A stretch of 64,000 nt of DNA from Brevibacterium luteolum. GTDB taxonomy: Bacteria > Actinomycetota > Actinomycetes > Actinomycetales > Brevibacteriaceae. The DNA lies in contig NZ_JABEMC010000007.1 of NCBI RefSeq assembly GCF_013004595.1, positions 1-64,000 on the forward strand, read 5' to 3'. Below the pieces are notes generated by a model. It was not told where the DNA came from. It searched no databases and worked only from the letters and a program-made list of their open reading frames with translations. The position numbers and the translations under genes are program-made. The number at the start of each line of letters is the position of its first letter. The stretch's first letter is position 1. Below are positions 1-64,000 of this stretch, one piece after another.

Positions 1-125
1 ACGAACTCCGGCCCCACGAGGCCATCTCATGGAACCGGCCCAAGGAGGTGCACCTGGGCCTAGCCGACCCCACCACCCCGACATTCAAAACCAAGGAAAT
101 CCTGCCAACTACTTGACGCGGGACA
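1..125 (+). mobile_element. Right end of an IS (IS3/IS481-like integrase-core transposase C-terminus plus terminal IR), truncated by the window edge
   Basis: Frame from nt 3 reads ELRPHEAISWNRPKEVHLGLADPTTPTFKTKEILPTT* (stop 114-116), an integrase-core 'RPH' C-terminus. It is followed by ...CTTGACGCGGGACA, a TGT...ACA-type end at 125. Confidence 0.75.
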
Positions 126-400
126 GTCGGATCGATGGGCCGGGTCGGTGCTGCCGGTGATAATGCTGCGATGGAATCGTTCTTCGCCGTGCTGCAGAAG
201 AACGTCCTCGACCGGGGCCGATGGGACACGCGAGCGAGCTTACGTACAGCGATCGTGCACTGGGTCGAGCGGACCTATCACCGCAAGCGTCGGCAACGGC
301 GTTTAGGTAAACTGACCCCGGTTGAATACGAGCTTGTTCATCACAAGGCCGTCGCCCTGGCGGCATAAACCCCGGAGTCAACCAAACCTTCAGCAGTCCC
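126..400 (+). mobile_element. IS3-family remnant: 3' part of transposase OrfB (interrupted at ~126) and right end
   Basis: VGSMGRVGAAGDNAAMESFFAVLQKNVLD...YHRKRRQRRLGKLTPVEYE (stop 368) is a typical IS3 OrfB C-terminus. The terminal sequence ...CAACCAAACCTTCAGCAGTCCC ends at ~400. Confidence 0.85.
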
Positions 401-1311
401 CAGAGACCATCGCCTGGCACCTGCAGCAGGAAGGTCTCCAGGTCCCGTCTAAGGCCACGATCCACCGGGTGCTTAAGGACGCTGGCCGGGTCACGCCCGC
501 CCCGCACAAGCGCCCGAAGTCCAGCTACCGACGATTCGCTGCCGAGTTGCCAAATGAGATGTGGCAAACCGACATCACACACACCTTGCTCAGTGACGGC
601 AGCCGAGCTGACATCCTCGACTTCCTCGATGATCATTCCCGCTATCTGTTACGCATCCGCGCGTTCCTGCCCTGTACCGGTGCTGACGTTGTCGCCGTGA
701 TGGACGAGCTGATCAGCACCTTCGGCCCGCCAGCAGCCACCCTCAGCGATAACGGCTTAGTCTTCACCAGCCGCATGACCGGCCGGCCTGGAGCCAAGAA
801 CGGTTTCGAAACCCTGCTGGCAGCCCACCACATCAAACAGAAGAACGGCAAACCCGGCCACCCACAGACCCAGGGCAAGATCGAGCGCTTCCACCAGACC
901 CTGAAGAACCGCCTACAGGCCCGCTACAGCCCACCAGCATCCCTGGACCAACTCCAGCAACAGCTCGATGCTACCCGGCACTGGTACAACAACGAACGCC
1001 CCCATCGAGCTATCGGCATGCGTACACCCCGGCAAGCTTACGAAGCACTGCCCAAAGCCAGCCCTGCCACCACTTCCCAGATCGAGTACCGCACCCGCGT
1101 CGACGCCGTCGACAAAGACGGCAAAGTCACCGTCCGATACGCCGGAAGACTGCGCCATCTAGGCATCGGCCGAGCCCACCGCGGACGCCTAATACTCATG
1201 CTCATCCACGACCGCGACGTCATCACCAGCGACCGCACAACCGGCGAAATCATCGCCTACCACCACATCGACCCAGCCAAGAACTACCAGCCCAAACGAG
1301 ACACCCTGTAA
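400..1311 (+). pseudogene. IS481-family transposase, N-terminally interrupted by the IS3 element
   Basis: Homology starts abruptly at PETIAWHL...PSKATIHRVL. DDE core motifs NEMWQTD, DDHSR, SDNG and QTQGKIERFHQTLK are present, as is YNNERPHRA. The first 26 aa of the listed ORF come from the IS3 end. Confidence 0.85.
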
Positions 1312-1371
1312 CGAACCCCCAGCCCAGACACGACGACGGCCCCCAGGGTTTTCCCTGAGAGCCTTCCTCGT

Positions 1372-1420
1372 TGTCAACGATGTCCCAAGACATCTGTCAA
1401 CTATGTCCCGATACAGGACA
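1372..1420 (+). repeat. IS481 right terminus with two tandem ~23-bp subterminal repeats
   Basis: TGTCAACGATGTCCCAAGACATC / TGTCAACTATGTCCCGATACAGGACA, ending in ACA as IS481 ends do. Confidence 0.75.
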
Positions 1421-1424
1421 CTTG

Positions 1425-1497
1425 TGGAGCTAAGGGGAATCGAACCCCTGACCTTCTCATTGCGAACGAGACGCTCTACCAACTGAGCTATAGCCCC
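1425..1497 (-). tRNA. tRNA-Ala (anticodon CGC); CCA not encoded
   Basis: The reverse complement folds as a cloverleaf: GGGGCTA-TA-GCTC AGTTGGTA GAGC-G-TCTCG TT CGC AA TGAGA-AGGTC-AGGGG TTCGATT CCCCT-TAGCTCC-A. The G3:U70 Ala determinant is present. Confidence 0.97.
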
Positions 1498-1754
1498 AAG
1501 CCGCCGTCATCTGGACGGCGGTGACACCAGTACTTTACTCCCTCCCACCAACTGCAGCCAAGATGGCAAGGGTCGGGGGCTGCGAAACGTACCGGTGGGC
1601 GTTCTCTGCCCGATATCTCGGAACACCGCGCCTGCCAGCTGCCTACGCGGCTAGTGTGGGAAAACAGCAGACGCCAGTCCGCCAGCGCCGGCGGCGTCTG
1701 TGCGATGATTCCCAGCGGCAGCGACGGCCGACAGTGACGAAGACAGGTGATGGC

Positions 1755-2972
1755 ATGAAGATCTCCGAGGCGCTGAGTTTGGTGCGCATGGGGCGTCCCG
1801 AGCTCAACCGAGTGCAGCGCTTTCGCGCCCGCTGCCGCACGGTCGCCGACGTCGAGGCGGCCGCCCGCCGAGCGCTGCCGCGGCCGGTCTTCGATTACAT
1901 CGCAGGTGGAGCCGATGACGAGGTGACGCTGGCGGAGAACGTAGGCGCTTATACCGCGTGGCGTTTTCAGCCGCAGGTGCTGCGCGACGTCGCCGAGGTC
2001 GACCTTTCCACCGAGATCTTCGGCCGCCGGTCCGTGCTGCCGTTCGGGCTCGCGCCGACCGGATACACCAAGATGATCGCCTCGGCTGGTGAACCCGCCG
2101 TCGCTCGTGCCGCCGCCGATGCGGGGATCCCCTATGTGCTCTCGACGATGGCCTCGACGTCGCTGGAGGATCTGGCTGCCGTGCCGCCGGCCGGCCGGGC
2201 GGACCGGTGGTTTCAGCTCTACGTGTGGAAGGACCGCGGCCTTACCGCAGGACTCATTGCACGTGCCGCAGCCGCGGGCTACCGGGTGCTCGAAGTCGCT
2301 GTTGACACCCACGTCTCCGGGTTCCGCGGCCGGGACGTGCGCAACGGCCTCACCATCCCGCCGCAGCTGACCCCTGGCGCGCTGCTCGACATCGCCAGTA
2401 GGCCCCGGTACTGGACGCAGATGCTCGCCCACCCGATGATCGAATTCGCCAATGTCGCCGGATCCGATGCCGGGTACACGATTGAGAACATCTCCCAGCA
2501 GTTCGATCCGAGCCTGGACTGGGACACGCTGGCCTGGATTCGGTCGCTGTGGGACGGCCCGCTTCTCCTCAAAGGACCCGTCAGCGCTGCCGATGCACTG
2601 CGGGCGCAGCAGCTCGGCGTCGACGGCGTCCACCTGTCCAACCACGGCGGCCGGCAGCTTGACCGCTGCGTCGTCCCCCTCGACCTCGTCCCTCTCGTTC
2701 GGGCCGCGGCCGGGGAAGAGTTCACGATCCTCGTCGACTCCGGGATCCGACACGGCACCGACATCGCCGTCGCACTCGCCCGCGGCGCTGATGCAGCATT
2801 CATCGGCCGACCCTACCTCTACGGTCTCGCGGCCGCCGGCCAGTCGGGAGTCGCCCATGTCATCGACATCCTCCGCACGCAGCTCACCCGTACCCTGCAG
2901 CTAGCGGGAGTCGCGACTGTCGACGAGCTGCGCACCCACGGCCACGAGCTGCTGAACCCGACAGGGCGATGA
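1755..2972 (+). CDS. FMN-dependent alpha-hydroxy acid oxidase / L-lactate dehydrogenase (LldD-like)
   Basis: Motifs FDYIAGGADDE, WFQLY, LLLKG, SNHGGRQLD, DSGIRHGTD, GRPYLYGL. Start placed at MKISEAL. Confidence 0.9.
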   Translation: MKISEALSLVRMGRPELNRVQRFRARCRTVADVEAAARRALPRPVFDYIAGGADDEVTLAENVGAYTAWRFQPQVLRDVAEVDLSTEIFGRRSVLPFGLAPTGYTKMIASAGEPAVARAAADAGIPYVLSTMASTSLEDLAAVPPAGRADRWFQLYVWKDRGLTAGLIARAAAAGYRVLEVAVDTHVSGFRGRDVRNGLTIPPQLTPGALLDIASRPRYWTQMLAHPMIEFANVAGSDAGYTIENISQQFDPSLDWDTLAWIRSLWDGPLLLKGPVSAADALRAQQLGVDGVHLSNHGGRQLDRCVVPLDLVPLVRAAAGEEFTILVDSGIRHGTDIAVALARGADAAFIGRPYLYGLAAAGQSGVAHVIDILRTQLTRTLQLAGVATVDELRTHGHELLNPTGR

Positions 2973-3187
2973 CGCGACGGCACCGCCCGTGGTGCGCTCA
3001 ACCGGTGCTCTCGCCGGGCCCGGAGGTCACGCTGAGGCTGCTGCGATCCTCCGCCCAATCGCAGAACGCATCGAGCGTCTCGAAGATGGCCGCCTCTGCG
3101 TAGTGGTCAGGTTGCCAGGGCGCCCATTCGGCTAAGGTCACCGGCCTCCCGCGGCGCTTCAGCTCCCAGGGCGGTTAAGCTCAGGCC

Positions 3188-5914
3188 ATGAGCTCTTCTC
3201 TGCTTGACGACTGTGCCCTCAGTGATGCTCACGCCCGCACAGCCGCAGACGTCGTCTCTGCACTCGACACCTCGGCGACCGCCGGACTGACGCAGGCCGC
3301 AGCCGCTGAGCGGCTCGAGCGCTGCGGTCGCAACGAGCTGGCCGCAGCGCCCTCAGAGCCGATCTGGCGGCGGGTGCTCAGGCTGCTGAACGAACCGCTG
3401 ACCTACCTGCTGCTGGCGGCGATCCTCGTCTCCCTCATCGCCTGGGCCGCCGAGGGCCGGCACGGGGCGCCGATCGACGCGATCGTCATCGCCGCGGTCG
3501 TTGTGCTCAACACCGTCATCGGCTTGGTCCAAGAGCTCAAAGCCGCTGATGCGGTCGCCGCACTCAAGCAGATGACCAGCCCCACCGCTGCCGTCACCCG
3601 ATCCGGGCGCCCCCAGACCGTACCTGCTGCAGACCTCGTGCCCGGCGATCTCCTCCATCTGAGCGAAGGCGATGCGGTGCCGGCTGACGCTCGCCTGCTC
3701 ACCGGCAGCCGGCTGATGGTCGCCGAAGCCGCGCTGACCGGGGAGTCCGTGCCCGTGCACAAGCACACTGAGCCCGTCTCAGCTGACACGCCGCTGGCCG
3801 ATCGCCTGTCGATGGTGCATGCGGGCACCGCTGTCACACAGGGCGGCGGCACGGCCGTCATCACCGGCACCGGCGCCCGTTCCGAGATCGGCCGGATCGC
3901 CGGCATGATCTCCAGCGCTGGTGAGACCGACACGCCCCTGCAGAAGGAGATGGCGGCAGTCGGCAAGATGCTCACCATCGCCGTCATCGTGATCGCGCTG
4001 GCCGTCATGGCCACCGTCTACCTCACCACCGCCGATCATTCGACGGCTTCCCTCGTGACGATCCTGCTGTTGGGCGTCTCACTGGCCGTGGCTGCGGTGC
4101 CCGAGGGACTGACGGCGATCGTGTCGGTGATCCTGGCGATCGGCGTGCGCCGGATGGCCTCCCACGAGGCGATCGTCAAGCAGCTCGACGCCGTCGAATC
4201 GCTCGGCTCAGCCGGTGTGGTGTGCACCGACAAGACCGGCACCCTGACGCTCAACCAGATGACGATCGACCAGGTCATCACCGCCGACGGCCGCCACCAC
4301 ATCTCCGACCCTCAGGCCGCTGGGACCCTGGAGCTCGGCTCGATCGCCTCGAACGCCCGGCTGACTGCCGATGGCCCGATCGGCGACCCGACCGAAGCTG
4401 CGTTCCTCCTCGCCTGCGCTGACGCCGGCATCGCCGTCCCGCAGACCCACCGCTTCGACGAGCTGCCGTTCTCGTCTGAGCGCAAGCGCATGTCCGTGCT
4501 CGTCGCCGGCGACACCGGTGACAGCCGGCAGCTGGTGATGAAGGGCGCACCCGATGTGGTGCTCGCCCGCTGCACCCACGTGCGCACGGCAGAAGGGGAC
4601 GTCGAGGCCACCCCCGAGGTGCTCGAACGTCTCGATGAGGAGGTCACCGCACTGGCCGGGGAGGCCTACCGGACACTGGCCGTGGCCGCGCGCGAGGTGC
4701 CCGCCGCCTCGGGCGCGGGGGAGAATCCCGAGGTGAGCCTGGGAGAGGAGATGGAGCACGGGCTGACCTTTGTGGGCATGGTTGCAATGATCGACCCGCC
4801 CCGACCCGAGGCGAAGGCGGCGATCGCGCAGGCCCAGCAGGCCGGGATTCGGGTCATCATGATCACCGGTGACCACCCGCTGACGGCCGAGCGGATCGCC
4901 GCAGACCTCGGCATCGACGACCCGAAGGCGCTCACCGGCGCGCAGCTGAGCGAACTGACCGACGCGCAGTTCGCCGAGGCGGTCGAGACCACCTCCGTGT
5001 TCGCTCGCGTCGACCCGAGCCACAAGCTGCGGATCGTCGAGCACTTACAGGACCACGGTCACGTCGTGGCGATGACCGGCGACGGTGTCAACGACGCACC
5101 GGCGCTCAAGCGCGCCGACATCGGCGTGGCGATGGGCATCACCGGCACGCAGGTCTCGCATGATGCGGCGACGATGGTCCTCGCCGATGACAATTTCGCT
5201 TCGATCATCACCGCCGTCAAACAGGGCCGCGGCATCTACTCCAACCTCAAGAAGGTGCTGCGCTACCTGCTGTCGTCGAACATGGGCGAGGTGTTCACCG
5301 TCTTTGGCGGTGTCGTGTTCGCCGGGGTGCTCGGCCTCGTCCAGGCCGACGGTGCGGTGATCCTGCCGCTGTTGGCCACGCAGATCCTGTGGGTCAACCT
5401 CGTCACCGACTCCACGCCGGCGCTCGCGCTGGGCGTCGATCCGGTCGATGAGCGGGTGATGACGAAACCGCCGCGCCGGCCCGACCAGCGAGCGCTCGAC
5501 GGCCGCGAATGGGCGCGGATCCTCAGCACCGGATTCGTCATGGCTGTGCTGTCGCTGCTCGCCCTCGACGCGTGCCTGCCCGGCGGGCTCATCGCTGGTG
5601 ACGACGATGCGGCCACCGGCCGGACGGTCGCGTTCACCGTGCTCGTCGTCCTGCAGCTGGTGAACACGCTGTCGGTCCGGCACGCACACACGACGATGTT
5701 CGCCGGCCTGTTCACCAACCACTGGCTGTGGCTGGCGCTGGCCACCGGCCTGCTGCTGCAGCTGCTTGTCGTCTACCTGCCGATTCTTAACACCGCGTTC
5801 TCGACGGTGCCGCTCGACGGGGAGCACTGGCTGCTCGTCATCGGCTGGGCGGTCGTCTTCATCATCGTCGAAGAGCTGCGGCGGGCGGTCGTACGGATCG
5901 CCGGGCGGGGCTGA
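3188..5914 (+). CDS. Cation-translocating P-type ATPase (type II, Ca2+-ATPase-like)
   Basis: Motifs TGES, VPEGL, DKTGTLT, KGAPD, MITGDH, MTGDGVNDAPAL, LWVNLVTD. Confidence 0.95.
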   Translation: MSSSLLDDCALSDAHARTAADVVSALDTSATAGLTQAAAAERLERCGRNELAAAPSEPIWRRVLRLLNEPLTYLLLAAILVSLIAWAAEGRHGAPIDAIVIAAVVVLNTVIGLVQELKAADAVAALKQMTSPTAAVTRSGRPQTVPAADLVPGDLLHLSEGDAVPADARLLTGSRLMVAEAALTGESVPVHKHTEPVSADTPLADRLSMVHAGTAVTQGGGTAVITGTGARSEIGRIAGMISSAGETDTPLQKEMAAVGKMLTIAVIVIALAVMATVYLTTADHSTASLVTILLLGVSLAVAAVPEGLTAIVSVILAIGVRRMASHEAIVKQLDAVESLGSAGVVCTDKTGTLTLNQMTIDQVITADGRHHISDPQAAGTLELGSIASNARLTADGPIGDPTEAAFLLACADAGIAVPQTHRFDELPFSSERKRMSVLVAGDTGDSRQLVMKGAPDVVLARCTHVRTAEGDVEATPEVLERLDEEVTALAGEAYRTLAVAAREVPAASGAGENPEVSLGEEMEHGLTFVGMVAMIDPPRPEAKAAIAQAQQAGIRVIMITGDHPLTAERIAADLGIDDPKALTGAQLSELTDAQFAEAVETTSVFARVDPSHKLRIVEHLQDHGHVVAMTGDGVNDAPALKRADIGVAMGITGTQVSHDAATMVLADDNFASIITAVKQGRGIYSNLKKVLRYLLSSNMGEVFTVFGGVVFAGVLGLVQADGAVILPLLATQILWVNLVTDSTPALALGVDPVDERVMTKPPRRPDQRALDGREWARILSTGFVMAVLSLLALDACLPGGLIAGDDDAATGRTVAFTVLVVLQLVNTLSVRHAHTTMFAGLFTNHWLWLALATGLLLQLLVVYLPILNTAFSTVPLDGEHWLLVIGWAVVFIIVEELRRAVVRIAGRG

Positions 5915-6008
5915 GTCGGCTCGCTGCTCATGTGCTGATGGCAAGACGGCTGCCGCACCAGTGCGGTGCGGCAGCCGTCCGCCGTTCCCGAGGTGTGGGG
6001 CCGGAAGC

Positions 6009-6830
6009 TCAGACGCCGGCCCAGCCGCCGTCGCTGGCGATGATCGCCCCGGAGATGTTGGTGGAGTCGTCGCTGAGCAGGTAGGTGATGAGCGCCGCCT
6101 GCTGCTGTGCGGTCGAGGGCAGGCCCGGAACGAGGCTGAAGTACTTCGGCAGGCGCGCGGCAGCGAACTCGGATCCGAAGTTCACCTCGATGCTTGTGGC
6201 CACACCGCCGGGACAGACCGCATTGAAGCGCAGGCCTTCCTCGGCGTACATGAACGCACTGTTCTTCGTCAGCCCGTTGAGCGCATGCTTCGAAGCGGTG
6301 TAGGCGGCACCGGCGGCTGAGCCGCGGAGACCAGCCTCGGATCCGACATTGACGACGTTGCCGGCCTTCTGCGGCAGCATCACCGTCACGACCGCACGGG
6401 TTAGCTTCATGACGCCGGTGAGGTTGACCCGCAGGACCGCGTCCCAGATGTCGTCCTTGACGTCATGGACGGGGGAGAAGTCGTCCATGATGCCGGCGAC
6501 ATTGGCCAGACCATCGATGCGCTCGCCGGCCGCGTCGACGATCTTCGCAACGTCGCCGTCGTCGCTGACATCCCCGGCGACAGTCGTGATCGCCAGTTCG
6601 GATGCCTCCTGCTCCAGGTCTGCGAGTCGGTCAGCGGAGATGTCGCAGGCAATGACCTTCCCGCCTTCGCGGGCGATGCGCAGAGCTGCTGCACGGCCGA
6701 TGCCGGCTCCTGCCCCGGTGACGATGACGGTCTTGTTCTCGAATCGGCCGGGGGTGATCTTCTCGTCCCACTGCTGCACCTGCGGTGCGTCGGTGGCCTG
6801 GGTCTGCTGGGTTTCGGGTGCGTCGGTCAT
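6009..6830 (-). CDS. SDR family NAD(P)-dependent oxidoreductase
   Basis: Motifs TGAGAGIG, NVAGI, YTASKH. Start MTDAPE follows a GGAGG RBS. Confidence 0.92.
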   Translation of the reverse strand: MTDAPETQQTQATDAPQVQQWDEKITPGRFENKTVIVTGAGAGIGRAAALRIAREGGKVIACDISADRLADLEQEASELAITTVAGDVSDDGDVAKIVDAAGERIDGLANVAGIMDDFSPVHDVKDDIWDAVLRVNLTGVMKLTRAVVTVMLPQKAGNVVNVGSEAGLRGSAAGAAYTASKHALNGLTKNSAFMYAEEGLRFNAVCPGGVATSIEVNFGSEFAAARLPKYFSLVPGLPSTAQQQAALITYLLSDDSTNISGAIIASDGGWAGV

Positions 6831-6956
6831 TGGGCGTCCTCCCTGGAGGCAGTCGTAGCCATGAGCCGTCTCGCGCAGTTGCGCGATGCAGTCGATCGAC
6901 TGGAGTCGATCGGGGGTTGTGGGCCGGCTCACACGCAGTCTATCGAGAGGCTGTGC

Positions 6957-9900
6957 CTAGTCTGCCGGGGTGAACAGCTCGCGGACATCGTCGGCAGTCA
7001 GCGCGGTGCTGAAAGCTCGTCCGTTGTCCATGAGGGCGTCGAAGAGCCGCGCCTTCTTCTGCTGCAGGGCGAGCACCTTCTCCTCGATGGTGCCGGCAGC
7101 GACGAGCCGGTAGACCATGACGTTCTTCGTCTGCCCGATCCGGTGTGTGCGGTCGATCGCCTGCGCCTCGGCAGCCGGGTTCCACCAGGGGTCGAGGAGG
7201 AAGACGTAGTCCGCCTCGGTCAGCGTGAGCCCGAATCCGCCGGCCTTGAGGCTGATGAGGAACACCGGTGCGGTGCCGGAGCGGAATCCGTCGATGACCT
7301 CGCCGCGGTTGCGTGTGCTGCCGTCGAGGTATGCGTAGTCGACGCCGATCGTATCGAGCCGCTCGGCGACGAGTCGCAGGCACGAGGTGAACTGGGAGAA
7401 GACGATGATCCGGTGCCCTTCGCTCAGCACCTCGTCGAGGCCGGAGAACAGCGCTTCGAGCTTGCTGGAGGGCACATCGGCGTATTCATCGCTGACGATC
7501 TGGGGTGACAGCGCGAGCATCCGCAGGAGGGTGAGCGACCGGAAAACCGTCATGCGGTGCTTGTCGAGATCGCCGACCATGCCGAGGACCTTCTTGCGCT
7601 CACGCTGGAGAACGAGGTCGTAGAGCTTCTTGTGCTTGGGTTCGAGCGGCACATGCAGTTCGTGCTCCTGCTTCGCGGGCAGCTCCTTGGCGACGAGGTC
7701 CTTCGTGCGCCTGAGCATGAACGGCCGCACCCGCCGGCGCAGCCGCTCCAGCCGAGCCTGCCGTCCGACATTGAGACGCTCCTGCACCGCCGCATCGTCG
7801 TCCGCAGAAGTGAGGACGCCGGACTCTGCAGTAAGCGCAGCGCCCTTCTCAATCGGCTTGACGTACTCCTCTTTGAACTTCACCGGTGAGGCGAACAGCC
7901 CCGGTGCTGTCAGGGAGAGCAGCGACCACAGATCCGTCAGCGAATTCTCCATCGGCGTACCGGTGATGGCGAGCGTGAACGGGGAGCGGACGTCACGGGC
8001 GACGCGGTAGGTCTTGGCGGTCTGGTTCTTGACGAACTGTGCCTCATCGAGGACGAAACCGCCCCACGGCAGTGCGGTGAATTCCTCGCCGTTGATGCGG
8101 AAGATCGTGTACGAGGTCAGCACGACATCGGCTCCGGCAATCGCCTCGGCGACCGGCTGCTTGCGTTTGTGCGTCGTCGTATCGAGCACTGCCACCTTCA
8201 GGTCCGGGGTGAAGCGGGCGGCCTCAGCCTGCCACACCGACACCACCGATGACGGGGCAACGACGAGGAACGGCGGCATCGTCTCACCGGTCTCAACGGC
8301 TCGCGCGCGAGCGTGAGTGATGAGGGTCAGAGTCTGCAGCGTCTTGCCCAGGCCCATATCGTCGGCGAGGATCCCGCCGAGGCTGTGCTCCCACAGGAAC
8401 GCCAGCCACCGGAACCCTTCGAGCTGGTAGCCGCGCAGCTCGGCACGCACCCCAACCGGCACCTCGGGCGCGGGAAGCTCCTCCAGCGAACCGAGCCGGC
8501 CGATCGACTCCCGCCACTCACGCGCGGGGACCGCCTCATCGGCGAGTTCGACGAGCTCATCCCAGATCGAGACCTGGTGGCGGCTGATCTTCGAGCGCTC
8601 CGGCTCCCACTCGCCGAGTGCCTCGGCCTCCTGCAGCAGTTCGCGCAGCCTGTCGAAGGCCGGATGGTCGAGGGAGAAGAATGTGTTGTCGACAAGCTGC
8701 AGGTGCGACTTGTGCTGGGCGAGTGCCGCGAAGAGGGGAGCGAATGGGATCCTCTTGCCGTCGATCGTGACCTCGAAGGCGAGGTTGAACCAGTCGCGGT
8801 CGTCTGTCGCCTCGGTCGTCACCCGCACCTGCGGGGGTGCGGTGAGCTCGGTGTAGTCGACGCGCTCGCCGCTGATGTCGACGACGACCTCGGGATGGTC
8901 CTCGAGTCGCGGCAGCGCCCGCACCGCGAACTGGGCGGCGTCGATTCCGATCAGATGCTCCTCATCGACGGTGGCGGCCGTCGGCCAGATCCGGCGGATC
9001 TCCTCGAGTACGGCGAGTTCGAGATCCGGCTCCCGGTGGTGCCAGCGATTGTGCGCGATCGGAAGGCGGCGTTTGGGGCCGTAGTACTCCCACGACCAGG
9101 TCAGCAGCAGGGACTGCTTGGGTTCGAACTCAACCTCAACGTGCAGGCGCGGGTCCCGGAACTCCGGCAGCTCTGCCGAGGCATCGTGGCTGGTGAGCGT
9201 GGCCAGACCGCGCAGCTCGGGGAGGAACTCGGTGAAGAACACCTCGGCGTCGTGATCGGGGACGCCGAGCGTCGTGCGGGAGGCGAGCATCTCACCGAGC
9301 GGTTCGGAGACTGGGGTGGATGTTTCGGCCAGGGTCAGGCGGAGGGTGTTGCCCGGCAGTCGGTCGATGAAGGCGATGGCGTTGTCCCCGATGCGGAACA
9401 CGTTCTCCGGTACGGTGCCGGCGAAGTCGATGAGGGCGGTGAAGGCGTAGCCGCCGGGCTGGCGCACGACGTCGACGATGACGTCGGCGGTCTCGATCGT
9501 CTTCTCCGTTCCCGAGGCGGTGGTGAGGGTGAGTGGGGAATGGGAGCTGACGACCCGCACTTCTGAGACGACACCGTGGCCGGTCAGCTCGATGCCGGTG
9601 TCCTGAGCGCGGGCGAGCAGCAGCCAGACGAGGGAGGGGTCGAAGGCAGAGAATACGGCGGTGTCGGGGTCGCTTCCGTAGGTGTAGCTGCGGGTGGTGT
9701 TCTGAGCGTGCAGCTGGCTCAGCGCTGCGGTGTGGTCACGGCGGATCCCGGGTGGGTCGGCCAAGCCGCGGGTGAAGTTGCGCCAGCCGAGCCCGCCTTT
9801 GATCCAGTTGTTCCGAGCACCGCGGCGCAGCGGTCGCAGGGTGACGCTGAGGCTGCCGAGGTCGATGTCGGAGAGGTTGACGACATCGGCGCTCGCGAGA

Positions 9901-10430
9901 GGGCTGCGGTGGCGGCCGTGGAACCAGCGGCTGGTGGTGCGCTCGATGTCGAAGCCGATCGCCAGCGGTGTGTCCTCGGGGCGCGATGTGTGTGCGCGGC
10001 GGCGGACCTGCAGCTCTGTCAGCACGGTACGCCAGTCGTCGGGGCGCTGTGGGGTGACGGCGCGGTGCGGCATCACATGCTCAAGGCCTGTGCGCGGGCT
10101 TGCGGTGTCGTCGCTGTCCCCGTAGTCGGCGATGGAGTACAGGACAGCGCCGACGTGCTTGCAGTCGTAGCCGACCGGGCAGCTGCAGTCGCTGCTGGTC
10201 GGTTCGAAGCAGTCCGGCTCACTCAGCACAGCCTGCGTCAGGCGGATGGCCACGCGGTAGATGTTCGAACCGCTGCCGAGGACCTCGCCGCTGAGAGTCG
10301 ACTGCTCGGCATCCCAGCTCACGCGGCGCACGCGCTGGTCCTCGGCATAGTCCCGGCCGCGTTCGGCCATGACGTCGGTGAGGTATTCATCGACATCCGG
10401 GGCGAGCACGCGCGGCAGCTTCGAGATCAC
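6957..10430 (-). CDS. SWIM zinc-finger SNF2-family helicase/ATPase
   Basis: SWIM CSCPVGYDCKH, then LADDMGLGKT, DEAQ, TGTPMEN, SLKAGGFGLTL, QAIDRTHRIGQ. Start inferred at GTG 10430 (CACGAT 6 nt upstream). Confidence 0.92.
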   Translation of the reverse strand: MISKLPRVLAPDVDEYLTDVMAERGRDYAEDQRVRRVSWDAEQSTLSGEVLGSGSNIYRVAIRLTQAVLSEPDCFEPTSSDCSCPVGYDCKHVGAVLYSIADYGDSDDTASPRTGLEHVMPHRAVTPQRPDDWRTVLTELQVRRRAHTSRPEDTPLAIGFDIERTTSRWFHGRHRSPLASADVVNLSDIDLGSLSVTLRPLRRGARNNWIKGGLGWRNFTRGLADPPGIRRDHTAALSQLHAQNTTRSYTYGSDPDTAVFSAFDPSLVWLLLARAQDTGIELTGHGVVSEVRVVSSHSPLTLTTASGTEKTIETADVIVDVVRQPGGYAFTALIDFAGTVPENVFRIGDNAIAFIDRLPGNTLRLTLAETSTPVSEPLGEMLASRTTLGVPDHDAEVFFTEFLPELRGLATLTSHDASAELPEFRDPRLHVEVEFEPKQSLLLTWSWEYYGPKRRLPIAHNRWHHREPDLELAVLEEIRRIWPTAATVDEEHLIGIDAAQFAVRALPRLEDHPEVVVDISGERVDYTELTAPPQVRVTTEATDDRDWFNLAFEVTIDGKRIPFAPLFAALAQHKSHLQLVDNTFFSLDHPAFDRLRELLQEAEALGEWEPERSKISRHQVSIWDELVELADEAVPAREWRESIGRLGSLEELPAPEVPVGVRAELRGYQLEGFRWLAFLWEHSLGGILADDMGLGKTLQTLTLITHARARAVETGETMPPFLVVAPSSVVSVWQAEAARFTPDLKVAVLDTTTHKRKQPVAEAIAGADVVLTSYTIFRINGEEFTALPWGGFVLDEAQFVKNQTAKTYRVARDVRSPFTLAITGTPMENSLTDLWSLLSLTAPGLFASPVKFKEEYVKPIEKGAALTAESGVLTSADDDAAVQERLNVGRQARLERLRRRVRPFMLRRTKDLVAKELPAKQEHELHVPLEPKHKKLYDLVLQRERKKVLGMVGDLDKHRMTVFRSLTLLRMLALSPQIVSDEYADVPSSKLEALFSGLDEVLSEGHRIIVFSQFTSCLRLVAERLDTIGVDYAYLDGSTRNRGEVIDGFRSGTAPVFLISLKAGGFGLTLTEADYVFLLDPWWNPAAEAQAIDRTHRIGQTKNVMVYRLVAAGTIEEKVLALQQKKARLFDALMDNGRAFSTALTADDVRELFTPAD

Positions 10431-10545
10431 GGAACCATCGTGCCACGAGGCGCGGACATCACCATGCTGAGCACGACGGAACTGTGGACAGCCCTGCCGA
10501 TCGCACACATGGTGTGGAACGACAGGGCTGCCGTGGTTCAGGCGA

Positions 10546-10767
10546 TCAGATGATCGAGCGGTGGATCGACAGTGCCCGCAGCTGAGCGGCAAGGCGTTCG
10601 CGTTCCACCTGCTCGCTGGCGCTGCGTCGCAGGATCGCTGCGCGGTGCAGCTCGGCGTGGCTGGGGGCGCGACGGGATTTCGGCTTGCGACGAGCCCACC
10701 GCAGCACCGAGACGGCAGCGAAGATGGCCCACCGGCGGTGTATCGGATAAGCATGAGCAAATGACAT
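10546..10767 (-). CDS. Small basic hypothetical protein (73 aa)
   Basis: AAGGA RBS upstream. Short hydrophobic stretch (WAIFAAVSVLRW) followed by an Arg-rich helical tail. Confidence 0.55.
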   Translation of the reverse strand: MSFAHAYPIHRRWAIFAAVSVLRWARRKPKSRRAPSHAELHRAAILRRSASEQVERERLAAQLRALSIHRSII

Positions 10768-11019
10768 GAGAAAGTCCTTGGATGACCATTTCAGGCAGGA
10801 CGAATAGCCTGCCGTCGAAAACGGAAGTGATGAAAAGAAAGGGAGTCGGCGCGTTTCAGGAAGACAGCAGTGAATGGCAATTCATGGCATTCGATCACCT
10901 ATTGATCTGTGTTCTCAATGGTGACGAAGTCGATGAATGACAGATCTTCGACGATGCGTGCGGAACGGGTCCGGAGGTCGTCAGGAAGGGGGTGCTCGCT
11001 GTGTACCTGGCGCCGAGTT

Positions 11020-11112
11020 CTACGCGGAGAAGCGAGGCGGGACGCGGCGGCTGCCCGCCGGGTTGCCGAGATCGGCAGCTCCCGTGGCCGTGAACGTGGT
11101 GAAGATCATCAT
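11020..11112 (-). CDS. Putative 30-aa leader peptide/uORF MMIFTTFTATGAADLGNPAGSRRVPPRFSA
   Basis: Strong AAAGGAGG RBS 8 nt upstream of the ATG. Lies in a long intergenic region upstream of 10546-10767 and is below the ORF-track cutoff. Confidence 0.5.
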   Translation of the reverse strand: MMIFTTFTATGAADLGNPAGSRRVPPRFSA

Positions 11113-11486
11113 CGTGCCCGCCTCCTTTCAATTCATTCAGGCGATGTCATTAAGCGACAGCGAATGATGTGGAATCTGTCTGCCGGTCGCATCAGAATGA
11201 TGTCAAAGAGCATAAGAAGATTCTGCGACAACGGTAACACGGATCTCTGAGTTTGCACACCTGGATTCGAGATTTTTTGAATTACTCGCCCGTACCCGGT
11301 CCGGCGCGATTGAGCACGTGCGGTCACGGGCGGCGGAAGAAGCTGCCGTCTCTTCAGGTGAGAACACTCGTGGGGTTTACCGGAACTGCCGTACGGTGAT
11401 CGAACAGTGATGCGCATCACAGTGAGTGGCGAGTCAGGCGCGCGAATCGAATGAGCACGACAATGCGGTCGTGGGAAAGCAGCGGG

Positions 11487-13067
11487 ATGTTCGACATCAG
11501 GATTGTAGGCGGCATAGTTGTCGACGGCACCGGAGTGCCGGCCGAACCCGGTGATCTGGGCATCACAGATGGAAAGATCACCGCCGTGGCTGCGCCTGGC
11601 GCCATCCCCGCAGAAAGTGCGGCCGAGACGGTGGATGCCTCCGGCCGGATCGTGACTCCTGGTTTCATCGATCTGCACAATCACGCGGACTTCACGATCC
11701 ACGGCTGCCCGGAAGCGCCTTCGCAGATCAGTCAAGGAGTGACGACGCTGCTGCTGGGCAACTGCGGATCGTCCCCATTCCCAGCGCCCAGCCTCGATGA
11801 GGTGCGGCACACATGGGGCCATCTCAGCCCGGTCTTCATGACCGAGGCCACGGATGCGGCAGGCTTTCTCGCGGCCACGGCTGCGCTTCCCCTCGAAATC
11901 AATGCTGCCTTCCAGGTCGGTTTCTCAGCTCTGCGCCGCATGGCCATGGGCAACGCCTCTCGACCCGCTGCCGCCGAGGAGAGGCAGCACATGATCCGCG
12001 GCGTCCGCGCTGCCGCTGAGGCTGGAGTCCGCGGATTCTCCACCGGTCTCATCTACGCGCCGGGTGCCTATGCGCAGCCTGACGAAGTGGCCGAAGTCGT
12101 CGCAGCTGCCGCCGAATGTGACCTGTTGTACTCCACCCATATGCGCGATGAGGCCGACCATGTGCTTGCGTCGGTCCGCGAATCGATCGACGCCGTGGCA
12201 AGCACCGCAGGGCGCCTGCAGATCTCCCATCTCAAAGCGACCGACCGCCACAACTACGGCCTCGTCTCTGACGCGCTGACCCTCATCGAGCAGGCACACG
12301 CTCGCGGCATCGACGTGACCGCTGACGTCTACCCGTACACTGCCTCAAGTACGACGCTGACCTCTCTCCTGCCGGGCTGGTCCCTCGAGGACGGACGCAA
12401 TGGCCTGCCGAGCCGGCTTGCCGACGCGGATCAGCGAGACCGCATTCGCACAGCCCTGGCAGACACCATCGACGGGCGTTCCGGGGCTGAGGCCGTCGTC
12501 ATAGCCGCCGTCAGCCCGGACGGCCCCGGAGGGTACGAGTGGGCCGTCGGACAGAGCCTGGCCGAGATCGGCGAGCGGGACGGCTGCACTCCGGCCGAAG
12601 CCGCGCTGCGCATGCTCGCCGCTCACGCCGGAGCTGTCGGCATCATCCACCATTCGATGTCCGAAGACGACATCCGGGCCGCTCTCGCCCACCCGCTGGT
12701 CGCCGTCGCCTCTGACGGTCACCAGCTTGCCGCAGAAGGGCCCGGCCGACCCCATCCGCGCAGCTTCGGCACATTCACGCGGGTTCTCGGTCACTATGTG
12801 CGCGACGTCGGTCTGCTCAGCATCGAAGAGGCAGTGCGCAAGATGACGTCCCTGCCCGCCTCTCGGATGAAGCTCGACGACCGCGGAGTCCTTGCACAGG
12901 GAATGGCGGCCGACATCGCGGTCATCGACCTCAACGCCGTCGCTGATCGATCAACCTACGATGACCCGTGGCAGCTCTCCGCTGGCGTCGACGACGTCAT
13001 CGTCGGCGGCGCGTTCGCTTCCCGGAACGGCCGACTCGTGCGCGGTCACGGCGGACGCGTCCTGTGA
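11487..13067 (+). CDS. N-acyl-D-amino-acid deacylase family amidohydrolase (D-aminoacylase)
   Basis: Motifs PGFIDLHNHAD, QGVTT..GNCG, THMRDE, ISHLK, DVYPY, SDG, PHPRSFGTF, KMTSLPA. Confidence 0.9.
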   Translation: MFDIRIVGGIVVDGTGVPAEPGDLGITDGKITAVAAPGAIPAESAAETVDASGRIVTPGFIDLHNHADFTIHGCPEAPSQISQGVTTLLLGNCGSSPFPAPSLDEVRHTWGHLSPVFMTEATDAAGFLAATAALPLEINAAFQVGFSALRRMAMGNASRPAAAEERQHMIRGVRAAAEAGVRGFSTGLIYAPGAYAQPDEVAEVVAAAAECDLLYSTHMRDEADHVLASVRESIDAVASTAGRLQISHLKATDRHNYGLVSDALTLIEQAHARGIDVTADVYPYTASSTTLTSLLPGWSLEDGRNGLPSRLADADQRDRIRTALADTIDGRSGAEAVVIAAVSPDGPGGYEWAVGQSLAEIGERDGCTPAEAALRMLAAHAGAVGIIHHSMSEDDIRAALAHPLVAVASDGHQLAAEGPGRPHPRSFGTFTRVLGHYVRDVGLLSIEEAVRKMTSLPASRMKLDDRGVLAQGMAADIAVIDLNAVADRSTYDDPWQLSAGVDDVIVGGAFASRNGRLVRGHGGRVL

Positions 13068-13167
13068 TCACGAGAAGACAACGAATCTGCGTGTCGGTTG
13101 CCCCGCCTGCACCGCTGATGCCAGTATGTGAGCTACGTCACTCGAATGTTCCCCTTGGAGTTGCGAC

Positions 13168-14112
13168 ATGCTGAGCTATATCGTCAAGCGCATCCTCGCA
13201 CTCATCCCTGTGCTTGCCGTCGTCGCGATCGTCGTCTTCTCCCTCGTCCACCTCACCCCCGGTGACCCGGCCTCGGTGATGCTCGGGCCCAACGCCACCT
13301 CCGACCAGGTTGAGGCGCTGCGCTCCGAGATGGGGCTCGACCGACCGCTCGTCGTCCAGTTCTTCGCGTGGCTCGGCGGCGCGCTGACCGGTGACCTCGG
13401 GTACTCCCACTTCATGGGAGCGGCCGTGACATCAGTCCTGATGGACCACCTGGGACCGACGCTGTCACTGGCGATCCTCGCCGAGGTCGTTGCGCTCATC
13501 ATCGCGATTCCCGCCGGCATCATCGCCGCCCGCCGACGCGGCTCGGCTGTCGACCAGGGCTTCATGGCCTTCTCACTGCTCGGCATCTCCGTGCCCAGCT
13601 TCCTGCTCGGTCTGTTCCTCATGCTGATCTTCGCCGGCTGGCTCGGCTGGCTGCCGGTCGCCGGCTACCGCGGCCTGGAGGAAGGCCTCGGCACCCATCT
13701 GCGCTATCTCATCCTCCCGGCGCTGGCCCTCGGCGCAATGCAGGCCGCACTGACCGCCCGCATGACCCGCTCGTCGATGCTCGACGTGTTCCGTGCCGGA
13801 TATATGAAGACCGCTCTGGCAAAAGGCGTGTCCGAACGCAGCCGCGTGTACAAGCACGGGCTGAAGAACGCCTCGTTCCCCATCCTCACCGTCGTCGGCC
13901 AGTCGATCGGCACCCTCATCGCCGGCGCCGCCGTCATCGAAACCGTCTTCAACATCCCAGGCATCGGGCAGCTCATCGTCAATTCGGTCGAACGCCGCGA
14001 CTTCATGGTCATCCAGGGTGTCGTGCTCATGATCACCGTGTCCTACATGCTCATCAACCTGCTCGTAGACATCCTCTACGGCTTCCTCGACCCACGGGTG
14101 CGACTGTCATGA
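13168..14112 (+). CDS. Peptide/nickel ABC transporter permease (DppB/OppB-like)
   Basis: TPGDPA, GLDRPL, YMKTALAKG, ETVFNIPGIG, LDPRVR; multiple TM segments. Confidence 0.93.
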   Translation: MLSYIVKRILALIPVLAVVAIVVFSLVHLTPGDPASVMLGPNATSDQVEALRSEMGLDRPLVVQFFAWLGGALTGDLGYSHFMGAAVTSVLMDHLGPTLSLAILAEVVALIIAIPAGIIAARRRGSAVDQGFMAFSLLGISVPSFLLGLFLMLIFAGWLGWLPVAGYRGLEEGLGTHLRYLILPALALGAMQAALTARMTRSSMLDVFRAGYMKTALAKGVSERSRVYKHGLKNASFPILTVVGQSIGTLIAGAAVIETVFNIPGIGQLIVNSVERRDFMVIQGVVLMITVSYMLINLLVDILYGFLDPRVRLS

Positions 14113-15107
14113 CGAAACCAGCCCACACCACACCACAGCGCCCCGAGCCCGAGGCGGGCCTCACCGGTGAGACCACCGGCGCCTCGGGACCGGCAGGAGC
14201 ACCCGCCGCCGCCCAGCCCGGATCGACCGTCGGACTCGAGCGCCTCAGCATGCGACAGCTGATCTTCCGGAGGGTGACGAGCAACGGCCTCATCATGACC
14301 GGCGGCATCATCGTCATCATCATCGTGCTCCTGACGACGTTCGGCCCCATGGTCATCTCCCGCGGGCCCCTTGAGCTCAACATCCAGGACCGGCTGCAGG
14401 GCCCCAGCGGCGACTACCTGCTCGGCACCGACAACTACGGCCGCGACCTGCTCTCGCGAGTGCTGCACGGGGCACGGGTATCGCTGTTCGTCGGCTTCGC
14501 CGTCGCGATCCTCTCCACCGTCATCGGCTACATCATCGGCATGTACTCGGCCTACTTCCGGTGGGCCGACGCGATCCTCATGCGGATCTGCGATGGCTTC
14601 ATGGCCTTCCCCGCCATCCTGCTGGCCATCGCGCTCATGGCTGTGCTGGGAGCCAAGACCTCGAACGTCGTCATCGCGCTCACCGTCGTGTTCACGCCCT
14701 ATGTCGCGCGCGTCGTGCGCTCCTCGGCCCTGGTGGTCAAGGAGCAGACCTTCGTCGAAGCACTGCGCGCGCAGGGCGCCTCATCGAACCGCATCATCTG
14801 GCTCAACATGGCGCCCAACGTCGTCTCCCCGGCGATCATCCAGGCGACCTTCATCTTCGCCGACTCGATCATCACCGAGGCCGCACTGTCCTTCCTCGGC
14901 GCCGGCGTGCCGCCGCCCGCGCCGTCCTGGGGCAACATCCTGCTCGACGGCAAGACCCTGATCTTCAACAACCCGTGGATGACGATCGTGCCCGGTGCAG
15001 CCATCATCCTCACCGTGCTCGGCATCAACCTCCTCGGCGACGGCCTGCGCGACCTCTTCGACCCGCACACAGGCAAAGCCGTGCGGAAAGGCGGTGGACG
15101 GAAATGA
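14109..15107 (+). CDS. Peptide ABC transporter permease (DppC/OppC-like)
   Basis: LLGTDNYGRDLLSR, EAALSFLGAG, PSWG, GDGLRD. ATGA overlap with the upstream gene. Confidence 0.93.
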   Translation: MTKPAHTTPQRPEPEAGLTGETTGASGPAGAPAAAQPGSTVGLERLSMRQLIFRRVTSNGLIMTGGIIVIIIVLLTTFGPMVISRGPLELNIQDRLQGPSGDYLLGTDNYGRDLLSRVLHGARVSLFVGFAVAILSTVIGYIIGMYSAYFRWADAILMRICDGFMAFPAILLAIALMAVLGAKTSNVVIALTVVFTPYVARVVRSSALVVKEQTFVEALRAQGASSNRIIWLNMAPNVVSPAIIQATFIFADSIITEAALSFLGAGVPPPAPSWGNILLDGKTLIFNNPWMTIVPGAAIILTVLGINLLGDGLRDLFDPHTGKAVRKGGGRK

Positions 15108-16210
15108 CGACGACAGTCGAGCCGGGCGGCGCCCACGGCGCCACCGGTCCCGAGGCGCCGGCCCGGGTGATCACAGTCAGCGGGCTGACGACACGGCTGG
15201 CGACCGAGCAGGGCGATGTCACCGCTGTCGAAGACATCGACTTCCACGTCGACGCCGGGGAAGTGCTCGGAATCGTCGGCGAGTCGGGCTGCGGGAAGTC
15301 CGTGACCGCGGAGTCCGTTATGCGGCTGCTCGATGAGAAGACGGCTGCCTACTCCGGCACCGTCGAATTCGACGGAACGGACCTCCTGTCAGTCAGCGAG
15401 GCCCGGATGCGTCAGTATCGCGGCGGCCGCATCGCGATGATCTTCCAGGATCCGATGAGCTCGCTCAACCCGGTGTTCACCGTCGGTCAGCAGCTCATCG
15501 AGACGATCCTCATCCACCAGCCGATGTCGAAGGAGGCTGCGAAGCAGCATGCCATCGATGCGCTGGAGCAGACCGGCATCGCCGACCCGCACGCGCGCAT
15601 CGACGACTACCCGCACCAGCTCTCCGGAGGCATGCGCCAGCGCGTCATGATCGCCATGGCGCTCATCTGCGAACCGGCCCTGCTCATCGCCGACGAACCG
15701 ACGACGGCCCTCGACGTCACCACCCAGGCCCAGATCCTGCGGCTCATCGACGATCTGCGCCGGGCACACGACATGGCCACCATCCTCATCACCCACGACC
15801 TCGGAGTCGTGGCAGAGGTCTGCGACCGGGTGATGGTGATGTATCTCGGTGAGGCTGTCGAGGCCGGGCCGGTGCGCGACATCCTCGACAACCCCCAGCA
15901 CCCCTATACGCGCGGGCTGCTGGCCTCCACCCCGGGAGTGGACACCGACCGCACGCATCCGCTGCCGACCATTCCCGGACGTGTGCCGACTCTCTACGAT
16001 GTGCCAGCCGGGTGCCGGTTCGCCGCTCGGTGCCCCTTCGCGGAGGACGCCTGCCGCGAGAACCGCCAGCAGCTGATGGAGATCGCGCCGGGCCGGTCGG
16101 TGCGCTGTTGGAAGGCAGTCGATGGTCTCATCGACGCCGAGGCGGAAGTGCCGCACGATGCTGCTGAACCGTCAAGGGCAGGCCGCGGGGCTCAAGGAGG
16201 CGAACGATGA
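15104..16210 (+). CDS. Peptide ABC transporter ATP-binding protein (DppD/OppD-like)
   Basis: [31 protein letters not shown] and a C-terminal Cys motif. Start at the ATGA overlap (15104). Confidence 0.93.
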
Positions 16211-17064
16211 CCGAGAACGCGGCTGTGCTCGAGGCTCAGCAGCTGACGAAGACGTTCACGCTGCGCAATGCGATCGGCTTCCGAACGTCAGAGGTCCACG
16301 CCGTCGACGGTGTCAGCTTCTCCATTCAGCCTGGAGAGACGTACGGTCTCGTCGGCGAATCAGGTTGCGGCAAGTCCACAACGGGCCGGATGCTGCAGGC
16401 CCTCATCGAACCGACCTCGGGGAACATCCTGTTCCACGGTCAGCCGATCAGCGAATGCAACCGCGCCGAACAGCAGACCTACCGCTCGAAGGTCCAGATG
16501 ATCTTCCAGGATCCGAACTCGTCGCTCAACCCGCGCAAGCGCATCGGCTCGATCCTCAACGAGACTCTCGTCATCCAGGGGATCCGCGATCGAGGGGAGC
16601 GGAACAAACGCATCGTCGCGGCGATTGAGGAAGTCGGATTCGGTGAAGAGCATCTGGTGCGCTATCCCCACGAGTTCTCCGGCGGTCAGCGTCAGCGCAT
16701 CGGCATCGCGCGTGCGCTGGTGACGCACCCGGAGGTGATCTTGTGCGATGAGGCCGTCTCGGCTCTCGACGTCTCGATCCAGGCACAGATCCTCAATCTG
16801 CTCAATCGCATCCAAGACGAGCACGGTCTCAGCTATCTGTTCATCTCACACGACCTGTCTGTCGTCCGCTACATCGCTGATCGGATCGGAGTGATGTGCA
16901 AGGGCAGACTCGTCGAAGAAGCCCCGGTCGATGAGCTCTTCGCACACCCGAAGGACGACTATACGAAGAAGCTGCTCGACTCGATTCCACACGCCCACCC
17001 ACGTGCGACAGCGGCGGTCTCAACCACCTCGGGCGCCACTGCAGGGGAAGGAGGAGCGCTATGA
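16207..17064 (+). CDS. Peptide ABC transporter ATP-binding protein (DppF/OppF-like)
   Basis: [30 protein letters not shown]. Confidence 0.93.
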
Positions 17065-18617
17065 GCACGCACCGACCACGCCTGCTGCGCGTTCTGGCCA
17101 TCGCTGCCACTGCGGCTGTGCTGGCTGTCAGCGGTTGCGGAGCCAAAGCGAGTGACCCGACCTCGGAGTTCCATTATGCGCTCAATGCCCAGCCGCCGCT
17201 GCTCGACCCGCTTCTGAGCACTGCAACGGCCACCGCAGAAGTGGCCCGCCTGATGTTCGAGCCGCTGCTGACGCAGGATGCCGACTTCCAGGTGCAGCCG
17301 CACATCGCCGAATCCTGGGAGGAATCCGACGACGGGAAGACCACCACCTTCACCATTCGTGAAGGGCTGACCTTCCACAGCGGCGCTCCGGTGACAGCCG
17401 AGGACGTCGAAGCCAGCCTCGACCGGTGGATGGAGATCTCAGGGGTCGGCCAGCAGTTCTTCGCAGGAGCCGACGTCGAAGTCGTCGGAGACCGCGAAGT
17501 CGCCGTGCACACACCCGAGAAGATGTACACCCTGCTGTACTTCCTGTCCGACCCGGGCCAGATGACCGCGATCATGCCGAAGAAGGTCATCGACGAAACA
17601 CCGGCAGAAGGCCTGACCGAGTTCGTCGGAACAGGGCCATTCGTGTTCGACACGTGGCGGACGGACCAGTACATCCAGCTGCACAGATTCGAGGACTATC
17701 AGTCCCCAGAAGGCGAGCCGAGCGGACTTGCGGGGCATCGAGAGGCGAAATCCGACACGCTCATCATCGATCTCGTGACTGACTCCTCCACCCGGCTGGC
17801 CGGTCTGCAGACCGGCGAATATGACGCGGCAGCCGGCATCCCATTCGACAACTCCGGACTGCTCGAGAAGGACACGACCCTGCAGTCCATCGTCGGAGAG
17901 AACGGCTTCAACGGTGTCGCCTTCAACAAGAAGGCCGGCATCATGGCCGACAACACTATGCGCAACGCCGTGGCAGCTGCGCTCGACCACGAGGACATCC
18001 AGCTCGCGGCATTCGCCGCCGACGAGTTCTACGACGTCAACGGAGCTATCAGCCTGCCCGGACAGCAGTTCTACACCGAAGCGGGTCTCGAGCTCTTCAA
18101 CCAGCAGGACCCAGACCTGGCGAAGCAGCTGATGGAGGAGGCCGGTTACAACGGCGAACCGGTTCGCATCCTCACATCGCGCGAGTACGAAGACCACTAC
18201 AATTCCGCGGTCGTCGTCGAGGAGAATCTCAAAAAGGCGGGCTTCAACACGCAGATGGTCGTCGTCGACTGGGCGACCCTGCTGAGCATGCGCGCTGATG
18301 AGAACGCCTTCGAACTGTTCACCACCGGGTGGTCGGTCAACGCCGTGCCGGTCACGCAGGTGTTCCTGCTCGGGTCGTGGCCCGGCTGGACAGACGATGA
18401 TGAGCTGAGCCAAGCCATGAATGAGCTGACCTTCGCCGCTGACGACGAGGCGGCGGCTGAAGCCAACGATCGACTCCAGACCCGAGTCTACGAATACCGG
18501 CCGATCATCAAATACGGCAACAAGCGCACGATCGTCGGCGCCTCGGTCGATGCCGAAGGAGTGCAGTTCGTCCCCGGTGCCGGCATCGTGCTCTGGAACG
18601 CCCATATGACGAAATGA
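17061..18617 (+). CDS. ABC transporter substrate-binding lipoprotein (family 5)
   Basis: Lipobox LAVSGC; FTIREGLTFHSG, VTAEDV, GTGPF. Confidence 0.92.
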   Translation: MSTHRPRLLRVLAIAATAAVLAVSGCGAKASDPTSEFHYALNAQPPLLDPLLSTATATAEVARLMFEPLLTQDADFQVQPHIAESWEESDDGKTTTFTIREGLTFHSGAPVTAEDVEASLDRWMEISGVGQQFFAGADVEVVGDREVAVHTPEKMYTLLYFLSDPGQMTAIMPKKVIDETPAEGLTEFVGTGPFVFDTWRTDQYIQLHRFEDYQSPEGEPSGLAGHREAKSDTLIIDLVTDSSTRLAGLQTGEYDAAAGIPFDNSGLLEKDTTLQSIVGENGFNGVAFNKKAGIMADNTMRNAVAAALDHEDIQLAAFAADEFYDVNGAISLPGQQFYTEAGLELFNQQDPDLAKQLMEEAGYNGEPVRILTSREYEDHYNSAVVVEENLKKAGFNTQMVVVDWATLLSMRADENAFELFTTGWSVNAVPVTQVFLLGSWPGWTDDDELSQAMNELTFAADDEAAAEANDRLQTRVYEYRPIIKYGNKRTIVGASVDAEGVQFVPGAGIVLWNAHMTK

Positions 18618-18649
18618 TCTGACGCGCCGGTGGACGCCGGCGCGTCAGA
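18618..18649 (+). terminator. 13-bp hairpin after the SBP gene (mRNA stabiliser or partial terminator)
   Basis: TCTGACGCGCCGG-TGGACG-CCGGCGCGTCAGA. Confidence 0.6.
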
Positions 18650-18670
18650 CAGAGGAGGAATGGACAGGGA

Positions 18671-20266
18671 ATGGCGCAGTCGACCGTGCTCAGCGGAGCC
18701 ACCGTCTACGACGGCACAGGATCTGCTGGTCAGCCGTTGGACCTGCTCATCACCGGAGACAGGATCGCTGCGATCTCACCGCCCGGGCGCTTCCGGGGAA
18801 TGACGCACTCTGCTCGCACGATCGACGTCACAGGGCTGAGCATTGCGCCGGGATTCATCGATGTGCACAGCCATTCCGACAGCTCTCCGCTCATCGACCT
18901 GGACGACACCTCGAAGATCCTCCAGGGGGTCACCACCGAGGTCAACGGCAACTGCGGTTTCGGGCTCGCCCCGATCAACCCGGCGTTCGCCGACGACTTC
19001 ACCACCCTGGCCCTCCGCATCTTCCCGCCGCTCGACTTCGACTGGCGGAGTCTCGACGAACTGCACGAGCGCGCTGCGGCAACGGGCTTCATCACCAACT
19101 TCGCCTTCCTCGCTGGGCACAACACGCTGCGTGTCGCCGCCATGGGATCCGACGAGCGCGCACCGACTCCAGCTGAGATGACGGTGATGAAAGACCAGCT
19201 CTATCGCGCGCTCGAAAGCGGCGCCGCCGGGCTCACCACAGGGCTCATCTATCCACCGGGAATCTTCAGCACAACCGAGGAGATCACCGAGCTCGCCTCC
19301 ATCATGCCGGCGACAGCCGTGTATGCCAGCCATATGCGCAACGAATCGTCACGCGTCCGCGAGAGCATCGAGGAAACGGTGAGCGTCGCCTCGCACGCCG
19401 GTGTGCGCTGTCACGTCTCCCACCTCAAGGTTGCGGGCCGACACCTGTGGGGGCAGATGGGCGAGATCATCGAGACACTCGACAGCCATCGCGCCACCGG
19501 ACTCAGCGTCACCCACGATGTCTACCCCTACACGGCCTCCTCGACGATGCTGACAGCTGTGCTCCCTCCTTGGGCCCACGACGGAGGAGCTCCGGCGCTG
19601 CTGCAGCGACTTGCCTCACCGAGTGAGCGTGCCCGGATGGCGCAGGACATCGCTGAACCGTCCGGGAGCTTCGAAAGCCATGTGCGCTCGACGGGCTGGG
19701 AGAACATCGTCATCGCCAGCACCGCCAGCCACCGATACGAAGGGCTGTCGTTAGCCGCGCTCGGAGCCCAGCACGACAGACATCCACTCGATGCCGTCGC
19801 CGACCTGCTCATCGACGAACAGCTCAAAGCGACGATGATCATCCACGGTATCGGTGAGGAAGACGTGCAGACTGCGCTGCGCAGCCCCTACACCGCGATC
19901 GGCTCCGACGGCCTGCCGGTGGGAACAGGCGGCAAACCGCATCCGCGAGGCTATGGAACCTTCGCACGCATGCTCGATGTCTACGTGCGCCGCGAGAAGC
20001 TGATGGGCATCGAGGAGGCGATCCGGCGGATGACCTCGCTGGCCGCAGACATCTTCTCTCTGCCTGACCGCGGCCGCATCGCAGCAGGCAGCAGTGCCGA
20101 CCTCGTCATCTTCGACGCCGAGGGCCTCAACGACCATGCGACCTTCGATGACCCGATGCGCTCACCGTCGGGAATTCACGCTGTGTGGGTCGGAGGCGAA
20201 CAGGTGGTGAAGGACGGCGCTTACCTCGGTCGGCGAAATGGCACTCTGCTCAGCGCCCGCCACTGA
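18671..20266 (+). CDS. Second N-acyl-D-amino-acid deacylase family amidohydrolase
   Basis: PGFIDVHSHSD, QGVTTEVNGNCG, SHMRNE, VSHLK, DVYPY, GSDG, PHPRGYGTF. GAGGAGG upstream. Confidence 0.9.
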   Translation: MAQSTVLSGATVYDGTGSAGQPLDLLITGDRIAAISPPGRFRGMTHSARTIDVTGLSIAPGFIDVHSHSDSSPLIDLDDTSKILQGVTTEVNGNCGFGLAPINPAFADDFTTLALRIFPPLDFDWRSLDELHERAAATGFITNFAFLAGHNTLRVAAMGSDERAPTPAEMTVMKDQLYRALESGAAGLTTGLIYPPGIFSTTEEITELASIMPATAVYASHMRNESSRVRESIEETVSVASHAGVRCHVSHLKVAGRHLWGQMGEIIETLDSHRATGLSVTHDVYPYTASSTMLTAVLPPWAHDGGAPALLQRLASPSERARMAQDIAEPSGSFESHVRSTGWENIVIASTASHRYEGLSLAALGAQHDRHPLDAVADLLIDEQLKATMIIHGIGEEDVQTALRSPYTAIGSDGLPVGTGGKPHPRGYGTFARMLDVYVRREKLMGIEEAIRRMTSLAADIFSLPDRGRIAAGSSADLVIFDAEGLNDHATFDDPMRSPSGIHAVWVGGEQVVKDGAYLGRRNGTLLSARH

Positions 20267-20282
20267 AATGGAGAATACCGGT

Positions 20283-20358
20283 TGATCTTAGAATCCAGAT
20301 CAACACCATCTGATCTGGATTTCTTGATCATGCTGGTATGATCTGATTTATCCGATCA
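20283..20358. promoter_or_regulatory. Three phased palindromic operators TGATC-N10-GATCA (HipB-type autoregulation)
   Basis: Copies at 20283-20302, 20311-20330 and 20339-20358, exactly 28 bp apart, directly upstream of the XRE gene. Confidence 0.85.
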
Positions 20359-20384
20359 ATTCGGTGCGACAGTCGGAGGTGCCC

Positions 20385-20627
20385 ATGGACCGCTGGTCGA
20401 GGATCATCGCCCCAGAGGACCTGGGGGAGACGATCCAAGCTGCGCGGATGGACAGAGGTTGGTCCCAGCGGGACCTCGCACGGATCTCAGGGATCGCGCA
20501 GAGCGCCATCTCCGACATGGAATCCGGCAAGCACACTCTCTACGCCGAACGGCTGTTCGCCCTGCTTGAGGAGTGCGGCGTCACCCTGCGTGCAGAATGG
20601 ACGACCGACGATGCGCCTGGCAGTTGA
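20385..20627 (+). CDS. hipB: HipB-like XRE-family HTH antitoxin
   Basis: LGETIQAARMDRGWSQRDLARISGIAQSAISDMESG HTH; GGAGG RBS; overlaps hipA. Confidence 0.85.
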   Translation: MDRWSRIIAPEDLGETIQAARMDRGWSQRDLARISGIAQSAISDMESGKHTLYAERLFALLEECGVTLRAEWTTDDAPGS

Positions 20628-21822
20628 GCTCTACGGCGTGATCGTCGGTCATATCGATGCGCAGGGGCCGCAGGACTTCGATTTCACGGCGAGCACAGAA
20701 GCCATCAGCCGCTTCGGCATCAACAGCGATGTGCTCTCAGTCGCCGTTCCGCTGACCGATCGACCGCCGCGCCACCACGCCGGCAGGCGGCGGAACTTCT
20801 TCAATGAGCTGCTGCCCGAAGGTGACATCCTGACCTGGATGCTTGAGCGCAGCGGCCTCCGCAGAGGCGATACGCCGGCGTTCCTCGCCCGCTACGGTCG
20901 GGACATCGCAGGGGCCGTGCAGATCTGGGATGTCGACGATCCCAGTGAACCGCCGACGCCCGAAGCCAGTCCCGTGAGCGACCGCGAGATCCGGTCACTG
21001 CTCGAAAGCCCGATGGCCGACCCGCTCGCGAACCGACGACGGTCGGGGAGGACCTCGCTGGCCGGTGTGCAGCCGAAGATCGTCCTGGCTCAGCGAGACG
21101 GCCGCTGGCATCGTGTCGCAGGCGGCTATCCTTCAACGCACATCATCAAGCCGAGCCTCTCGGCGCACCCGACGGTCATCGGTGATGAGGAATACGGCTG
21201 GCGCCTCGCCCGCGCCCTCGGTCTGGCGGACTATCGAGTCGAGCTGACCGCGTTCGCAGAGCTGCCAGCGCTCGTCATCGAACGCTTCGATCGAGGCGCT
21301 CAGGGTGAGCGACTCCACCAGGAGGACTTCAATCAGGCACTGGGAGCCGCCGGTGATGAGAAATACCAGGAGGTCGGCGGAGCAGTGACGCTCAGACGAA
21401 TCGCTGAGACCGTCCGCCGCCGCTGCCCGAGGCCAGAGCTCATCCAGCTGGCCCGCCAGGTCGTCCTGTGCTGCGCGATCGGCAACCTCGACATGCACGC
21501 GAAGAACCTCGGCCTCATGCATCTGCCAGACCAGAAGACGCTGCTGGCTCCCGCCTACGACATGGTGCCCATGGCTCAGCATCGCGATGCCGATGGCCGG
21601 CTGGCGCTGACCGTTGACCGGCACTACCGGCTGGCCGACGTCAGCCACAGCAGCCTCGTCAGCGAAGTCGCATCATGGAAGCTCAGCGATGCCGAACGGA
21701 TCGTCACTGAGGCCCTCGAAGAGATCCGCACAGCCGTCGGGGCGGAGACACCCGACCCCTCAGCCTCACCTGACCTGCAGGAGTCGATCGGGCAGCGCAC
21801 TCAGCGGCTGCTCGAGCACTGA
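20611..21822 (+). CDS. hipA: HipA-family Ser/Thr kinase toxin
   Basis: N-terminal couple domain (NFFNELLPEG, GRDIAGA), SLAGVQPK loop, STHIIKP, IERFDR, HQEDFNQ, GNLDMHAKN, LAPAYD. Confidence 0.92.
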   Translation: MRLAVELYGVIVGHIDAQGPQDFDFTASTEAISRFGINSDVLSVAVPLTDRPPRHHAGRRRNFFNELLPEGDILTWMLERSGLRRGDTPAFLARYGRDIAGAVQIWDVDDPSEPPTPEASPVSDREIRSLLESPMADPLANRRRSGRTSLAGVQPKIVLAQRDGRWHRVAGGYPSTHIIKPSLSAHPTVIGDEEYGWRLARALGLADYRVELTAFAELPALVIERFDRGAQGERLHQEDFNQALGAAGDEKYQEVGGAVTLRRIAETVRRRCPRPELIQLARQVVLCCAIGNLDMHAKNLGLMHLPDQKTLLAPAYDMVPMAQHRDADGRLALTVDRHYRLADVSHSSLVSEVASWKLSDAERIVTEALEEIRTAVGAETPDPSASPDLQESIGQRTQRLLEH

Positions 21823-21841
21823 CCCTGTGCGCTCGGCCGCC

Positions 21842-22432
21842 TCAGTGCTCGCCGACGAGCGGGTCGCGCAGCACCGGCTCCCGGAGCGCCGCCGTCCCGG
21901 CAGGGGAGGCGCCGCCGCCGAAAGTCGGCTCGCGCAGCGCCATCTGGCGGCGCAGCTCCTTGGCCTTGATGCGCTGCTCGGCCGACTCGAGATCATCCGA
22001 GGTGGGCCGCTGCGGCACCTGGGCTGTCGCCTCGGCGCCGGCCGCAGCCCAGGCATCTGCCTCACGCATGGCGATCTCACGCAGCTCATCGAGCGTCAGC
22101 GTCCCGCTCGTGCGGCCGTCGACGGCCAGCCGGCCGAGGTCGACGAGCCTGGTGGTCGGCAGGCGCATGTAATGGCTGATGATCGCCTCGAACTCCAGCT
22201 GCTCGCGCAGGTCGAGTTCGGGACGCCTCGGCATCGCCTGCGGAAATCCGTCATGGGCAGCGGCCACAAAGGGTCCGTATTCGCCGATCGCCGTCTCGTC
22301 TTCGAACAGCGGCTCCTCATGCCACGCCAACCACCAGGCCTGCGCGCAGACGAGCAGCAGATCGGCTTGAGTCTTCGTCACACCCGGCTGCAGGAACTTC
22401 AGCCAGGCGAGCACTTCACGCGCGGTGCGCAT
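21842..22432 (-). CDS. Divergent Panacea/SocA (DUF4065)-like protein with C-terminal extension
   Basis: LLLVCAQAWWLAWHEEPLFEDETAIGEYGPFV resembles the Panacea pattern (LLYY.QAW.L....PLF.E.I.AW..GPV). GAGGAG RBS. Confidence 0.65.
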   Translation of the reverse strand: MRTAREVLAWLKFLQPGVTKTQADLLLVCAQAWWLAWHEEPLFEDETAIGEYGPFVAAAHDGFPQAMPRRPELDLREQLEFEAIISHYMRLPTTRLVDLGRLAVDGRTSGTLTLDELREIAMREADAWAAAGAEATAQVPQRPTSDDLESAEQRIKAKELRRQMALREPTFGGGASPAGTAALREPVLRDPLVGEH

Positions 22433-22770
22433 GGCACAGCTCCTCTCGCCAGCGAGCTCTCCATTGATGTCTCGCCTGATACCACCCTAACCGCCCCGCG
22501 CAGACGGTCGATCCTCAAAGCCGCATGATCGGCTGTGATTTTCGTCCAAGGCCACCTGCCGACTGACGGACACAGAGCCGTCATGGAGCCGCTGAGGCTG
22601 ATTGCAACCTTCGTGCAGGTCTACGCCAAAGGTGCAGTGCCGAATCCATTGACGCAGACATCCCGTCTTGCTTCCATGAATATGTGAGCAGTTCGGCCGT
22701 CCCCTCCACCTCAGCTGAACGCCACCGCCCCGATCATCCCTCGAACACCCCGTCCAAGGAGAGATCCCCC

Positions 22771-23415
22771 ATGCGTCACGCACGCACCATCCCCACCCTG
22801 GTCGTCGCCGGCACCCTGGCTGTCGGCAGCCTGCTCGGCACCTCGGCAGCGGTCCTCCCGACCGCCGAGGCGGCCCCCGCCTCGGCGGCGGTCGCCACCC
22901 AGGCCGGCGAGAAGGTCCTCGACTACCGCTGGGAGCAGCAGGATGACTACTACAACTGCGGGCCCTTCGCCATGCGGATCGCGCTCTCGGCCTTCGGGCA
23001 TGACGTCCCGGCCAACGACCTGGCCGCCGAGGCCGGCACGACGACTGCCGGCACGAACTTCGGCGCCATCGAGCAGGTGATGAACGCCCGCCTGAACACG
23101 ACGTTCTACGAGACCAAGTGGATCAGCGAGGAGCCCACCCAGGAGCAGAAGGACCTGTTCTGGCATGATGTGCAGTACGACATCGACCGCGGCCACCCGG
23201 TCATCGTCGACATCATGACCGGCCCCGGCGCCTCCCCGGACTGGTACCCCAAGGACCAGGGCCTCATCTACCACTTCTTCACCGTCGTCGGCTACAACAC
23301 CGACACCCGCGAAGTGAAGATCGCCGACCCGGCGAACTTCGGCGGCGTCGGCGAGTTCTGGCTGCCGGCCGACCAGGTCGCGCTCATGGCAGGCGGCCGC
23401 GGCTACACCGGCTGA
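22771..23415 (+). CDS. Secreted C39-like cysteine peptidase
   Basis: Sec signal peptide ending AEA; catalytic motifs Q..YNCGP, YHFFTVVGY, IADP; AAGGAG RBS. Confidence 0.85.
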   Translation: MRHARTIPTLVVAGTLAVGSLLGTSAAVLPTAEAAPASAAVATQAGEKVLDYRWEQQDDYYNCGPFAMRIALSAFGHDVPANDLAAEAGTTTAGTNFGAIEQVMNARLNTTFYETKWISEEPTQEQKDLFWHDVQYDIDRGHPVIVDIMTGPGASPDWYPKDQGLIYHFFTVVGYNTDTREVKIADPANFGGVGEFWLPADQVALMAGGRGYTG

Positions 23416-23511
23416 CCCCTCTGACCCCGCGCCCGAGGCGGTGGCCGGCACCTGTGCCGGTCACCGCCTTCCGCTATGGTGACGGGCCGGCGGCTTCGCT
23501 ATTGTCAGGTC

Positions 23512-23748
23512 ATGGGAATCGGGCGCATGTTCAAGCGCAGGTGGCGGACCGTCACGCTGCTGGCATGCGCTGTCGTCATCTGCACGCTCTTCGTCATCCG
23601 CCCGTGGGCGCAGGAGCCGGCAGCCGGCTGGGAGCTGCTCGTGCAGATCGCCGCTGTGCTCACCGCTGGGCTGGCGCTGTTCGGGCTGTTCGTGCCCGCC
23701 GCGCCTGGAGGCAGAGCCCGCCGCGAGGGCCCCGGCCGTGAGCGGTGA
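23512..23748 (+). CDS. Small two-TM membrane protein
   Basis: Two hydrophobic segments (VTLLACAVVICTLFVI; LLVQIAAVLTAGLALFGLFV). TATTGT 6 nt upstream of the ATG. Confidence 0.55.
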   Translation: MGIGRMFKRRWRTVTLLACAVVICTLFVIRPWAQEPAAGWELLVQIAAVLTAGLALFGLFVPAAPGGRARREGPGRER

Positions 23749-23792
23749 GCTTTCAGTTCAGGCGTGCTGCCGGTCTTCAGCACCGCGGTGCC

Positions 23793-24533
23793 TCACCTCT
23801 CCAGATGCTCGAAGGCCCTCCGGTAGAACCACTCGACGTGCGCGGTGACCGCGTCCGCGGCAGCCTGCGGGTCGCTGCCGGTTACAGCCGCGAGGATCTG
23901 CCGGTGCTGCTCCTGCAGGCGCAGCCTGACCTGCGGCCAGTCGGTCAGCAGCCGCACCCCCTCCTGCACATAGCCGACGGTCGCCTGGCGCAGCGAGCCG
24001 AGAATCGTCGTCGTCACCGCATTGCCGCCCAGTGAGGTGATCGTCAGGTGGAACTGTGCATCGAGTTCGTGGAACGTCTCATCGGGCAGAGCCGGGTCAT
24101 CGAGGGCAGCGAGGATCTCAGCGGCCCGTGCAAGAGTCTGTTCCGCCTCGGGATCGGAGGCGGCCTCACGCCGGGCGGCTGCGGCAGCGGCATCGGCTTC
24201 GAGCAGCCGGCGCACCGCGACAACGTCGACGACCGGCAGGAAGCTCGACGCCAGGTGCATCCGCAGCCCCCAGCCGAGAGCGGCCGAGGGTTCGGAGATG
24301 ACGATCGCCCCAGCGCTCGGGCCTGAGCCGACCCCCGAGCGCACGAGCCCGAGCGCGTCGAGGATGCGGATCGCCTCGCGCACGGAGTTTCGGGAGATGC
24401 CGAACTCCTCGGCCAGCGCCCGCTCCGAGGGCAGCCGGTCGCCGATGCGCAGCTGCCCTGTGCGCAGCCGGTCTTCGACAGCGTCGAGGATGGCGGCATA
24501 GGACTTCGCGGGAGTGCGGCGTTCGGGGCCCAT
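23793..24533 (-). CDS. lldR: FadR/GntR-family regulator (LldR-like)
   Basis: GDRLPSERALAEEFGISRNSVREAI HTH plus FCD domain (DAQFH, EQHRQI). Next to the lactate genes. Confidence 0.85.
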   Translation of the reverse strand: MGPERRTPAKSYAAILDAVEDRLRTGQLRIGDRLPSERALAEEFGISRNSVREAIRILDALGLVRSGVGSGPSAGAIVISEPSAALGWGLRMHLASSFLPVVDVVAVRRLLEADAAAAAARREAASDPEAEQTLARAAEILAALDDPALPDETFHELDAQFHLTITSLGGNAVTTTILGSLRQATVGYVQEGVRLLTDWPQVRLRLQEQHRQILAAVTGSDPQAAADAVTAHVEWFYRRAFEHLER

Positions 24534-24544
24534 CTGGTGAATGC

Positions 24545-26209
24545 TCAGGGAAGCATCCACGCGAGCACATTCGACTGCAGGAACACGAGGCTGCAGATGA
24601 TGAACAGCAGCCCGATGCTCCACGGGATGACCTTCTTGAAGATCTCGGACTCCTTGCCCTCCATCTGCACCGCCGTCGCTGCGATCGCCAGGGATTGCGG
24701 GGAGATCATCTTGCCCACGACCCCGCCCGAGGTGTTGGCCGCCAGCAGCAGCTTCGGGTCGATTCCGGCGTTGGTCGCCGCGGTGTGCTGCAGGTTGGAG
24801 AACAGCGCGTTGGCGGAGGTGTCGGAACCGGTGACGGCGGTGCCGAGCCAGCCGAGGATCGGGGAGAGGAAGGCGAAGATCGCGCCCAGCGACGCGAGGT
24901 AGGCGCCGATCGAGACAGTCTGGCCGGAGAAGTTCATGACATAGGCCAGAGCCAGCACGGCCGCGATCGTCAGTGCCGCCCACCGCATCCGCCAGGCGCA
25001 GGTGCCGATGAGCCCGAGTGCTGCACCCATCCCGAGGCGGTAGCGGCCGTGTTCGCTGAAGATCGTGTAGATCGCCGCGACGACGAGTCCGGTGATGAGC
25101 AGGATGGTGCCCGGTGAGGACAGCCAGGCGAGCTTGTAGGTGGTGGACGCGACGACCGATCCGTCGGCGGTGAGCAGGTGCTCGGACAGCCCCGGCCACG
25201 GGATCTCCAAGGTGGTGGACGCCAGGGCGGCCGGGACGTCGATGCCGAGCTTCCACATGTTCGCCACGGCGAAGAAGGCGACGACGAGCAGGTAGGGCAG
25301 CAGGGCCATCCACACGCGCACCGGCTTGAGCTCGGTGGTGCTCACCGGCGCGGTGACGCCGAGGCGCTCGCGCACCTCTGCGGTGCCGCGTGGGGTCCAG
25401 ACCTTGAGGAACAGCACTGCGGCGCCGAGCGAGGCGAGGCAGGCGACGATGTCGGTCATCTCGTAGGAGAAGTGGGTCGCCGACCACCACTGGGCGATGC
25501 CGAAGGACAGGCCGATGACGAGCGCTGCCGGCCAGGCGTCCTTGATGCCGCGCAGTCCGTCGAGGACGAAGAGCAGCACGAAGGGCACGATCCAGGCGAC
25601 GAACGGAGCCTGCACACCGACGATCGCACCGATCGCTGCCGGGTCCTCACCGGTCAGGGAGCCTGCGGTGGTGATCGGAATAGCGAGTGCACCGAAGGCC
25701 ACCGGCGCGGTGTTGGCCAGCAGCACGGCGATGGCCGCGCGCAGCGGAGCCACGCCGAGGGCCATCACCATCGTGGCGGTGATTGCGACCGGGGCGCCGA
25801 AGCCGGCGAGGGCTTCGAGCAGGCCGCCGAAGCAGAAGGCGATGAGGATCGCCTGGATGCGCAGGTCGCCGCCGCCGATGCGGTCGAAGAGCAGACGCAG
25901 GTCCTCGAAGCGGCCGGACGTGACGGTCAGCTCGTAGAACCACAGTGCCATGACGATGATCCACACGATCGGGAACAGCCCGAAGGCTGCGCCCTGTGTT
26001 GCGGACAGGGCCGCCAGTCCGAGGGGCATCTTGAAGCCGAGCCAGGCGACGAGCAGCGCCGCGGTCAGCGCGGCCAGCGCCGAGGTGTGGGCGCGGGCTT
26101 TGACGCCGAGCAGCATGGCGAAGAAGGTCGCAAGCGGGATGAGGGCGACAAGGGCGGACAGACCCAGTGACCCGCCGACGGCGTCGGTGGCTGCGGTGAA
26201 GTTCTCCAC
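24545..26209 (-). CDS. lldP: L-lactate permease
   Basis: FGGLLEALAGFGAP, ANTAPVAFGALAIP, TGSDTSANALF, GKMISPQS. Confidence 0.93.
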   Translation of the reverse strand: MENFTAATDAVGGSLGLSALVALIPLATFFAMLLGVKARAHTSALAALTAALLVAWLGFKMPLGLAALSATQGAAFGLFPIVWIIVMALWFYELTVTSGRFEDLRLLFDRIGGGDLRIQAILIAFCFGGLLEALAGFGAPVAITATMVMALGVAPLRAAIAVLLANTAPVAFGALAIPITTAGSLTGEDPAAIGAIVGVQAPFVAWIVPFVLLFVLDGLRGIKDAWPAALVIGLSFGIAQWWSATHFSYEMTDIVACLASLGAAVLFLKVWTPRGTAEVRERLGVTAPVSTTELKPVRVWMALLPYLLVVAFFAVANMWKLGIDVPAALASTTLEIPWPGLSEHLLTADGSVVASTTYKLAWLSSPGTILLITGLVVAAIYTIFSEHGRYRLGMGAALGLIGTCAWRMRWAALTIAAVLALAYVMNFSGQTVSIGAYLASLGAIFAFLSPILGWLGTAVTGSDTSANALFSNLQHTAATNAGIDPKLLLAANTSGGVVGKMISPQSLAIAATAVQMEGKESEIFKKVIPWSIGLLFIICSLVFLQSNVLAWMLP

Positions 26210-26313
26210 GGGGGCTCCTTGAGACGGGAGGGCGCTCGGATGCGGGCGCGGCCAGTGAGGTGCGTTCAGCAGTGAACGTGATCCACGCCGGTGCTGTGTG
26301 CTACATTACAGTA

Positions 26314-26328
26314 TGTGGTGGGACCACA
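26314..26328. promoter_or_regulatory. LldR/FadR-type operator
   Basis: Palindrome TGTGGT-GGG-ACCACA in the divergent lldP/lutA intergenic region, matching TGGT-N3-ACCA. Confidence 0.75.
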
Positions 26329-26496
26329 GCTTACACGCGTTCGGGACGAGCACAAATCCGTGTCAGGTTAAAGGCGTACGATGGCACACAGCAGCACCTC
26401 ATCAGAGCCGCTCCCGGCGCCGACCTCGCTCCGGAACCATGAGCGTGCTGCCGCCGAGCTCCTGCCGGCAGGCGGGACGTCAGAGGGGAGTAGACA

Positions 26497-27414
26497 ATGA
26501 CATCGGCCACCCGGCCCAGCCCGCCCGGTCCTGTGCAGTCAGCCCAGGCCCCGACACCGGGGCAGACCGCCGCATCGGCGCAGCCCGCCACATCGGCGCA
26601 GACCGCGCTGCGGATCGCGATCTTCCCGACCTGCATCGTCGACGCGATGTACCCCCGAGTCGCCGAAGCCATGGTGCGGATCCTCGAACGCCTCGGCCAC
26701 GAGGTCGTCTTCCCGCCCCAGCAGACCTGCTGCTCGCAGATGCACGTCAACTCCGGTTACTTCGCAGACGCCTACGACATCGTGCGCAACCACGTCGAGG
26801 CCTTCTCCGACTACGACTACGACGTCGCCGTCGCCCCCTCTGCCTCGTGCGTCGTGTCCCTGCAGCACCAGCAGCCCGACATCGCCCGCCGCGCCGGTGA
26901 CCCAGCCTGCGCCTCGGCGGCGGAGGCCATCGCCGGGCGGACGTTTGAGCTCTCGAAGCTGCTCATCGACGTCCTCGGCATCACCGATGCCGCCACCCAG
27001 CTCGACTCCTACTTTCCGCACCGGGTGACCTTCCACTCCAGCTGCCACGGGCTGCGGCACATGAAGCTCGGCACCCGGCAGTCCGATCTGCTGCGCACCG
27101 TCGCCGGCATCGACTACGCCGAGCTGCCCGGGCTGGAGGATTGCTGCGGCTTCGGCGGCACCTTCTCCTTCAAGAACGCCGGCACCTCTGGGGCGATGAC
27201 CGCCGACAAAGTCGCCGCGATCCAGTCCACCGGGGCCTCGATCTGCGCCGGCGGCGACGTCTCATGCCTGATGAACATCGGCGGCGCCGCACAGAAGCAG
27301 AAGACCGGCATCACCACCGTCCACTTCGCTGAGATCCTCGCGAGCACCCGGGAGAATCCCCTGCAGGTCTCCGGCGACGTCGCCGTCTCCGGGGGCGGAA
27401 GGAGCTGCGCATGA
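26497..27414 (+). CDS. lutA: Lactate utilization Fe-S (CCG) subunit
   Basis: FPTCIVD, QTCCSQ, SASC, HSSCH, CCGFGGTFS, DVSCLMNIGG. Confidence 0.9.
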   Translation: MTSATRPSPPGPVQSAQAPTPGQTAASAQPATSAQTALRIAIFPTCIVDAMYPRVAEAMVRILERLGHEVVFPPQQTCCSQMHVNSGYFADAYDIVRNHVEAFSDYDYDVAVAPSASCVVSLQHQQPDIARRAGDPACASAAEAIAGRTFELSKLLIDVLGITDAATQLDSYFPHRVTFHSSCHGLRHMKLGTRQSDLLRTVAGIDYAELPGLEDCCGFGGTFSFKNAGTSGAMTADKVAAIQSTGASICAGGDVSCLMNIGGAAQKQKTGITTVHFAEILASTRENPLQVSGDVAVSGGGRSCA

Positions 27415-29273
27415 CCACCGTCAACCTCGGGATGCCGACGATCCGCCACGGCCGCGGCAACCTCTTCGCCGACGAACCCTTCACCTCGGGCGCGGCCCGG
27501 GATCTGAAGAACGAGACCCTGCGCGGCAACCTCAATTTTGCGATGCGCAAGATCCGCGGCAAGCGCGCCGCCGTCGTCAGCGAGATGCCCGACTGGCAGC
27601 AGCTGCGCGCCGCCGGCTCGGCGATCAAGCAGAACGTGCTGGCCGACCTGCCCGAACTCCTCGAGCAGTTCGAGGCCTCCTTCACCGCTGCCGGCGGCCA
27701 CGTCCACTGGGCCCGTGACGCCGATGAGGCCAATGCGATCGCCCTGCGGCTGATCCAGGAGCAGGGAGTGGACGAGGTCAACAAGATCAAGTCGATGGCC
27801 ACCCAGGAGACCGGCCTCAACGAATACCTCGAAGCCCACGGCATCACCGCTGTTGAGACCGACCTGGCCGAGGAGATCGTGCAGCTCGGCGGCGACAAGC
27901 CCTCCCACATCGTCGTGCCGGCCATCCACCGCAACCGGGAAGAGGTCCGCGACATCTTCCTGCGCGAGATCGACGGCGTGCGTCCGGATCTGACCTCCGA
28001 GCCCACCGACCTGGCCGACGCATCGCGCGAGCGCCTGCGCGCGAAGTTTTTCGACAACCGCGTCGCCGTCTCCGGGGCGAACTTCGGGATCGCTGAGACC
28101 GGCACACTGACGATCGTCGAATCCGAAGGCAACGGCCGCATGTGCCTGACCCTGCCGGACACCCTCATCACCTTCATGGGGATCGAGAAGGTGCTGCCGC
28201 GCTTTGCCGACCTGGAGGTGTTCCTGCAGCTGCTGCCGCGCTCCTCAACCGGTGAGCGGATGAACCCCTACACCTCCCTGTGGACCGGCGTGACTCCCGG
28301 CGACGGGCCGCAGAACCTCCACGTCATCCTCATCGACAACGGCCGCACCGCCACACTGGCCGATGAGGTCGGCCGCCAGGCCCTGCACTGCATCCGCTGT
28401 TCAGCCTGCCTCAATGTCTGCCCCGTCTTCGAGCGCGCCGGCGGTCATGCCTACGGCTCGGTCTATCCGGGCCCGATCGGCGCGATCCTGTCCCCGCAGA
28501 TGACCGGCATCGAGGCCGCGGCGAACAACTCGCTGCCCTATGCTTCGTCCCTGTGCGGGGCCTGCTACGAAGTCTGCCCGGTCAAGATCAACATCCCCGA
28601 TGTGCTCGTCCACCTGCGCGGCGCCGACGTCGAGGCACGCCACAGCGCGCGCAGCACCGCGCCCGAGGCGGTGGACGTTTCGCCTGCCACCGACGCCTCT
28701 GCTTCCGGCGCCTCCCGGCGCTCCCGCCTGACAACGGCCGCCCGCACCGGGGCTGCCCGCATCGCCGGGGCGGTGGCCCGTCGGGTGCCCGATCAGATGG
28801 ATGCCCTCATGGCGGCTGCCAAGACCGCCTTCGCCAAGCCCGGGCTGCTGAGCATCGGTGAACGGGGACTGCCGCTGGGCAGGATCCTCGGCGGCAGGGA
28901 CGGGAAGATCTCCTTCCTGCCCGGTCTCATCGGCGGGTGGACCGAGCATCGGATCATCGACGCACCGCCTGTGCAGTCCTTCCGCCACTGGTGGAAGCGC
29001 AACCGCACGAGCGCCCCAGTGCGCCGCGCCCCCGAGCAGAGGGCCGATGTCGCCGCTCTCATCGCAGCCAACCGCGGCAAGGCCGCCGAACTCCATGCGC
29101 GCTTCGCCGCACCTGCCGATGACTACACCCGGCTCATGGCCGCCGAACGGGCAGGGATCCAGCACCACGACGCCACCGGTGCCGCCGTGGCCGACTATGC
29201 CCGCGGCACCGAGACCTCGGCGACCACCGCCTCGGGCACGGACGACGGACGGATGAAAGGCGAGAGAGCATGA
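27411..29273 (+). CDS. lutB: Lactate utilization Fe-S subunit
   Basis: KIKSM, ETDLAE, PSHIVVPAIH, ESEGNGRMC, CIRCSACLNVCP, SSLCGACYEVCPV. Confidence 0.93.
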   Translation: MTTVNLGMPTIRHGRGNLFADEPFTSGAARDLKNETLRGNLNFAMRKIRGKRAAVVSEMPDWQQLRAAGSAIKQNVLADLPELLEQFEASFTAAGGHVHWARDADEANAIALRLIQEQGVDEVNKIKSMATQETGLNEYLEAHGITAVETDLAEEIVQLGGDKPSHIVVPAIHRNREEVRDIFLREIDGVRPDLTSEPTDLADASRERLRAKFFDNRVAVSGANFGIAETGTLTIVESEGNGRMCLTLPDTLITFMGIEKVLPRFADLEVFLQLLPRSSTGERMNPYTSLWTGVTPGDGPQNLHVILIDNGRTATLADEVGRQALHCIRCSACLNVCPVFERAGGHAYGSVYPGPIGAILSPQMTGIEAAANNSLPYASSLCGACYEVCPVKINIPDVLVHLRGADVEARHSARSTAPEAVDVSPATDASASGASRRSRLTTAARTGAARIAGAVARRVPDQMDALMAAAKTAFAKPGLLSIGERGLPLGRILGGRDGKISFLPGLIGGWTEHRIIDAPPVQSFRHWWKRNRTSAPVRRAPEQRADVAALIAANRGKAAELHARFAAPADDYTRLMAAERAGIQHHDATGAAVADYARGTETSATTASGTDDGRMKGERA

Positions 29274-29911
29274 GTGAGCAGACCACCTCAGCGAAGGCCG
29301 AGATCCTCGCCCGCATCCGTTCGGCGCTGGCCGACAATCCGCAGCCGGCCGCACCCGTGCGCAACTACCGGCAGCGCAGCAGCGCCGATGCGCAGGCGGT
29401 GCGCGAGATGTTCATCGATCGGATCGTCGACTACAAAGCTCGTGCATTCATCGAAACCGCAGAGACGATCGCCGGGCGGATCGCCGAACTCCTCGGCGAA
29501 GATGCGCGGCACGTGGTGCCGGAGGGATTCCCGGTCGGCTGGCTGCCCAGTGACGGCTCTGCTGGTGAGAGGATCGTTGACACAGCAGACCAGCCGCTCA
29601 GCCACGCCGAACTCGACGCGGTCGACGCCGTCGTGACGTCTTCGACGGTCTCGTGCGCGGAGACCGGGACCGTGTTCCTCAACGCGGGGCCTGCCGAAGG
29701 GCGTCGGGCGATCAGTCTCATCCCCGATCACCACATCTGCGTGGTGCCGGCCGAATCGCTCGTCGAGCTCGTGCCCGAGGCGCTCGCCCGCATCGACCAC
29801 AGGCAGCCGGTGACGATGTTCTCCGGACCGTCGGCGACCTCGGACATCGAGCTGCAACGTGTCGAGGGGGTCCACGGTCCGCGGAAGGTCGACATCATCA
29901 TCCTCGACTGA
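29270..29911 (+). CDS. lutC: Lactate utilization protein C (LUD domain)
   Basis: AETGTV, GRRAISLIPDHH, SGPSATSDIEL, GVHGP. Confidence 0.92.
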   Translation: MSEQTTSAKAEILARIRSALADNPQPAAPVRNYRQRSSADAQAVREMFIDRIVDYKARAFIETAETIAGRIAELLGEDARHVVPEGFPVGWLPSDGSAGERIVDTADQPLSHAELDAVDAVVTSSTVSCAETGTVFLNAGPAEGRRAISLIPDHHICVVPAESLVELVPEALARIDHRQPVTMFSGPSATSDIELQRVEGVHGPRKVDIIILD

Positions 29912-30037
29912 GCTGCAGATCTCTCCGGCAGGCAAGCCGCGACCCGAGCTCTCGGACCGGGGCGGCGCGGACACCGGGGCGGCACAGACGATGAAGGCGC
30001 GGTTCGAGGCAGCGAAAACGCCGCATGAGGCCGCCGC

Positions 30038-30057
30038 CTGTCCGAGATTCCGGACAG
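30038..30057. promoter_or_regulatory. Candidate HutR (IclR) operator upstream of hutU
   Basis: CTGTCCG-AGATTC-CGGACAG palindrome. A related 14-mer, TCCGGCATTTCAGA, lies upstream of hutI (40773-40786). Confidence 0.55.
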
Positions 30058-30166
30058 ATCGTGCTTCGGCTCACTTTCGGCTGCTTCCACCTGCGCGCAG
30101 ACTGGAAGCAGAACCGTTCGCACCCCGCGCCTGACTGCAGGCGTCCCGAGAGCCGGAGGAAGACGC

Positions 30167-31933
30167 ATGACGACGTCACACGCATCCGAAACCACAGACA
30201 CCGCAGCTGCGAAGGAAGCAGCCGCGAAGCAGACGTTCACCCGCCACGACCCGGAACGCGTCGTGCGGGCTCCGCGCGGCACCGAGATCACGGCCAAGAC
30301 CTGGTCGACCGAAGCCGCCAAGCGGATGCTCATGAACAACCTCGATCCCGAGGTCGCCGAACGCCCCGAAGACCTCGTCGTCTACGGCGGCACCGGCCGT
30401 GCCGCCCGCTCATGGGAGGCCTTCGACGCGATCGTCAAGACTCTCGACGACCTCGAAGCCGATGAGACCCTCCTCGTCCAGTCCGGCAAGCCGGTCGGTG
30501 TGCTGCGCACCCACGAATGGGCCCCGCGGGTGCTCATCGCCAACTCCAACCTCGTCGGCGACTGGGCCAACTGGGAGCACTTCCGCCACCTCGAAGCTGA
30601 AGGCCTCATGATGTACGGCCAGATGACCGCCGGTTCCTGGATCTACATCGCCACCCAGGGCATCCTGCAGGGCACCTACGAGACCTTCGCCGCGGTCGCC
30701 CGCAAGCGCTTCAACGGAACCCTGGCCGGCACCCTGACCCTCACCGCCGGCTGCGGCGGCATGGGCGGTGCCCAGCCGCTGTCGGTGACCCTCAACGGCG
30801 GCGCCTGCCTCATCATCGACGTCGACAAGTCCCGCCTCGATCGCCGCCAGTCCAAGCGCTACCTCGACGAGGTCGAGACCGACCTCGAGGTCGCTCTCGA
30901 AAAGGTGCTCAAGGCCAAAGAGGAGAAGCGTGCGCTGTCCGTCGGCCTCGTCGGCAACGCCGCAGACATCGTCCCCGAGCTGCTCGCTCGCGACGTGCCC
31001 GTCGACATCGTCACCGACCAGACCTCGGCTCACGACCCGCTGTCCTACCTGCCGCTGGGTGTCAGCCTCGAGGACTGGCAGGCCGAAGCTGATGAGGATC
31101 CGGAGAAGTTCACGCTGCGGGCTGAGGAGTCGATGGCCAAGCACGTCGCCGCGATGGTCGGCTTCCAGGACAAGGGAGCCGAGGTCTTCGACTACGGCAA
31201 CTCGATCCGCGACGAGGCCCGCAAGGCCGGCTACGATCGCGCCTTCGAGTTCCCCGGCTTCGTCCCGGCCTACATCCGCCCGCTGTTCTGCGAGGGCATG
31301 GGGCCCTTCCGGTGGGTCGCGCTCTCCGGTGACCCGCAGGACATCAAGGTCACCGACCAGGCGCTCAAGGAGCTCTTCCCGGAGAACGAGTCGCTGCATC
31401 GCTGGCTCGACGCCGCCGATGAGTACGTCGAGTTCGAGGGCCTGCCCGCCCGCATCTGCTGGCTGGGCTACAAGGAGCGCCACCAGGCCGGTGTGCTCTT
31501 CAACAAGCTCGTCGCCGAGGGCAAGGTCTCCGCACCGATCGTCATCGGCCGCGACCACCTCGACTCCGGCTCCGTCGCCTCGCCCTACCGTGAGACTGAG
31601 GGCATGCTCGACGGCACCGACGCGGTCGCCGACTGGCCGCTGCTCAACGCCCTGGTCAACACCTCCTCGGGCGCGACGTGGGTGTCGCTGCATCACGGCG
31701 GCGGCGTGGGCATGGGCCGTTCGATCCACGCCGGTCAGGTCTCGGTCGCCGATGGAACCGAGCTGGCGGAGCAGAAGCTCACCCGCCTGCTCACCAACGA
31801 CCCGGGCATGGGCGTCATCCGCCATGTCGACGCCGGCTACGACCGCGCCGTCGAGGTCGCCAAGGAACGCCACATGCGCATCCCGATGAATCCTGAGCTC
31901 GACAAGCGCGACGAGGAATCCGCCGCGAACTGA
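30167..31933 (+). CDS. hutU: Urocanate hydratase
   Basis: [48 protein letters not shown]. Confidence 0.97.
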
Positions 31934-31983
31934 GCCCGCCGAGGCGCACACTGACGCCTCCGGAGGGCAGTCCAGAGAAATCT

Positions 31984-32031
31984 GCGGAGCCACTCATCTG
32001 CTGCAGACCCGCAGCAGATGGGTGGCTCTGC
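31984..32031. repeat. ~21-bp-arm inverted repeat downstream of hutU (terminator or REP-like)
   Basis: GCGGAGCCACTCATCTGCTGC-AGACCC-GCAGCAGATGGGTGGCTCTGC, with two G:U pairs. Confidence 0.7.
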
Positions 32032-32074
32032 GCACATCGTCAGGTAACCGCAGGCCCGCCACACCCGAGGATCC

Positions 32075-32139
32075 GGAAAGTTAGCAAAGTTATTCATGGT
32101 TTCAGGCGCGAAAACCATGAATAACTTTCCTAACTTTCC
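32075..32139. repeat. AT-rich 28-bp-arm inverted repeat
   Basis: GGAAAGTTAGCAAAGTTATTCATGGTTT-9 nt-AAACCATGAATAACTTTCCTAACTTTCC, with one mismatch. Confidence 0.9.
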
Positions 32140-32250
32140 CCCTCAAGCCCACGTTCTCTCCCCTCAAGCTCAAGCCCGCGGGCCCCACCTGCGGAAAGCC
32201 GACTCGCCGGCGCGGAGCGCACCTGCAGGTCGAGCGCGTACATTGGAACC

Positions 32251-33225
32251 ATGGCCTGGGAATTCTGGATCGAAGAGGCACGCCGCGGCCGCTGGCGCGA
32301 GGTCGACGAACCGCACGCCGCCAGTGGGCAGCTGCGGGTGCGCACCACCGCCTCTGCTATCTCCCGCGGCACCGAACGCCTCGTGTGGGAAGGCCGGGTC
32401 CCCGACTCAGTCGCGGGTCTCATGGCCGCCCCCGCTCAGCGCGGCACCTTCCCCTTCCCCGTCTCCTACGGGTATCTGGCCGTCGGCACCATCGACGAGG
32501 GCCCGGCCGACCAGCTCGGCCAGCGCGTCTTCGGGCTGCTGCCGCACCACACCCATCACATCGTCGGCCCGGCTGACGTGCATCCCGTGCCCGAGGCGGT
32601 GCCCACCTCGCGTGCGCTGCTCGCCGGAGCGGCCGAGACCGGGATCAACATCCTGTGGCAGGCTCCGCCCCGATTCGGCGACCGCGTGGCCATCATCGGC
32701 GCCGGCATGATCGGTGCGGCCACCGCGCTGTTGGCCGACCGGATGGGGCTCTCCCGCCTCGAAGTCATCGACACTGACGCCGCACGCCGCGAGATGCTCA
32801 CCGGCCTCGGCCTGTCCACCGCGACCCCAGATGAGGCCAGCGGCGACTGCGATATCGTCATCCACACCTCGGGAACGGAAGCCGGCCTGGCCACGGCACT
32901 GGCCCTCACCGGCGACGACGGCACCGTCGTCGAAGCCTCCTGGTACGGCACCGACGCCCCGCGCGTGCCGCTCGGCGCGGACTTCCACGCCCGCCGGCTT
33001 TCGATCATCGCCAGCCAGGTCGGGCAGGTCGCCGCCGGCCAGCGCGCCCGCCGCACCCGCGCCCAGCGGCTTGGCCAGGCACTTCACGCCCTGCATGACG
33101 AGCGCTTCGATGCGCTCATCACCGGTTCCACCGACTGGTCCGAGCTGCCGGTCGTCATGGATCGCGTGCTCACCGACCCCGCCAGTCTGTGCCACATCGT
33201 CGACTACCGCAGCCTGCCCTGCTGA
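32251..33225 (+). CDS. MDR-family (threonine dehydrogenase-like) oxidoreductase lacking canonical Zn ligands
   Basis: SAISRGTE and SYGY replace the C..D/GHE motifs; Rossmann IGAGMIG; EASWYG. Confidence 0.85.
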   Translation: MAWEFWIEEARRGRWREVDEPHAASGQLRVRTTASAISRGTERLVWEGRVPDSVAGLMAAPAQRGTFPFPVSYGYLAVGTIDEGPADQLGQRVFGLLPHHTHHIVGPADVHPVPEAVPTSRALLAGAAETGINILWQAPPRFGDRVAIIGAGMIGAATALLADRMGLSRLEVIDTDAARREMLTGLGLSTATPDEASGDCDIVIHTSGTEAGLATALALTGDDGTVVEASWYGTDAPRVPLGADFHARRLSIIASQVGQVAAGQRARRTRAQRLGQALHALHDERFDALITGSTDWSELPVVMDRVLTDPASLCHIVDYRSLPC

Positions 33226-33235
33226 GAGGAGAGCC

Positions 33236-33655
33236 ATGTTCCGCCTGAGCATCAACGACCACATCATGATCGCCCACAGCCTGCCCGACCCGTTCTTCGG
33301 CCCGGCGCAGCACATGCACGGTGCCACGCTCGCCGTCGAGGCCCACTTCGAGACCGCCGAACTCGACTCCCACGGCGTCGTGCTCGACATCGGCCGGGCC
33401 GGTGAGATCCTCTCCGCGGCCCTCGACCCGCTGCGGTATGCCAACCTCGACGAGCACCCCGACTTCGCCGGGAAGATCTCGACGACCGAGGTCATCGCCG
33501 CCCACATCGGCAACCGTCTGCGCGAAGCGCTCGCCGACCGGCCCGACATCAGCATCGCCGTGACCCTCGATGAGAACCCCAACGCGCGGGTCACCTACAC
33601 CGTCCCGCCGGCGCCTACCCTGCACCCGGCTGACCCGGGGCCCCGGCAGGTATGA
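33236..33655 (+). CDS. 6-pyruvoyl-tetrahydropterin synthase family (COG0720) protein, non-QueD type
   Basis: HIMIAHSL..PFFGPAQHMHGAT, LRYANLD, STTE. The QueD CxxxHGH motif is absent. GAGGAGAG RBS. Confidence 0.88.
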   Translation: MFRLSINDHIMIAHSLPDPFFGPAQHMHGATLAVEAHFETAELDSHGVVLDIGRAGEILSAALDPLRYANLDEHPDFAGKISTTEVIAAHIGNRLREALADRPDISIAVTLDENPNARVTYTVPPAPTLHPADPGPRQV

Positions 33656-35556
33656 GCTCCCGGCCGGTCCACCTGCTCGAACCGGCCCTCGGCCGAGCCT
33701 CCGGTGGGGCCCGCTACAACTGCGCCGTCACCGATGCCGCCGCCCGGCTGCGCCTGCACTCCGTGCCCGGCGGCTGGCCCGACCCGTCTGCCGCCGATGA
33801 GGCTCGCGTGCACGACCTGCTCGCCGAGCTCGACGGCCCGGTCGTCCTTGACGGGCTGCTGGGATGTGCGCTGCGCACCCCGCCGGTGTACACTGGCCCG
33901 CTGCTGCAGCTCGTCCACCTGCCCCGTGGCCGAGGCGGTGGCGAGGCTCTCGCTCGTGAGCGCGCCTGCCTGCAGGTCGCTGATGGCATCATCGTCACCA
34001 GCCAGCACGCCGTCGAGGACATCGCCGGTCTCTACGGGCTGCGCGCCGCTGTCGCCCGGCCGGGGACCGAGCTTCGTCCGCTCACCGTGCCCGAGGCAGC
34101 GGGCACCCGCCTGCTGTGCCTCGCCTCTGTCGAGGAGCGGAAGAACCAGCTGCTGCTGGCCGAAACACTCACCACCGTGCAGGCAGCCATGCCGGATGCC
34201 GGGATCAGCTGCGTGTTCGCCGGCCCGATCACCGAACCTGACTATGCCGAGCAGCTGCGGCAGGCCCTGACCCGCCTGCCGGCCGGCAGCTGGAAGATCA
34301 CCGGCGAACTCGACGAACACGGCGTCGACGCCGCCCTCGCGGCCGCCGATCTGCTCCTGCTTCCCTCGGTCCACGAGACCTTCGGGATGGTCATCACCGA
34401 GGCCGCTGCCGCCGGCATCCCCGCGTTCGTCACCGCAGGCACCGGCGCGCAGGAGGCCCTGCAGGCGGGCCGGTCCCTGCCGCCGGAACCGGGAGCCTGG
34501 GCTGAGGCACTCATGGCATGGCTCGGCGATGAGCATGACCGCACCCAGCTGCGGGAGCAGGCGCAGCGCACCCGCAAGGATCTGCCCGGGTGGGACGAGA
34601 CCGCGGCGGCGCTGCTTGCTGCCGTCGATGCGGTTGCTCGTACAGCGGATGCGTCTGCGGCTGGCCCGTTCTCTCCCGAACACGGGGACTGGCTCGACAT
34701 GCGCATCGCGTATGACAACACCGCGCGCACTGCCTCCCTGCCGCTCGTCGACGCCGCGCTCGAGGCGGTGGCAGGCCGCCGGGGGACCGCACCTGCCGCT
34801 CCTGCCATGCCGGCTGCTCCTGCCGTGCCGGCTGCTGAAGACCGACGGCTGCGGATCTGCGACATCGGCGCCGGCACCGGCAACTCCGCACTCTGGTTCG
34901 ACTCCGCGTTCGGCGAGCGCGGAATCACCGACCGGACATGGCTGCTCATCGACGACGACCCAGACGCACTCACCCAGGCTGCTGCCCGCATCGGGGCTAC
35001 TCCCGACCGCCGCGCTGAGACCCGGCGCGCACCGATCGCCGAGCTGCCACGCATCCTCGACGTCAGCCAGCCCGTCGACCTCATCACCGGCAGCGCCGTG
35101 CTCGACGTGCTGCGCCCCGCTGATGCCGCAGCCCTCGTCGACACGCTGGCAGCGACCGGGGCGCCGGGTCTGTTCCTGCTCACCATCACCGGCGACTGGC
35201 ACCTCAACCCCGTGCACCCGGCAGACCGACAGATCGCCGGTGCCTTCGCCGCTCATCAGCAGCGCGAGGGCCGGCTCGGTGCCGCTGCCGCTTCCCACCT
35301 GCAGGACGCTGCCGAAGCCGCCGGCATGCGCGTGCAGTCCACCGCCAGCCCCTGGCAGCTCAGCGCCCGTGAGGATCACGTGTTCCTCACCCGGTTCCTC
35401 ACCGACCGCGTCACCGCTGCCAGCGAACAGGATCCCGGCTCCGCGGCCCTCTTCTCCGCATGGCTGGGCGACCGGCTGGCTGACGAGACACTCACCGTCA
35501 CCGTCGACCACCGCGATCTGCTCATCCTGCCCACCACTCCAGGGGAGGGGCGATGA
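33652..35556 (+). CDS. GT4 glycosyltransferase fused to a class I SAM-dependent methyltransferase
   Basis: N-terminal SGGARYN, RKNQ, PSVHETFGMVITEA. C-terminal WLDMRIAYD, ICDIGAGTGN, DLITGSAVLDVL, DHRDLL. Confidence 0.85.
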   Translation: MSSRPVHLLEPALGRASGGARYNCAVTDAAARLRLHSVPGGWPDPSAADEARVHDLLAELDGPVVLDGLLGCALRTPPVYTGPLLQLVHLPRGRGGGEALARERACLQVADGIIVTSQHAVEDIAGLYGLRAAVARPGTELRPLTVPEAAGTRLLCLASVEERKNQLLLAETLTTVQAAMPDAGISCVFAGPITEPDYAEQLRQALTRLPAGSWKITGELDEHGVDAALAAADLLLLPSVHETFGMVITEAAAAGIPAFVTAGTGAQEALQAGRSLPPEPGAWAEALMAWLGDEHDRTQLREQAQRTRKDLPGWDETAAALLAAVDAVARTADASAAGPFSPEHGDWLDMRIAYDNTARTASLPLVDAALEAVAGRRGTAPAAPAMPAAPAVPAAEDRRLRICDIGAGTGNSALWFDSAFGERGITDRTWLLIDDDPDALTQAAARIGATPDRRAETRRAPIAELPRILDVSQPVDLITGSAVLDVLRPADAAALVDTLAATGAPGLFLLTITGDWHLNPVHPADRQIAGAFAAHQQREGRLGAAAASHLQDAAEAAGMRVQSTASPWQLSAREDHVFLTRFLTDRVTAASEQDPGSAALFSAWLGDRLADETLTVTVDHRDLLILPTTPGEGR

Positions 35557-36491
35557 CCCAGGTGCCCGGCACCTCGGCGGCGGCCCGCACACGCACCGGC
35601 TCGCGCGCCTTGCCAGCAGGCGAGGCGCCGAGACGCACGCGAACCCAACGGGGTGGGCGGTGGATGCGTGTGCTCGCAGTGATCGCCAGTGTCGTGCTGC
35701 TCGTCATCACCGCCCGGCTCATCGGCGCGCAGGCGCTCACCGCCGGATTCACCGCGCTCGGGCCAGTGAGCGTCCTCGCCGCCGCTGTGCTCGGGTTCGC
35801 AGCCACCGGTGCGCAGGCTCTGCGCTGGCACCTGCTCGCCGCCGCCGGCGGGATCCGGCTCGGGCTCGGCCGGGCGCTGGCCGACTGCTACGCCTCCAGC
35901 TTCGCGAACATGGTGCTGCCCGGCGGGCTGGCCGGCGATGCCGTGCGCGCAGCGGTCTACCGCGACCGCGGGCGCCGTCGCTGGCTCTCACCGCTCCTGG
36001 CGGTCGGGGCGGAGCGGCTGAGCGCGACAACGCTGCTCTTCGCAGCCGCCGCCGTCATCCTCTCGCTGCACACCTCGCCGGCGCTCATCGCCGCAGCCGC
36101 AGCTGCGACTGTGTCCTTCGGATGTGCGATCGCCGCCGTCGTGTGCATGCGCGGAATGGGCACCCGCCGGCAGCTGGTCGTGTGGGCGACCTCTGCGCTC
36201 AGCGTGGCAGCACTCGTGGCGCTGTTCCTCGTCGCGATGCGCGCCCTGGGGGGCCGGATCGAACCGATCGTGGCGATCATCGGGCTGGCGGCGATGAGCC
36301 TGCCGGTCGGGGTCGGCGGGTGGGGTCCTCGTGAACTGTCCGTCGGACTGCTCGCCGGACCCCTGGCCCTGCACGCCGAATCCGCCGTCAGCGCCGCAAC
36401 CGCCTATGGGCTGCTCGCAACTGCATCGACCCTGCCGGGTCTGGCCGTGCTGCTGTGGCATTGGCTGCGCCAGCCGCGCCAGCAGGGCTGA
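35553..36491 (+). CDS. LPG-synthase TM / UPF0104 flippase-like membrane protein
   Basis: ALRW, FANMVLPGGLAGDAVRA, ERL, SLPVGVGGWGPRE. Confidence 0.85.
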   Translation: MTQVPGTSAAARTRTGSRALPAGEAPRRTRTQRGGRWMRVLAVIASVVLLVITARLIGAQALTAGFTALGPVSVLAAAVLGFAATGAQALRWHLLAAAGGIRLGLGRALADCYASSFANMVLPGGLAGDAVRAAVYRDRGRRRWLSPLLAVGAERLSATTLLFAAAAVILSLHTSPALIAAAAAATVSFGCAIAAVVCMRGMGTRRQLVVWATSALSVAALVALFLVAMRALGGRIEPIVAIIGLAAMSLPVGVGGWGPRELSVGLLAGPLALHAESAVSAATAYGLLATASTLPGLAVLLWHWLRQPRQQG

Positions 36492-36494
36492 GCT

Positions 36495-37850
36495 TCAGCT
36501 CTCCAGCAGTCCCGAGGTGCGCTGCTGGGCAGCCGCGCTGAGGACGAACTCCGTGCACACATCGGCGTCGAACAGGTGCCGCCGGAACGGCACCCGCAGC
36601 GCCTCGGCCATCACCGGCGAACCGGAGAACCGCAGCCCCGGCACCCCATCGCCGATGAGCACCGGCGCCAGGGTCAGGAACAGCCGGTCGAGGACACCTG
36701 CAGCCAGGAAGTCCGACACGGTCCGGCCGCCGCCCTCGATGAGCACTGCGCCCGGCACCTGCTCACGCACGACCGCCAGCACCTGCTCTGGCGACACCGG
36801 CGCACCGCCGGTCTGCGGCAGCCGGACGACGGCGACATGACCGGCCAGGTCAGCCGGCACCTCGGCGGCGGGACCGACCAGCCACAGCGTCCTGGCCGCC
36901 CCATCGGTGAGCACCTGCCGGTCGGCCGGGATCCGGGCGTGCGGGTCGAGCAGCACCCGCACCGGGTTCTCGCCATCAACCGCCCGCACGGTTAGCTGCG
37001 GGTCATCGGCGACGACAGTCTGGGCGCCGACGACGACTGCGGCGACAGCGGCGCGCAACCGGTGCAGATGCGCCCGGTCGGCCTCCCCGGAGACGAACGC
37101 CGCATCCCCGCTGCGGGCGGCGATGAATCCGTCAGCGCTCTGCGCCAGCTGGGCGACGACCTCGGCGCCGGCGGTGATCGCTGCGTAGTCCGGGCCCGAG
37201 GTGCCGGTCGCCTGGGCAGCCGCGACCGGCACCTCGGGCACGGCGCGCGGCCGGTCGTGGTGCATCCGGCGGCGCTTCGTGTCGAGGTAGCCTGCGTTCT
37301 CCGGCCGGTCGGCGACCGGGAGCATCCGCCGCTCGATCACCTCGATGCCGAGCGCTTCGAGCGCGGCGGCCTTCGTCGGATTGCTCGACAGCAGCCGCAC
37401 CCGGGTGATGCCGAGGGCCTCGAGCATCTGGGCGGCGGCGGTGTAGTCGCGAGCGTCATCAGGCAGGCCGAGGCGCCGGTTGGCATCGACGGTGTCGAGC
37501 CCGGCATCCTGCAGCTCATAGGCCTCCAGCTTCGGGCCGAGCCCGATGCCGCGGCCCTCATGTCCGCGCAGGTAGAGCAGCACACCGCAGCCGGCATCGG
37601 CGATCGCGGCCAGTGCCGCCTGCAGCTGGTCGCCGCAGTCGCAGCGATGCGAGCCCAGCGCATCGCCGGTGAGGCACTCGCTGTGCATCCGCACGAGCGG
37701 GGCGGTCGCAGCAGACGGGTCACCGGCGACCATCGCGACATGCGTGGTGCCGGCGGCGTCGAAGGCGTAAGTGGTGAAGACGCCGTGATCGGTGGGCAGC
37801 ATCGTGCGTGCCCGCTGGTGAAGCGCGGTGCCGGATTCGGAGATGGCCAT
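36495..37850 (-). CDS. GTP cyclohydrolase II fused to a RibD C-terminal reductase domain (no deaminase domain)
   Basis: VRMHSECLTGDALGSHRCDCG, HEGRGIGL, DARDY, LLSSNP; then AQSADGFIA, GAQTVVADDPQLTVR, IEGGG, APVLIG. Confidence 0.9.
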   Translation of the reverse strand: MAISESGTALHQRARTMLPTDHGVFTTYAFDAAGTTHVAMVAGDPSAATAPLVRMHSECLTGDALGSHRCDCGDQLQAALAAIADAGCGVLLYLRGHEGRGIGLGPKLEAYELQDAGLDTVDANRRLGLPDDARDYTAAAQMLEALGITRVRLLSSNPTKAAALEALGIEVIERRMLPVADRPENAGYLDTKRRRMHHDRPRAVPEVPVAAAQATGTSGPDYAAITAGAEVVAQLAQSADGFIAARSGDAAFVSGEADRAHLHRLRAAVAAVVVGAQTVVADDPQLTVRAVDGENPVRVLLDPHARIPADRQVLTDGAARTLWLVGPAAEVPADLAGHVAVVRLPQTGGAPVSPEQVLAVVREQVPGAVLIEGGGRTVSDFLAAGVLDRLFLTLAPVLIGDGVPGLRFSGSPVMAEALRVPFRRHLFDADVCTEFVLSAAAQQRTSGLLES

Positions 37851-37860
37851 GGATGACAGT

Positions 37861-38562
37861 CTAGGCCTGGTTGACCTCGGCGGCACGGCCGCGTTCGAGG
37901 ATGCGGATGTCGAGGGCGAAGGAGACGAGGAGGCTTGCCACCGCTGCGATCGTGCACACCCACCCGAAAGCCGGCACCGCCAAGCCCGGCGGGGAGCCAG
38001 CGGCCAGCAGCAGCGGGCCCTGGAAGGCGGCCACCGTTTTGCGCCGCCACGACGGCGGCAGCTCGGCTCTCCAGGCCGGCCGGATCGCGGCTCCAGCCCG
38101 GAACGCGAAGTGCGCCAGCCCGCTGATGAGGCACCAGGCGCCGTAGAGCGGCACGAGCGCTGCGGAGAGCACGAGCACGACGGTCGCGTCGACCTGCTCA
38201 TCGAAGCGGGCGCCGGCGGCAGTCGTGACGGTCGCCCGGGCGATGAGCCCGTCGACGAGGTCGAGGGCGAGCATCGGGATCGCGATCGCGACCGCCAGCC
38301 ACCCGAAGCCCGGGTCCGGGTGCACGGCGATCGCGGCGATGACGACAAGCAGCATCCCCAACCGGAAGCTGGTGACGCAGTCGGCCCAGTGCCAGCCGCT
38401 GGCCGTTCCCGAGGCGGTGGCCGGCTCACGTGGCGCGAGCAACGGCCACGCGCCGAGGATCCCGGTGCCGGCAGCCAGGATGACCGGCACCGTTGTGGCG
38501 GCCAGCCACCCGGCCGTGCCGAGTGCGACCGTGAGGATGAGGATGACGGTGAGCCGACGCAT
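37861..38562 (-). CDS. CDP-alcohol phosphatidyltransferase family protein
   Basis: Signature DLVDGLIAR...GARFDEQVD. TGATG overlap with the upstream gene. Confidence 0.88.
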   Translation of the reverse strand: MRRLTVILILTVALGTAGWLAATTVPVILAAGTGILGAWPLLAPREPATASGTASGWHWADCVTSFRLGMLLVVIAAIAVHPDPGFGWLAVAIAIPMLALDLVDGLIARATVTTAAGARFDEQVDATVVLVLSAALVPLYGAWCLISGLAHFAFRAGAAIRPAWRAELPPSWRRKTVAAFQGPLLLAAGSPPGLAVPAFGWVCTIAAVASLLVSFALDIRILERGRAAEVNQA

Positions 38563-39041
38563 CAGCACCCGCTTGACGGTGTGCCCGGGGACAAGTGGGC
38601 AGCCAGGCCGCGCTCGCCTGCGGCCATGACATGGCGGTGCGCCCAGCCGGCGAGCAGGCTGCAGGCGTTGACTGCGATTCGACGGGAGCACACCGCCCAC
38701 TCGAATGTCATCTGGGTGCCCGACCCATCGGGTGCGGCACGCCATGTCCCGGTGCCGGTCAGGTCACCGCTGACCGCCAGCTTCGCGGTATGCGGGGCGG
38801 TGGCAGACGTGAGTCTGAGCAGGAGATCGAGATGGAAGCCCAGCGGGCTGCCGACGACCACCCGGGCGCGGGTGTTCGGGGCAACCGTGCCGGTCGCAGC
38901 GTACAGCTGTGCCTCCCGTACGCCAGGCCACCAGGCTGGCCAGCCGTCAACGGCACACAGCGCCTGCCAGCACCGGTGCGTCTCAGCTGGGATCTGCCAC
39001 TGTGAGACGAACCGGTACCGGCGCGGCGCTGTGAGGGTCAT
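38562..39041 (-). CDS. SRPBCC/polyketide-cyclase-like (START-fold) protein
   Basis: YRFVSQW, CWQAL..VDGWPAWWPGV, SPLGF, GDLTGTGTW, HRHVMAAGERGL. Confidence 0.8.
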   Translation of the reverse strand: MTLTAPRRYRFVSQWQIPAETHRCWQALCAVDGWPAWWPGVREAQLYAATGTVAPNTRARVVVGSPLGFHLDLLLRLTSATAPHTAKLAVSGDLTGTGTWRAAPDGSGTQMTFEWAVCSRRIAVNACSLLAGWAHRHVMAAGERGLAAHLSPGTPSSGC

Positions 39042-39311
39042 CGTCCCAGCCTATGCCCAGGCGCGGGGCTGCCGGCACCGGAGTCGTCATTGTCCTGACC
39101 CTCGGGTAGGGACTCCCACGAAGTCGGCAGCAATGTGGTGGGGGAGCAGGTGAACGCCTTCTCCTGGGCCGTGAAGCCGCGGATGCGGAACTGCTGCGGG
39201 TTGCCCTTGAACGTCTGGAGCTTGTGCGCGAAGGCAGCGTCGTGCTCTGGGTTTCGCCGATGATGCGGCCCAGGGGGCGGACCCGGATCGGCGTGTGCGC
39301 TGCGGATGGCT

Positions 39312-39345
39312 CGAGGGGCCCAGCTCATCTGAGCTGGGCCCCTCG
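39312..39345 (-). terminator. Perfect 16-bp hairpin downstream of the TM2 gene
   Basis: CGAGGGGCCCAGCTCA-TC-TGAGCTGGGCCCCTCG. Confidence 0.75.
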
Positions 39346-39369
39346 GTATTCGGGTGTGCGAACAGTCTC

Positions 39370-40620
39370 TCAGCTTGCTGAGGCTGTCCAGCTGCCGTCG
39401 GCTTGCACGATGAGAATCGACGGGCCTGACCTCACGGGAACCGAGCCGTCGTAGCTGCCGATCTCGTTGATGAGCAGGTCGGGTCCGAAGTCGGAGCCCG
39501 AATTCTCGTACACCACGAAGTTGCTCTCCCCGTCATGAGTGAAGCTGATGGTTGCCGCGCCCTCGGTGTACTGCATCACCGTGTCCCCCGAGCCTGATTC
39601 GGAGAATGCGGCTGCCGTGGACACCGGTGACAGCGTGATCTCAAAAGCGCCGGTGGCAGTGACCTGCAGCTTCGATGTGGCGTCCCAGCCGTCTGCGCTG
39701 ACGAAAGTCGTCCCCTCATAGGCGCCGATCGCATTGACCGGCAGCGCTCCGCTGTTCCCATTCGACTCGTCGAGGCCTTGGATGATGAAATTGCCATCGC
39801 CGCTGTACTTCGCGGTGATGAGCACGCCGGAGGCGCCGGCGGGCATATCGATGACCGTGTCACCGCTGCCGGTTTCGGTCACCGGGTCGAACGTGCCGAA
39901 GGCTCCGTCGGCCCAGGAGGCGAAGTCGGCGCCCGAGCTGTCGGCGTCATCGGTTTCAGCCGCCGATTCCTCCTCGGCGTCGGCCTCCTCGACTGCAGGC
40001 GGTTCTTCTTCCAGCGCTGAGTCGGCAGGATCTTCTGGTGCTGACTGCGACGCCGGCTCGTCAGCCGGTCGCACGGTCGAAGCGCTCTGCGCACCGAAAA
40101 GGCCGGCGACTCCCATGATGATGCCGAGGACGAATCCGAGTGCGACGAGGATGGCGGTGACGATCCACGCGGTCTTCTTGTGCTGCTGGTAACCGGCCAG
40201 CGGGCGGCCCTGCTTGTCGCGAGTGGCGCCGACGAGGACCATGATGAGGTCGACGAGCGCCCAGATGCCCAGTCCGCCGGCGGTCAGCAGCTTGGCGATC
40301 GCCGTGCCGATTTTGCCGAGGTAGAAGCGATCGGCGCCGAAGGAGCCGAGGAAGTATGCCAGCAACCAGGTGACGAGGAAGCTCTTATCTGATTCGCCTG
40401 CAGGGTGCTCCGGTTGCGCACCGTAGCCCGGAGTCTGCGCGCCCGGGTGTGGGGAGGGTGTTCCGTATGCCGGTTGCGGCTGCGAACCATACTGAGGTGC
40501 GGGGCTGTAACCGGGCTGGCTGCTGTGTGCATCGGCTGGAGGCTGATAGGCGGACGACGGGTCGTGAGGCGGCTGCTGTGGGAAGCGGTCGGTCTCGCCG
40601 TCACCGGGCTGATACGACAT
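39370..40620 (-). CDS. TM2-domain membrane protein with Pro/Gln-rich N-terminus and acidic extracellular beta domain
   Basis: [43 protein letters not shown] (TM2). Duplicated GSGDTV...NF...VN/INEIG.Y.G repeats. Confidence 0.85.
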
Positions 40621-40925
40621 CTGATGCTCTCTTCTCTCGACTGCGCATTGCACAGTTCCTACTCAGTCAGCTTTCAGTTTATATCCAGATTCGACTGCTG
40701 TCCCTGGCGGCCGGCGGTAAGCGATTCACAGGTGCTGGGTGCCGCGTCGGCACTCGCTGCGAGGTTCTCGATTCCGGCATTTCAGACGATAATGGCATGA
40801 GACCGGTGCCTTCACGCCGCTCAGGATGGCACCCTGAAGACGACTGCCGTGTGCACGCCATCCACGCGGCTGGACGCCGAATGGCTGGGGGTGATGACGC
40901 CGCCGGCCAGTGCAGAAGGGAAACC

Positions 40926-42143
40926 ATGGGCACCATTCTCGTGACCGACATTTCGGAGCTCGTGACCAACGACCCGTCAGCCGCCGCTGCCGGCCCGGCC
41001 CCCGCCTCGGCGCCGGACGGCTATGAACGTCTTGGCATCATCACCGACGCTGCGATGCTCATCGACGGCGACATCGTCCGCTGGGTCGGCCCAGCTGACG
41101 AGGCCCCCGCCGGCGCCACCACGATCTCCGCGGCCGGCGGCGCGGTCATCCCCGGTTTCGTCGACAGCCACAACCACCTCGTCTTCGCCGGCGACCGCTC
41201 CGCCGAGTTCGCCGCTCGGATGGCCGGTCAGAAGTACTCCGCCGGCGGCATCGCCACCACCGTGGCCGCCACCCGCGCAGCCAGCGACGCCGAACTCGAA
41301 GACAACCTCACGACGCTCATGCGCCAGGCCGAGCACTCCGGCACGACGACGTTCGAGATCAAGACCGGCTACGGCCTCACGCTGGCGGACGAGATCCGCC
41401 AGCTGGAGATCATCAACCGCCACACCGATGAATCCACCCTCATCGCCGCCCACGTCGTCCCGCCGGAGCACAAAGACAATCCCGAGCGCTACGTCGACCT
41501 CGTCATCGACGAGATCATCCCGGCCGCCGCCGGCAAGGCCAAGTGGATCGACGTGTTCTGCGAAGAGGGCGCCTTCACCGAAGACCAGACCGCCCGCATC
41601 CTCAATGCCGGCGTCGCCCACGGCATGCGTCCGCGCCTGCACGCCAACCAGCTCACCGCCGGCGGCGCCCTGCAGCTGGCCGCAGCGCACGGCTGCGCGT
41701 CTGCCGACCATGCGACCTTCGCCTCGGACGCGGACCTCGCAGCCCTCGCCGAGGCCGGCACAGTGGCTACCCTGCTGCCCGGTGTCGAATTCTCCACCCG
41801 CCAGCCCTACCCCGATGCCCGCCGCTTCCACGCCGCCGGCGTCACCGTCGCGATCGCCAGTGACTGCAACCCTGGCTCGTGCTTCACCAGCTCGATCCCG
41901 TTCTGCATCGCCCTGGCCGTGCGCGATATGCACTTCACTGTCGAACAGGCGATCTGGTCGGCCACCGCCGGCGGTGCCGCGGCACTCGAACGCAGCGACA
42001 TCGGCCGGCTCAGCCCCGGCGCCCGCGCCGACTTCTCCATCCTCACCGCACCCAGCTACCGGCACCTGGCTTATCGGCCCGGCGTCAACCTCATCCGTGA
42101 GGTCCACCGCGCCGGCCGTCCGATCGCCGCCAACCCATCGTGA
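40926..42143 (+). CDS. hutI: Imidazolonepropionase
   Basis: [46 protein letters not shown]. Confidence 0.95.
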
Positions 42144-42154
42144 AAGGCACCCAC

Positions 42155-43753
42155 ATGACCGTTGACACCCCCACCGTCGCCCTCGATCCTGATGCGCTGA
42201 CCTTCGCCGACGTTCTCGCCGTCGCCCGCCACGACGCGCAGGTCACCGTGCCCGAGGCGGTGGCTGAGAATGTGGCCGCCAACCGCTCCGCAGTCGAGGC
42301 CCTGGCCGAGGCGCCCCGCCCGGTCTACGGCGTCTCCACCGGGTTCGGCGCGCTCGCCCAGCGGCACATCGCCCATGATCTGCGCGCCCAGCTGCAGAAG
42401 TCCCTCATCCGCTCGCATGCCGCCGGCGTCGGCACCCCGGTCGAGCGCGAAGTCGTCCGGGCGCTCATGCTGCTGCGCGCCCGCACGCTGGCCACCGGCC
42501 GCACAGGTGTGCGCCTGGAGACGCTCAACACCTATGTCGCGATCCTCAACGCCGGCATCACCCCGGTCGTCTACGAATACGGCTCACTCGGCTGCTCCGG
42601 CGACCTCGCACCGCTGTCGGCCTGCGCACTCGTCGCGATGGGCGAAGGCGAGGTCCACGCACCCGACGGCACCACCGCCTCGGCCGCCGACGCCCTCGCT
42701 GCAGCCGGCATCGAACCGCTCGAACTGGCCGAGAAGGAGGGACTGGCGCTCGTCAACGGCACCGACGGCATGCTCGGCATGCTCATCCTCGCCCTTCACG
42801 ACATCGAGAACCTGCTCACCACCGCAGATCTCACTGCGGCGATGAGCGTGGAGGCGCAGCTGGGCACCGACCGGGTGTTCATGCCCGATCTGCACGAGCC
42901 GCTGCGCCCGCACCCGGGCCAGGCCGCTTCGGCAGCGAACATGCTCAAAGCCCTCGACGGATCGCCGATCGTCGCCAGCCACCGCGAGTCCACCCACCTC
43001 GTCCAGGACGCCTACTCGCTGCGCTGCACCCCGCAGGTCACCGGTGCCGCCCGCGACGCCGCCGCCTACGCCGCCCAGGTCGCCGCCCGCGAACTCCGGG
43101 CAGCGATCGACAACCCGGTCGTGCTGCCTGACGGCTCGGTGTCCTCCAACGGAAACTTCCACGGCGCACCGCTCGCTCACGCGCTCGACTTCCTCGCCAT
43201 CGCCGTCGCCGATGCCGCCAACATCGCCGAACGCCGCACCGACCGGATGATGGATGTGGCCCGCAACGAGGGCCTGCCGCCGTTCCTCGCCGATGACGCC
43301 GGCGTCGACTCCGGGCTCATGATCGCCCACTACACGCAGGCCGCCCTCGTCTCCGACCTCAAGCGTCTGGCAACCCCTGCCAGCGTCGACTCGATCCCCT
43401 CGTCTGCCATGCAGGAGGACCACGTGTCGATGGGCTGGTCGGCTGCGCGGAAGCTGCGCACCGCGGTGACGAACTTCGCCTCCGTGCTCGGCATCGAACT
43501 CTACGCAGCCGCCCGGGCCACCGACCTGCGCGAGCACGACCCGGCCGCCGTCACCGGCGCGGTCATCAGCCTGCTGCGCCAGACCGTGCCCGGCCCCGGC
43601 CCCGACCGGTTCCTCTCACCGGAGCTGGCCGACGCGATCGAGCTCGTGTCCTCCGGGAAGGTGACGGCCGCCGCCGAGGCGGTGGCTGGCCTCACCCATA
43701 CGCTCACCGACACGGATGGCACCGTGCTGAATGGACGGAGTGAACAGTCATGA
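42155..43753 (+). CDS. hutH: Histidine ammonia-lyase
   Basis: VYGVSTGFG, GSLGCSGDLAPL (MIO-forming CSG), QDAYSLRC, GNFHG, QEDHVSMG. Confidence 0.96.
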   Translation: MTVDTPTVALDPDALTFADVLAVARHDAQVTVPEAVAENVAANRSAVEALAEAPRPVYGVSTGFGALAQRHIAHDLRAQLQKSLIRSHAAGVGTPVEREVVRALMLLRARTLATGRTGVRLETLNTYVAILNAGITPVVYEYGSLGCSGDLAPLSACALVAMGEGEVHAPDGTTASAADALAAAGIEPLELAEKEGLALVNGTDGMLGMLILALHDIENLLTTADLTAAMSVEAQLGTDRVFMPDLHEPLRPHPGQAASAANMLKALDGSPIVASHRESTHLVQDAYSLRCTPQVTGAARDAAAYAAQVAARELRAAIDNPVVLPDGSVSSNGNFHGAPLAHALDFLAIAVADAANIAERRTDRMMDVARNEGLPPFLADDAGVDSGLMIAHYTQAALVSDLKRLATPASVDSIPSSAMQEDHVSMGWSAARKLRTAVTNFASVLGIELYAAARATDLREHDPAAVTGAVISLLRQTVPGPGPDRFLSPELADAIELVSSGKVTAAAEAVAGLTHTLTDTDGTVLNGRSEQS

Positions 43754-45015
43754 CCGATGTCACCAGCCTCATGGGCCAGATCGAAACGGTCGGCACCGAC
43801 CCGCGCGGGCCCGGCTACCTGCGGCCGGGCTACTCGCCGATCGAACGTGAGCTGCGCGACTGGTTCGTTGCCGAAGCCGAACGCCGCGGCCTTGACGTCG
43901 AGATCGACGCCAACGGCATCGTGTGGGCCTGGGCGACCGCTCCGGGTGAGAACGCCGTCGTCACCGGTTCGCATCTGGACTCGGTGCCCGGAGGCGGCCA
44001 GTTCGACGGCCCCCTCGGTGTCGCCTCGGCGCTGGCCGCCTACGACGAACTCGAAGCCCGCGGCACCTTCGATCGGCCCACTCGGCCGTTCGCGCTCGCC
44101 GTGTTCCCCGAAGAAGAGGGCTCCCGGTTCGGGCTCGCCTGCCTGGGCTCGCGGCTGCTGACCGGTGCGGTCGCCGCCGCGGACGCCCTGGCGCTGACCG
44201 ACCAGAACGGCGACACACTCGCCGATGTCGTCACCCGCTACGACCTCGACCCCGCCCGGATGGGTGCTGACCAGGACCGGGTCAACCAGATCGGGTCGTT
44301 CATCGAACTCCACGTCGAACAGGGCGTCGGGCTCATCAACACCGACCAGCCGGTGGCGATCGGCTCTTCGATCGTCGGCCACGGCCGCTGGCACTTCCGC
44401 TTCACCGGCCAGGGCAACCACGCCGGCACCACTCCGATGGCCCACCGCGCCGACCCGGTTGCTGCCGCCAGCCGCCTCATCGGCGACATCCCGGCGTTGG
44501 CCGACGGCTTCGATGAGGCCGTCGCGACCGTCGGACGCACTTCGATCCACCCTGGCGGCACGAACGTCATCGCCTCGGCGATGGACTTCTGGCTCGACAT
44601 CCGCCACGATTCCGATGACGTCGTCGCAGAGGTCCTCGAGGCGATCACCACTCGCGGCAAGGAGCGCGCCGCAGAAGCCGCCGGTACCGGTGCGCGGGAG
44701 AACGGCGTCGAGGTCGGCCTCGATGTCAGCCGAGAATCCTACTCACCGACGACGCACTTCCATCGCGAACTGAACGACCGGCTGCGCGCCGTCCTGCCCG
44801 AGGCGCCCCTGCTGGCGACCGGCGCCGGGCACGACGCCGGGATCCTCGCCGCACATGTGCCCTCGGCGATGCTGTTCGTGCGCAACCCCACCGGCGTCTC
44901 CCACGCCCCGGAGGAAGCCTGTGAAGACGACGATGCCCGTGCCGGCGCGAAGGCGCTGGCCGATGTGCTCGCCGCCGAACTCACCCACGGCCTCGACAAC
45001 GGAACGGCATCATGA
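43750..45015 (+). CDS. M20/allantoate amidohydrolase-family hydrolase; likely N-formylglutamate deformylase role in the hut operon
   Basis: GSHLDSVP.GG.FDG, EEEGSRF, ELHVEQG, NHAGTTPM, GAGHDA, SHAPEE. Located between hutH and hutF. Confidence 0.85.
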   Translation: MTDVTSLMGQIETVGTDPRGPGYLRPGYSPIERELRDWFVAEAERRGLDVEIDANGIVWAWATAPGENAVVTGSHLDSVPGGGQFDGPLGVASALAAYDELEARGTFDRPTRPFALAVFPEEEGSRFGLACLGSRLLTGAVAAADALALTDQNGDTLADVVTRYDLDPARMGADQDRVNQIGSFIELHVEQGVGLINTDQPVAIGSSIVGHGRWHFRFTGQGNHAGTTPMAHRADPVAAASRLIGDIPALADGFDEAVATVGRTSIHPGGTNVIASAMDFWLDIRHDSDDVVAEVLEAITTRGKERAAEAAGTGARENGVEVGLDVSRESYSPTTHFHRELNDRLRAVLPEAPLLATGAGHDAGILAAHVPSAMLFVRNPTGVSHAPEEACEDDDARAGAKALADVLAAELTHGLDNGTAS

Positions 45016-46397
45016 CCGGCTCGCTGCACTTCGAGACCGCCTGGTTGGCCCCGGGCCGGTACGCCCGTGACGTGCGCGTCAGCATCGACGATGACGGCAT
45101 CATCACCGCGATCGAGGAGGGGGCAGACCCTGCCGCTCCCGAGGCGGGGGACCGGCTGGCAGGGTTCGCGATCCCAGGCGCCGTCAACGCCCACTCGCAT
45201 GCCTTCCACCGGCTGCTGCGCGGCCGCACCCACGGTGACGGAGGGACGTTCTGGACGTGGCGCGAGGTGATGTACCGGGTGGCCGGCCAGCTCGACCCGG
45301 AGAACTACTACCGGGCCGCCCGCGCCATCTACGCGGAGATGGTCACCGCCGGTTACACGGCCGTCGGCGAGTTCCACTACGTCCACCACGCCCCCGGCGG
45401 CGCACCCTACGCTGAGCCGCACGCGATGGAGCGCGCCCTCGCCCAGGCGGCGCTTGATGCCGGGATCCGGCTCGTCCTCCTCGACACCTGCTACCTCACC
45501 GGCGCGATCGGCGAAGAGCTCAATGCAGAGCAGCAGCGCTTCGGCGACGGCACGATCGACGGCTACCTGCAGCGTCACACCGGCCTGGCCGAGATGCTGG
45601 CCGCTGACTTCCCAGCCCATGCCACCGCGGGGGGAGTGACCCTCGGTGCTGCGATCCACTCGGTGCGCGCCGTCCCCGCCGCAGCTCTGCCGGCCTTCAC
45701 GGCACTCGAGGGCCCGCTGCATGTCCACCTGTCCGAACAGCCGGCCGAGAACGACGCCTGCCGGAAGGCCTACGGCACGACCCCCACGCAGCTGCTCGCT
45801 GACGCAGGTGTCGTGACCGACCGGCTCTCGGCCGTCCACGCCACCCACTTAACCGACGAGGACATCGAACTGCTCGGTGACGCCGCCTCCACAATCGTCA
45901 TGTGCCCGACAACCGAAGCCGACCTGGCCGACGGCATCGGCCCGGCCCGCGCCCTCGCTGACGCCGGTGCGGTCATCAGCCTCGGCTCCGACCAGCACGT
46001 CACCCTCGACCCGCTGCTGGAACTGCGCGGGCTCGAAGCCGGCGAACGACTCGGCTCCGGCCAGCGCGGCCGCTTCAGCCCTGCTGAACTGCTCGCCGCA
46101 CTCACCTCCGGCGGCAGCCGGTCTCTGCACCTCGGCGACACCAACGCAGAGCCGGCCATCGCCTCGGGCGCGGGACTGACCGTCGGCCAGCCTGCCGACA
46201 TCGCCGTCATCGCCGCCGACACCCCGCGCACCTACGGATCCAAAGGCGAGCAGATCATGCTCGCCGGCACCGCCGCCGATGTCACCCACGTGTACTCCGC
46301 CGGCCGGCTCGTCGCCGCGAACGGCGTGCACACGAGCCTCGGGCCAGTCGGCGAGCTCTACCGGGAGGCCTACCGGGCCTTCGACTTCGGAGACTGA
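45012..46397 (+). CDS. hutF: Formimidoylglutamate deiminase
   Basis: NAHSHAFHR, FWTWREVMY, VGEFHYVHH, HSVRAV, HLSEQ, CPTTEADLADG. Confidence 0.93.
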   Translation: MTGSLHFETAWLAPGRYARDVRVSIDDDGIITAIEEGADPAAPEAGDRLAGFAIPGAVNAHSHAFHRLLRGRTHGDGGTFWTWREVMYRVAGQLDPENYYRAARAIYAEMVTAGYTAVGEFHYVHHAPGGAPYAEPHAMERALAQAALDAGIRLVLLDTCYLTGAIGEELNAEQQRFGDGTIDGYLQRHTGLAEMLAADFPAHATAGGVTLGAAIHSVRAVPAAALPAFTALEGPLHVHLSEQPAENDACRKAYGTTPTQLLADAGVVTDRLSAVHATHLTDEDIELLGDAASTIVMCPTTEADLADGIGPARALADAGAVISLGSDQHVTLDPLLELRGLEAGERLGSGQRGRFSPAELLAALTSGGSRSLHLGDTNAEPAIASGAGLTVGQPADIAVIAADTPRTYGSKGEQIMLAGTAADVTHVYSAGRLVAANGVHTSLGPVGELYREAYRAFDFGD

Positions 46398-46398
46398 G

Positions 46399-47145
46399 AT
46401 GGCCGAAGTCCCAGCCCTGCGCCGCGCTGTCGCGATCCTGCGCGCGCTGGCCGGATCGAACCGGCCGATCACCGCAGGTGCGATGGCGCGTTCGCTGTCG
46501 ATCCCGCGCTCATCGATCTACGAGATCCTCTCGGTGCTCGAAGAACTCGGGCTGGTGGCGAAGACCGGCGGCGGGTACATGCTCGGCGCCGGTGTGTCCG
46601 AACTCGGCAGCGCCTATGTGCGGGCCAACCCGCTGCAGCGGCTGTCGGCTCCGATCATCCGCCAGCTCGCCGAGGCGACCCGCGGGACGGCGCAGCTGGC
46701 GGTGCTGCGCGGCTGGGAGACCGTCTATGTGCTCAAGGAGCAGTCGGTCGAATCCGTGGCCGTCATCACCGCGACCGGCGTGCGGATGCCGGCCTACCTG
46801 ACCGCCACTGGCCGGGCGATCATGTCCGCGCTGCCCAAACGCGATGTGCTCGCACTGCTCAGCGGCGAGGACGTCTTCGTCTCCCGCACCGGCGCCGGGC
46901 CCACCTCGATGCGGCAGCTGCTCAGCCAACTCGCCGAGACTCGCCAGCAGGGCTTTGCGCTCGAACGCGGGGAGATCACCCCAGGTGTGTGCACGGTCGC
47001 CGCGCCGGTCTTCGATGTGCTTGACCGCCCGGTCGCCGGCGTCGGGGTCAGCATCCCGGATGCTGAGCAGAGCGACGCGCGGGTGAGCGAAGTCAGAGAC
47101 CGTGTCAAGGCCGCGGCCGATACGATCACCTCACGGCTGCGCTGA
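46399..47145 (+). CDS. IclR-family regulator (HutR-like)
   Basis: VPALRRAVAIL..IPRSSIYEIL HTH; MPAYLTATGRA; GVCTVAAPV. Last gene of the hut operon. Confidence 0.9.
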   Translation: MAEVPALRRAVAILRALAGSNRPITAGAMARSLSIPRSSIYEILSVLEELGLVAKTGGGYMLGAGVSELGSAYVRANPLQRLSAPIIRQLAEATRGTAQLAVLRGWETVYVLKEQSVESVAVITATGVRMPAYLTATGRAIMSALPKRDVLALLSGEDVFVSRTGAGPTSMRQLLSQLAETRQQGFALERGEITPGVCTVAAPVFDVLDRPVAGVGVSIPDAEQSDARVSEVRDRVKAAADTITSRLR

Positions 47146-47281
47146 CACGCCGACTGAAAGGCCAGCGTCAGCTGCTGACCAGGACGGACGGGTGTTCACG
47201 TCGATGCGGTGCTGCGCGGTGATGACATCTGGTCGTGGAACGACCCACAGCCCCAGAGCTGAGGGCAGCGAAGACGAACCG

Positions 47282-48514
47282 TCACCGCTGCGGCCAGGGC
47301 AGGTCGAGCACCTGTGCCTGCTCGCCGGCGCGCAGACCCGCAGTCGGCACGGTGAGGAACCCGTCGGCCTCGGTGAGTCCGCGCAGCATGTTCGCCCCAC
47401 GGGCATCGCAGGGCTCCCAGCGGTTGCCCTCGCGCTGGCGCGCCGGCATGAGTGTGCTCACGCGCACCGGCCGCACCTCGACGGCGACCTCCACCGAACG
47501 TGCCGAGCGCAGAGGGCGGCCGAGCATCCCGCACAGCAGCGGTTCGACGACGACGCGCATCGCCGTCATCGCCGCCAGCGGGTTGCCCGGCAGCCCGACA
47601 TGCCAGGCTCCCGGGTGCCCACCGAGCTGCGCGAACGTCGTCGGATGTCCTGGCCGCATCGCCAGCTCCGGGAAGAGCAGCTCACTGGCCAAACGTGCCG
47701 ACTCCCGCCTGACGTGATCGGCATCCGAATGTCCGGTCCCGCCGGTGGTGAGCACGACATCAGCGGCAGCCAGCGCCTCGTAAAGCGCGACCCGGGTCTC
47801 CTGCGCATCGTCTGCGATCCGCCGTACATCGATCACGTCTCCGCCCAGGCCTGCTACGAGTCCCGGCAGCGCCGGTCCGAAGGTGTCGCGCACCTGCCCG
47901 GGTGCGGGCTGACCTGCGGTGATGACCTCGTCTCCGGTCATCAGCAGCGCCACCCGCGGCCGTCTGCGCACCGGCAGCGCATCGAGCCCGGCAACGGCCG
48001 TATAGGCCAGATCGGCCGGTGAGAGCACCCGTCCGCCTTCCAGCAGCACCTCACCGGCGCGGGTCTCCCGGCCGGCTCGCCGGATGTTGCGCGCCGGTGC
48101 CAGATCCGTTGCCGGGGCATCAGCGCGCAGCCGCAGCACTGTCTGCCCGGCCGCGTCGGCTCCCATCACCTCGGCGTGTTCGCAGCGCACGATGCTCGTG
48201 GTGCCTGCCGGCACTGCGCCGCCGGTGAGGATCGGCCGTGCCCACCCTGCCGCCAGCGGACGGGCGCCGGATGCGGCGTGGGCATCCGCTCCCGAGGCGG
48301 TGCTCGCCTCGAGCTGCCAGGGGGGTGGGCCGGACACGGCGAAACCGTCCATCGCCGAGGAGTCGAAATGCGGGATCGCGCGGCCGGCTGTCACCGTGTG
48401 TGCGAGCACCCGGCCCAGGCATGCCGGCAGCGGCTGTGCTGCGGTCGGCTGGAGTGTCGAGGCACCGGCGCGCGCGGCGATGGTGATCGCCTCGGCCCAG
48501 TCGGGGTGGGTCAT
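47282..48514 (-). CDS. moeA: Molybdopterin molybdotransferase
   Basis: FDSSAMDGFAV, ILTGG, TGDEV, TTGGT, MRPGHP, LPGNP. Confidence 0.9.
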   Translation of the reverse strand: MTHPDWAEAITIAARAGASTLQPTAAQPLPACLGRVLAHTVTAGRAIPHFDSSAMDGFAVSGPPPWQLEASTASGADAHAASGARPLAAGWARPILTGGAVPAGTTSIVRCEHAEVMGADAAGQTVLRLRADAPATDLAPARNIRRAGRETRAGEVLLEGGRVLSPADLAYTAVAGLDALPVRRRPRVALLMTGDEVITAGQPAPGQVRDTFGPALPGLVAGLGGDVIDVRRIADDAQETRVALYEALAAADVVLTTGGTGHSDADHVRRESARLASELLFPELAMRPGHPTTFAQLGGHPGAWHVGLPGNPLAAMTAMRVVVEPLLCGMLGRPLRSARSVEVAVEVRPVRVSTLMPARQREGNRWEPCDARGANMLRGLTEADGFLTVPTAGLRAGEQAQVLDLPWPQR

Positions 48515-48605
48515 GGTGTCATTCTCACATGACCCCGGCCGGCCGCACATGATCCCGGTCAGCGCCGCACCCGCTCAGGCCACCGCAGGCGCTGCCTGTG
48601 CCCGC

Positions 48606-48914
48606 TCACCCGCCGGCGAACGGCGGCAGCACATCGACCCGCTGACCAGGGTTGATGAGCGTGCCGTCGAGCACGACGAACCCGTCGACGAAGCTCGAGC
48701 TCTCCGCCAGCACAGTCTTAAGCGCCGGCTCCCCAGCCGGTGGTTCCGGGTGCCGTTCGGCCAGCAGCTCGAAGAGCTGCGCCTCACTCACCGGCTCATT
48801 AAGCGGCACCTGCTCTTCGGCGATCCCACCGGCGGCAGCCCGGGCGGCGGCGAAATACCGGACGGTGACCTCCCAGCCGTCCCCCGCCTCGGGCGCGGTG
48901 TGCTGCTGACCCAT
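48606..48914 (-). CDS. moaD: Molybdopterin synthase sulfur carrier
   Basis: VRYFAAARAAAG; C-terminal VDVLPPFAGG. Confidence 0.9.
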   Translation of the reverse strand: MGQQHTAPEAGDGWEVTVRYFAAARAAAGGIAEEQVPLNEPVSEAQLFELLAERHPEPPAGEPALKTVLAESSSFVDGFVVLDGTLINPGQRVDVLPPFAGG

Positions 48915-48916
48915 GC

Positions 48917-50047
48917 TCACCCTCCGATCGCGCTCATCGAGCGCTCCGGCTGGACGTACTCGTCGCTGTCGAGGCCCGGCCGGCCCATCCCGTGGGCGCG
49001 CGGCTTGAGCCACATCGCCTGCCGCCACGCCTGCCCGACAGCGGCATCATCGGCATCCGAGCGCAGCAGCAGCGAGAGGTCGAACTCCTCATGCGAGAAC
49101 AGGCACGAGCGGATCTTGCCCTCGGCGGTGATGCGAGTGCGGGTGCAGTCGCCGCAGAATGGCTCGGTCACCGAGGCGATGATCCCCACCCGGCCCAGTG
49201 GTTCCCCGACCGTTCCCGAGGCGGTGCTTGCGTGCGGGTAGACCCGCCACCGCTGAGCTGGGGCGCCGGCGCGCGGGACGTCGTCGGCGATGAGATCCCA
49301 GTGGGCGCTCAGCTGGGTACGGATCTCCTCGGCGGTGACCATGTTCGCCCGCGTCCAGCCGTGATCGCCGTCGAGTGGCATCTGCTCGATGAACCGCAGC
49401 TCCAGACCGCGGTCGAGCGCGAAGGCAAGGAGGTCGGCGGCCTGATCGTCGTTGACCCCGCGCATGAGCACCGCGTTGATCTTCACCGGAGACAGGCCCG
49501 CGGACTGCGCGGCGTCGATGCCGTCGAGCACCTCGGTGAGCCGGTCCCTGCGGGCGAGCTTCGCGTAGGTGTCTGCGTCGATCGTGTCGAGGGAGATATT
49601 GATCCGCGACAGCCCGGCCTCGGCGAGCTTCGCTGCGCGGGCGGCTAAGCCGATGCCGTTGGTGGTGATGGCGATCGGCAGCGCGGCGTGCTCGGCGCGG
49701 ATGCCGGCGATGATCGCCTCCAAGTCGGGTCGGATGAGCGGTTCGCCCCCGGTCAGTCGCAGCTGGGTGACCCCGAGGTCGCGCACAGCGATGCGCACAA
49801 GACGCACCACCTCAGCGGCGGTGAGCAGGCTCTTCTGCGGCATCCAGTCCATGCCCTCAGCAGGCATGCAGTAGGTGCAGCGCAGATTGCATTTGTCTGT
49901 CAGGGATATGCGCAGGTCGGTGCCGGCCCGGCCGAACTGGTCGAGCAGCGGCCCGGAGGCAGGGGCATCGGCGGCCCGGCGGGCCAGCGACGCGGCGACG
50001 CTGCCAGCAGTGGGCCTGACGGTGGGAAGTCCCAGCTCAACAGACAT
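48917..50047 (-). CDS. moaA: GTP 3',8-cyclase (radical SAM)
   Basis: LRISLTDKCNLRCTYCMP, TGGEP, FCGDCTRTR, C-terminal MSAIGG. Confidence 0.96.
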   Translation of the reverse strand: MSVELGLPTVRPTAGSVAASLARRAADAPASGPLLDQFGRAGTDLRISLTDKCNLRCTYCMPAEGMDWMPQKSLLTAAEVVRLVRIAVRDLGVTQLRLTGGEPLIRPDLEAIIAGIRAEHAALPIAITTNGIGLAARAAKLAEAGLSRINISLDTIDADTYAKLARRDRLTEVLDGIDAAQSAGLSPVKINAVLMRGVNDDQAADLLAFALDRGLELRFIEQMPLDGDHGWTRANMVTAEEIRTQLSAHWDLIADDVPRAGAPAQRWRVYPHASTASGTVGEPLGRVGIIASVTEPFCGDCTRTRITAEGKIRSCLFSHEEFDLSLLLRSDADDAAVGQAWRQAMWLKPRAHGMGRPGLDSDEYVQPERSMSAIGG

Positions 50048-50137
50048 GCATCAAGTCTAGCAACGGCGCATGTGTCTCGGCTAGAAAGGCCCGGGGCGTC
50101 CACCGGGCGTGGAGCTTCGGGGACTAGGCTTGAGTCC

Positions 50138-51427
50138 ATGATCACGACTGCAGACGGCTGGCCGGCGACGGGTGCACGCTCGGTTACCGCCCACATCCGT
50201 GCCGTCGCCGAGGCGGTGGCCGCCCAGGCCAGCGCGCGCACCGCCGGCGGGGAGCGCGTGCGCACCGAAACCCTGCCGCTGGCGGCAGCCGCCGGCCGGG
50301 TGCTCGCCGCTGATGTCACCGCCACCGGAGACCTGCCCGGTTTTGACAACTCCCAGATGGACGGCTTCGCCGTCTGCGCAGCCGACACGCCCGCCACCCT
50401 GCCGCTGGCACCGATGATCCCGGCCGGCCACTGGCCCGACCCGCTGCCGGATGCTCACGCCGCCCCGATCATGACCGGCGCGCCGATCCCCGCCGGGGCC
50501 GATGCCGTCATCCCGATCGAAGACACCGACGCCACGAGCTTCGACGCTGCCGTGACGGCCGGTCAGGTCACCGTGCCCGAGGTGTCAGCCGGGATGTTCG
50601 TGCGTCCCACCGGCTCCGACGCCCGCACCGGGGACCTGCTGCTGGCTGCCGGCACGCGCCTGACCGTCCCGGGGCTCGGCACCATCGCCGCACTCGGACA
50701 GACCGAGGTGGCAGTCCACGCCAGGCCGCGGGCCGTCATCTACACCGGCGGTGACGAAGTGAGCGCCCCGGGCACCACCCCGCTGCGCCCGGGCGCCCTG
50801 TACGACGCGAACCTCACGATGCTCGCCGCCTGGCTGGACCGCAACGGCGTCACCGTCGCCGCCTCCCGGCTCATCTCCGACACCGTCGCCGACTTCGCCG
50901 CCGTCCTCGAAGCCGACGTCGCCGCCCACGCGCCTGATCTCATCATCACCTCCGGCGGGATCAGCGCCGGCCGCTACGAAGTCATCCGCCAGGCACTCGA
51001 AGGGTGTGCGGCCTTCGGATCGGTGACCATGCAGCCCGGCGGCCCGCAGGGCCTCGGAACCCACACCTCGGGCGCAGTCATCATCTGCTTCCCCGGCAAT
51101 CCCGTGAGCACTTGGGTCTCAGCCGAGATGTTCCTCAGGCCAGCGCTCGCCGCCGGCTACCGGTGCACGTCGGCCCACCGCTGGCAGCCGGCGGAGCTGA
51201 GCGGGGACGTCACCCCCTTGGCCCGCCGGGAGCAGATCCGGCGGGGCACCTGGCACACCGACGACACCGGTCACACCACCGCGGCCGCCTTCTCCGGCAC
51301 CGGCTCCCACCTGCTCGCCGGGGCCGCACAGGCCACCGCACTCATCCGCATCCCGGCTGGTGACGAGGTCGTCCCCGCCGGGTCCACCGTCCAGATTCTG
51401 CCGCTTGAGGAGGCCCACGGTGAGTGA
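50138..51427 (+). CDS. moeA: Second molybdopterin molybdotransferase
   Basis: FDNSQMDGFAV, IMTGAP, TSGGISAG, MQPGGPQG, PGNPVS, SHL. Confidence 0.9.
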   Translation: MITTADGWPATGARSVTAHIRAVAEAVAAQASARTAGGERVRTETLPLAAAAGRVLAADVTATGDLPGFDNSQMDGFAVCAADTPATLPLAPMIPAGHWPDPLPDAHAAPIMTGAPIPAGADAVIPIEDTDATSFDAAVTAGQVTVPEVSAGMFVRPTGSDARTGDLLLAAGTRLTVPGLGTIAALGQTEVAVHARPRAVIYTGGDEVSAPGTTPLRPGALYDANLTMLAAWLDRNGVTVAASRLISDTVADFAAVLEADVAAHAPDLIITSGGISAGRYEVIRQALEGCAAFGSVTMQPGGPQGLGTHTSGAVIICFPGNPVSTWVSAEMFLRPALAAGYRCTSAHRWQPAELSGDVTPLARREQIRRGTWHTDDTGHTTAAAFSGTGSHLLAGAAQATALIRIPAGDEVVPAGSTVQILPLEEAHGE

Positions 51428-51914
51428 GCTCAGCCATGTCCGCGCCGACGGCACCGCCCATATGGTCGACGTGTCGGACAAGCCGGTGACCGCCCGCACC
51501 GCCGCCGCCGAGGCGGTCGTGGCCACCACCGCCGACGTCGTCGAGCAGATCTTCGCAGGCACCGCCCCGAAGGGCGATGTGCTCGCCGTCGCCCGGGTCG
51601 CCGGGATCATGGCCGCGAAGAAGACCCCCGAGCTCGTGCCGCTGTGCCACCCGCTGCCCATCAGCGGGGTCACCGTCGACTTCACCCGGCTGCCGGCCGG
51701 CGTGCACATCCGCACCCGCGTCAAGACCACCGCGGTCACCGGAGTCGAGATGGAGGCCCTGACCGCCGCCTCGGTCGCGGCCCTGACCGTCTACGACATG
51801 ATCAAGGCTCTCGACAAGGCCGCCGAGATCACCACCACCCGCGTCGTGGCCAAGACCGGCGGCAAGAGCGGCGACTACCACCGCGCCGCTGATGAGAAGG
51901 GAGGCCTCCCATGA
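51420..51914 (+). CDS. moaC: Cyclic pyranopterin monophosphate synthase
   Basis: AHMVDVSDK, KGDVL, LCHPL, GVEMEAL, YDMIKA, KTGGKSG. Confidence 0.95.
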   Translation: MSELSHVRADGTAHMVDVSDKPVTARTAAAEAVVATTADVVEQIFAGTAPKGDVLAVARVAGIMAAKKTPELVPLCHPLPISGVTVDFTRLPAGVHIRTRVKTTAVTGVEMEALTAASVAALTVYDMIKALDKAAEITTTRVVAKTGGKSGDYHRAADEKGGLP

Positions 51915-52951
51915 GCAAGGCTGATGAGTTCGCCTTCCAGCCCGGCCGCCGCATCAAGCGCAAGCCGGACTTCGGCGCCGGCGACTGGGCGGCTGTCATC
52001 GTCGTCTCGACCGCCGCCGCCGAAGGTCGAGCCGCCGATACGACCGGGCCGCTGCTGACCGACTGGCTCACCGGCCACGGCTACCGCGTGCCCGATCCGA
52101 TCATCGTCGCCGACGGAGCCCCGGTGCGCACGGCACTGCAGCGCCTGCTCGTCGACCTGCCGGCAGGCGAGCGCCCGCGGTTCATCTTCACCACCGGCGG
52201 GACCGGCACCAACAGCGACGACACCACCCCCGAGGCGACGGCTGAGTTCATCGACCGGCCCGCCCCCGGGATCATGCACGCGCTGTGGGCCTATGGTCTG
52301 CAGAAGCTCGACGAGGCGATGATGAGCCGCGGGAGGGCCGGGCTGTGCGGGCAGACCTTCATCTGCAACCTTCCAGGCTCACCCGGCGGGGTGCGCGACG
52401 GCATCACCGTCCTCGACTCCGTCCTCCACCACCTGCAGGCACAGCTCGCAGACGTCCGCGACCACGACGACTCCCACCGCCACCCTGCTCAGCCGGCCCC
52501 CGCCTCGGGACCGGCAACCGGAGTCGTCCACACATCCATCACCGAGGACCCTCTCACAGACGACGCCGCCGTTGCGGTCTTGAGCCCGCAGATGGGTGCG
52601 GTCGCGAGCTTCCGCGGGGTCATCCGCAACCACGACTCCGGCCGCGACGACGTCACCGGGCTTGACTACACCGCCCACCCGCAGGCCGGTGAGATCCTCG
52701 CCGCGACCTGCGCGGCAGTCGCCCAGGAGTTCGCGGCTGAGTCCGGTGGGGTGCGGATCTGGGCTGCTCACCGGATCGGCAGCCTTGCCGTCGGTGAGGA
52801 CGCACTCGTGGTCGCGGTCGCCGCCGCTCACCGGCGCGAGGCGTTCGCCTGCTGCGCCGAACTTGTTGACCGGATCAAGGCCGAGGTGCCGATCTGGAAG
52901 CAGCAGCACTACGCGACCGGCGGCCACGATTGGGTGGGGATCGGCTCATGA
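51911..52951 (+). CDS. MoaB/MogA-MoaE fusion protein
   Basis: N-terminal DTTG, TTGGTG..D.TPEAT, NLPGSPGG. C-terminal FRGVIRNHD, HRIG, HRREAF, KAEVPIWKQQ. Confidence 0.9.
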   Translation: MSKADEFAFQPGRRIKRKPDFGAGDWAAVIVVSTAAAEGRAADTTGPLLTDWLTGHGYRVPDPIIVADGAPVRTALQRLLVDLPAGERPRFIFTTGGTGTNSDDTTPEATAEFIDRPAPGIMHALWAYGLQKLDEAMMSRGRAGLCGQTFICNLPGSPGGVRDGITVLDSVLHHLQAQLADVRDHDDSHRHPAQPAPASGPATGVVHTSITEDPLTDDAAVAVLSPQMGAVASFRGVIRNHDSGRDDVTGLDYTAHPQAGEILAATCAAVAQEFAAESGGVRIWAAHRIGSLAVGEDALVVAVAAAHRREAFACCAELVDRIKAEVPIWKQQHYATGGHDWVGIGS

Positions 52952-54057
52952 GCCACCCCCGCTATGCGCGGCAGATCACCGTCCCCGGTGTCGGGGTCGC
53001 CGGCCAGCATGCGCTCGGCCGGGCGCGCGTGCTCATCATCGGCGCCGGTGGACTCGGATCGCCGGCAGCCCTGTATCTCGCTGCCGCCGGTGTCGGCACG
53101 ATCGGCATCGTCGATGACGATGAGGTCGAACTGTCGAACCTGCACCGGCAGATCCTGCACACCACCGCCGACGTCGGCATCGAGAAGACCGTCTCGGCTG
53201 CCGCGACCGTCAATGCGCTCAACCCCAACGTCACCGTCGAGATGCACCCGATCCGCCTCGACGCCGGCAACGCCTACGAGATCATCAGCGGCTACGACAT
53301 CGTCATCGACGGGGCGGACAACTTCGACACCCGCTATCTCGTCTCCGATGCCACCACGGTCGCCGACATCCCGCACGTGTGGGCCTCGGTGCTGACGACC
53401 GGCGGGCAGCTGAGCGTCTTCCACGCCTCCCGCGGGCCCGTCTACCGCGACCTGCTGCCCAGCCAGCCGGCGCCCGGGGCGATCCCCAGCTGCGCGGAGG
53501 CCGGCGTGCTCGGGGTGGTCCCCGGCATCCTCGGCGTCGCCCAGGCCGGTGAAGCGCTCAAGCTCATCCTCGACTTCGGTCGGCCGCTCATCGGCACCGT
53601 GCTCATCTACGACATCCGCACTGCCGGCTGGGAGCGGCTGCCGCTGCGCGCCAACCCGGCCGTCCGCCGCCCGGCCACCGCCGCCGAGGTGGGTTTCGAC
53701 CTCGTGCCCGCCCTCAACTGCGCCCAGCTGCAGGAGGAGGTCGATGCCCTCGAAGTGCAGGGACGGCCGCTGGTGCTCGTCGATGTGCGCGAACCCTATG
53801 AGACCGAGACCGGGATCATCCCCGGTGCCCGCCTCATCCCGGTCGGCGAGTTCACCCAGAAGTCTCCCGCCGGCAGCGAGGCGGTCGCTGAACTCCTCGA
53901 CGAGGCGAAGTCCTCTGACGCCGAGGTGGTGCTGTACTGCAAGTCCGGCGCCCGCTCCCAGGCCGCCGCCCGTGTCCTCCTGCAGTCCGGCGCCCAGGTC
54001 AAGCACCTCACCGGCGGGATCGACGCCTGGTACAAGCACCTCGACGAGGGGCTGTGA
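52948..54057 (+). CDS. moeB: Molybdopterin-synthase adenylyltransferase with rhodanese domain (MoeB/MoeZ)
   Basis: RYARQI, GAGGLGSP, SNLHRQ, DNFDTRY, SCAEAGVLG, DVREP, YCKSGARS. Confidence 0.93.
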   Translation: MSHPRYARQITVPGVGVAGQHALGRARVLIIGAGGLGSPAALYLAAAGVGTIGIVDDDEVELSNLHRQILHTTADVGIEKTVSAAATVNALNPNVTVEMHPIRLDAGNAYEIISGYDIVIDGADNFDTRYLVSDATTVADIPHVWASVLTTGGQLSVFHASRGPVYRDLLPSQPAPGAIPSCAEAGVLGVVPGILGVAQAGEALKLILDFGRPLIGTVLIYDIRTAGWERLPLRANPAVRRPATAAEVGFDLVPALNCAQLQEEVDALEVQGRPLVLVDVREPYETETGIIPGARLIPVGEFTQKSPAGSEAVAELLDEAKSSDAEVVLYCKSGARSQAAARVLLQSGAQVKHLTGGIDAWYKHLDEGL

Positions 54058-54905
54058 TGCGCCGGGTCGTCCGCTCCCGCGTCCATCGCTTCGACGCCTC
54101 CGGCGAGGTCCGCGCCCGCGCCGACGCAGTTGCCGGTGAGGAGCCGCTGGAAGTCCGCCTCGACGGTGAGCAGTTCACCGTCACCATGCGCACCCCCGGG
54201 GACGACGTCGAGCTCGTCGCCGGCTTCCTGCTGACCGAAGGCGTCATCACGTCGATGGCTGACATCGTCGAGGTCGACTTCGCCTCGGGACTCGACCCCG
54301 ATGGCAGCCGCAACTACAACGTCGCCGCCGTCCGCCTGCAGCCCGGCGTGTGGGACCGCGAGACCTTCCGAGCCCGCCAGGTCTACACCTCGAGTGCCTG
54401 CGGCATCTGCGGCACCGCCTCGATCGAAGCCGTCCGCAAGGAATCCGCCTACCCTGTCGCCGCGCCGGAACCCGGGTTCATCAGTCCATCCGCAGTGCTC
54501 GCCCTGCCCGAGCTGCTGCGGTCGCACCAGGGTCTGTTCGATTCCACCGGCGGGGTGCACGCGGCAGCCCTGTTCGCCGCTCCCGAGGCGGGGGAGGATG
54601 GCAGGGAACCGGACCTGCTGGTTCTGCGAGAGGACGTCGGCCGGCACAATGCCGTCGACAAGGTCCTCGGCTGGGCACTGGAGCAGAAGCTGCTGCCGGC
54701 TGACCGGGCTGTCCTGCAGGTCTCGGGCCGGGCCTCCTTCGAACTCGTGCAGAAGGCCGCGATGGCCGGCATCCCGGTGCTCTCGGCAGTTTCGGCCCCG
54801 TCAGCACTCGCCGTCGACCTCGGGCGAGAACTCGGTGTCACCGTCATCGGCTTCAACCGCGGTTCCACCTTCAACGCCTACTCCCACGAACAGCGCCTGC
54901 ACTGA
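54057..54905 (+). CDS. fdhD: Formate dehydrogenase accessory sulfurtransferase
   Basis: EEPLE, MRTPG, SSACGICG, TGGVHAA, EDVGRHNAVDK. Confidence 0.95.
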   Translation: MRRVVRSRVHRFDASGEVRARADAVAGEEPLEVRLDGEQFTVTMRTPGDDVELVAGFLLTEGVITSMADIVEVDFASGLDPDGSRNYNVAAVRLQPGVWDRETFRARQVYTSSACGICGTASIEAVRKESAYPVAAPEPGFISPSAVLALPELLRSHQGLFDSTGGVHAAALFAAPEAGEDGREPDLLVLREDVGRHNAVDKVLGWALEQKLLPADRAVLQVSGRASFELVQKAAMAGIPVLSAVSAPSALAVDLGRELGVTVIGFNRGSTFNAYSHEQRLH

Positions 54906-54934
54906 TTCCAGCAGAGCCGGTGAGACCAGGCCCC

Positions 54935-55795
54935 TCACACCTGAATGTCCAGCCCGATGTCGAGTACCGCAGCCGAATGGGTCAGCCAGCCGGCGGAGAT
55001 GAGATCAACGCCGGTCTCAGCGATCGCCGGTGCCGTCTCGACTGTGATCCGCCCTGAGGCCTCTGCTGTCAGGCGGCCGTCGATGAGCTCCACGGCTTCT
55101 CGCAGCTGAGCTGGCTCCATGTTGTCCAGCAGCACCGCGTCAACACCATCGGAGATCTCCAGCAGCTCGCGCAGCTGATCGAGCGTGTCGACTTCGACTT
55201 CGACGGCGACGAGATGTCCGACCTGGGCGAGCACCTGCTCGACTGCGGCCGTCACGCCGCCGGCCAGCGCGATGTGGTTGTCCTTGATGAGGACCGCATC
55301 GTCGAGCCCGGTGCGGTGGTTCATTCCGCCGCCGCAGCGCACTGCATACTTCTCAACCGCCCGCAGCCCAGGCGTCGTCTTCCGCGTGCAGGCGACTGCA
55401 CACCTCCCGGCGACTGCATCGACGAGGGTCGCCGCGGCAGTGGCGATCCCCGACAGATGTCCGAGGAAATTCAGGGCCACCCGTTCACCGCTCAGCAGCG
55501 CGCGGGCATCGGCGGTGATCGTGGCGATCTCCTCACCAGCACCCACCCGGCAGCCGTCGCCTTTCGAGACCACCACCTCGGCGGCGGGGTCGAGCAGCTC
55601 GAAGGCGAGAGCGGCCAGGTCGAGACCGGCGACCGTCCCAGGCTGGCGGGCGGCAAGGACAGCGCTCGCCCGCATCCCGGCAGGCACCGTCGCCGTCGTC
55701 GTCAGGTCGCCTGCGCGGCCGAAGTCCTCTAACAGCGCATTGCGGACGAGACCTTCGATCATCACCTTCGGCAGCGCAGCCCGCTCACCGGTCAT
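54935..55795 (-). CDS. nadC: Quinolinate phosphoribosyltransferase
   Basis: ERVALN, SGIAT, TRKTTPG, HRTGLDD, KDNH, EVEVD, LLDN, EASG. Confidence 0.96.
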
Positions 55796-56769
55796 GAGAT
55801 CGCAAGCATCCGGTCAACGGCGGCGCGGGCGCGGTCGGCGACCTCGGGGTCGATCGTCACCTCGTGCTGCATGCCCTCGAGCGCGTCCCGGATGTTGGCC
55901 AACGAGTTGCGCTTCATGTGCGGGCACAGATTGCACGGCCGGATCATCTCGACGTCGCGGATCTCGGCGGCGATGTTGTCGCTCATCGAGCATTCGGTGA
56001 TGAGCGCGACGCGCTTGGGCCGCTGCTGCGCGACGTGGGCGAGCATCTGCGCGGTCGAACCGGCCATGTCGCTGGCGGCCACGACATCCGGCGGGCACTC
56101 CGGGTGGGCCATGACGAGTACGCCCTCGTGGTCGCGGCGCACCTGTTCGATGTCGGCGGCGGTGAACCGGTCGTGGACCTCGCAGCGGCCCGGCCACGTG
56201 ATGACCTCGACGCCGCAGTCGCGGGCGATGTTCGCCGCCAGGTGCTCATCCGGGATCATGATGACCCGGTCGGTGCCGAGGGACTCGATGACTGCTTTCG
56301 CATTGCCCGAAGTGCAGCAGATGTCCGATTCTGCCTTCACCGCCGCCGATGTGTTGACGTAGGTGACGACGGGAACGCCGGGATTGTCCGCCTTGAGCTG
56401 CCGGACGTCGGCTGCTGTGATCGATTCGGCCAGCGAGCAGCCGGCGCGCAGGTCGGGGACGAGGACGGTCTTCTCCGGATTCAGCAGCTTGGCGGTCTCG
56501 GCCATGAAGTGCACACCGGCGAGCACGATGACATCGGCATCGGCTCTCTCGGCCTCGCGGGCCAGTGCCAGGGAGTCGCCGACGATGTCGGCAACCCCGT
56601 GGAAGATCTCCGGGGTCTGGTAGTTGTGGGCGAGGATGACGGCGTTGCGCTCCTCCTTGAGTCGCCAGATGGCGGCGATGTCGTCTTCCATCGTCGCCCA
56701 CTCGATGCGGGGGATGACGGAGTCGACGCGCTGGTATAGGGCATCGGTGTCGATCGTCACGGTCGGCAT
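55792..56769 (-). CDS. nadA: Quinolinate synthase
   Basis: [44 protein letters not shown]. Confidence 0.96.
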
Positions 56770-56800
56770 GCGGCTCCTTCGCTCGGGCTGCCTGAACTTA

Positions 56801-56821
56801 TTATGCTCAGTATGAGCATAA
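56801..56821. promoter_or_regulatory. NadQ-type operator
   Basis: Perfect palindrome TTATGCTCA-GTA-TGAGCATAA between the regulator and nadA. Matches the NadQ consensus ttATRCTC-N5-GAGYATaa as I recall it. Confidence 0.85.
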
Positions 56822-56867
56822 AGGCGCGAGGGAGCAAACCGGCTGGTCAGCGTGGGTGGGCTGACGG

Positions 56868-57761
56868 TTACTTCACGCGGGGGATCGGCAGCTTGGTGCC
56901 GGCTGCGGCGCGCTCATCGAGGACGCTGCGGCGGAACCGGACGAGTTTGGCGGGCCTGCCACCGGTGCTGGAGGCGACCTGACCGGAGTCCTCGACGAGC
57001 TGCTGCTGGGCCACGAGCCGGCGGAAGTTCTGCGTGTGCAGCTCCTGGCCGGCGATCGCCTCGACAGCAGTCTGCAGACCGGAGAGCGTGAAGGTCTTCG
57101 GGAGGAGTTCGAAGATGACCGGCTGATATTGGATCTTCGAACGCAGCCGGGCGATCCCGCTGGCGAGGATCCGCCGGTGATGCGGAGCCATCGGCCGGCC
57201 CGGCACAGGATCTTCGGCGCCGGCTTCGGGGACGAGCCCGGCCTCGTACAGCAGCTCATAGCGCGCTAATGCCATGTCCGGATGCCACGGCCGGCCGGCC
57301 AGCCCGAAGGCCGCCTCACAGCGCACCCGGCGACCCTCTCCGGCATCCCCGTCAGTCGTCTCCTCGGCCCAACGTCCGAGAGCCGGCGCGATGATCTCGT
57401 CGACGACCACAGTGCCGTCCCTGCGGTCCTCCCAGGGGAAGAACTCGTACCAGCTGCGCCACGCCTCGGCGCCGGGCTCCATCGTCGTCAGCCCGAGATA
57501 GGAGACTTCGAGGGCGGGACCGGAGCCGCGGTTGCGGTCGGCGAAGGTGTAGAGCTGCTCGATGTAGCCGAGCTCGCAGCCAGTCTGGCTCAGCACCCAC
57601 GCTCGCATGCCCTCCTGCATTGAGCGGTGGCTGCGCTGCAGTGGACCGGCCGGCAGCGTGGTGCCGCCGCCGGTGGTGAGGACGAAGGGGACGCCGTCGC
57701 GCACGGCGGTGATGACGGCGACGAGGTTGCCGCTGACGAGGTAGGACTGGCCTGCGCTCAT
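56868..57761 (-). CDS. nadQ: NAD-responsive Nudix-like/wHTH regulator (NadQ/NrtR-like)
   Basis: [59 protein letters not shown]. Confidence 0.8.
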
Positions 57762-57810
57762 CGTCTCGACTCCCTCTCTGCATGCGGCAGGCGTTCAGGG
57801 CTCCCGGGGT

Positions 57811-58593
57811 CTAACGTGGCACGTCCTCGTTGGGCTGCTCTTCCGGAGCCTCATTGTGCATGCTATCTGAGTGAAGGGGATCGTCGAGATTCCGAGGTGG
57901 CCGGGTCACGCATGATTGGACACCATCGACGTGCTCGTAGAGGCTTTCGGATACTTGCGCCCACATGGGGTCGAGGACGAAATCGATACCTTCGCGACGA
58001 GCGTGCTTTGCTGCAGGAACGAAATCGCTGTCTCCGGAGATCATGATGATCTGATTGACATCTCGTCTTTGAGCCAACGAAGCGATGTCCAAACCGATGC
58101 GCATGTCGACACCCTTTTGTGTGATATCCAAGCCGAAGTCAGTCTCGGCGAGTTCGGAGACGGTAATCTTTTCACTGCACAGGCGTTTTAGGGCTTCGTG
58201 CTTCAAATGGTAGCCGTGTTGGGTTTCGAGCTCCTCACCGCGGCGAAGAGCTACTTTGCGCTTTCGGACGATTGCGGCGAGGAAGTCGGTCATCCATTCG
58301 TATTTGGGAGTCTTGCGCAGATTTACGTTGGTGCGCGTTAAGGGGTGAAAGAGCACTTTGTCCGACGGCGGGCAGTCGTAGTAGAAAATGCGGTATAGGT
58401 GGCTTTGGGATCGTAGTACATGACGAAAGCAGTAAGTGACGAGCTCTTGAGCACGTTGATCCGGTTCCTTGTCGCCAAACAACCGACGTGCGCGCCGCCG
58501 GTAGAAACCACCGTCAACGAGGATCGCTGTGACAATCTCTCGAACGGGAGCTGAAGCAGGCGGCGCGGCCTTTTTCTCTTCGTTGACGCTCAT
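57811..58593 (-). CDS. NYN-domain (LabA/DUF88, PIN-fold) putative ribonuclease, low GC
   Basis: AILVDGGF, YRIFYYDCPP, QKGVDMRIGLDI, ISGDSDFVPAAKHARREG, with the acidic catalytic residues intact. Many A/T-ending codons, unlike the neighbours. Confidence 0.9.
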   Translation of the reverse strand: MSVNEEKKAAPPASAPVREIVTAILVDGGFYRRRARRLFGDKEPDQRAQELVTYCFRHVLRSQSHLYRIFYYDCPPSDKVLFHPLTRTNVNLRKTPKYEWMTDFLAAIVRKRKVALRRGEELETQHGYHLKHEALKRLCSEKITVSELAETDFGLDITQKGVDMRIGLDIASLAQRRDVNQIIMISGDSDFVPAAKHARREGIDFVLDPMWAQVSESLYEHVDGVQSCVTRPPRNLDDPLHSDSMHNEAPEEQPNEDVPR

Positions 58594-58618
58594 GTACAAC
58601 CACCTGGTGGAGAATAGT

Positions 58619-58676
58619 AAAAGCTTCTGTCATCGACAACGCTCCCTATCAGCGGAGGGTCAACGGCAGAAGCTGT
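58619..58676 (-). ncRNA. Candidate structured leader/antitoxin RNA upstream of the NYN gene
   Basis: Minus strand reads AGCTTCTG-C-CGTTGAC-c-CTCC gctgatag GGAG-cgtt-GTCGATG-A-CAGAAGCT-TTT. This is a long stem with two G:U pairs, an apical hairpin and a U-run. Confidence 0.55.
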
Positions 58677-58683
58677 TGACGCT

Positions 58684-58712
58684 AATGTAGCAGTTGCAAC
58701 CCGGGATGACAA
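58684..58712 (-). promoter_or_regulatory. Sigma-A-type promoter driving the hairpin and NYN gene
   Basis: TTGTCA-N17-TACATT with an extended TGn -10 on the minus strand. Confidence 0.7.
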
Positions 58713-58734
58713 TGTTCAAACCCAACCTCGTGGA

Positions 58735-60258
58735 TCAGAACAGCGCGGCGGCCTTGATGACCGTCTGCACGAGTCCGTAGAGCAGGCCGGCGCACACGAC
58801 ACCGGCGAGAACCACGGCGATGGTGGCGTGGAAGCCGCCGTTCTGCGCGTTCTCATCGCGCCTGTGCGCACGCGTCTCTTCAGCTGCCACGGCGCCCGGA
58901 CCCGGTCGGCCCTGCGCAGCGGCGACGACCTCCTCGGACTCATGGTGCTTGGCATCAACCGGGCGGACGAGCGCGTTGGCGATGAAGCCGATGGCCAGCA
59001 CGCCGACCATGATGTACAGCGAGAGGCTGTAGAGGTCCTGGCCGGATTTGCCAGCCGCGGCCTGCGACTCGACGACGAGGTTGACGATGAGCGGGCCGGC
59101 CACGCCGGCAGCCGCCCAGGCGGTCAGCAGGCGGCCGTGGATCGCACCGACCTGGTACACGCCGAACAGGTCGCGCAGGTAGGCCGGGATGGTGGCGAAG
59201 CCGCCGCCGTAGAACGACAGGATGATGAGGGTGGCGATGAGGAACAGGAACAGCGATCCGCCGCCGACGACGGCCACCGCGAGGTACAGCAGCAGCCCGA
59301 GGCCGAGGTAGACGATGTAGATGTTCTTGCGCCCGATGTAGTCCGACAGGCTCGACCACACGAAGCGGCCGGCCATGTTCGTCAGCGAGAGCATGCCGAC
59401 GAATCCGGCGGCTGCGGCCGCGGTGATCTGCGGGAAGTAGTCCTGGATCATCGGCGCGGCGTTCTCCAGGATGCCGATGCCGGCGGTGACGTTGGTGAAC
59501 AGCACGATCCACAGCATCCAGAACTGCGGGGTCTTGATCGCCGAGTTCGCCGAGACGTTCTTCGTCGTCTGCAGCGGCTTCTCCTTCACCGTCGTCGGGT
59601 CCCAGCCGGCCGGCTTCCAGTCCGGGTGCGGCACGCGGATGCAGTAGGCGCCGCCGGTGATGACGAGCGCGTAGACGATCGCCAGGGTGATGAACGTGGG
59701 GATGATGCCGTTGACGAGCTGCTCGGGATCGGGCCCGCCGCCGAAGTGAGTCATGAGTGCGTTCGAGGCCGGACTGGCGATGAGCGCACCGCCGCCGAAG
59801 CCCATGATCGCCAGGCCGGTCGCCAGGCCCGGACGGTCGGGGAACCATTTGATGAGCGTCGAGACCGGGGAGATGTAGCCGATGCCCAGGCCGATGCCGC
59901 CGATGAATCCGTAGCCGAGGTAGACGAGCCACAGCTGTCCGGTCGAGATCCCGAAGGTCGCGACGATGAAGCCGCTGACCCAGCACAGTCCGGCCAGCGC
60001 CATCGACTTGCGCGGCCCGGCCTTCTCCACCCAGGTGCCGCCGAAGGCGGCGGAGAGCCCGAGCATGAGGATCGCGAGCGAGAAGATCCAGCCGACGGCC
60101 ACCTCGCGCACGGCGAAGTGGTCCATGAGCGGAGCTTTGAAGACGGAGAAGGCGTACACCTGGCCGATGCACAGGTGGATGGCCAGGGCCGCGGCGGGAA
60201 TGAGCCACCGATTGAACTTGGGAGAAGCGACGATGGCTTCGCGGTCGAGAACACCCAC
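58735..60258 (-). CDS. OFA-family MFS transporter (oxalate/formate antiporter-like) with an extra C-terminal TM segment
   Basis: HLCIGQVYAFSVF, GYISPVSTLIKWFPDRPGLATG, YGGGFATIPAYL, IHGRLLTAW. Confidence 0.92.
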   Translation of the reverse strand: MGVLDREAIVASPKFNRWLIPAAALAIHLCIGQVYAFSVFKAPLMDHFAVREVAVGWIFSLAILMLGLSAAFGGTWVEKAGPRKSMALAGLCWVSGFIVATFGISTGQLWLVYLGYGFIGGIGLGIGYISPVSTLIKWFPDRPGLATGLAIMGFGGGALIASPASNALMTHFGGGPDPEQLVNGIIPTFITLAIVYALVITGGAYCIRVPHPDWKPAGWDPTTVKEKPLQTTKNVSANSAIKTPQFWMLWIVLFTNVTAGIGILENAAPMIQDYFPQITAAAAAGFVGMLSLTNMAGRFVWSSLSDYIGRKNIYIVYLGLGLLLYLAVAVVGGGSLFLFLIATLIILSFYGGGFATIPAYLRDLFGVYQVGAIHGRLLTAWAAAGVAGPLIVNLVVESQAAAGKSGQDLYSLSLYIMVGVLAIGFIANALVRPVDAKHHESEEVVAAAQGRPGPGAVAAEETRAHRRDENAQNGGFHATIAVVLAGVVCAGLLYGLVQTVIKAAALF

Positions 60259-60455
60259 TGAGGAGACCTTTCAGAAGTGGTGGGGCACGCAATCGCCGCT
60301 CGAGAACCACTGCGGTGTGGGAATGTCGCCGGCGCATGCGCTGGGGTAGTGTTTCGACGTTATCCAGCTTCTCGGACGCCGGTCAACAGCGTTCGGTTTC
60401 AATCCGGTGACGGTTCTCACCTGCGCCGCCGGCCCGACTGACCGCGCGCAACGGC

Positions 60456-61286
60456 TCAGTTCTCGATGGCGCGCAGCCGCACTCCCGCCGGGTAGGCGTC
60501 CAAGGCGTCGGGCAGCCCGGCGCGCCGGCCGGACATGTAGGTTGCCAGCACCCGCCCGGTTTCGGTGGCTTCCGGCGCCGAGGCGTCGGTCACCGGGGCG
60601 AGCCCGAGGCGATTGAGGGTCTGGCGGGCGACGGCGTGGGGGGAGTCGAACAGGGCGCTGGTGCCCGGCCGCTGCTGCAGGATCCGGTCGGCGACGAGCC
60701 CGAAGTGCGTGCAGCCGAGCACGATCCCCGAGGCGGCCGGGGGAGTGGCGGCCACGGCGGCGGCGATCGCTTCGTCGATGCGGGCCTCATCGGCGGCATC
60801 GATGGCGTCGGCTAAGCCGTAGCAGGGCACCTGGTGGACGGTGGCATCGGAGGCGAATTCGGCGATGAGCCCCTCCTGATAAGCCGAGCGGGTCGTCGCT
60901 CGTGTCGCCCAGACGGCGAAGTCCTCCCCGGTGGCAGCGGCGGATTTGATCGCCGGCACAGTGCCGATGATCGGGGTGCCGGGCTCGTAGACTTCGCGCA
61001 ACCGCTCCAGGGCGTGGACGGAGGCGGTGTTGCAGGCGACGACGATCGCATCGGGCTGCCAGGGGCTGAGCGCATTGGCCGACTGCAGTGCCCGCTCAGC
61101 CACCACCTCGGGGTCGAGTGACCCGTAGGGCATCCAGTCCGGGTCCATTGCGAGCACAAGGTCGGCGGCCGGGCACTGGTGGTGAAGTGCGTCGGCGTAG
61201 CTGACGAGCCCGAGCCCGGAATCGATGATCCCGATGACCGGGCGGGCGCGCGTTCCGGGACTGGGTGTCATGTCAGGCCTTTCCAT
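60456..61286 (-). CDS. murI: Glutamate racemase family protein
   Basis: DSGLG, MPYG, VACNTAS, LGCTHF. Start uncertain (61286 or 61271). Confidence 0.85.
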   Translation of the reverse strand: MERPDMTPSPGTRARPVIGIIDSGLGLVSYADALHHQCPAADLVLAMDPDWMPYGSLDPEVVAERALQSANALSPWQPDAIVVACNTASVHALERLREVYEPGTPIIGTVPAIKSAAATGEDFAVWATRATTRSAYQEGLIAEFASDATVHQVPCYGLADAIDAADEARIDEAIAAAVAATPPAASGIVLGCTHFGLVADRILQQRPGTSALFDSPHAVARQTLNRLGLAPVTDASAPEATETGRVLATYMSGRRAGLPDALDAYPAGVRLRAIEN

Positions 61287-62013
61287 GGTAGGTCGTGCCG
61301 ATGCCGGCGGGGAAGTCGTTGGTGACCGCGGCGTTGTCGCCGGCGAGGCTGTCGGTGCTCGTCAGGCCGGGTGCCGGCACCTGGACGGCCGCAAGCTCGC
61401 CGGTCGGCTCTGTGGTCAGGAGTGTGCGGCGTGCTGGAGCCGGCACCGCGCGGCGGTAGGTGAAGTTGCGGATGAGGGAGAAGTGGTCTTCGCTCAGCCC
61501 CTGGGAGAACTCGGGGGCGATCATGAGCAGCCGTGAACCGTACTTCTGCTCGAAGTGCGCTCGGGTCTCAGGGGCGGTGAGATCGTCGTCGATCCAGATC
61601 GCGCGGCCCTCCTCGTGCGCGGCGAACCACTCCTCGACGGCGCGGGCTTTCCACCATTCGTGCGGGTCGTTGGCGAACCGGTTGTAGGTGTCATCGGGCA
61701 TCGGGATGACCTCGAAGCTGGAGCGGAATCCGAGCTTCGGCTCGATCTCGGTGCGGCAGCGCTGCGACCACGTCGACAGCCACACGATGTCGACGAGCCG
61801 GCGGCGGGTGAGCCGGTCGAGGAAGCGCACGACCCGCGGCCGGAAGTGCAGTTCGTAATGCCAGGCGCGGACCTTCCGGCGGCGTTCGCGCAGGAACCGC
61901 AGTCCAGTGACGGGGTAGGAATTCAGCACTCCGTCGACGTCGAGGAACAGGGTGACATGACGGGCGGCACGGCGCGCTGAAGCGCCGGTGTCTCGCAGGT
62001 CTTCGGACGTCAC
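61273..62013 (-). CDS. HAD-superfamily protein ('Swiss Army Knife RNA repair-like' type)
   Basis: LFLDVDGVLN, VWLSTW, WWK, IWIDDD; GAGGAGGG RBS. Confidence 0.8.
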   Translation of the reverse strand: MTSEDLRDTGASARRAARHVTLFLDVDGVLNSYPVTGLRFLRERRRKVRAWHYELHFRPRVVRFLDRLTRRRLVDIVWLSTWSQRCRTEIEPKLGFRSSFEVIPMPDDTYNRFANDPHEWWKARAVEEWFAAHEEGRAIWIDDDLTAPETRAHFEQKYGSRLLMIAPEFSQGLSEDHFSLIRNFTYRRAVPAPARRTLLTTEPTGELAAVQVPAPGLTSTDSLAGDNAAVTNDFPAGIGTTYHGKA

Positions 62014-62101
62014 GCCATCTCCCTCCTCACCTATAGCCTAGTTCGGGCCCGGCTGCGAGCGAAGCCCCTGGGTCAGAGGCCGGCTGTGCCATCATTCGGG
62101 T

Positions 62102-63541
62102 ATGACGATTCACGATGCTTCCCTGCACACACTCACCATCGCCGAGGCGGTGGCCGCCTTCCGCACCCAAGATCTCACCCCCACGGCGTACCTGGAGGCA
62201 TGCATCCGGCGCATCGAGGCCCTCGATGACAGCTTCAACGCCGTCATGGACATCATGGCCGAACCTGCCCGCGAGGCCGCAGCCACCGCAACTGAGGCCT
62301 ACCGTGCTGGCGGGCGCGACCTGCCGCCGCTGCTGGGGATCCCGCTGCTCGTCAAGGAGCAGCACGACGTCGCCGGCTGCTCGGCGACCCGCGGGTCGCA
62401 GGCGCTCGCCGGTCGCATCGCGGCTGCCGACCATCCGATCGTCGCCCGGTTGCGGGCTGCTGGAGCGATTCCGTTCGCCCGCACGACCACGCCCGAGATG
62501 TCGTGTGCGACCTTCACGCAGACCCGTGAGTGGGGCATCACCCGCAACCCCTTCAATCCCGAGCGCACCCCCGGCGGATCCTCCGGCGGCTCCGGTGCAG
62601 CGGTCGCGCTCGGCTACGCGCCGCTGGCCACCGCCAGCGATATCGCCGGCTCGACCCGCATTCCGGCGGCGTTTTGCGGGCTGCCCGGGTTCAAGACCCC
62701 TTTCGGCCGCACCCCGGCGACCCCGCCGCTCAACCAGGACTGGTACCGCGGTGATCACATCCTCGCCCGCACCGTCGCCGACACCGCCCTGGCCACCGGC
62801 ATCATCTGCGGTCTCGACCCCACCGACCACGGCACTGTGCCGACGCCGCAGCCCTACCCCGGCGCTGAGCTCACCGGCGACCTCGTCTCAGGCGAGCTCA
62901 CCGGTCTGCGGATCGGCATCAGCCCGGACCTCGGCTGCTACGACGTCGACCCGGATGTCGCCGCCGGCCTGCAGCGTGCCGCTGATGCGCTGGCTGCCGC
63001 GGGTGCGCAGGTCGCCGACATCGACCTCAACCTCAGCCTCGCCGACATCACCGATGCGTCGATGGCCCACTACGGGCACTTCCTGGCCGGCAACATCCGC
63101 CGCATGAGCGACGGACGCACCGAACTGCTCGAACCGTACACGCAGCGCTTCCTCGAACTCACCCAGCGCTGGGCCAGCCGGTTCTCTGTCGTCGACTCCC
63201 TCGTGATCGAGAACCGCATCCAGACCCAGATCGCTGCCGTGCTCTCCGACGTCGACGCGTTCCTGACTCCCACCTCGGCGGTGGCGAGTCTGCCTGTCGA
63301 CGACTTCTTTATGGACGGCCTCGATGGATGCGAGTTCTACTGGCAACGGCACATGACGGTACCGTTCAACATCGCCAACCGGCTGCCGGTCATGGCGATG
63401 CCGACCGGGGTCGCCGCCGACGGCGTGCCGACGAGTGCGCAGGTCGTCGGCCGCGCCTATGACGATGCCACCGTCTTTCGGATCGCCGCCGCACTCGAAG
63501 CCCGGTTGCCGGCCCTCACTCCTGAGGCGTCACCGCGGTGA
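62102..63541 (+). CDS. Amidase-signature family enzyme
   Basis: GIPLLVKE, TRNPF, PGGSSGGSGAA, ASDIAGSTRIPA. Confidence 0.92.
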   Translation: MTIHDASLHTLTIAEAVAAFRTQDLTPTAYLEACIRRIEALDDSFNAVMDIMAEPAREAAATATEAYRAGGRDLPPLLGIPLLVKEQHDVAGCSATRGSQALAGRIAAADHPIVARLRAAGAIPFARTTTPEMSCATFTQTREWGITRNPFNPERTPGGSSGGSGAAVALGYAPLATASDIAGSTRIPAAFCGLPGFKTPFGRTPATPPLNQDWYRGDHILARTVADTALATGIICGLDPTDHGTVPTPQPYPGAELTGDLVSGELTGLRIGISPDLGCYDVDPDVAAGLQRAADALAAAGAQVADIDLNLSLADITDASMAHYGHFLAGNIRRMSDGRTELLEPYTQRFLELTQRWASRFSVVDSLVIENRIQTQIAAVLSDVDAFLTPTSAVASLPVDDFFMDGLDGCEFYWQRHMTVPFNIANRLPVMAMPTGVAADGVPTSAQVVGRAYDDATVFRIAAALEARLPALTPEASPR

Positions 63542-63614
63542 TGTCGGTGACGACCCTGTCGTCGCCGTCCTCTGCGCAGATCGACCTGCCACACCTGCCC
63601 GCTGCTGTTGACAG

Positions 63615-64000
63615 TCAGCAGGGCTGGGCTGACTGCCCGATCGTCGAGATCCGCTCACTCGGCAGCTCCTCCGCTGCGACCCCGGAGCCGTCGGGTGTGA
63701 AGGCGAGGTAGCTGTCGCGCGGGATATCGCGGTCGATCGAGTTCTCGGACACGACGACGCTGAGGGTCCCGTCGCAGTTCGACAGGCTGGTGAACTCTCC
63801 GCACAGCACGTGCCGCTTGAGCTCACCAGGAGCGTTCGTCGCCATCGCCACCGACTCCGGTTCGGGGTGGTCGTAGGTGACGAGCTCGTCTGAGAGCACA
63901 GAGTCGTGCCCGGCATCGGAGTGGAAGATGTGCCCGTCGGCAGAGGCGACCGTGCCGGTCTTGATGCCACCGGTCCGGTGCACCGAACAGGTGCCGTCGG
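63615..64000 (-). CDS. C-terminal part of a hypothetical protein, truncated by the window edge
   Basis: Frame is open to the window end (DGTCSVHRTGG...) with GC-rich third positions. No recognisable motif. Confidence 0.5.
   Translation of the reverse strand, partial: DGTCSVHRTGGIKTGTVASADGHIFHSDAGHDSVLSDELVTYDHPEPESVAMATNAPGELKRHVLCGEFTSLSNCDGTLSVVVSENSIDRDIPRDSYLAFTPDGSGVAAEELPSERISTIGQSAQPC

Follow-up and report, generated by a model that had tools for sequence, protein, structure and literature searches.

The closest described counterpart of the locus analysed here is the SCO6650-SCO6655 region of Streptomyces coelicolor, which encodes a PTPS-IV protein of COG0720. According to an excerpt of PMC5445326, FGPAQ is the signature of PTPS-IV, and PF00925 is listed in the neighbourhood of these proteins. 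Other known systems resemble parts of the locus. In the archaeal and fungal riboflavin route, GCH II or III is followed by ArfC/Rib7, which acts before deamination. Pterin glycoside pathways (cyanopterin, biopterin glucoside) combine a PTPS-family protein, an oxidoreductase and a glycosyltransferase on a GTP-derived ring; they start at GTP cyclohydrolase I and involve a Cys-type PTPS and a short-chain reductase, and cyanopterin carries a methyl group. Phospholipid-donor relays (PgsA then LtaS/LtaP, MdoB/OpgB, EptA; the flippase domain of MprF) rely on a CDP-alcohol transferase and an LPG_synthase_TM protein. Finally, QueD (PTPS-I) of queuosine/preQ0 synthesis shares the T-fold of COG0720, and PTPS-IV proteins are often automatically annotated as QueD.

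The window, i.e., the whole 64,000-nucleotide stretch of Brevibacterium luteolum contig NZ_JABEMC010000007.1 that was analysed, contains the seven genes announced by the original prediction, all seven intact and arranged in two convergent units:

32251-33225, + strand: MDR dehydrogenase (PF00107, E 5e-5, below cut-off)
33236-33655, + strand: PTPS protein (PF01242)
33652-35556, + strand: GT4-methyltransferase fusion (PF00534 and PF13649, the PF13649 methyltransferase match being below cut-off)
35553-36491, + strand: LPG_synthase_TM/UPF0104 flippase-like membrane protein (PF03706, E 1e-16)
36495-37850, - strand: GCH II-RibD_C fusion (PF00925 and PF01872)
37861-38562, - strand: CDP-alcohol phosphatidyltransferase (PF01066)
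38562-39041, - strand: SRPBCC protein (Polyketide_cyc2, PF10604)

Start and stop codons overlap between PTPS and GT4, GT4 and the flippase-like gene, and SRPBCC and the CDP-alcohol phosphatidyltransferase (hereafter CDP transferase), whose gene precedes that of the GCH II fusion by 10 bases; the stop codons of the two convergent units are 3 bases apart. GC3 ranges from 0.80 to 0.91 in six genes (PTPS not counted). No sigma-70-like promoter or terminator was detected between 31900 and 39500, and the sole Rfam match in the whole window is a tRNA at 1425-1497. At a likeness of at least 90%, RNA-labelled contigs, which cannot show transcription, cover 28 of the 30 bins of positions 30000-41000 in X15, 25 in X17 and 17 in X18; the raw run X21 covers 0 bins. 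Six of the seven genes form a PTPS-IV/SCO6650-type cluster, and the SRPBCC gene is a local passenger. Its proposed membership in the cluster was rejected, as it occurs in 2/70, 1/35 and 0/20 cluster loci of three locus sets, with sightings elsewhere in the nearest relatives (G011, G026 and G053), and it probably stands outside the pathway.

A Streptomyces plasmid copy contains CDP transferase, MDR, PTPS, GT4, methyltransferase, flippase-like and GCH II genes, as observed here. In B. luteolum, no GCH II was found in the genome besides that of the cluster, to which RibD_C is fused, and GT4 is fused to the methyltransferase, whereas the Streptomyces reductase is encoded elsewhere; moreover, Tyr105 of GCH II is kept and creatininase is absent, whereas Streptomyces copies have Met and a creatininase. 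Like the reductases of the archaeal and fungal riboflavin route, RibD_C is devoid of Lys152 and keeps the phosphate-binding arginines. Unlike that route, the cluster includes no deaminase, lumazine synthase or riboflavin synthase, and the riboflavin genes reside in a separate operon. Pterin glycoside pathways lack the lipid module found here, and the pterin ring of the cluster product is a prediction. PTPS-IV differs from QueD by the lack of CxxxHGH and by a TIGR03367 score of 29.7 bits against a cut-off of 89.25.

This gene cluster is widespread in bacteria, and the B. luteolum copy is real. As anticipated by the original prediction, the genes co-occur in other genomes, across Actinomycetota, Pseudomonadota and Bacteroidota, and the cluster is present in 49/301 sampled genomes for Actinomycetes and 21/301 for Pseudomonadota. 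The 132 loci compared contain MDR and PTPS-IV genes (132 each) along with GT4 (125), methyltransferase (88), CDP transferase (82), flippase-like (68), RibD_C (67) and GCH II (60) genes, counts that overstate independence because the loci are related. MDR adjoins PTPS-IV in 132/132 loci, hence their association is not due to chance. MDR, PTPS-IV and GT4 constitute the invariant core, and stand alone in 27/132 loci, while the lipid module is often present without being obligatory. CDP transferase and an MdoH-like glucan synthase alternate (81 loci with CDP transferase only, 13 with MdoH only, 1 with both and 37 with neither; n = 132). The lipid attachment and flipping originally predicted are thus plausible for the B. 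luteolum version but do not belong to a universal core, as 50/132 loci have no CDP transferase. The main texts covered contain no report of a product for the PTPS-IV cluster, in agreement with the view that the metabolite is uncharacterised. The excerpts of PMC9478397 and PMC5397151 contain nothing on the cluster.

The GCH II part of the fusion exceeds the cut-off of TIGR00505 (215.5 bits against 205.85). Aligned to E. coli 2BZ0, residues C59, C70, C72, Y111 and R134 supply the three zinc cysteines and the Tyr105 and Arg128 equivalents of a canonical GCH II, and presumably play the same roles. Tyr105 has reportedly been tied to formate release by Spoonamore in 2006. Among 61 cluster GCH II, 43 have Tyr105 without creatininase, 16 have creatininase without Tyr, 2 have both and 0 neither. 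Tyr105 is therefore missing only where creatininase is present, a pattern pointing to a putative common entry at 2,5-diamino-6-ribosylamino-4-pyrimidinone 5'-phosphate (DARP).

In the RibD_C domain, Q234 occupies the Lys152 site, and R266, T278, D282, R289 and E372 are kept. No aligned cluster RibD_C has Lys152, which is replaced by Gln, His or Ser; Arg184, Thr196, Asp200 and Glu299 are found in all, as is Arg207 except in L115 (Lys). The housekeeping RibD of the genome has Lys at this site, and an excerpt of PMC3631187 states that Lys152 selects the deaminated substrate. Compared with bacterial bifunctional RibD, the fusion provides a reductase only, with no deaminase domain and with Gln234 instead of Lys152. 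It matches ArfC/Rib7 in its residues (no Lys at 152; Arg184, Asp200, Arg207 and Glu299 kept), and its best structure match is 6P8C, an archaeal diamino reductase. Nevertheless, because it scores 96 bits against TIGR01508, below the cut-off of 186, it would be ArfC/Rib7-like by its residues without being filed in that family. Residue comparison points to an un-deaminated ribitylamino-pyrimidine phosphate as the likely entry substrate of the cluster.

In two actinomycete families in which the cluster lacks RibD_C, a Ser-type reductase is encoded elsewhere in 14/14 genomes (51-61% identity). This reductase was dismissed as a cluster-specific partner given that it accompanies PTPS-IV in 27/27 cases but also occurs in 50/74 without PTPS-IV, a permissive rather than specific distribution. 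His at the Lys152 site was likewise discarded as an adaptation to the three-gene cluster: it is found in 11/12 of the corresponding RibD, but also in 6/9 controls (10 Micrococcaceae genomes without the cluster, of which 9 were parsed, L202 being left out). In Micrococcaceae RibD, His is a lineage trait, and the Lys rule is not absolute.

The MDR dehydrogenase is BchC-like and has its catalytic zinc ligands replaced by S38-R-G-T-E42 and G74-Y75, which are found in 135-136 of 137 homologues; the catalytic zinc Cys and the GHE motif expected of zinc-dependent MDR alcohol dehydrogenases are missing. Residue 174 is acidic, of the NAD(H) type (D/E in 137/137 homologues). The fold is that of an MDR, and the model (pLDDT 96) resembles polyol and secondary-alcohol dehydrogenases, its closest folds being butanediol, iditol and sorbitol dehydrogenases (TM about 0.8). 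The PTPS protein carries FGPAQ at residues 21-25 within the full motif FGPAQHMHGA (FGPAQ-x-x-HGA), and its closest structure is SCO6650 (3D7J, E 1.8e-24; next match, E 2e-5). Its earlier assignment to PTPS-IV thus agrees with the published signature (PMC5445326, excerpt), and the fusion at 36495-37850 supplies the PF00925 domain of the listed neighbourhood. H14, H28, D51, N70, D72 and E85 are invariant in 141/141 sequences. However, the Cys of PTPS/QueD and one of their zinc His residues are missing from PTPS-IV, which makes classical PTPS chemistry doubtful. The 26 of 150 PTPS-IV representatives scanned for fusions include one PTPS-GT4 N-domain protein (P0146) and five tandem-PTPS proteins but no further informative fusion, and the ESM Atlas returned PTPS clusters only.

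GT4 corresponds to residues 1-335 of its fusion (E242/E250 motif), and its partner is a class I SAM-dependent methyltransferase with DIGAGTG at 404. The best fold match of the methyltransferase model (pLDDT 92) is 3mgg (Z 19.7, rmsd 3.3, 240 aligned residues, 11% identity), and as to substrate, structure comparison yielded only generic class I matches (8-22% identity). As expected of a CDP-alcohol phosphatidyltransferase, the DxxDGxxAR-x7-GxxxDxxxD motif, also present in homologues, is intact from residue 101 of a membrane protein with about 6 hydrophobic segments; the flippase-like protein has at least 6. CDP-alcohol transferases also make soluble phosphodiesters. No cytidylyltransferase was found among recurrent cluster neighbours. 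The flippase-like gene is accompanied by a CDP transferase in 67/68 loci. As in phospholipid-donor relays, a gene for a membrane sulfatase-fold protein is present in 30/132 loci, with a CDP transferase in 29/30 and fused to it in L047. The ES, S, SH and GDH motifs of this protein align to LtaP, and the best structure match of its profile is a lipoteichoic acid primase, a weak match (E 0.001); a single sulfatase-fold protein had no match in PDB or NCBIfam. As no such LtaS-like gene was found in the B. luteolum genome, the lipid itself would likely be the end product here.

Our tentative model, which we regard as a serious possibility, is that the PTPS-IV cluster uses GTP to build a neopterin-type head group, glycosylated and probably methylated, which would be attached to phosphatidic acid and then flipped to the outer side. 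GCH II would open GTP to DARP, a step suggested by the family function and the presence of the catalytic residues. Using NADPH, RibD_C would then reduce DARP to its ribityl counterpart (DARIPP) without prior deamination, as suggested by the Gln that occupies the Lys152 site. The C2' hydroxyl of the ribityl chain would next be oxidised by the zinc-less, NAD-type MDR, so that reduction and oxidation jointly would amount to an Amadori rearrangement, and ring closure between the resulting ketone and the 5-amino group would yield a 7,8-dihydroneopterin-type phosphate. The T-fold glutamate of PTPS-IV (Glu85) may bind the 2-amino-4-oxo ring and either help to close the ring or shorten the side chain. 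Glycosylation of the product by GT4 would complete the work of the minimal unit (MDR, PTPS-IV and GT4), and the methyltransferase, CDP-diacylglycerol transferase and flippase would finish and display the phospholipid. Many other bacteria would go one step further, with an LtaS-like enzyme transferring the phospho-head group to a surface polymer. Bacterial pterin glycosides exist (PMC13259868, excerpt). The more inclusive scheme is possible but doubtful: a GCH-I-independent pterin made by an NADPH/NAD+ redox Amadori route that starts at the first riboflavin intermediate, and displayed as a phosphatidyl pterin glycoside, which would be a new class of nucleobase-derived phospholipid head group, with LtaS- or MdoH-like transfer to surface polymers elsewhere and the first step of riboflavin synthesis captured in one clade. 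Several observations count against our model: most tested three-gene genomes yielded no dedicated reductase, a close CDP transferase homologue is missing in 20/31 tested genomes (one query), and the PTPS-IV homologue of plasmid locus L105 is unaccompanied by other cluster genes. The genome also has folE, hence a second route to neopterin needs a reason.

The entry and lipid evidence fits equally well a head group other than a pterin. The same path from GTP through DARP to DARIPP and the same lipid display could serve a pyrimidine that stays monocyclic, as a glycosylated and methylated ribitylamino-pyrimidine, or a lumazine- or diazepine-like ring, with PTPS-IV acting in binding or isomerisation, a reading to which the residues missing from PTPS-IV (catalytic Cys, one zinc His), as well as the supply of neopterin via folE, lend some weight. 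We consider it rather unlikely, since the constant pairing of MDR with a T-fold protein suits a ring closure driven by a carbonyl, and free 5-amino-6-ribitylamino-pyrimidines, being oxygen-labile, would make a poor surface group. The variability of the lipid module raises another possibility, namely that the core makes a soluble, pterin-glycoside-like protectant or signal and that the CDP transferase, flippase, LtaS-like and MdoH-like proteins are swappable export or attachment modules, no stable lipid being required here. The three-gene loci, the 37 loci without CDP transferase and MdoH, the alternation of the two and the 20 genomes without a close CDP homologue agree with such a product; it is nonetheless distinctly unlikely for B. 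luteolum, where the CDP transferase gene sits 10 bases from the GCH II fusion and has an intact motif, where the flippase is coupled to the GT4-methyltransferase, and whose CDP and flippase genes are kept in 15/15 other same-order loci reaching far enough. The pyrimidine could also be a leaving scaffold from which PTPS-IV or MDR frees 1-amino-1-deoxyribitol (aminopentanetetrol, APT), to become a methylated, glycosylated phosphatidyl head group. DARIPP does contain a C5-amino-polyol, and the CDP transferase, methyltransferase and flippase fit, but no C-N cleaving enzyme is evident and discarding the ring would be costly. Haloarchaea, which we take to be PTPS-IV carriers, are informative in this regard. 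A precedent exists in Methanomicrobiales, whose APT lipids bear N- and O-methyl groups, yet in the excerpt of the lipid survey PMC6423904 APT occurs only in the Methanomicrobiales strain and in 0/9 Halobacteria, so this candidate was disfavoured and appears improbable.

The failure to find any GCH II in the genome besides the fusion might instead suggest cofactor synthesis only (riboflavin or F420), with the envelope genes as hitch-hikers. Many PTPS-IV carriers are presumably F420-making actinomycetes, which would be consistent with this reading. An unpublished result stated in PMC5041015 also involves PTPS-IV in F420 synthesis. However, the sole CofD-family (PF01933) match in the genome is YvcK (TIGR01826 over cut-off) rather than CofD, and GT4 accompanies PTPS-IV in 125/132 loci. 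Riboflavin had been excluded for want of ribE and ribH; both are indeed absent from the cluster but not from the genome, where ribD-ribE-ribB-ribH, with a Lys-type RibD, lies on contig C21, so that this argument fails. Of the eventuality held to be fatal to the original prediction, that the fusion is the only ribA and simply supports riboflavin synthesis, the former part holds and the latter does not: this strain has a frameshift in ribB but an intact cluster, G053, where neither ribE nor ribB has a match, still carries the cluster, and a separate ribBA persists in 19/23 cluster-bearing relatives, which argues against mere riboflavin supply. A cofactor-only role is thus most improbable. The exclusion of queuosine stands, as no queC was found (0 PF06508 matches in a genome rated 100% complete).

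To return to the phospholipid model, its GCH II appears linked to riboflavin in part of the family. Among 69 Brevibacteriaceae genomes surveyed, 23 have the cluster and 46 do not. Cluster-less genomes have one GCH II beside ribB in 45/46 cases; in the cluster-bearing ones, 19/23 have ribBA in addition to the cluster GCH II and 4/23 have the cluster copy only. G011 and G026 combine a sole GCH II, that of the cluster, with an intact rib operon that lacks ribA and whose intact ribB is stand-alone. A quick tree places the fusion GCH II among those borne by clusters and separates it from 21 ribBA domains. The cluster GCH II would have taken the place of the GCH II domain of ribBA in this clade of four genomes, and clade members with an intact rib operon would draw their DARP for riboflavin from the cluster.

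If our model is true, it would reveal a new membrane head group made from GTP, as well as another way to pterins. Thanks to its two fusions, the B. luteolum copy is a compact set of six genes that includes the reductase and is easier to test, and in the absence of a downstream transferase the lipid should accumulate. Specific predictions can now be made, namely DARIPP as the entry substrate and the successive use of NADPH and NAD+. The loss of the cyclohydrolase domain of ribBA in one clade would amount to a natural complementation, by which an orphan secondary pathway is tied to vitamin B2 supply. The cluster GCH II would thus feed vitamin B2 synthesis in close relatives, and this tie may explain the retention of the cluster in the clade.

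ORF and domain analysis confirmed the seven genes of the original prediction at 32251..39041, arranged as two convergent units. The stop codons at which the units meet are 3 bases from each other, and each unit has start/stop codon overlaps. Pfam and NCBIfam confirmed the domain assignments, the MDR dehydrogenase and methyltransferase matches falling below cut-offs; AlphaFold models of these two (pLDDT 96 and 92) match the MDR fold and the class I methyltransferase fold. The nearest named record is Brevibacterium otitidis (PTPS protein 99% identical, DNA across the region about 93%). The cluster lies between hutU and the remaining hut genes; of the ten loci listed, only those from the nearest relatives share these flanks. 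Its surroundings, with genes labelled from translations, are as follows:

24545-29911, lactate permease and lutABC-like lactate utilisation genes
30167-31933, hutU
39041-39330, about 290 bases upstream of the SRPBCC gene, resembling a decayed coding fragment (lower GC; short minus-strand ORF at 39038-39328; no Rfam match)
39370-40653, minus strand, TM2-like membrane gene sharing with the cluster the gap between hutU and the next genes
40449-45015, hutI-hutH-hydrolase genes

Cluster and TM2-like gene thus look as if inserted into a histidine-utilisation region.

The PTPS protein carries FGPAQ, given as the PTPS-IV signature in PMC5445326, and among solved structures Streptomyces SCO6650 is the nearest to it (3D7J, E 1.8e-24); QueD identity was rejected, as the QueD tests failed. 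An excerpt of PMC5041015 ties PTPS-IV to F420 as an unpublished result. Judged by the CofD family, F420 synthesis is unlikely in the Brevibacterium luteolum genome, since its sole match is YvcK. On the third RibA of S. coelicolor, the relevant section of a 2026 review states only that its function is new and not connected with the making of flavins (PMC13151069). Literature searches found no report of a product for PTPS-IV clusters, and the one described here belongs to a known but uncharacterised kind.

Conservation was assessed in 132 loci longer than 10 kb, each with a PTPS-IV match, including most of the 80 loci from a homologue search (a set weighted towards close relatives), 4 of 21 plasmid matches, 35 of 48 matches from a sample of 301 Actinomycetes genomes, all 20 further matches from 301 Pseudomonadota genomes, and locus L087. 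A fifth plasmid locus, L105, with the PTPS gene and none of the others, was excluded by hand. Gene presence was scored by tblastn (E 1e-4); the loci are related, not independent, so that the counts are descriptive and test nothing. MDR was found in 132 loci, GT4 in 125, the methyltransferase in 88, the CDP-alcohol transferase in 82, the flippase-like gene in 68, RibD_C in 67, GCH II in 60, a sulfatase-fold gene in 30, creatininase in 18 and an MdoH-like gene in 14. On these counts the family core is MDR, PTPS-IV and GT4, which stand alone in 27 loci. The SRPBCC gene, one of the seven in the original prediction, lies outside the conserved set, being present in 2/70, 1/35 and 0/20 loci of three sets. 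In L105 (NZ_CP109229.1), a PTPS-IV homologue with FGSAQ has cupin and MEKHLA genes as neighbours, with neither MDR nor GT4, and was possibly recruited to another pathway. Five representative proteins (P0012, P0039, P0089, P0097, P0115; 373-855 residues) contain two or three tandem PTPS-IV-like domains, possibly forming single-chain T-fold barrels.

Riboflavin synthesis had been excluded for want of ribE and ribH; this was wrong, as contig C21 carries ribD-ribE-ribB-ribH. That operon has no cyclohydrolase domain, and in this genome, rated 100% complete, no GCH II was found other than the GCH II-RibD_C fusion. We surveyed 69 Brevibacteriaceae genomes, reading GCH II-ribB adjacency from coordinates. 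Among the 23 with PTPS-IV, 19 pair a GCH II beside ribB with a second one in the cluster, and four have the cluster copy alone (G000, the genome studied here, G011, G026 and G053); a single GCH II next to ribB is the pattern in 45 of the 46 genomes without PTPS-IV, and the last has neither gene. In G011 and G026, ribB is intact and stand-alone, followed by ribH. In a quick tree of 90 domains, the window's GCH II groups with cluster copies (support 89-92), and 21 ribBA domains lie elsewhere. The housekeeping domain has thus given way to the cluster gene in this clade, which argues that cluster GCH II makes DARP, the diaminopyrimidine product of GCH II.

The fusion being the only GCH II could have meant riboflavin supply and nothing else. 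However, G053 (70 contigs, rated 100% complete) keeps the cluster with no ribE or ribB match, and G000 has it intact beside a ribB with a one-base deletion elsewhere in the genome (L082:4406; C21, about 16405); the cluster is therefore not reducible to riboflavin supply. The deletion recurs in sequencing run X1, possibly the source of the same DNA and hence not independent, and is absent from near-identical runs X3 and X4 and from G011 and G026. Because of it, the strain has probably become a riboflavin auxotroph recently, with its cluster still intact. At L082:2028-4769, ribD, ribE and ribB share one stop-free frame of 913 codons (879 in G011 and G026), which may be a natural fusion, or a set of genes each with its own start and lacking in-frame stops. 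The relative G027, a single contig of 2.4 Mb, has no GCH II, ribB or ribE match and so has lost riboflavin synthesis completely.

The window's GCH II keeps the zinc cysteines and the Arg128 and Tyr105 equivalents. Of 61 cluster copies, 43 have Tyr without creatininase, 16 have Met, Leu or His with creatininase, two have Tyr with creatininase and none has neither. A Tyr-to-Met GCH II reportedly goes no further than the formylated product, from which a creatininase-like enzyme is said to remove formate; given this and the 61-copy pattern, both layouts likely end at DARP. The window's RibD_C retains Arg184, Thr196, Asp200, Arg207 and Glu299, has Gln at the Lys152 site, and best matches an archaeal diamino reductase in structure. 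Lys occupies that site in no aligned cluster RibD_C, but does so in the G000 housekeeping RibD; according to part of PMC3631187, Lys152 selects the deaminated substrate, with Thr or Asn there in fungi and archaea. Hence DARIPP, the reduced ribityl form with its 2-amino group intact, is the likely entry compound, which fits the invariant T-fold Glu85 of PTPS-IV. Where clusters lack RibD_C, 14/14 genomes, from two actinomycete families, encode a Ser-type reductase at another site; the five loci examined have it either next to a deaminase or joined to one. This reductase is not confined to PTPS-IV carriers, being present in 50 of 74 genomes that lack PTPS-IV. No dedicated reductase was found for most three-gene clusters. 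Micrococcaceae housekeeping RibD (L089-L100, L192-L207) often has His, once Arg, at the Lys152 site, which is described as conserved among eubacteria; His as an adaptation to the three-gene cluster was rejected, being a lineage trait. In a 'reversed RibD' (L186:4351-5475 and L187-L190), the Ser-type reductase precedes the deaminase, fused in two loci and adjacent in three, with a second GCH II adjoining in L186 and L187. These loci suggest that many actinomycetes use the archaeal/fungal order of riboflavin steps; one family has the reductase in 77/101 genomes.

GCH II would thus open GTP to DARP, and we infer the chemistry beyond that step. The MDR lacks catalytic zinc ligands, an NAD-type acid is present at position 174 in 137/137 homologues, and the folds nearest to its model are butanediol, iditol and sorbitol dehydrogenases. 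Reducing C1' with NADPH and then oxidising C2' with NAD+ would amount to a net Amadori rearrangement; condensation of the ketone with the 5-amino group would give a dihydroneopterin-type phosphate, and COG0720 proteins handle molecules of this type. Glycosylation would fall to GT4, methylation to the methyltransferase and addition of a phosphatidyl group to the CDP transferase, and the lipid would be moved by the flippase-like protein. The originally predicted GTP-derived glyco-lipid conjugate is broadly plausible.

The CDP gene accompanies the flippase-like gene in 67/68 loci and the sulfatase-fold gene in 29/30; at L047:2312-4804 one 831-residue protein joins a CDP-alcohol transferase to an LtaS-like sulfatase-fold domain. 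A profile of 28 sulfatase-fold proteins best matched, weakly (E 0.0011), the lipoteichoic acid primase structure, with ES, nucleophile, SH and GDH motifs aligned. CDP and MdoH-like genes replace one another across the loci (CDP only 81, MdoH only 13, both 1, neither 37). Loci L054, L063, L068, L070 and L146-L155 lack CDP and flippase genes and carry the MdoH-like glucan glucosyltransferase divergent from MDR, frequently with an FkbM methyltransferase and cytochrome b561. Sulfatase-fold, MdoH-like, FkbM and creatininase queries had no match in the window's genome. From gene content, the predicted lipid step is optional across the family.

Rival readings keep some weight because the catalytic Cys and one His are missing in PTPS-IV, the window's genome has folE, and 50/132 loci have no CDP gene. 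A head group other than pterin is unlikely, and a soluble glycoside as product somewhat more so; an aminopentanetetrol lipid, of the kind treated in parts of PMC6423904 and PMC2686161, is improbable, and service in cofactor supply alone very improbable. With its specific entry substrate, cofactor prediction, compact gene set and natural ribA displacement, this cluster makes the question of the product easier to test.

Follow-up and report, generated by a model that had tools for sequence, protein, structure and literature searches.

A mobile promoter–hairpin–nuclease cassette in Brevibacterium luteolum suggests a type III-like RNA-antitoxin system built on a NYN nuclease

Results

The NYN cassette fills a variable slot in the B. 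luteolum genome

The window analyzed here is a stretch of 64,000 nucleotides from Brevibacterium luteolum (assembly GCF_013004595.1, contig NZ_JABEMC010000007.1, positions 1 to 64,000, forward strand). On its minus strand, a sigma-70-type promoter, a hairpin with a U-rich tail, and a ribosome-binding site precede the gene of a predicted endoribonuclease of the NYN/LabA-like type (Table 1). The first-pass annotation described a stand-alone, low-GC NYN gene with acidic motifs and no adjacent protein antitoxin, and all of this holds: the GC content is 0.547 in the cassette vs. 0.679 in the window, the residues D27, D163, D188, and D190 are all present, and by Pfam the flanking genes encode an MFS transporter and an NrtR regulator. 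The genes after the NrtR-type regulator are nadA-like, as judged from the translation. Elsewhere in the window, positions 61273-62013 encode a HAD domain of the Swiss-army-knife RNA-repair type (PF18143) that adjoins a racemase gene.

Comparison of 69 genomes of the genus revealed that both flanks are matched in the three closest relatives while 57787-58733 is unmatched. Two close relatives carry unrelated sequence of 202 bp and 627 bp in the slot, and the third has no cassette match; the slot holds different DNA in each of them, in one case with an apparent flavodoxin-like ORF by eye. NYN-gene-like DNA is located elsewhere in 4 of the 68 other genomes of the genus. Because the close relatives keep the flanks but lack the cassette, the promoter and the hairpin came in with the gene, and the promoter, hairpin, U-tract, and NYN gene are one mobile cassette.

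The ORF spans 57811-58599 (-), with a likely ATG start 6 nt past the AGGTGG motif. The previously noted promoter was recovered as the sole match in 4 kb, where 0.4 is expected by chance, and transcription is predicted to start near 58678 (-). The stem-loop is likewise as described before, with an apical CUCC/GGAG stem, UUUU (58622-58619), and a distance of 25 nt to the ATG. It folds with -26.2 kcal/mol (z=-4.95; 0/200 shuffles are as stable), and its opposite strand with -22.9 kcal/mol (z=-3.8). A terminator scan did not call this hairpin because its stem is long and interrupted. The Teg147-like RNA is present as a single copy in the B. luteolum genome.

Table 1 Features of the NYN cassette and its flanks in the window.
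Feature	Coordinates	Strand	Basis
NrtR-type regulator (flank outside the module)	56868..57761	-	Pfam
Variable slot with nrtR on one side and the MFS gene on the other, occupied here by the entire promoter-RNA-NYN cassette	57787..58733	.	genus comparison
NYN/LabA-like (PIN-fold) predicted endoribonuclease, 260 aa, PHROG 5783	57811..58593	-	Pfam, fold, PHROG
Ribosome-binding site AGGTGG, outside the main hairpin	58600..58605	-	sequence
U-rich tail; together with the hairpin, a candidate intrinsic terminator	58614..58622	-	5 U in 8 nt past the stem
Predicted ~60-nt Teg147-like RNA, ends inferred	58616..58678	-	fold and family model
Hairpin, 53 nt	58622..58674	-	folding, covariation
Outer stem P1	58674-58667 with 58629-58622	-	
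Conserved internal element (actinobacterial variant; AGUA/GAA at this position in many other members)	58666-58659 with 58637-58630	-	
Inner stem	58657-58654 with 58645-58642	-	
Apical loop, family-invariant AU at 58649-58648	58646..58653	-	alignment
Sigma-70-type promoter: -35 TTGTCA (58712-58707), 17 nt, -10 TACATT (58689-58684)	58684..58712	-	sequence scan
Lactate/oxalate-type MFS transporter (flank outside the module)	58735..60258	-	Pfam

The protein is a predicted NYN nuclease with a family-specific insertion

The protein matches Pfam NYN (PF01936; E=4e-9, above the curated cut-off) and no other Pfam family, as well as PHROG 5783, whose function is unknown. Its AlphaFold model (pLDDT 91) resembles VPA0982 (2qip; Z 16.1, rmsd 3.0 over 158 residues) and the NYN domain of MARF1 (5yaa; Z 15.4, rmsd 2.8 over 146 residues). 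Searching the PDB by sequence returned no relative, and no RNA-bound NYN was among the matches listed in the fold searches. Among 88 aligned rows, the acidic residues are conserved in 81 (D27), 87 (D163), 87 (D188), and 87 (D190), and with all four catalytic Asp present the nuclease is catalytically intact as judged by its residues. An insertion of ~80 residues (about residues 76-158) is specific to the family; it contains conserved Arg, Asp, and Pro and is not covered by the solved NYN domains. The family comprises 970 clusters at 50% identity (E up to 1e-10). In PADLOC 2.0 (2023 library), no model matched well, the best hit being a generic NYN profile (E 1.7e-7), and 29 of the 88 members match such a profile weakly. 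According to excerpts of PMC5499597, none of the bacterial NYN.COG1432 proteins had shown nuclease activity as of 2017, and where RNA-binding partners of NYN domains are known, these are protein domains fused to them, OST-HTH being an example.

The hairpin accompanies the NYN family

The first-pass annotation proposed homologues as the place to look for a conserved, covarying upstream hairpin, and this bore out in genomic, viral, and metagenomic loci alike. A genome scan found 588 relatives, the best 80 of which were used as genomic loci; the hairpin profile was seeded from 57 of them, leaving 23 unseeded. The hairpin lies upstream in 75 of the 80 (the 57 seeds and 18 of the other 23). Of the five misses, four have at most 112 nt of DNA upstream, and L017 is a fragment that lacks the start codon. 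The covariance model R2, trained on the genomic loci, matches 78 of 80 viral loci, which were kept from 370, lay outside the training set, and are partly redundant with many near-duplicates. One of the two misses is cut by a contig end and the other has a diverged hairpin by eye. Metagenomic loci, again with many near-duplicates, gave 71 profile matches out of 80, the nine misses being three loci at contig edges and six with hairpins diverged by eye. R2 did not match any of six distant NYN loci.

Sampling of another phylum gave a similar picture. Among 300 genomes drawn at random, 14 were new homologue-bearing ones, and the hairpin was found in 10 of these (8 at E up to 0.004, 2 weaker); the remaining four are three proteobacterial homologues with different long hairpins and one truncated fragment. 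Nine annotated phage and plasmid records with 37-52% protein identity yielded six matches at E up to 0.008 and two weak ones, and the ninth record type, the Campylobacter pTet-type plasmids, has a different long hairpin. Intact NYN genes lacking an upstream hairpin were not seen among the loci with full upstream DNA; the two loci that have such DNA and no hairpin (L017 and L286) are start-less gene fragments. The hairpin occurs as one copy per locus with no tandem repeats. Run over 151 genomes of the phylum with 32 candidates scored per genome, the RNA model retrieved B. luteolum and four short terminators. An actinobacterial pattern scan gave 103 matches, mostly by chance: two were real among the 80 scored with R2, and one of the other 23 has a NYN gene.

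Covariation and conserved architecture of the hairpin

The pairing of the stems is strongly supported by covariation. In a plain MAFFT alignment, double changes occur in 15/15 pairs, and 85.8% of the paired cells can pair vs. 65.2% in shuffles, even with the actinobacterial rows shifted by one column in the middle stem. Across 57 disjoint nearest-protein pairs, the outer stem underwent 85 double compensatory changes, and pairing is preserved in 96 of the 104 changes on the 5' side (null expectation 0.40). The covariation fits nested stems, and the fitted structure has no pseudoknot. The loop AU is invariant in 76/76 aligned rows and is found in the central loop region of 115/115 distinct cores, whose length is 48-52 nt. 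As the stems vary while the loop AU and the length are fixed, more is conserved than the function of a terminator requires. Many members have an internal loop AGUA/GAA that would be of the sarcin-ricin (bulged-G) type (AGUA in 54/115 cores); the B. luteolum copy lacks this signature, and the variant there could pair instead. In L299 (2887-2975), L280, L284, and L285, branched hairpins take the place of the inner stem.

An RNA structure had been preferred to a DNA operator on the grounds of strand-specific G:U pairs. This preference stands on the outer stem, where G-U outnumbers A-C by 35 to 3, and not on folding energy, which has no strand bias over the 115 members (50 fold better as sense and 61 as antisense). 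For 89 of 114 members, a similar promoter was located no more than 70 nt from the stem, as compared with 7.6% of control positions; at least 5 U fall within 8 nt of the tail in 90 of 114, and the start codon is mostly 15-35 nt past the stem. Transcription is predicted to start mostly 4-9 nt ahead of the stem in GC-rich hosts; in AT-rich hosts, another 20-40 nt are mostly present, usually with a small 5' hairpin.

The staphylococcal branch corresponds to Teg147

An Rfam scan of 20 loci at gathering level returned nothing at the hairpin, and a scan at E-value level revealed a link to TEG147 (RF03535), whose consensus shares the hairpin architecture. The RF03535 model, with a gathering threshold of 56.1 bits, scores intermediate family members 29-36 bits, below the cut-off, and does not match the B. 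luteolum copy; R2 scores the TEG147 loci 46-54 bits. By motif scan, three viral contigs exceed the TEG147 cut-off. In L365 the TEG147 copy (80.9 bits) stands directly before an intact NYN gene (E 9e-96) and behind the small terminase gene terS. The similarity of L364 to L365 stops about 10 codons into the NYN gene, and L363 has the same sequence as L364 in the stretch compared and no NYN match. At two of the three TEG147 loci, what is left of the gene is the RBS and about 10 codons. L363 and L364 are equated with the NCTC8325 locus by their Rfam score. On sequence grounds, the staphylococcal branch of the hairpin family is Rfam TEG147: it has the same 60-nt size and architecture, and the Rfam model is narrow and misses the B. 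luteolum copy.

Teg147 is listed as a bona fide 56-60-nt sRNA of S. aureus by RNA-seq, without a validation entry and with no Northern or RACE entry in the sRNA table (excerpts of PMC5826253). It lies on a genomic island (excerpts of PMC3053349), the creation of its Rfam family is recorded in excerpts of PMC7779021, and JAR3D identifies its internal loop as a strong sarcin-ricin match (excerpts of PMC13085918). The passages drawn from these four papers give neither a function nor a NYN link for Teg147, and Rfam classes TEG147 as cis-regulatory. The ~60-nt transcript anticipated by the first-pass annotation is thus on record for this family member, while the ends of the B. luteolum RNA are predicted. 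The first-pass annotation also knew of no description of the pairing of NYN and RNA; we found no description of a NYN protein with an RNA antitoxin or with Teg147 in the literature, where coverage of subscription journals was limited and an earlier description is possible, but the RNA itself is partly catalogued as RF03535.

Genomic context and RNA-only copies

The module recurs in phage accessory positions. In the E. coli phage ev099 its position is between cI and N, and the DNA that follows it resembles the rexB end of other strains; we take this position to be the rexAB slot of lambda. In Javan85 it lies between the repressor and the integrase. Integrase or recombinase genes come next downstream at 27 of 34 distinct viral loci and at 14 of the 65 genomic loci scanned, and no second gene is conserved beside the NYN family in the genomic and viral neighborhoods. 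This context, read from sequence, favors a role in defence.

When the RNA alone was searched for, a NYN gene followed in 16 of 18 matches (mostly one prophage) and in 9 of 17. Of ten RNA-only loci checked, most keep the promoter and four keep the RBS and start codon by eye; tblastx detected no NYN remnant at any of the ten. RNA-only copies neighbor ToxN and Abi_2 genes in L502 and L510 and stand ahead of other genes in L509 and L447, and in L502 and L438 the promoter and hairpin are kept and no co-oriented gene follows them. The RNA also stands next to a truncated NYN gene in an E. coli chromosome. The decay is asymmetric: RNA without the gene is common, and an intact gene without the hairpin was not seen. 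The RNA-only copy in L438 (1184-1254), on a 93-kb viral contig, sits behind the gene for the ribonucleotide reductase small subunit and is a candidate decoy; in L509 (1187-1583), the gene after the RNA copy is a phage gene whose product is RNA polymerase alpha-CTD-like.

Comparison with known systems

In VapBC type II systems, the PIN-superfamily RNase VapC is held by a protein antitoxin. The NYN family shares a PIN-superfamily RNase as the presumed toxin but has no conserved second gene. With the type III systems ToxIN/AbiQ, CptIN, and TenpIN (excerpts of PMC12283969), the module shares the mobile and phage location and the gene order, with a predicted terminator before the endoribonuclease gene. 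It differs from them in two respects: ToxIN, CptIN, and TenpIN have tandem repeats before a separate terminator, whereas the NYN module has neither and carries a single hairpin; and their toxins belong to the ToxN/CptN/TenpN family, whereas Pfam NYN alone and the NYN fold were found here. Their antitoxin folds as an H-type pseudoknot; the structure fitted to the NYN hairpin contains none, its covariation agreeing with nested stems. The AbiF/Abi_2 system with its RNA (RCd22, RF03085; excerpts of PMC12373285) has in common the promoter, the short RNA, the terminator, and read-through into the nuclease gene, is also found in a prophage, and uses RNA hairpins rather than a pseudoknot. Its protein, however, is Abi_2, which is linked to Cas13, and its RNA has two motif copies with a separate terminator where the NYN module has one fused hairpin and a PIN-fold NYN protein; RF03085 was not matched in the Rfam scans of the window and the homologue loci. 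Relative to NYN.COG1432/LabA-like proteins such as VPA0982 and MARF1 NYN (excerpts of PMC5499597), the fold and the acidic active site are shared, while the clade described here stands out by its large insertion, its accessory and often phage-borne occurrence, and its dedicated RNA. The type III- or AbiF-like layout originally proposed is kept as regards the promoter, the predicted terminator, and the nuclease gene, and needs amending in that a single hairpin without repeats serves as both the conserved RNA and the predicted terminator. On this comparison the module belongs neither to the known type III families nor to AbiF, although it would work in a similar way.

Discussion

A possible RNA-held nuclease

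By analogy, the cassette is best read as a two-part mobile module, a type III-like RNA-antitoxin system on a NYN nuclease in which terminator and antitoxin would be fused in one hairpin; we give this reading a probability of about 0.6. Most transcripts would stop at the hairpin and yield an abundant ~60-nt RNA (60-90 nt where the extra 5' hairpin is present), and read-through past it would supply a little nuclease. The RNA may bind the nuclease via the invariant AU loop and the internal loop and keep it inactive. Phage infection or loss of the element would halt the RNA supply, and the freed nuclease may then cut cellular or phage RNA, resulting in abortive infection or addiction. The conserved linkage, the covariation, the Teg147 transcript, the asymmetric decay, the phage context, the RNA-only copies next to ToxN and Abi_2 genes, and the repeat layout of the sister clade (see below) speak for this reading. 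Points against it are the missing tandem repeats, the B. luteolum copy without AGUA, the weak and generic PADLOC matches, the report that no bacterial NYN.COG1432 protein had shown activity as of 2017, the two RNA-only copies ahead of other genes, and the different hairpins of three proteobacterial homologues and of the Campylobacter one.

The main rival reading is that the hairpin might be an attenuator acting only in cis, where the nuclease or another factor recognizes the leader, cuts it or alters termination, and so limits its own expression without inhibition in trans. This would account for its strict placement in cis, for the conservation of the loops, and for the U-tail, it agrees with the Rfam typing of TEG147, and the AbiF RNA also acts in cis (excerpts of PMC12373285). 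RNA-only copies could be deletion scars, several retaining the RBS and start codon, and asymmetric decay is equally expected of any promoter-leader unit. We nevertheless consider an attenuator rather unlikely: the short leader in GC-rich hosts leaves no room for an anti-terminator, P1 forms with a probability of 0.92-1.0 with or without the read-through sequence, the RBS is outside the stem, and some RNA-only copies (L502, L438) have no co-oriented gene to regulate behind them. The RNA may also be a cofactor or sensor in a ribonucleoprotein, activating or guiding the nuclease or being displaced by a phage protein, rather than a simple labile inhibitor. A sarcin-ricin-type loop is a protein-docking motif, and the insertion with its conserved residues extends beyond the solved NYN domains, both of which suit such a role. 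There is, however, no spacer-like variable single strand, antisense pairing of the RNA to its own mRNA start is at chance level (121/200 shuffles as good), and the asymmetric decay fits an inhibitor better than a cofactor, so that we regard this role as improbable.

Two further readings treat the hairpin as a terminator. It could be part of a portable promoter-terminator insulator whose sole effect is to limit expression of a mildly toxic accessory gene, as the frequent U-tail, the weak model matches to ordinary terminators, and the two copies ahead of other genes would allow; we hold this to be less probable still, since a terminator requires neither an invariant AU in its loop, a fixed length, and an internal loop conserved in several phyla nor a near-exclusive linkage to one protein family. 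The first-pass annotation had left room for the hairpin being the terminator of the upstream MFS gene, with which it is co-oriented at about 60 nt behind the stop codon. This origin is refuted and may be practically dismissed, because close relatives with the same MFS gene lack the hairpin, the cassette being missing from the slot in the three closest ones, and because among homologues the upstream gene runs opposite to the hairpin at 24 of 68 genomic and 8 of 38 viral loci. The hairpin may stop MFS read-through incidentally.

A bolder form of the RNA-antitoxin reading appears doubtful to us. It would posit a new and widespread class of defence in which RNA antitoxins hold a PIN-fold nuclease, with one hairpin as terminator and antitoxin, a sarcin-ricin-like loop mimicking an rRNA-type target, RNA-only copies in phages and S. 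aureus (Teg147) kept as trans-acting decoys that disarm the nucleases of rival elements, and a tandem-repeat sister clade (see below) that arrived at the classical type III layout by independent convergence.

The RNA-inhibited toxins in the cited literature are ToxN/CptN/TenpN and Abi_2 proteins (excerpts of PMC12283969 and PMC12373285). If the RNA-antitoxin reading is true, an RNA-held PIN/NYN nuclease would be a further fold among them, and bacterial LabA-like NYN proteins may gain their first defined RNA partner. The orphan S. aureus sRNA Teg147 is assigned a probable partner, and PHROG 5783, a phage family of unknown function, a testable role. The protein has 260 aa, the RNA has 60 nt, and an E. 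coli phage carries a version of the module, which makes it directly testable.

Related NYN clades and neighboring RNAs

A sister, more distant NYN clade (L340, L384-L392) has a promoter, two tandem covarying repeats, a strong separate terminator-like hairpin, and then the gene. It was sampled at 9 viral loci with 5 distinct upstream regions, the repeats lying about 130 nt upstream of the gene, and the repeat region has no Rfam match. A third NYN subfamily, on a C. helveticus plasmid (L271, 1661-2450), has its own long hairpin and U-tract upstream and is convergent with an orphan copy of the Campylobacter cpp15 hairpin on this plasmid. Within the parts of the Campylobacter dRNA-seq tables drawn on (PMC3656092, Table S12 and part of Table S5), no sRNA or start site is recorded at cpp15. 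The C. jejuni pVir RNA CJpv3 was considered as a family member for its similar-looking promoter and rejected, as it is a different RNA, antisense to the end of a PemK/MazF gene. This abundant sRNA (L270, 1044-1120) runs antisense toward the 3' end of the toxin gene, and its sequence arrangement makes an RNA antitoxin for PemK/MazF possible. FuFi-1, DUF3800-I, and c4-2 RNAs were also found near homologue loci, in L049 (1412-1573), L046 (4305-4422), and L391 (1736-1806), respectively.
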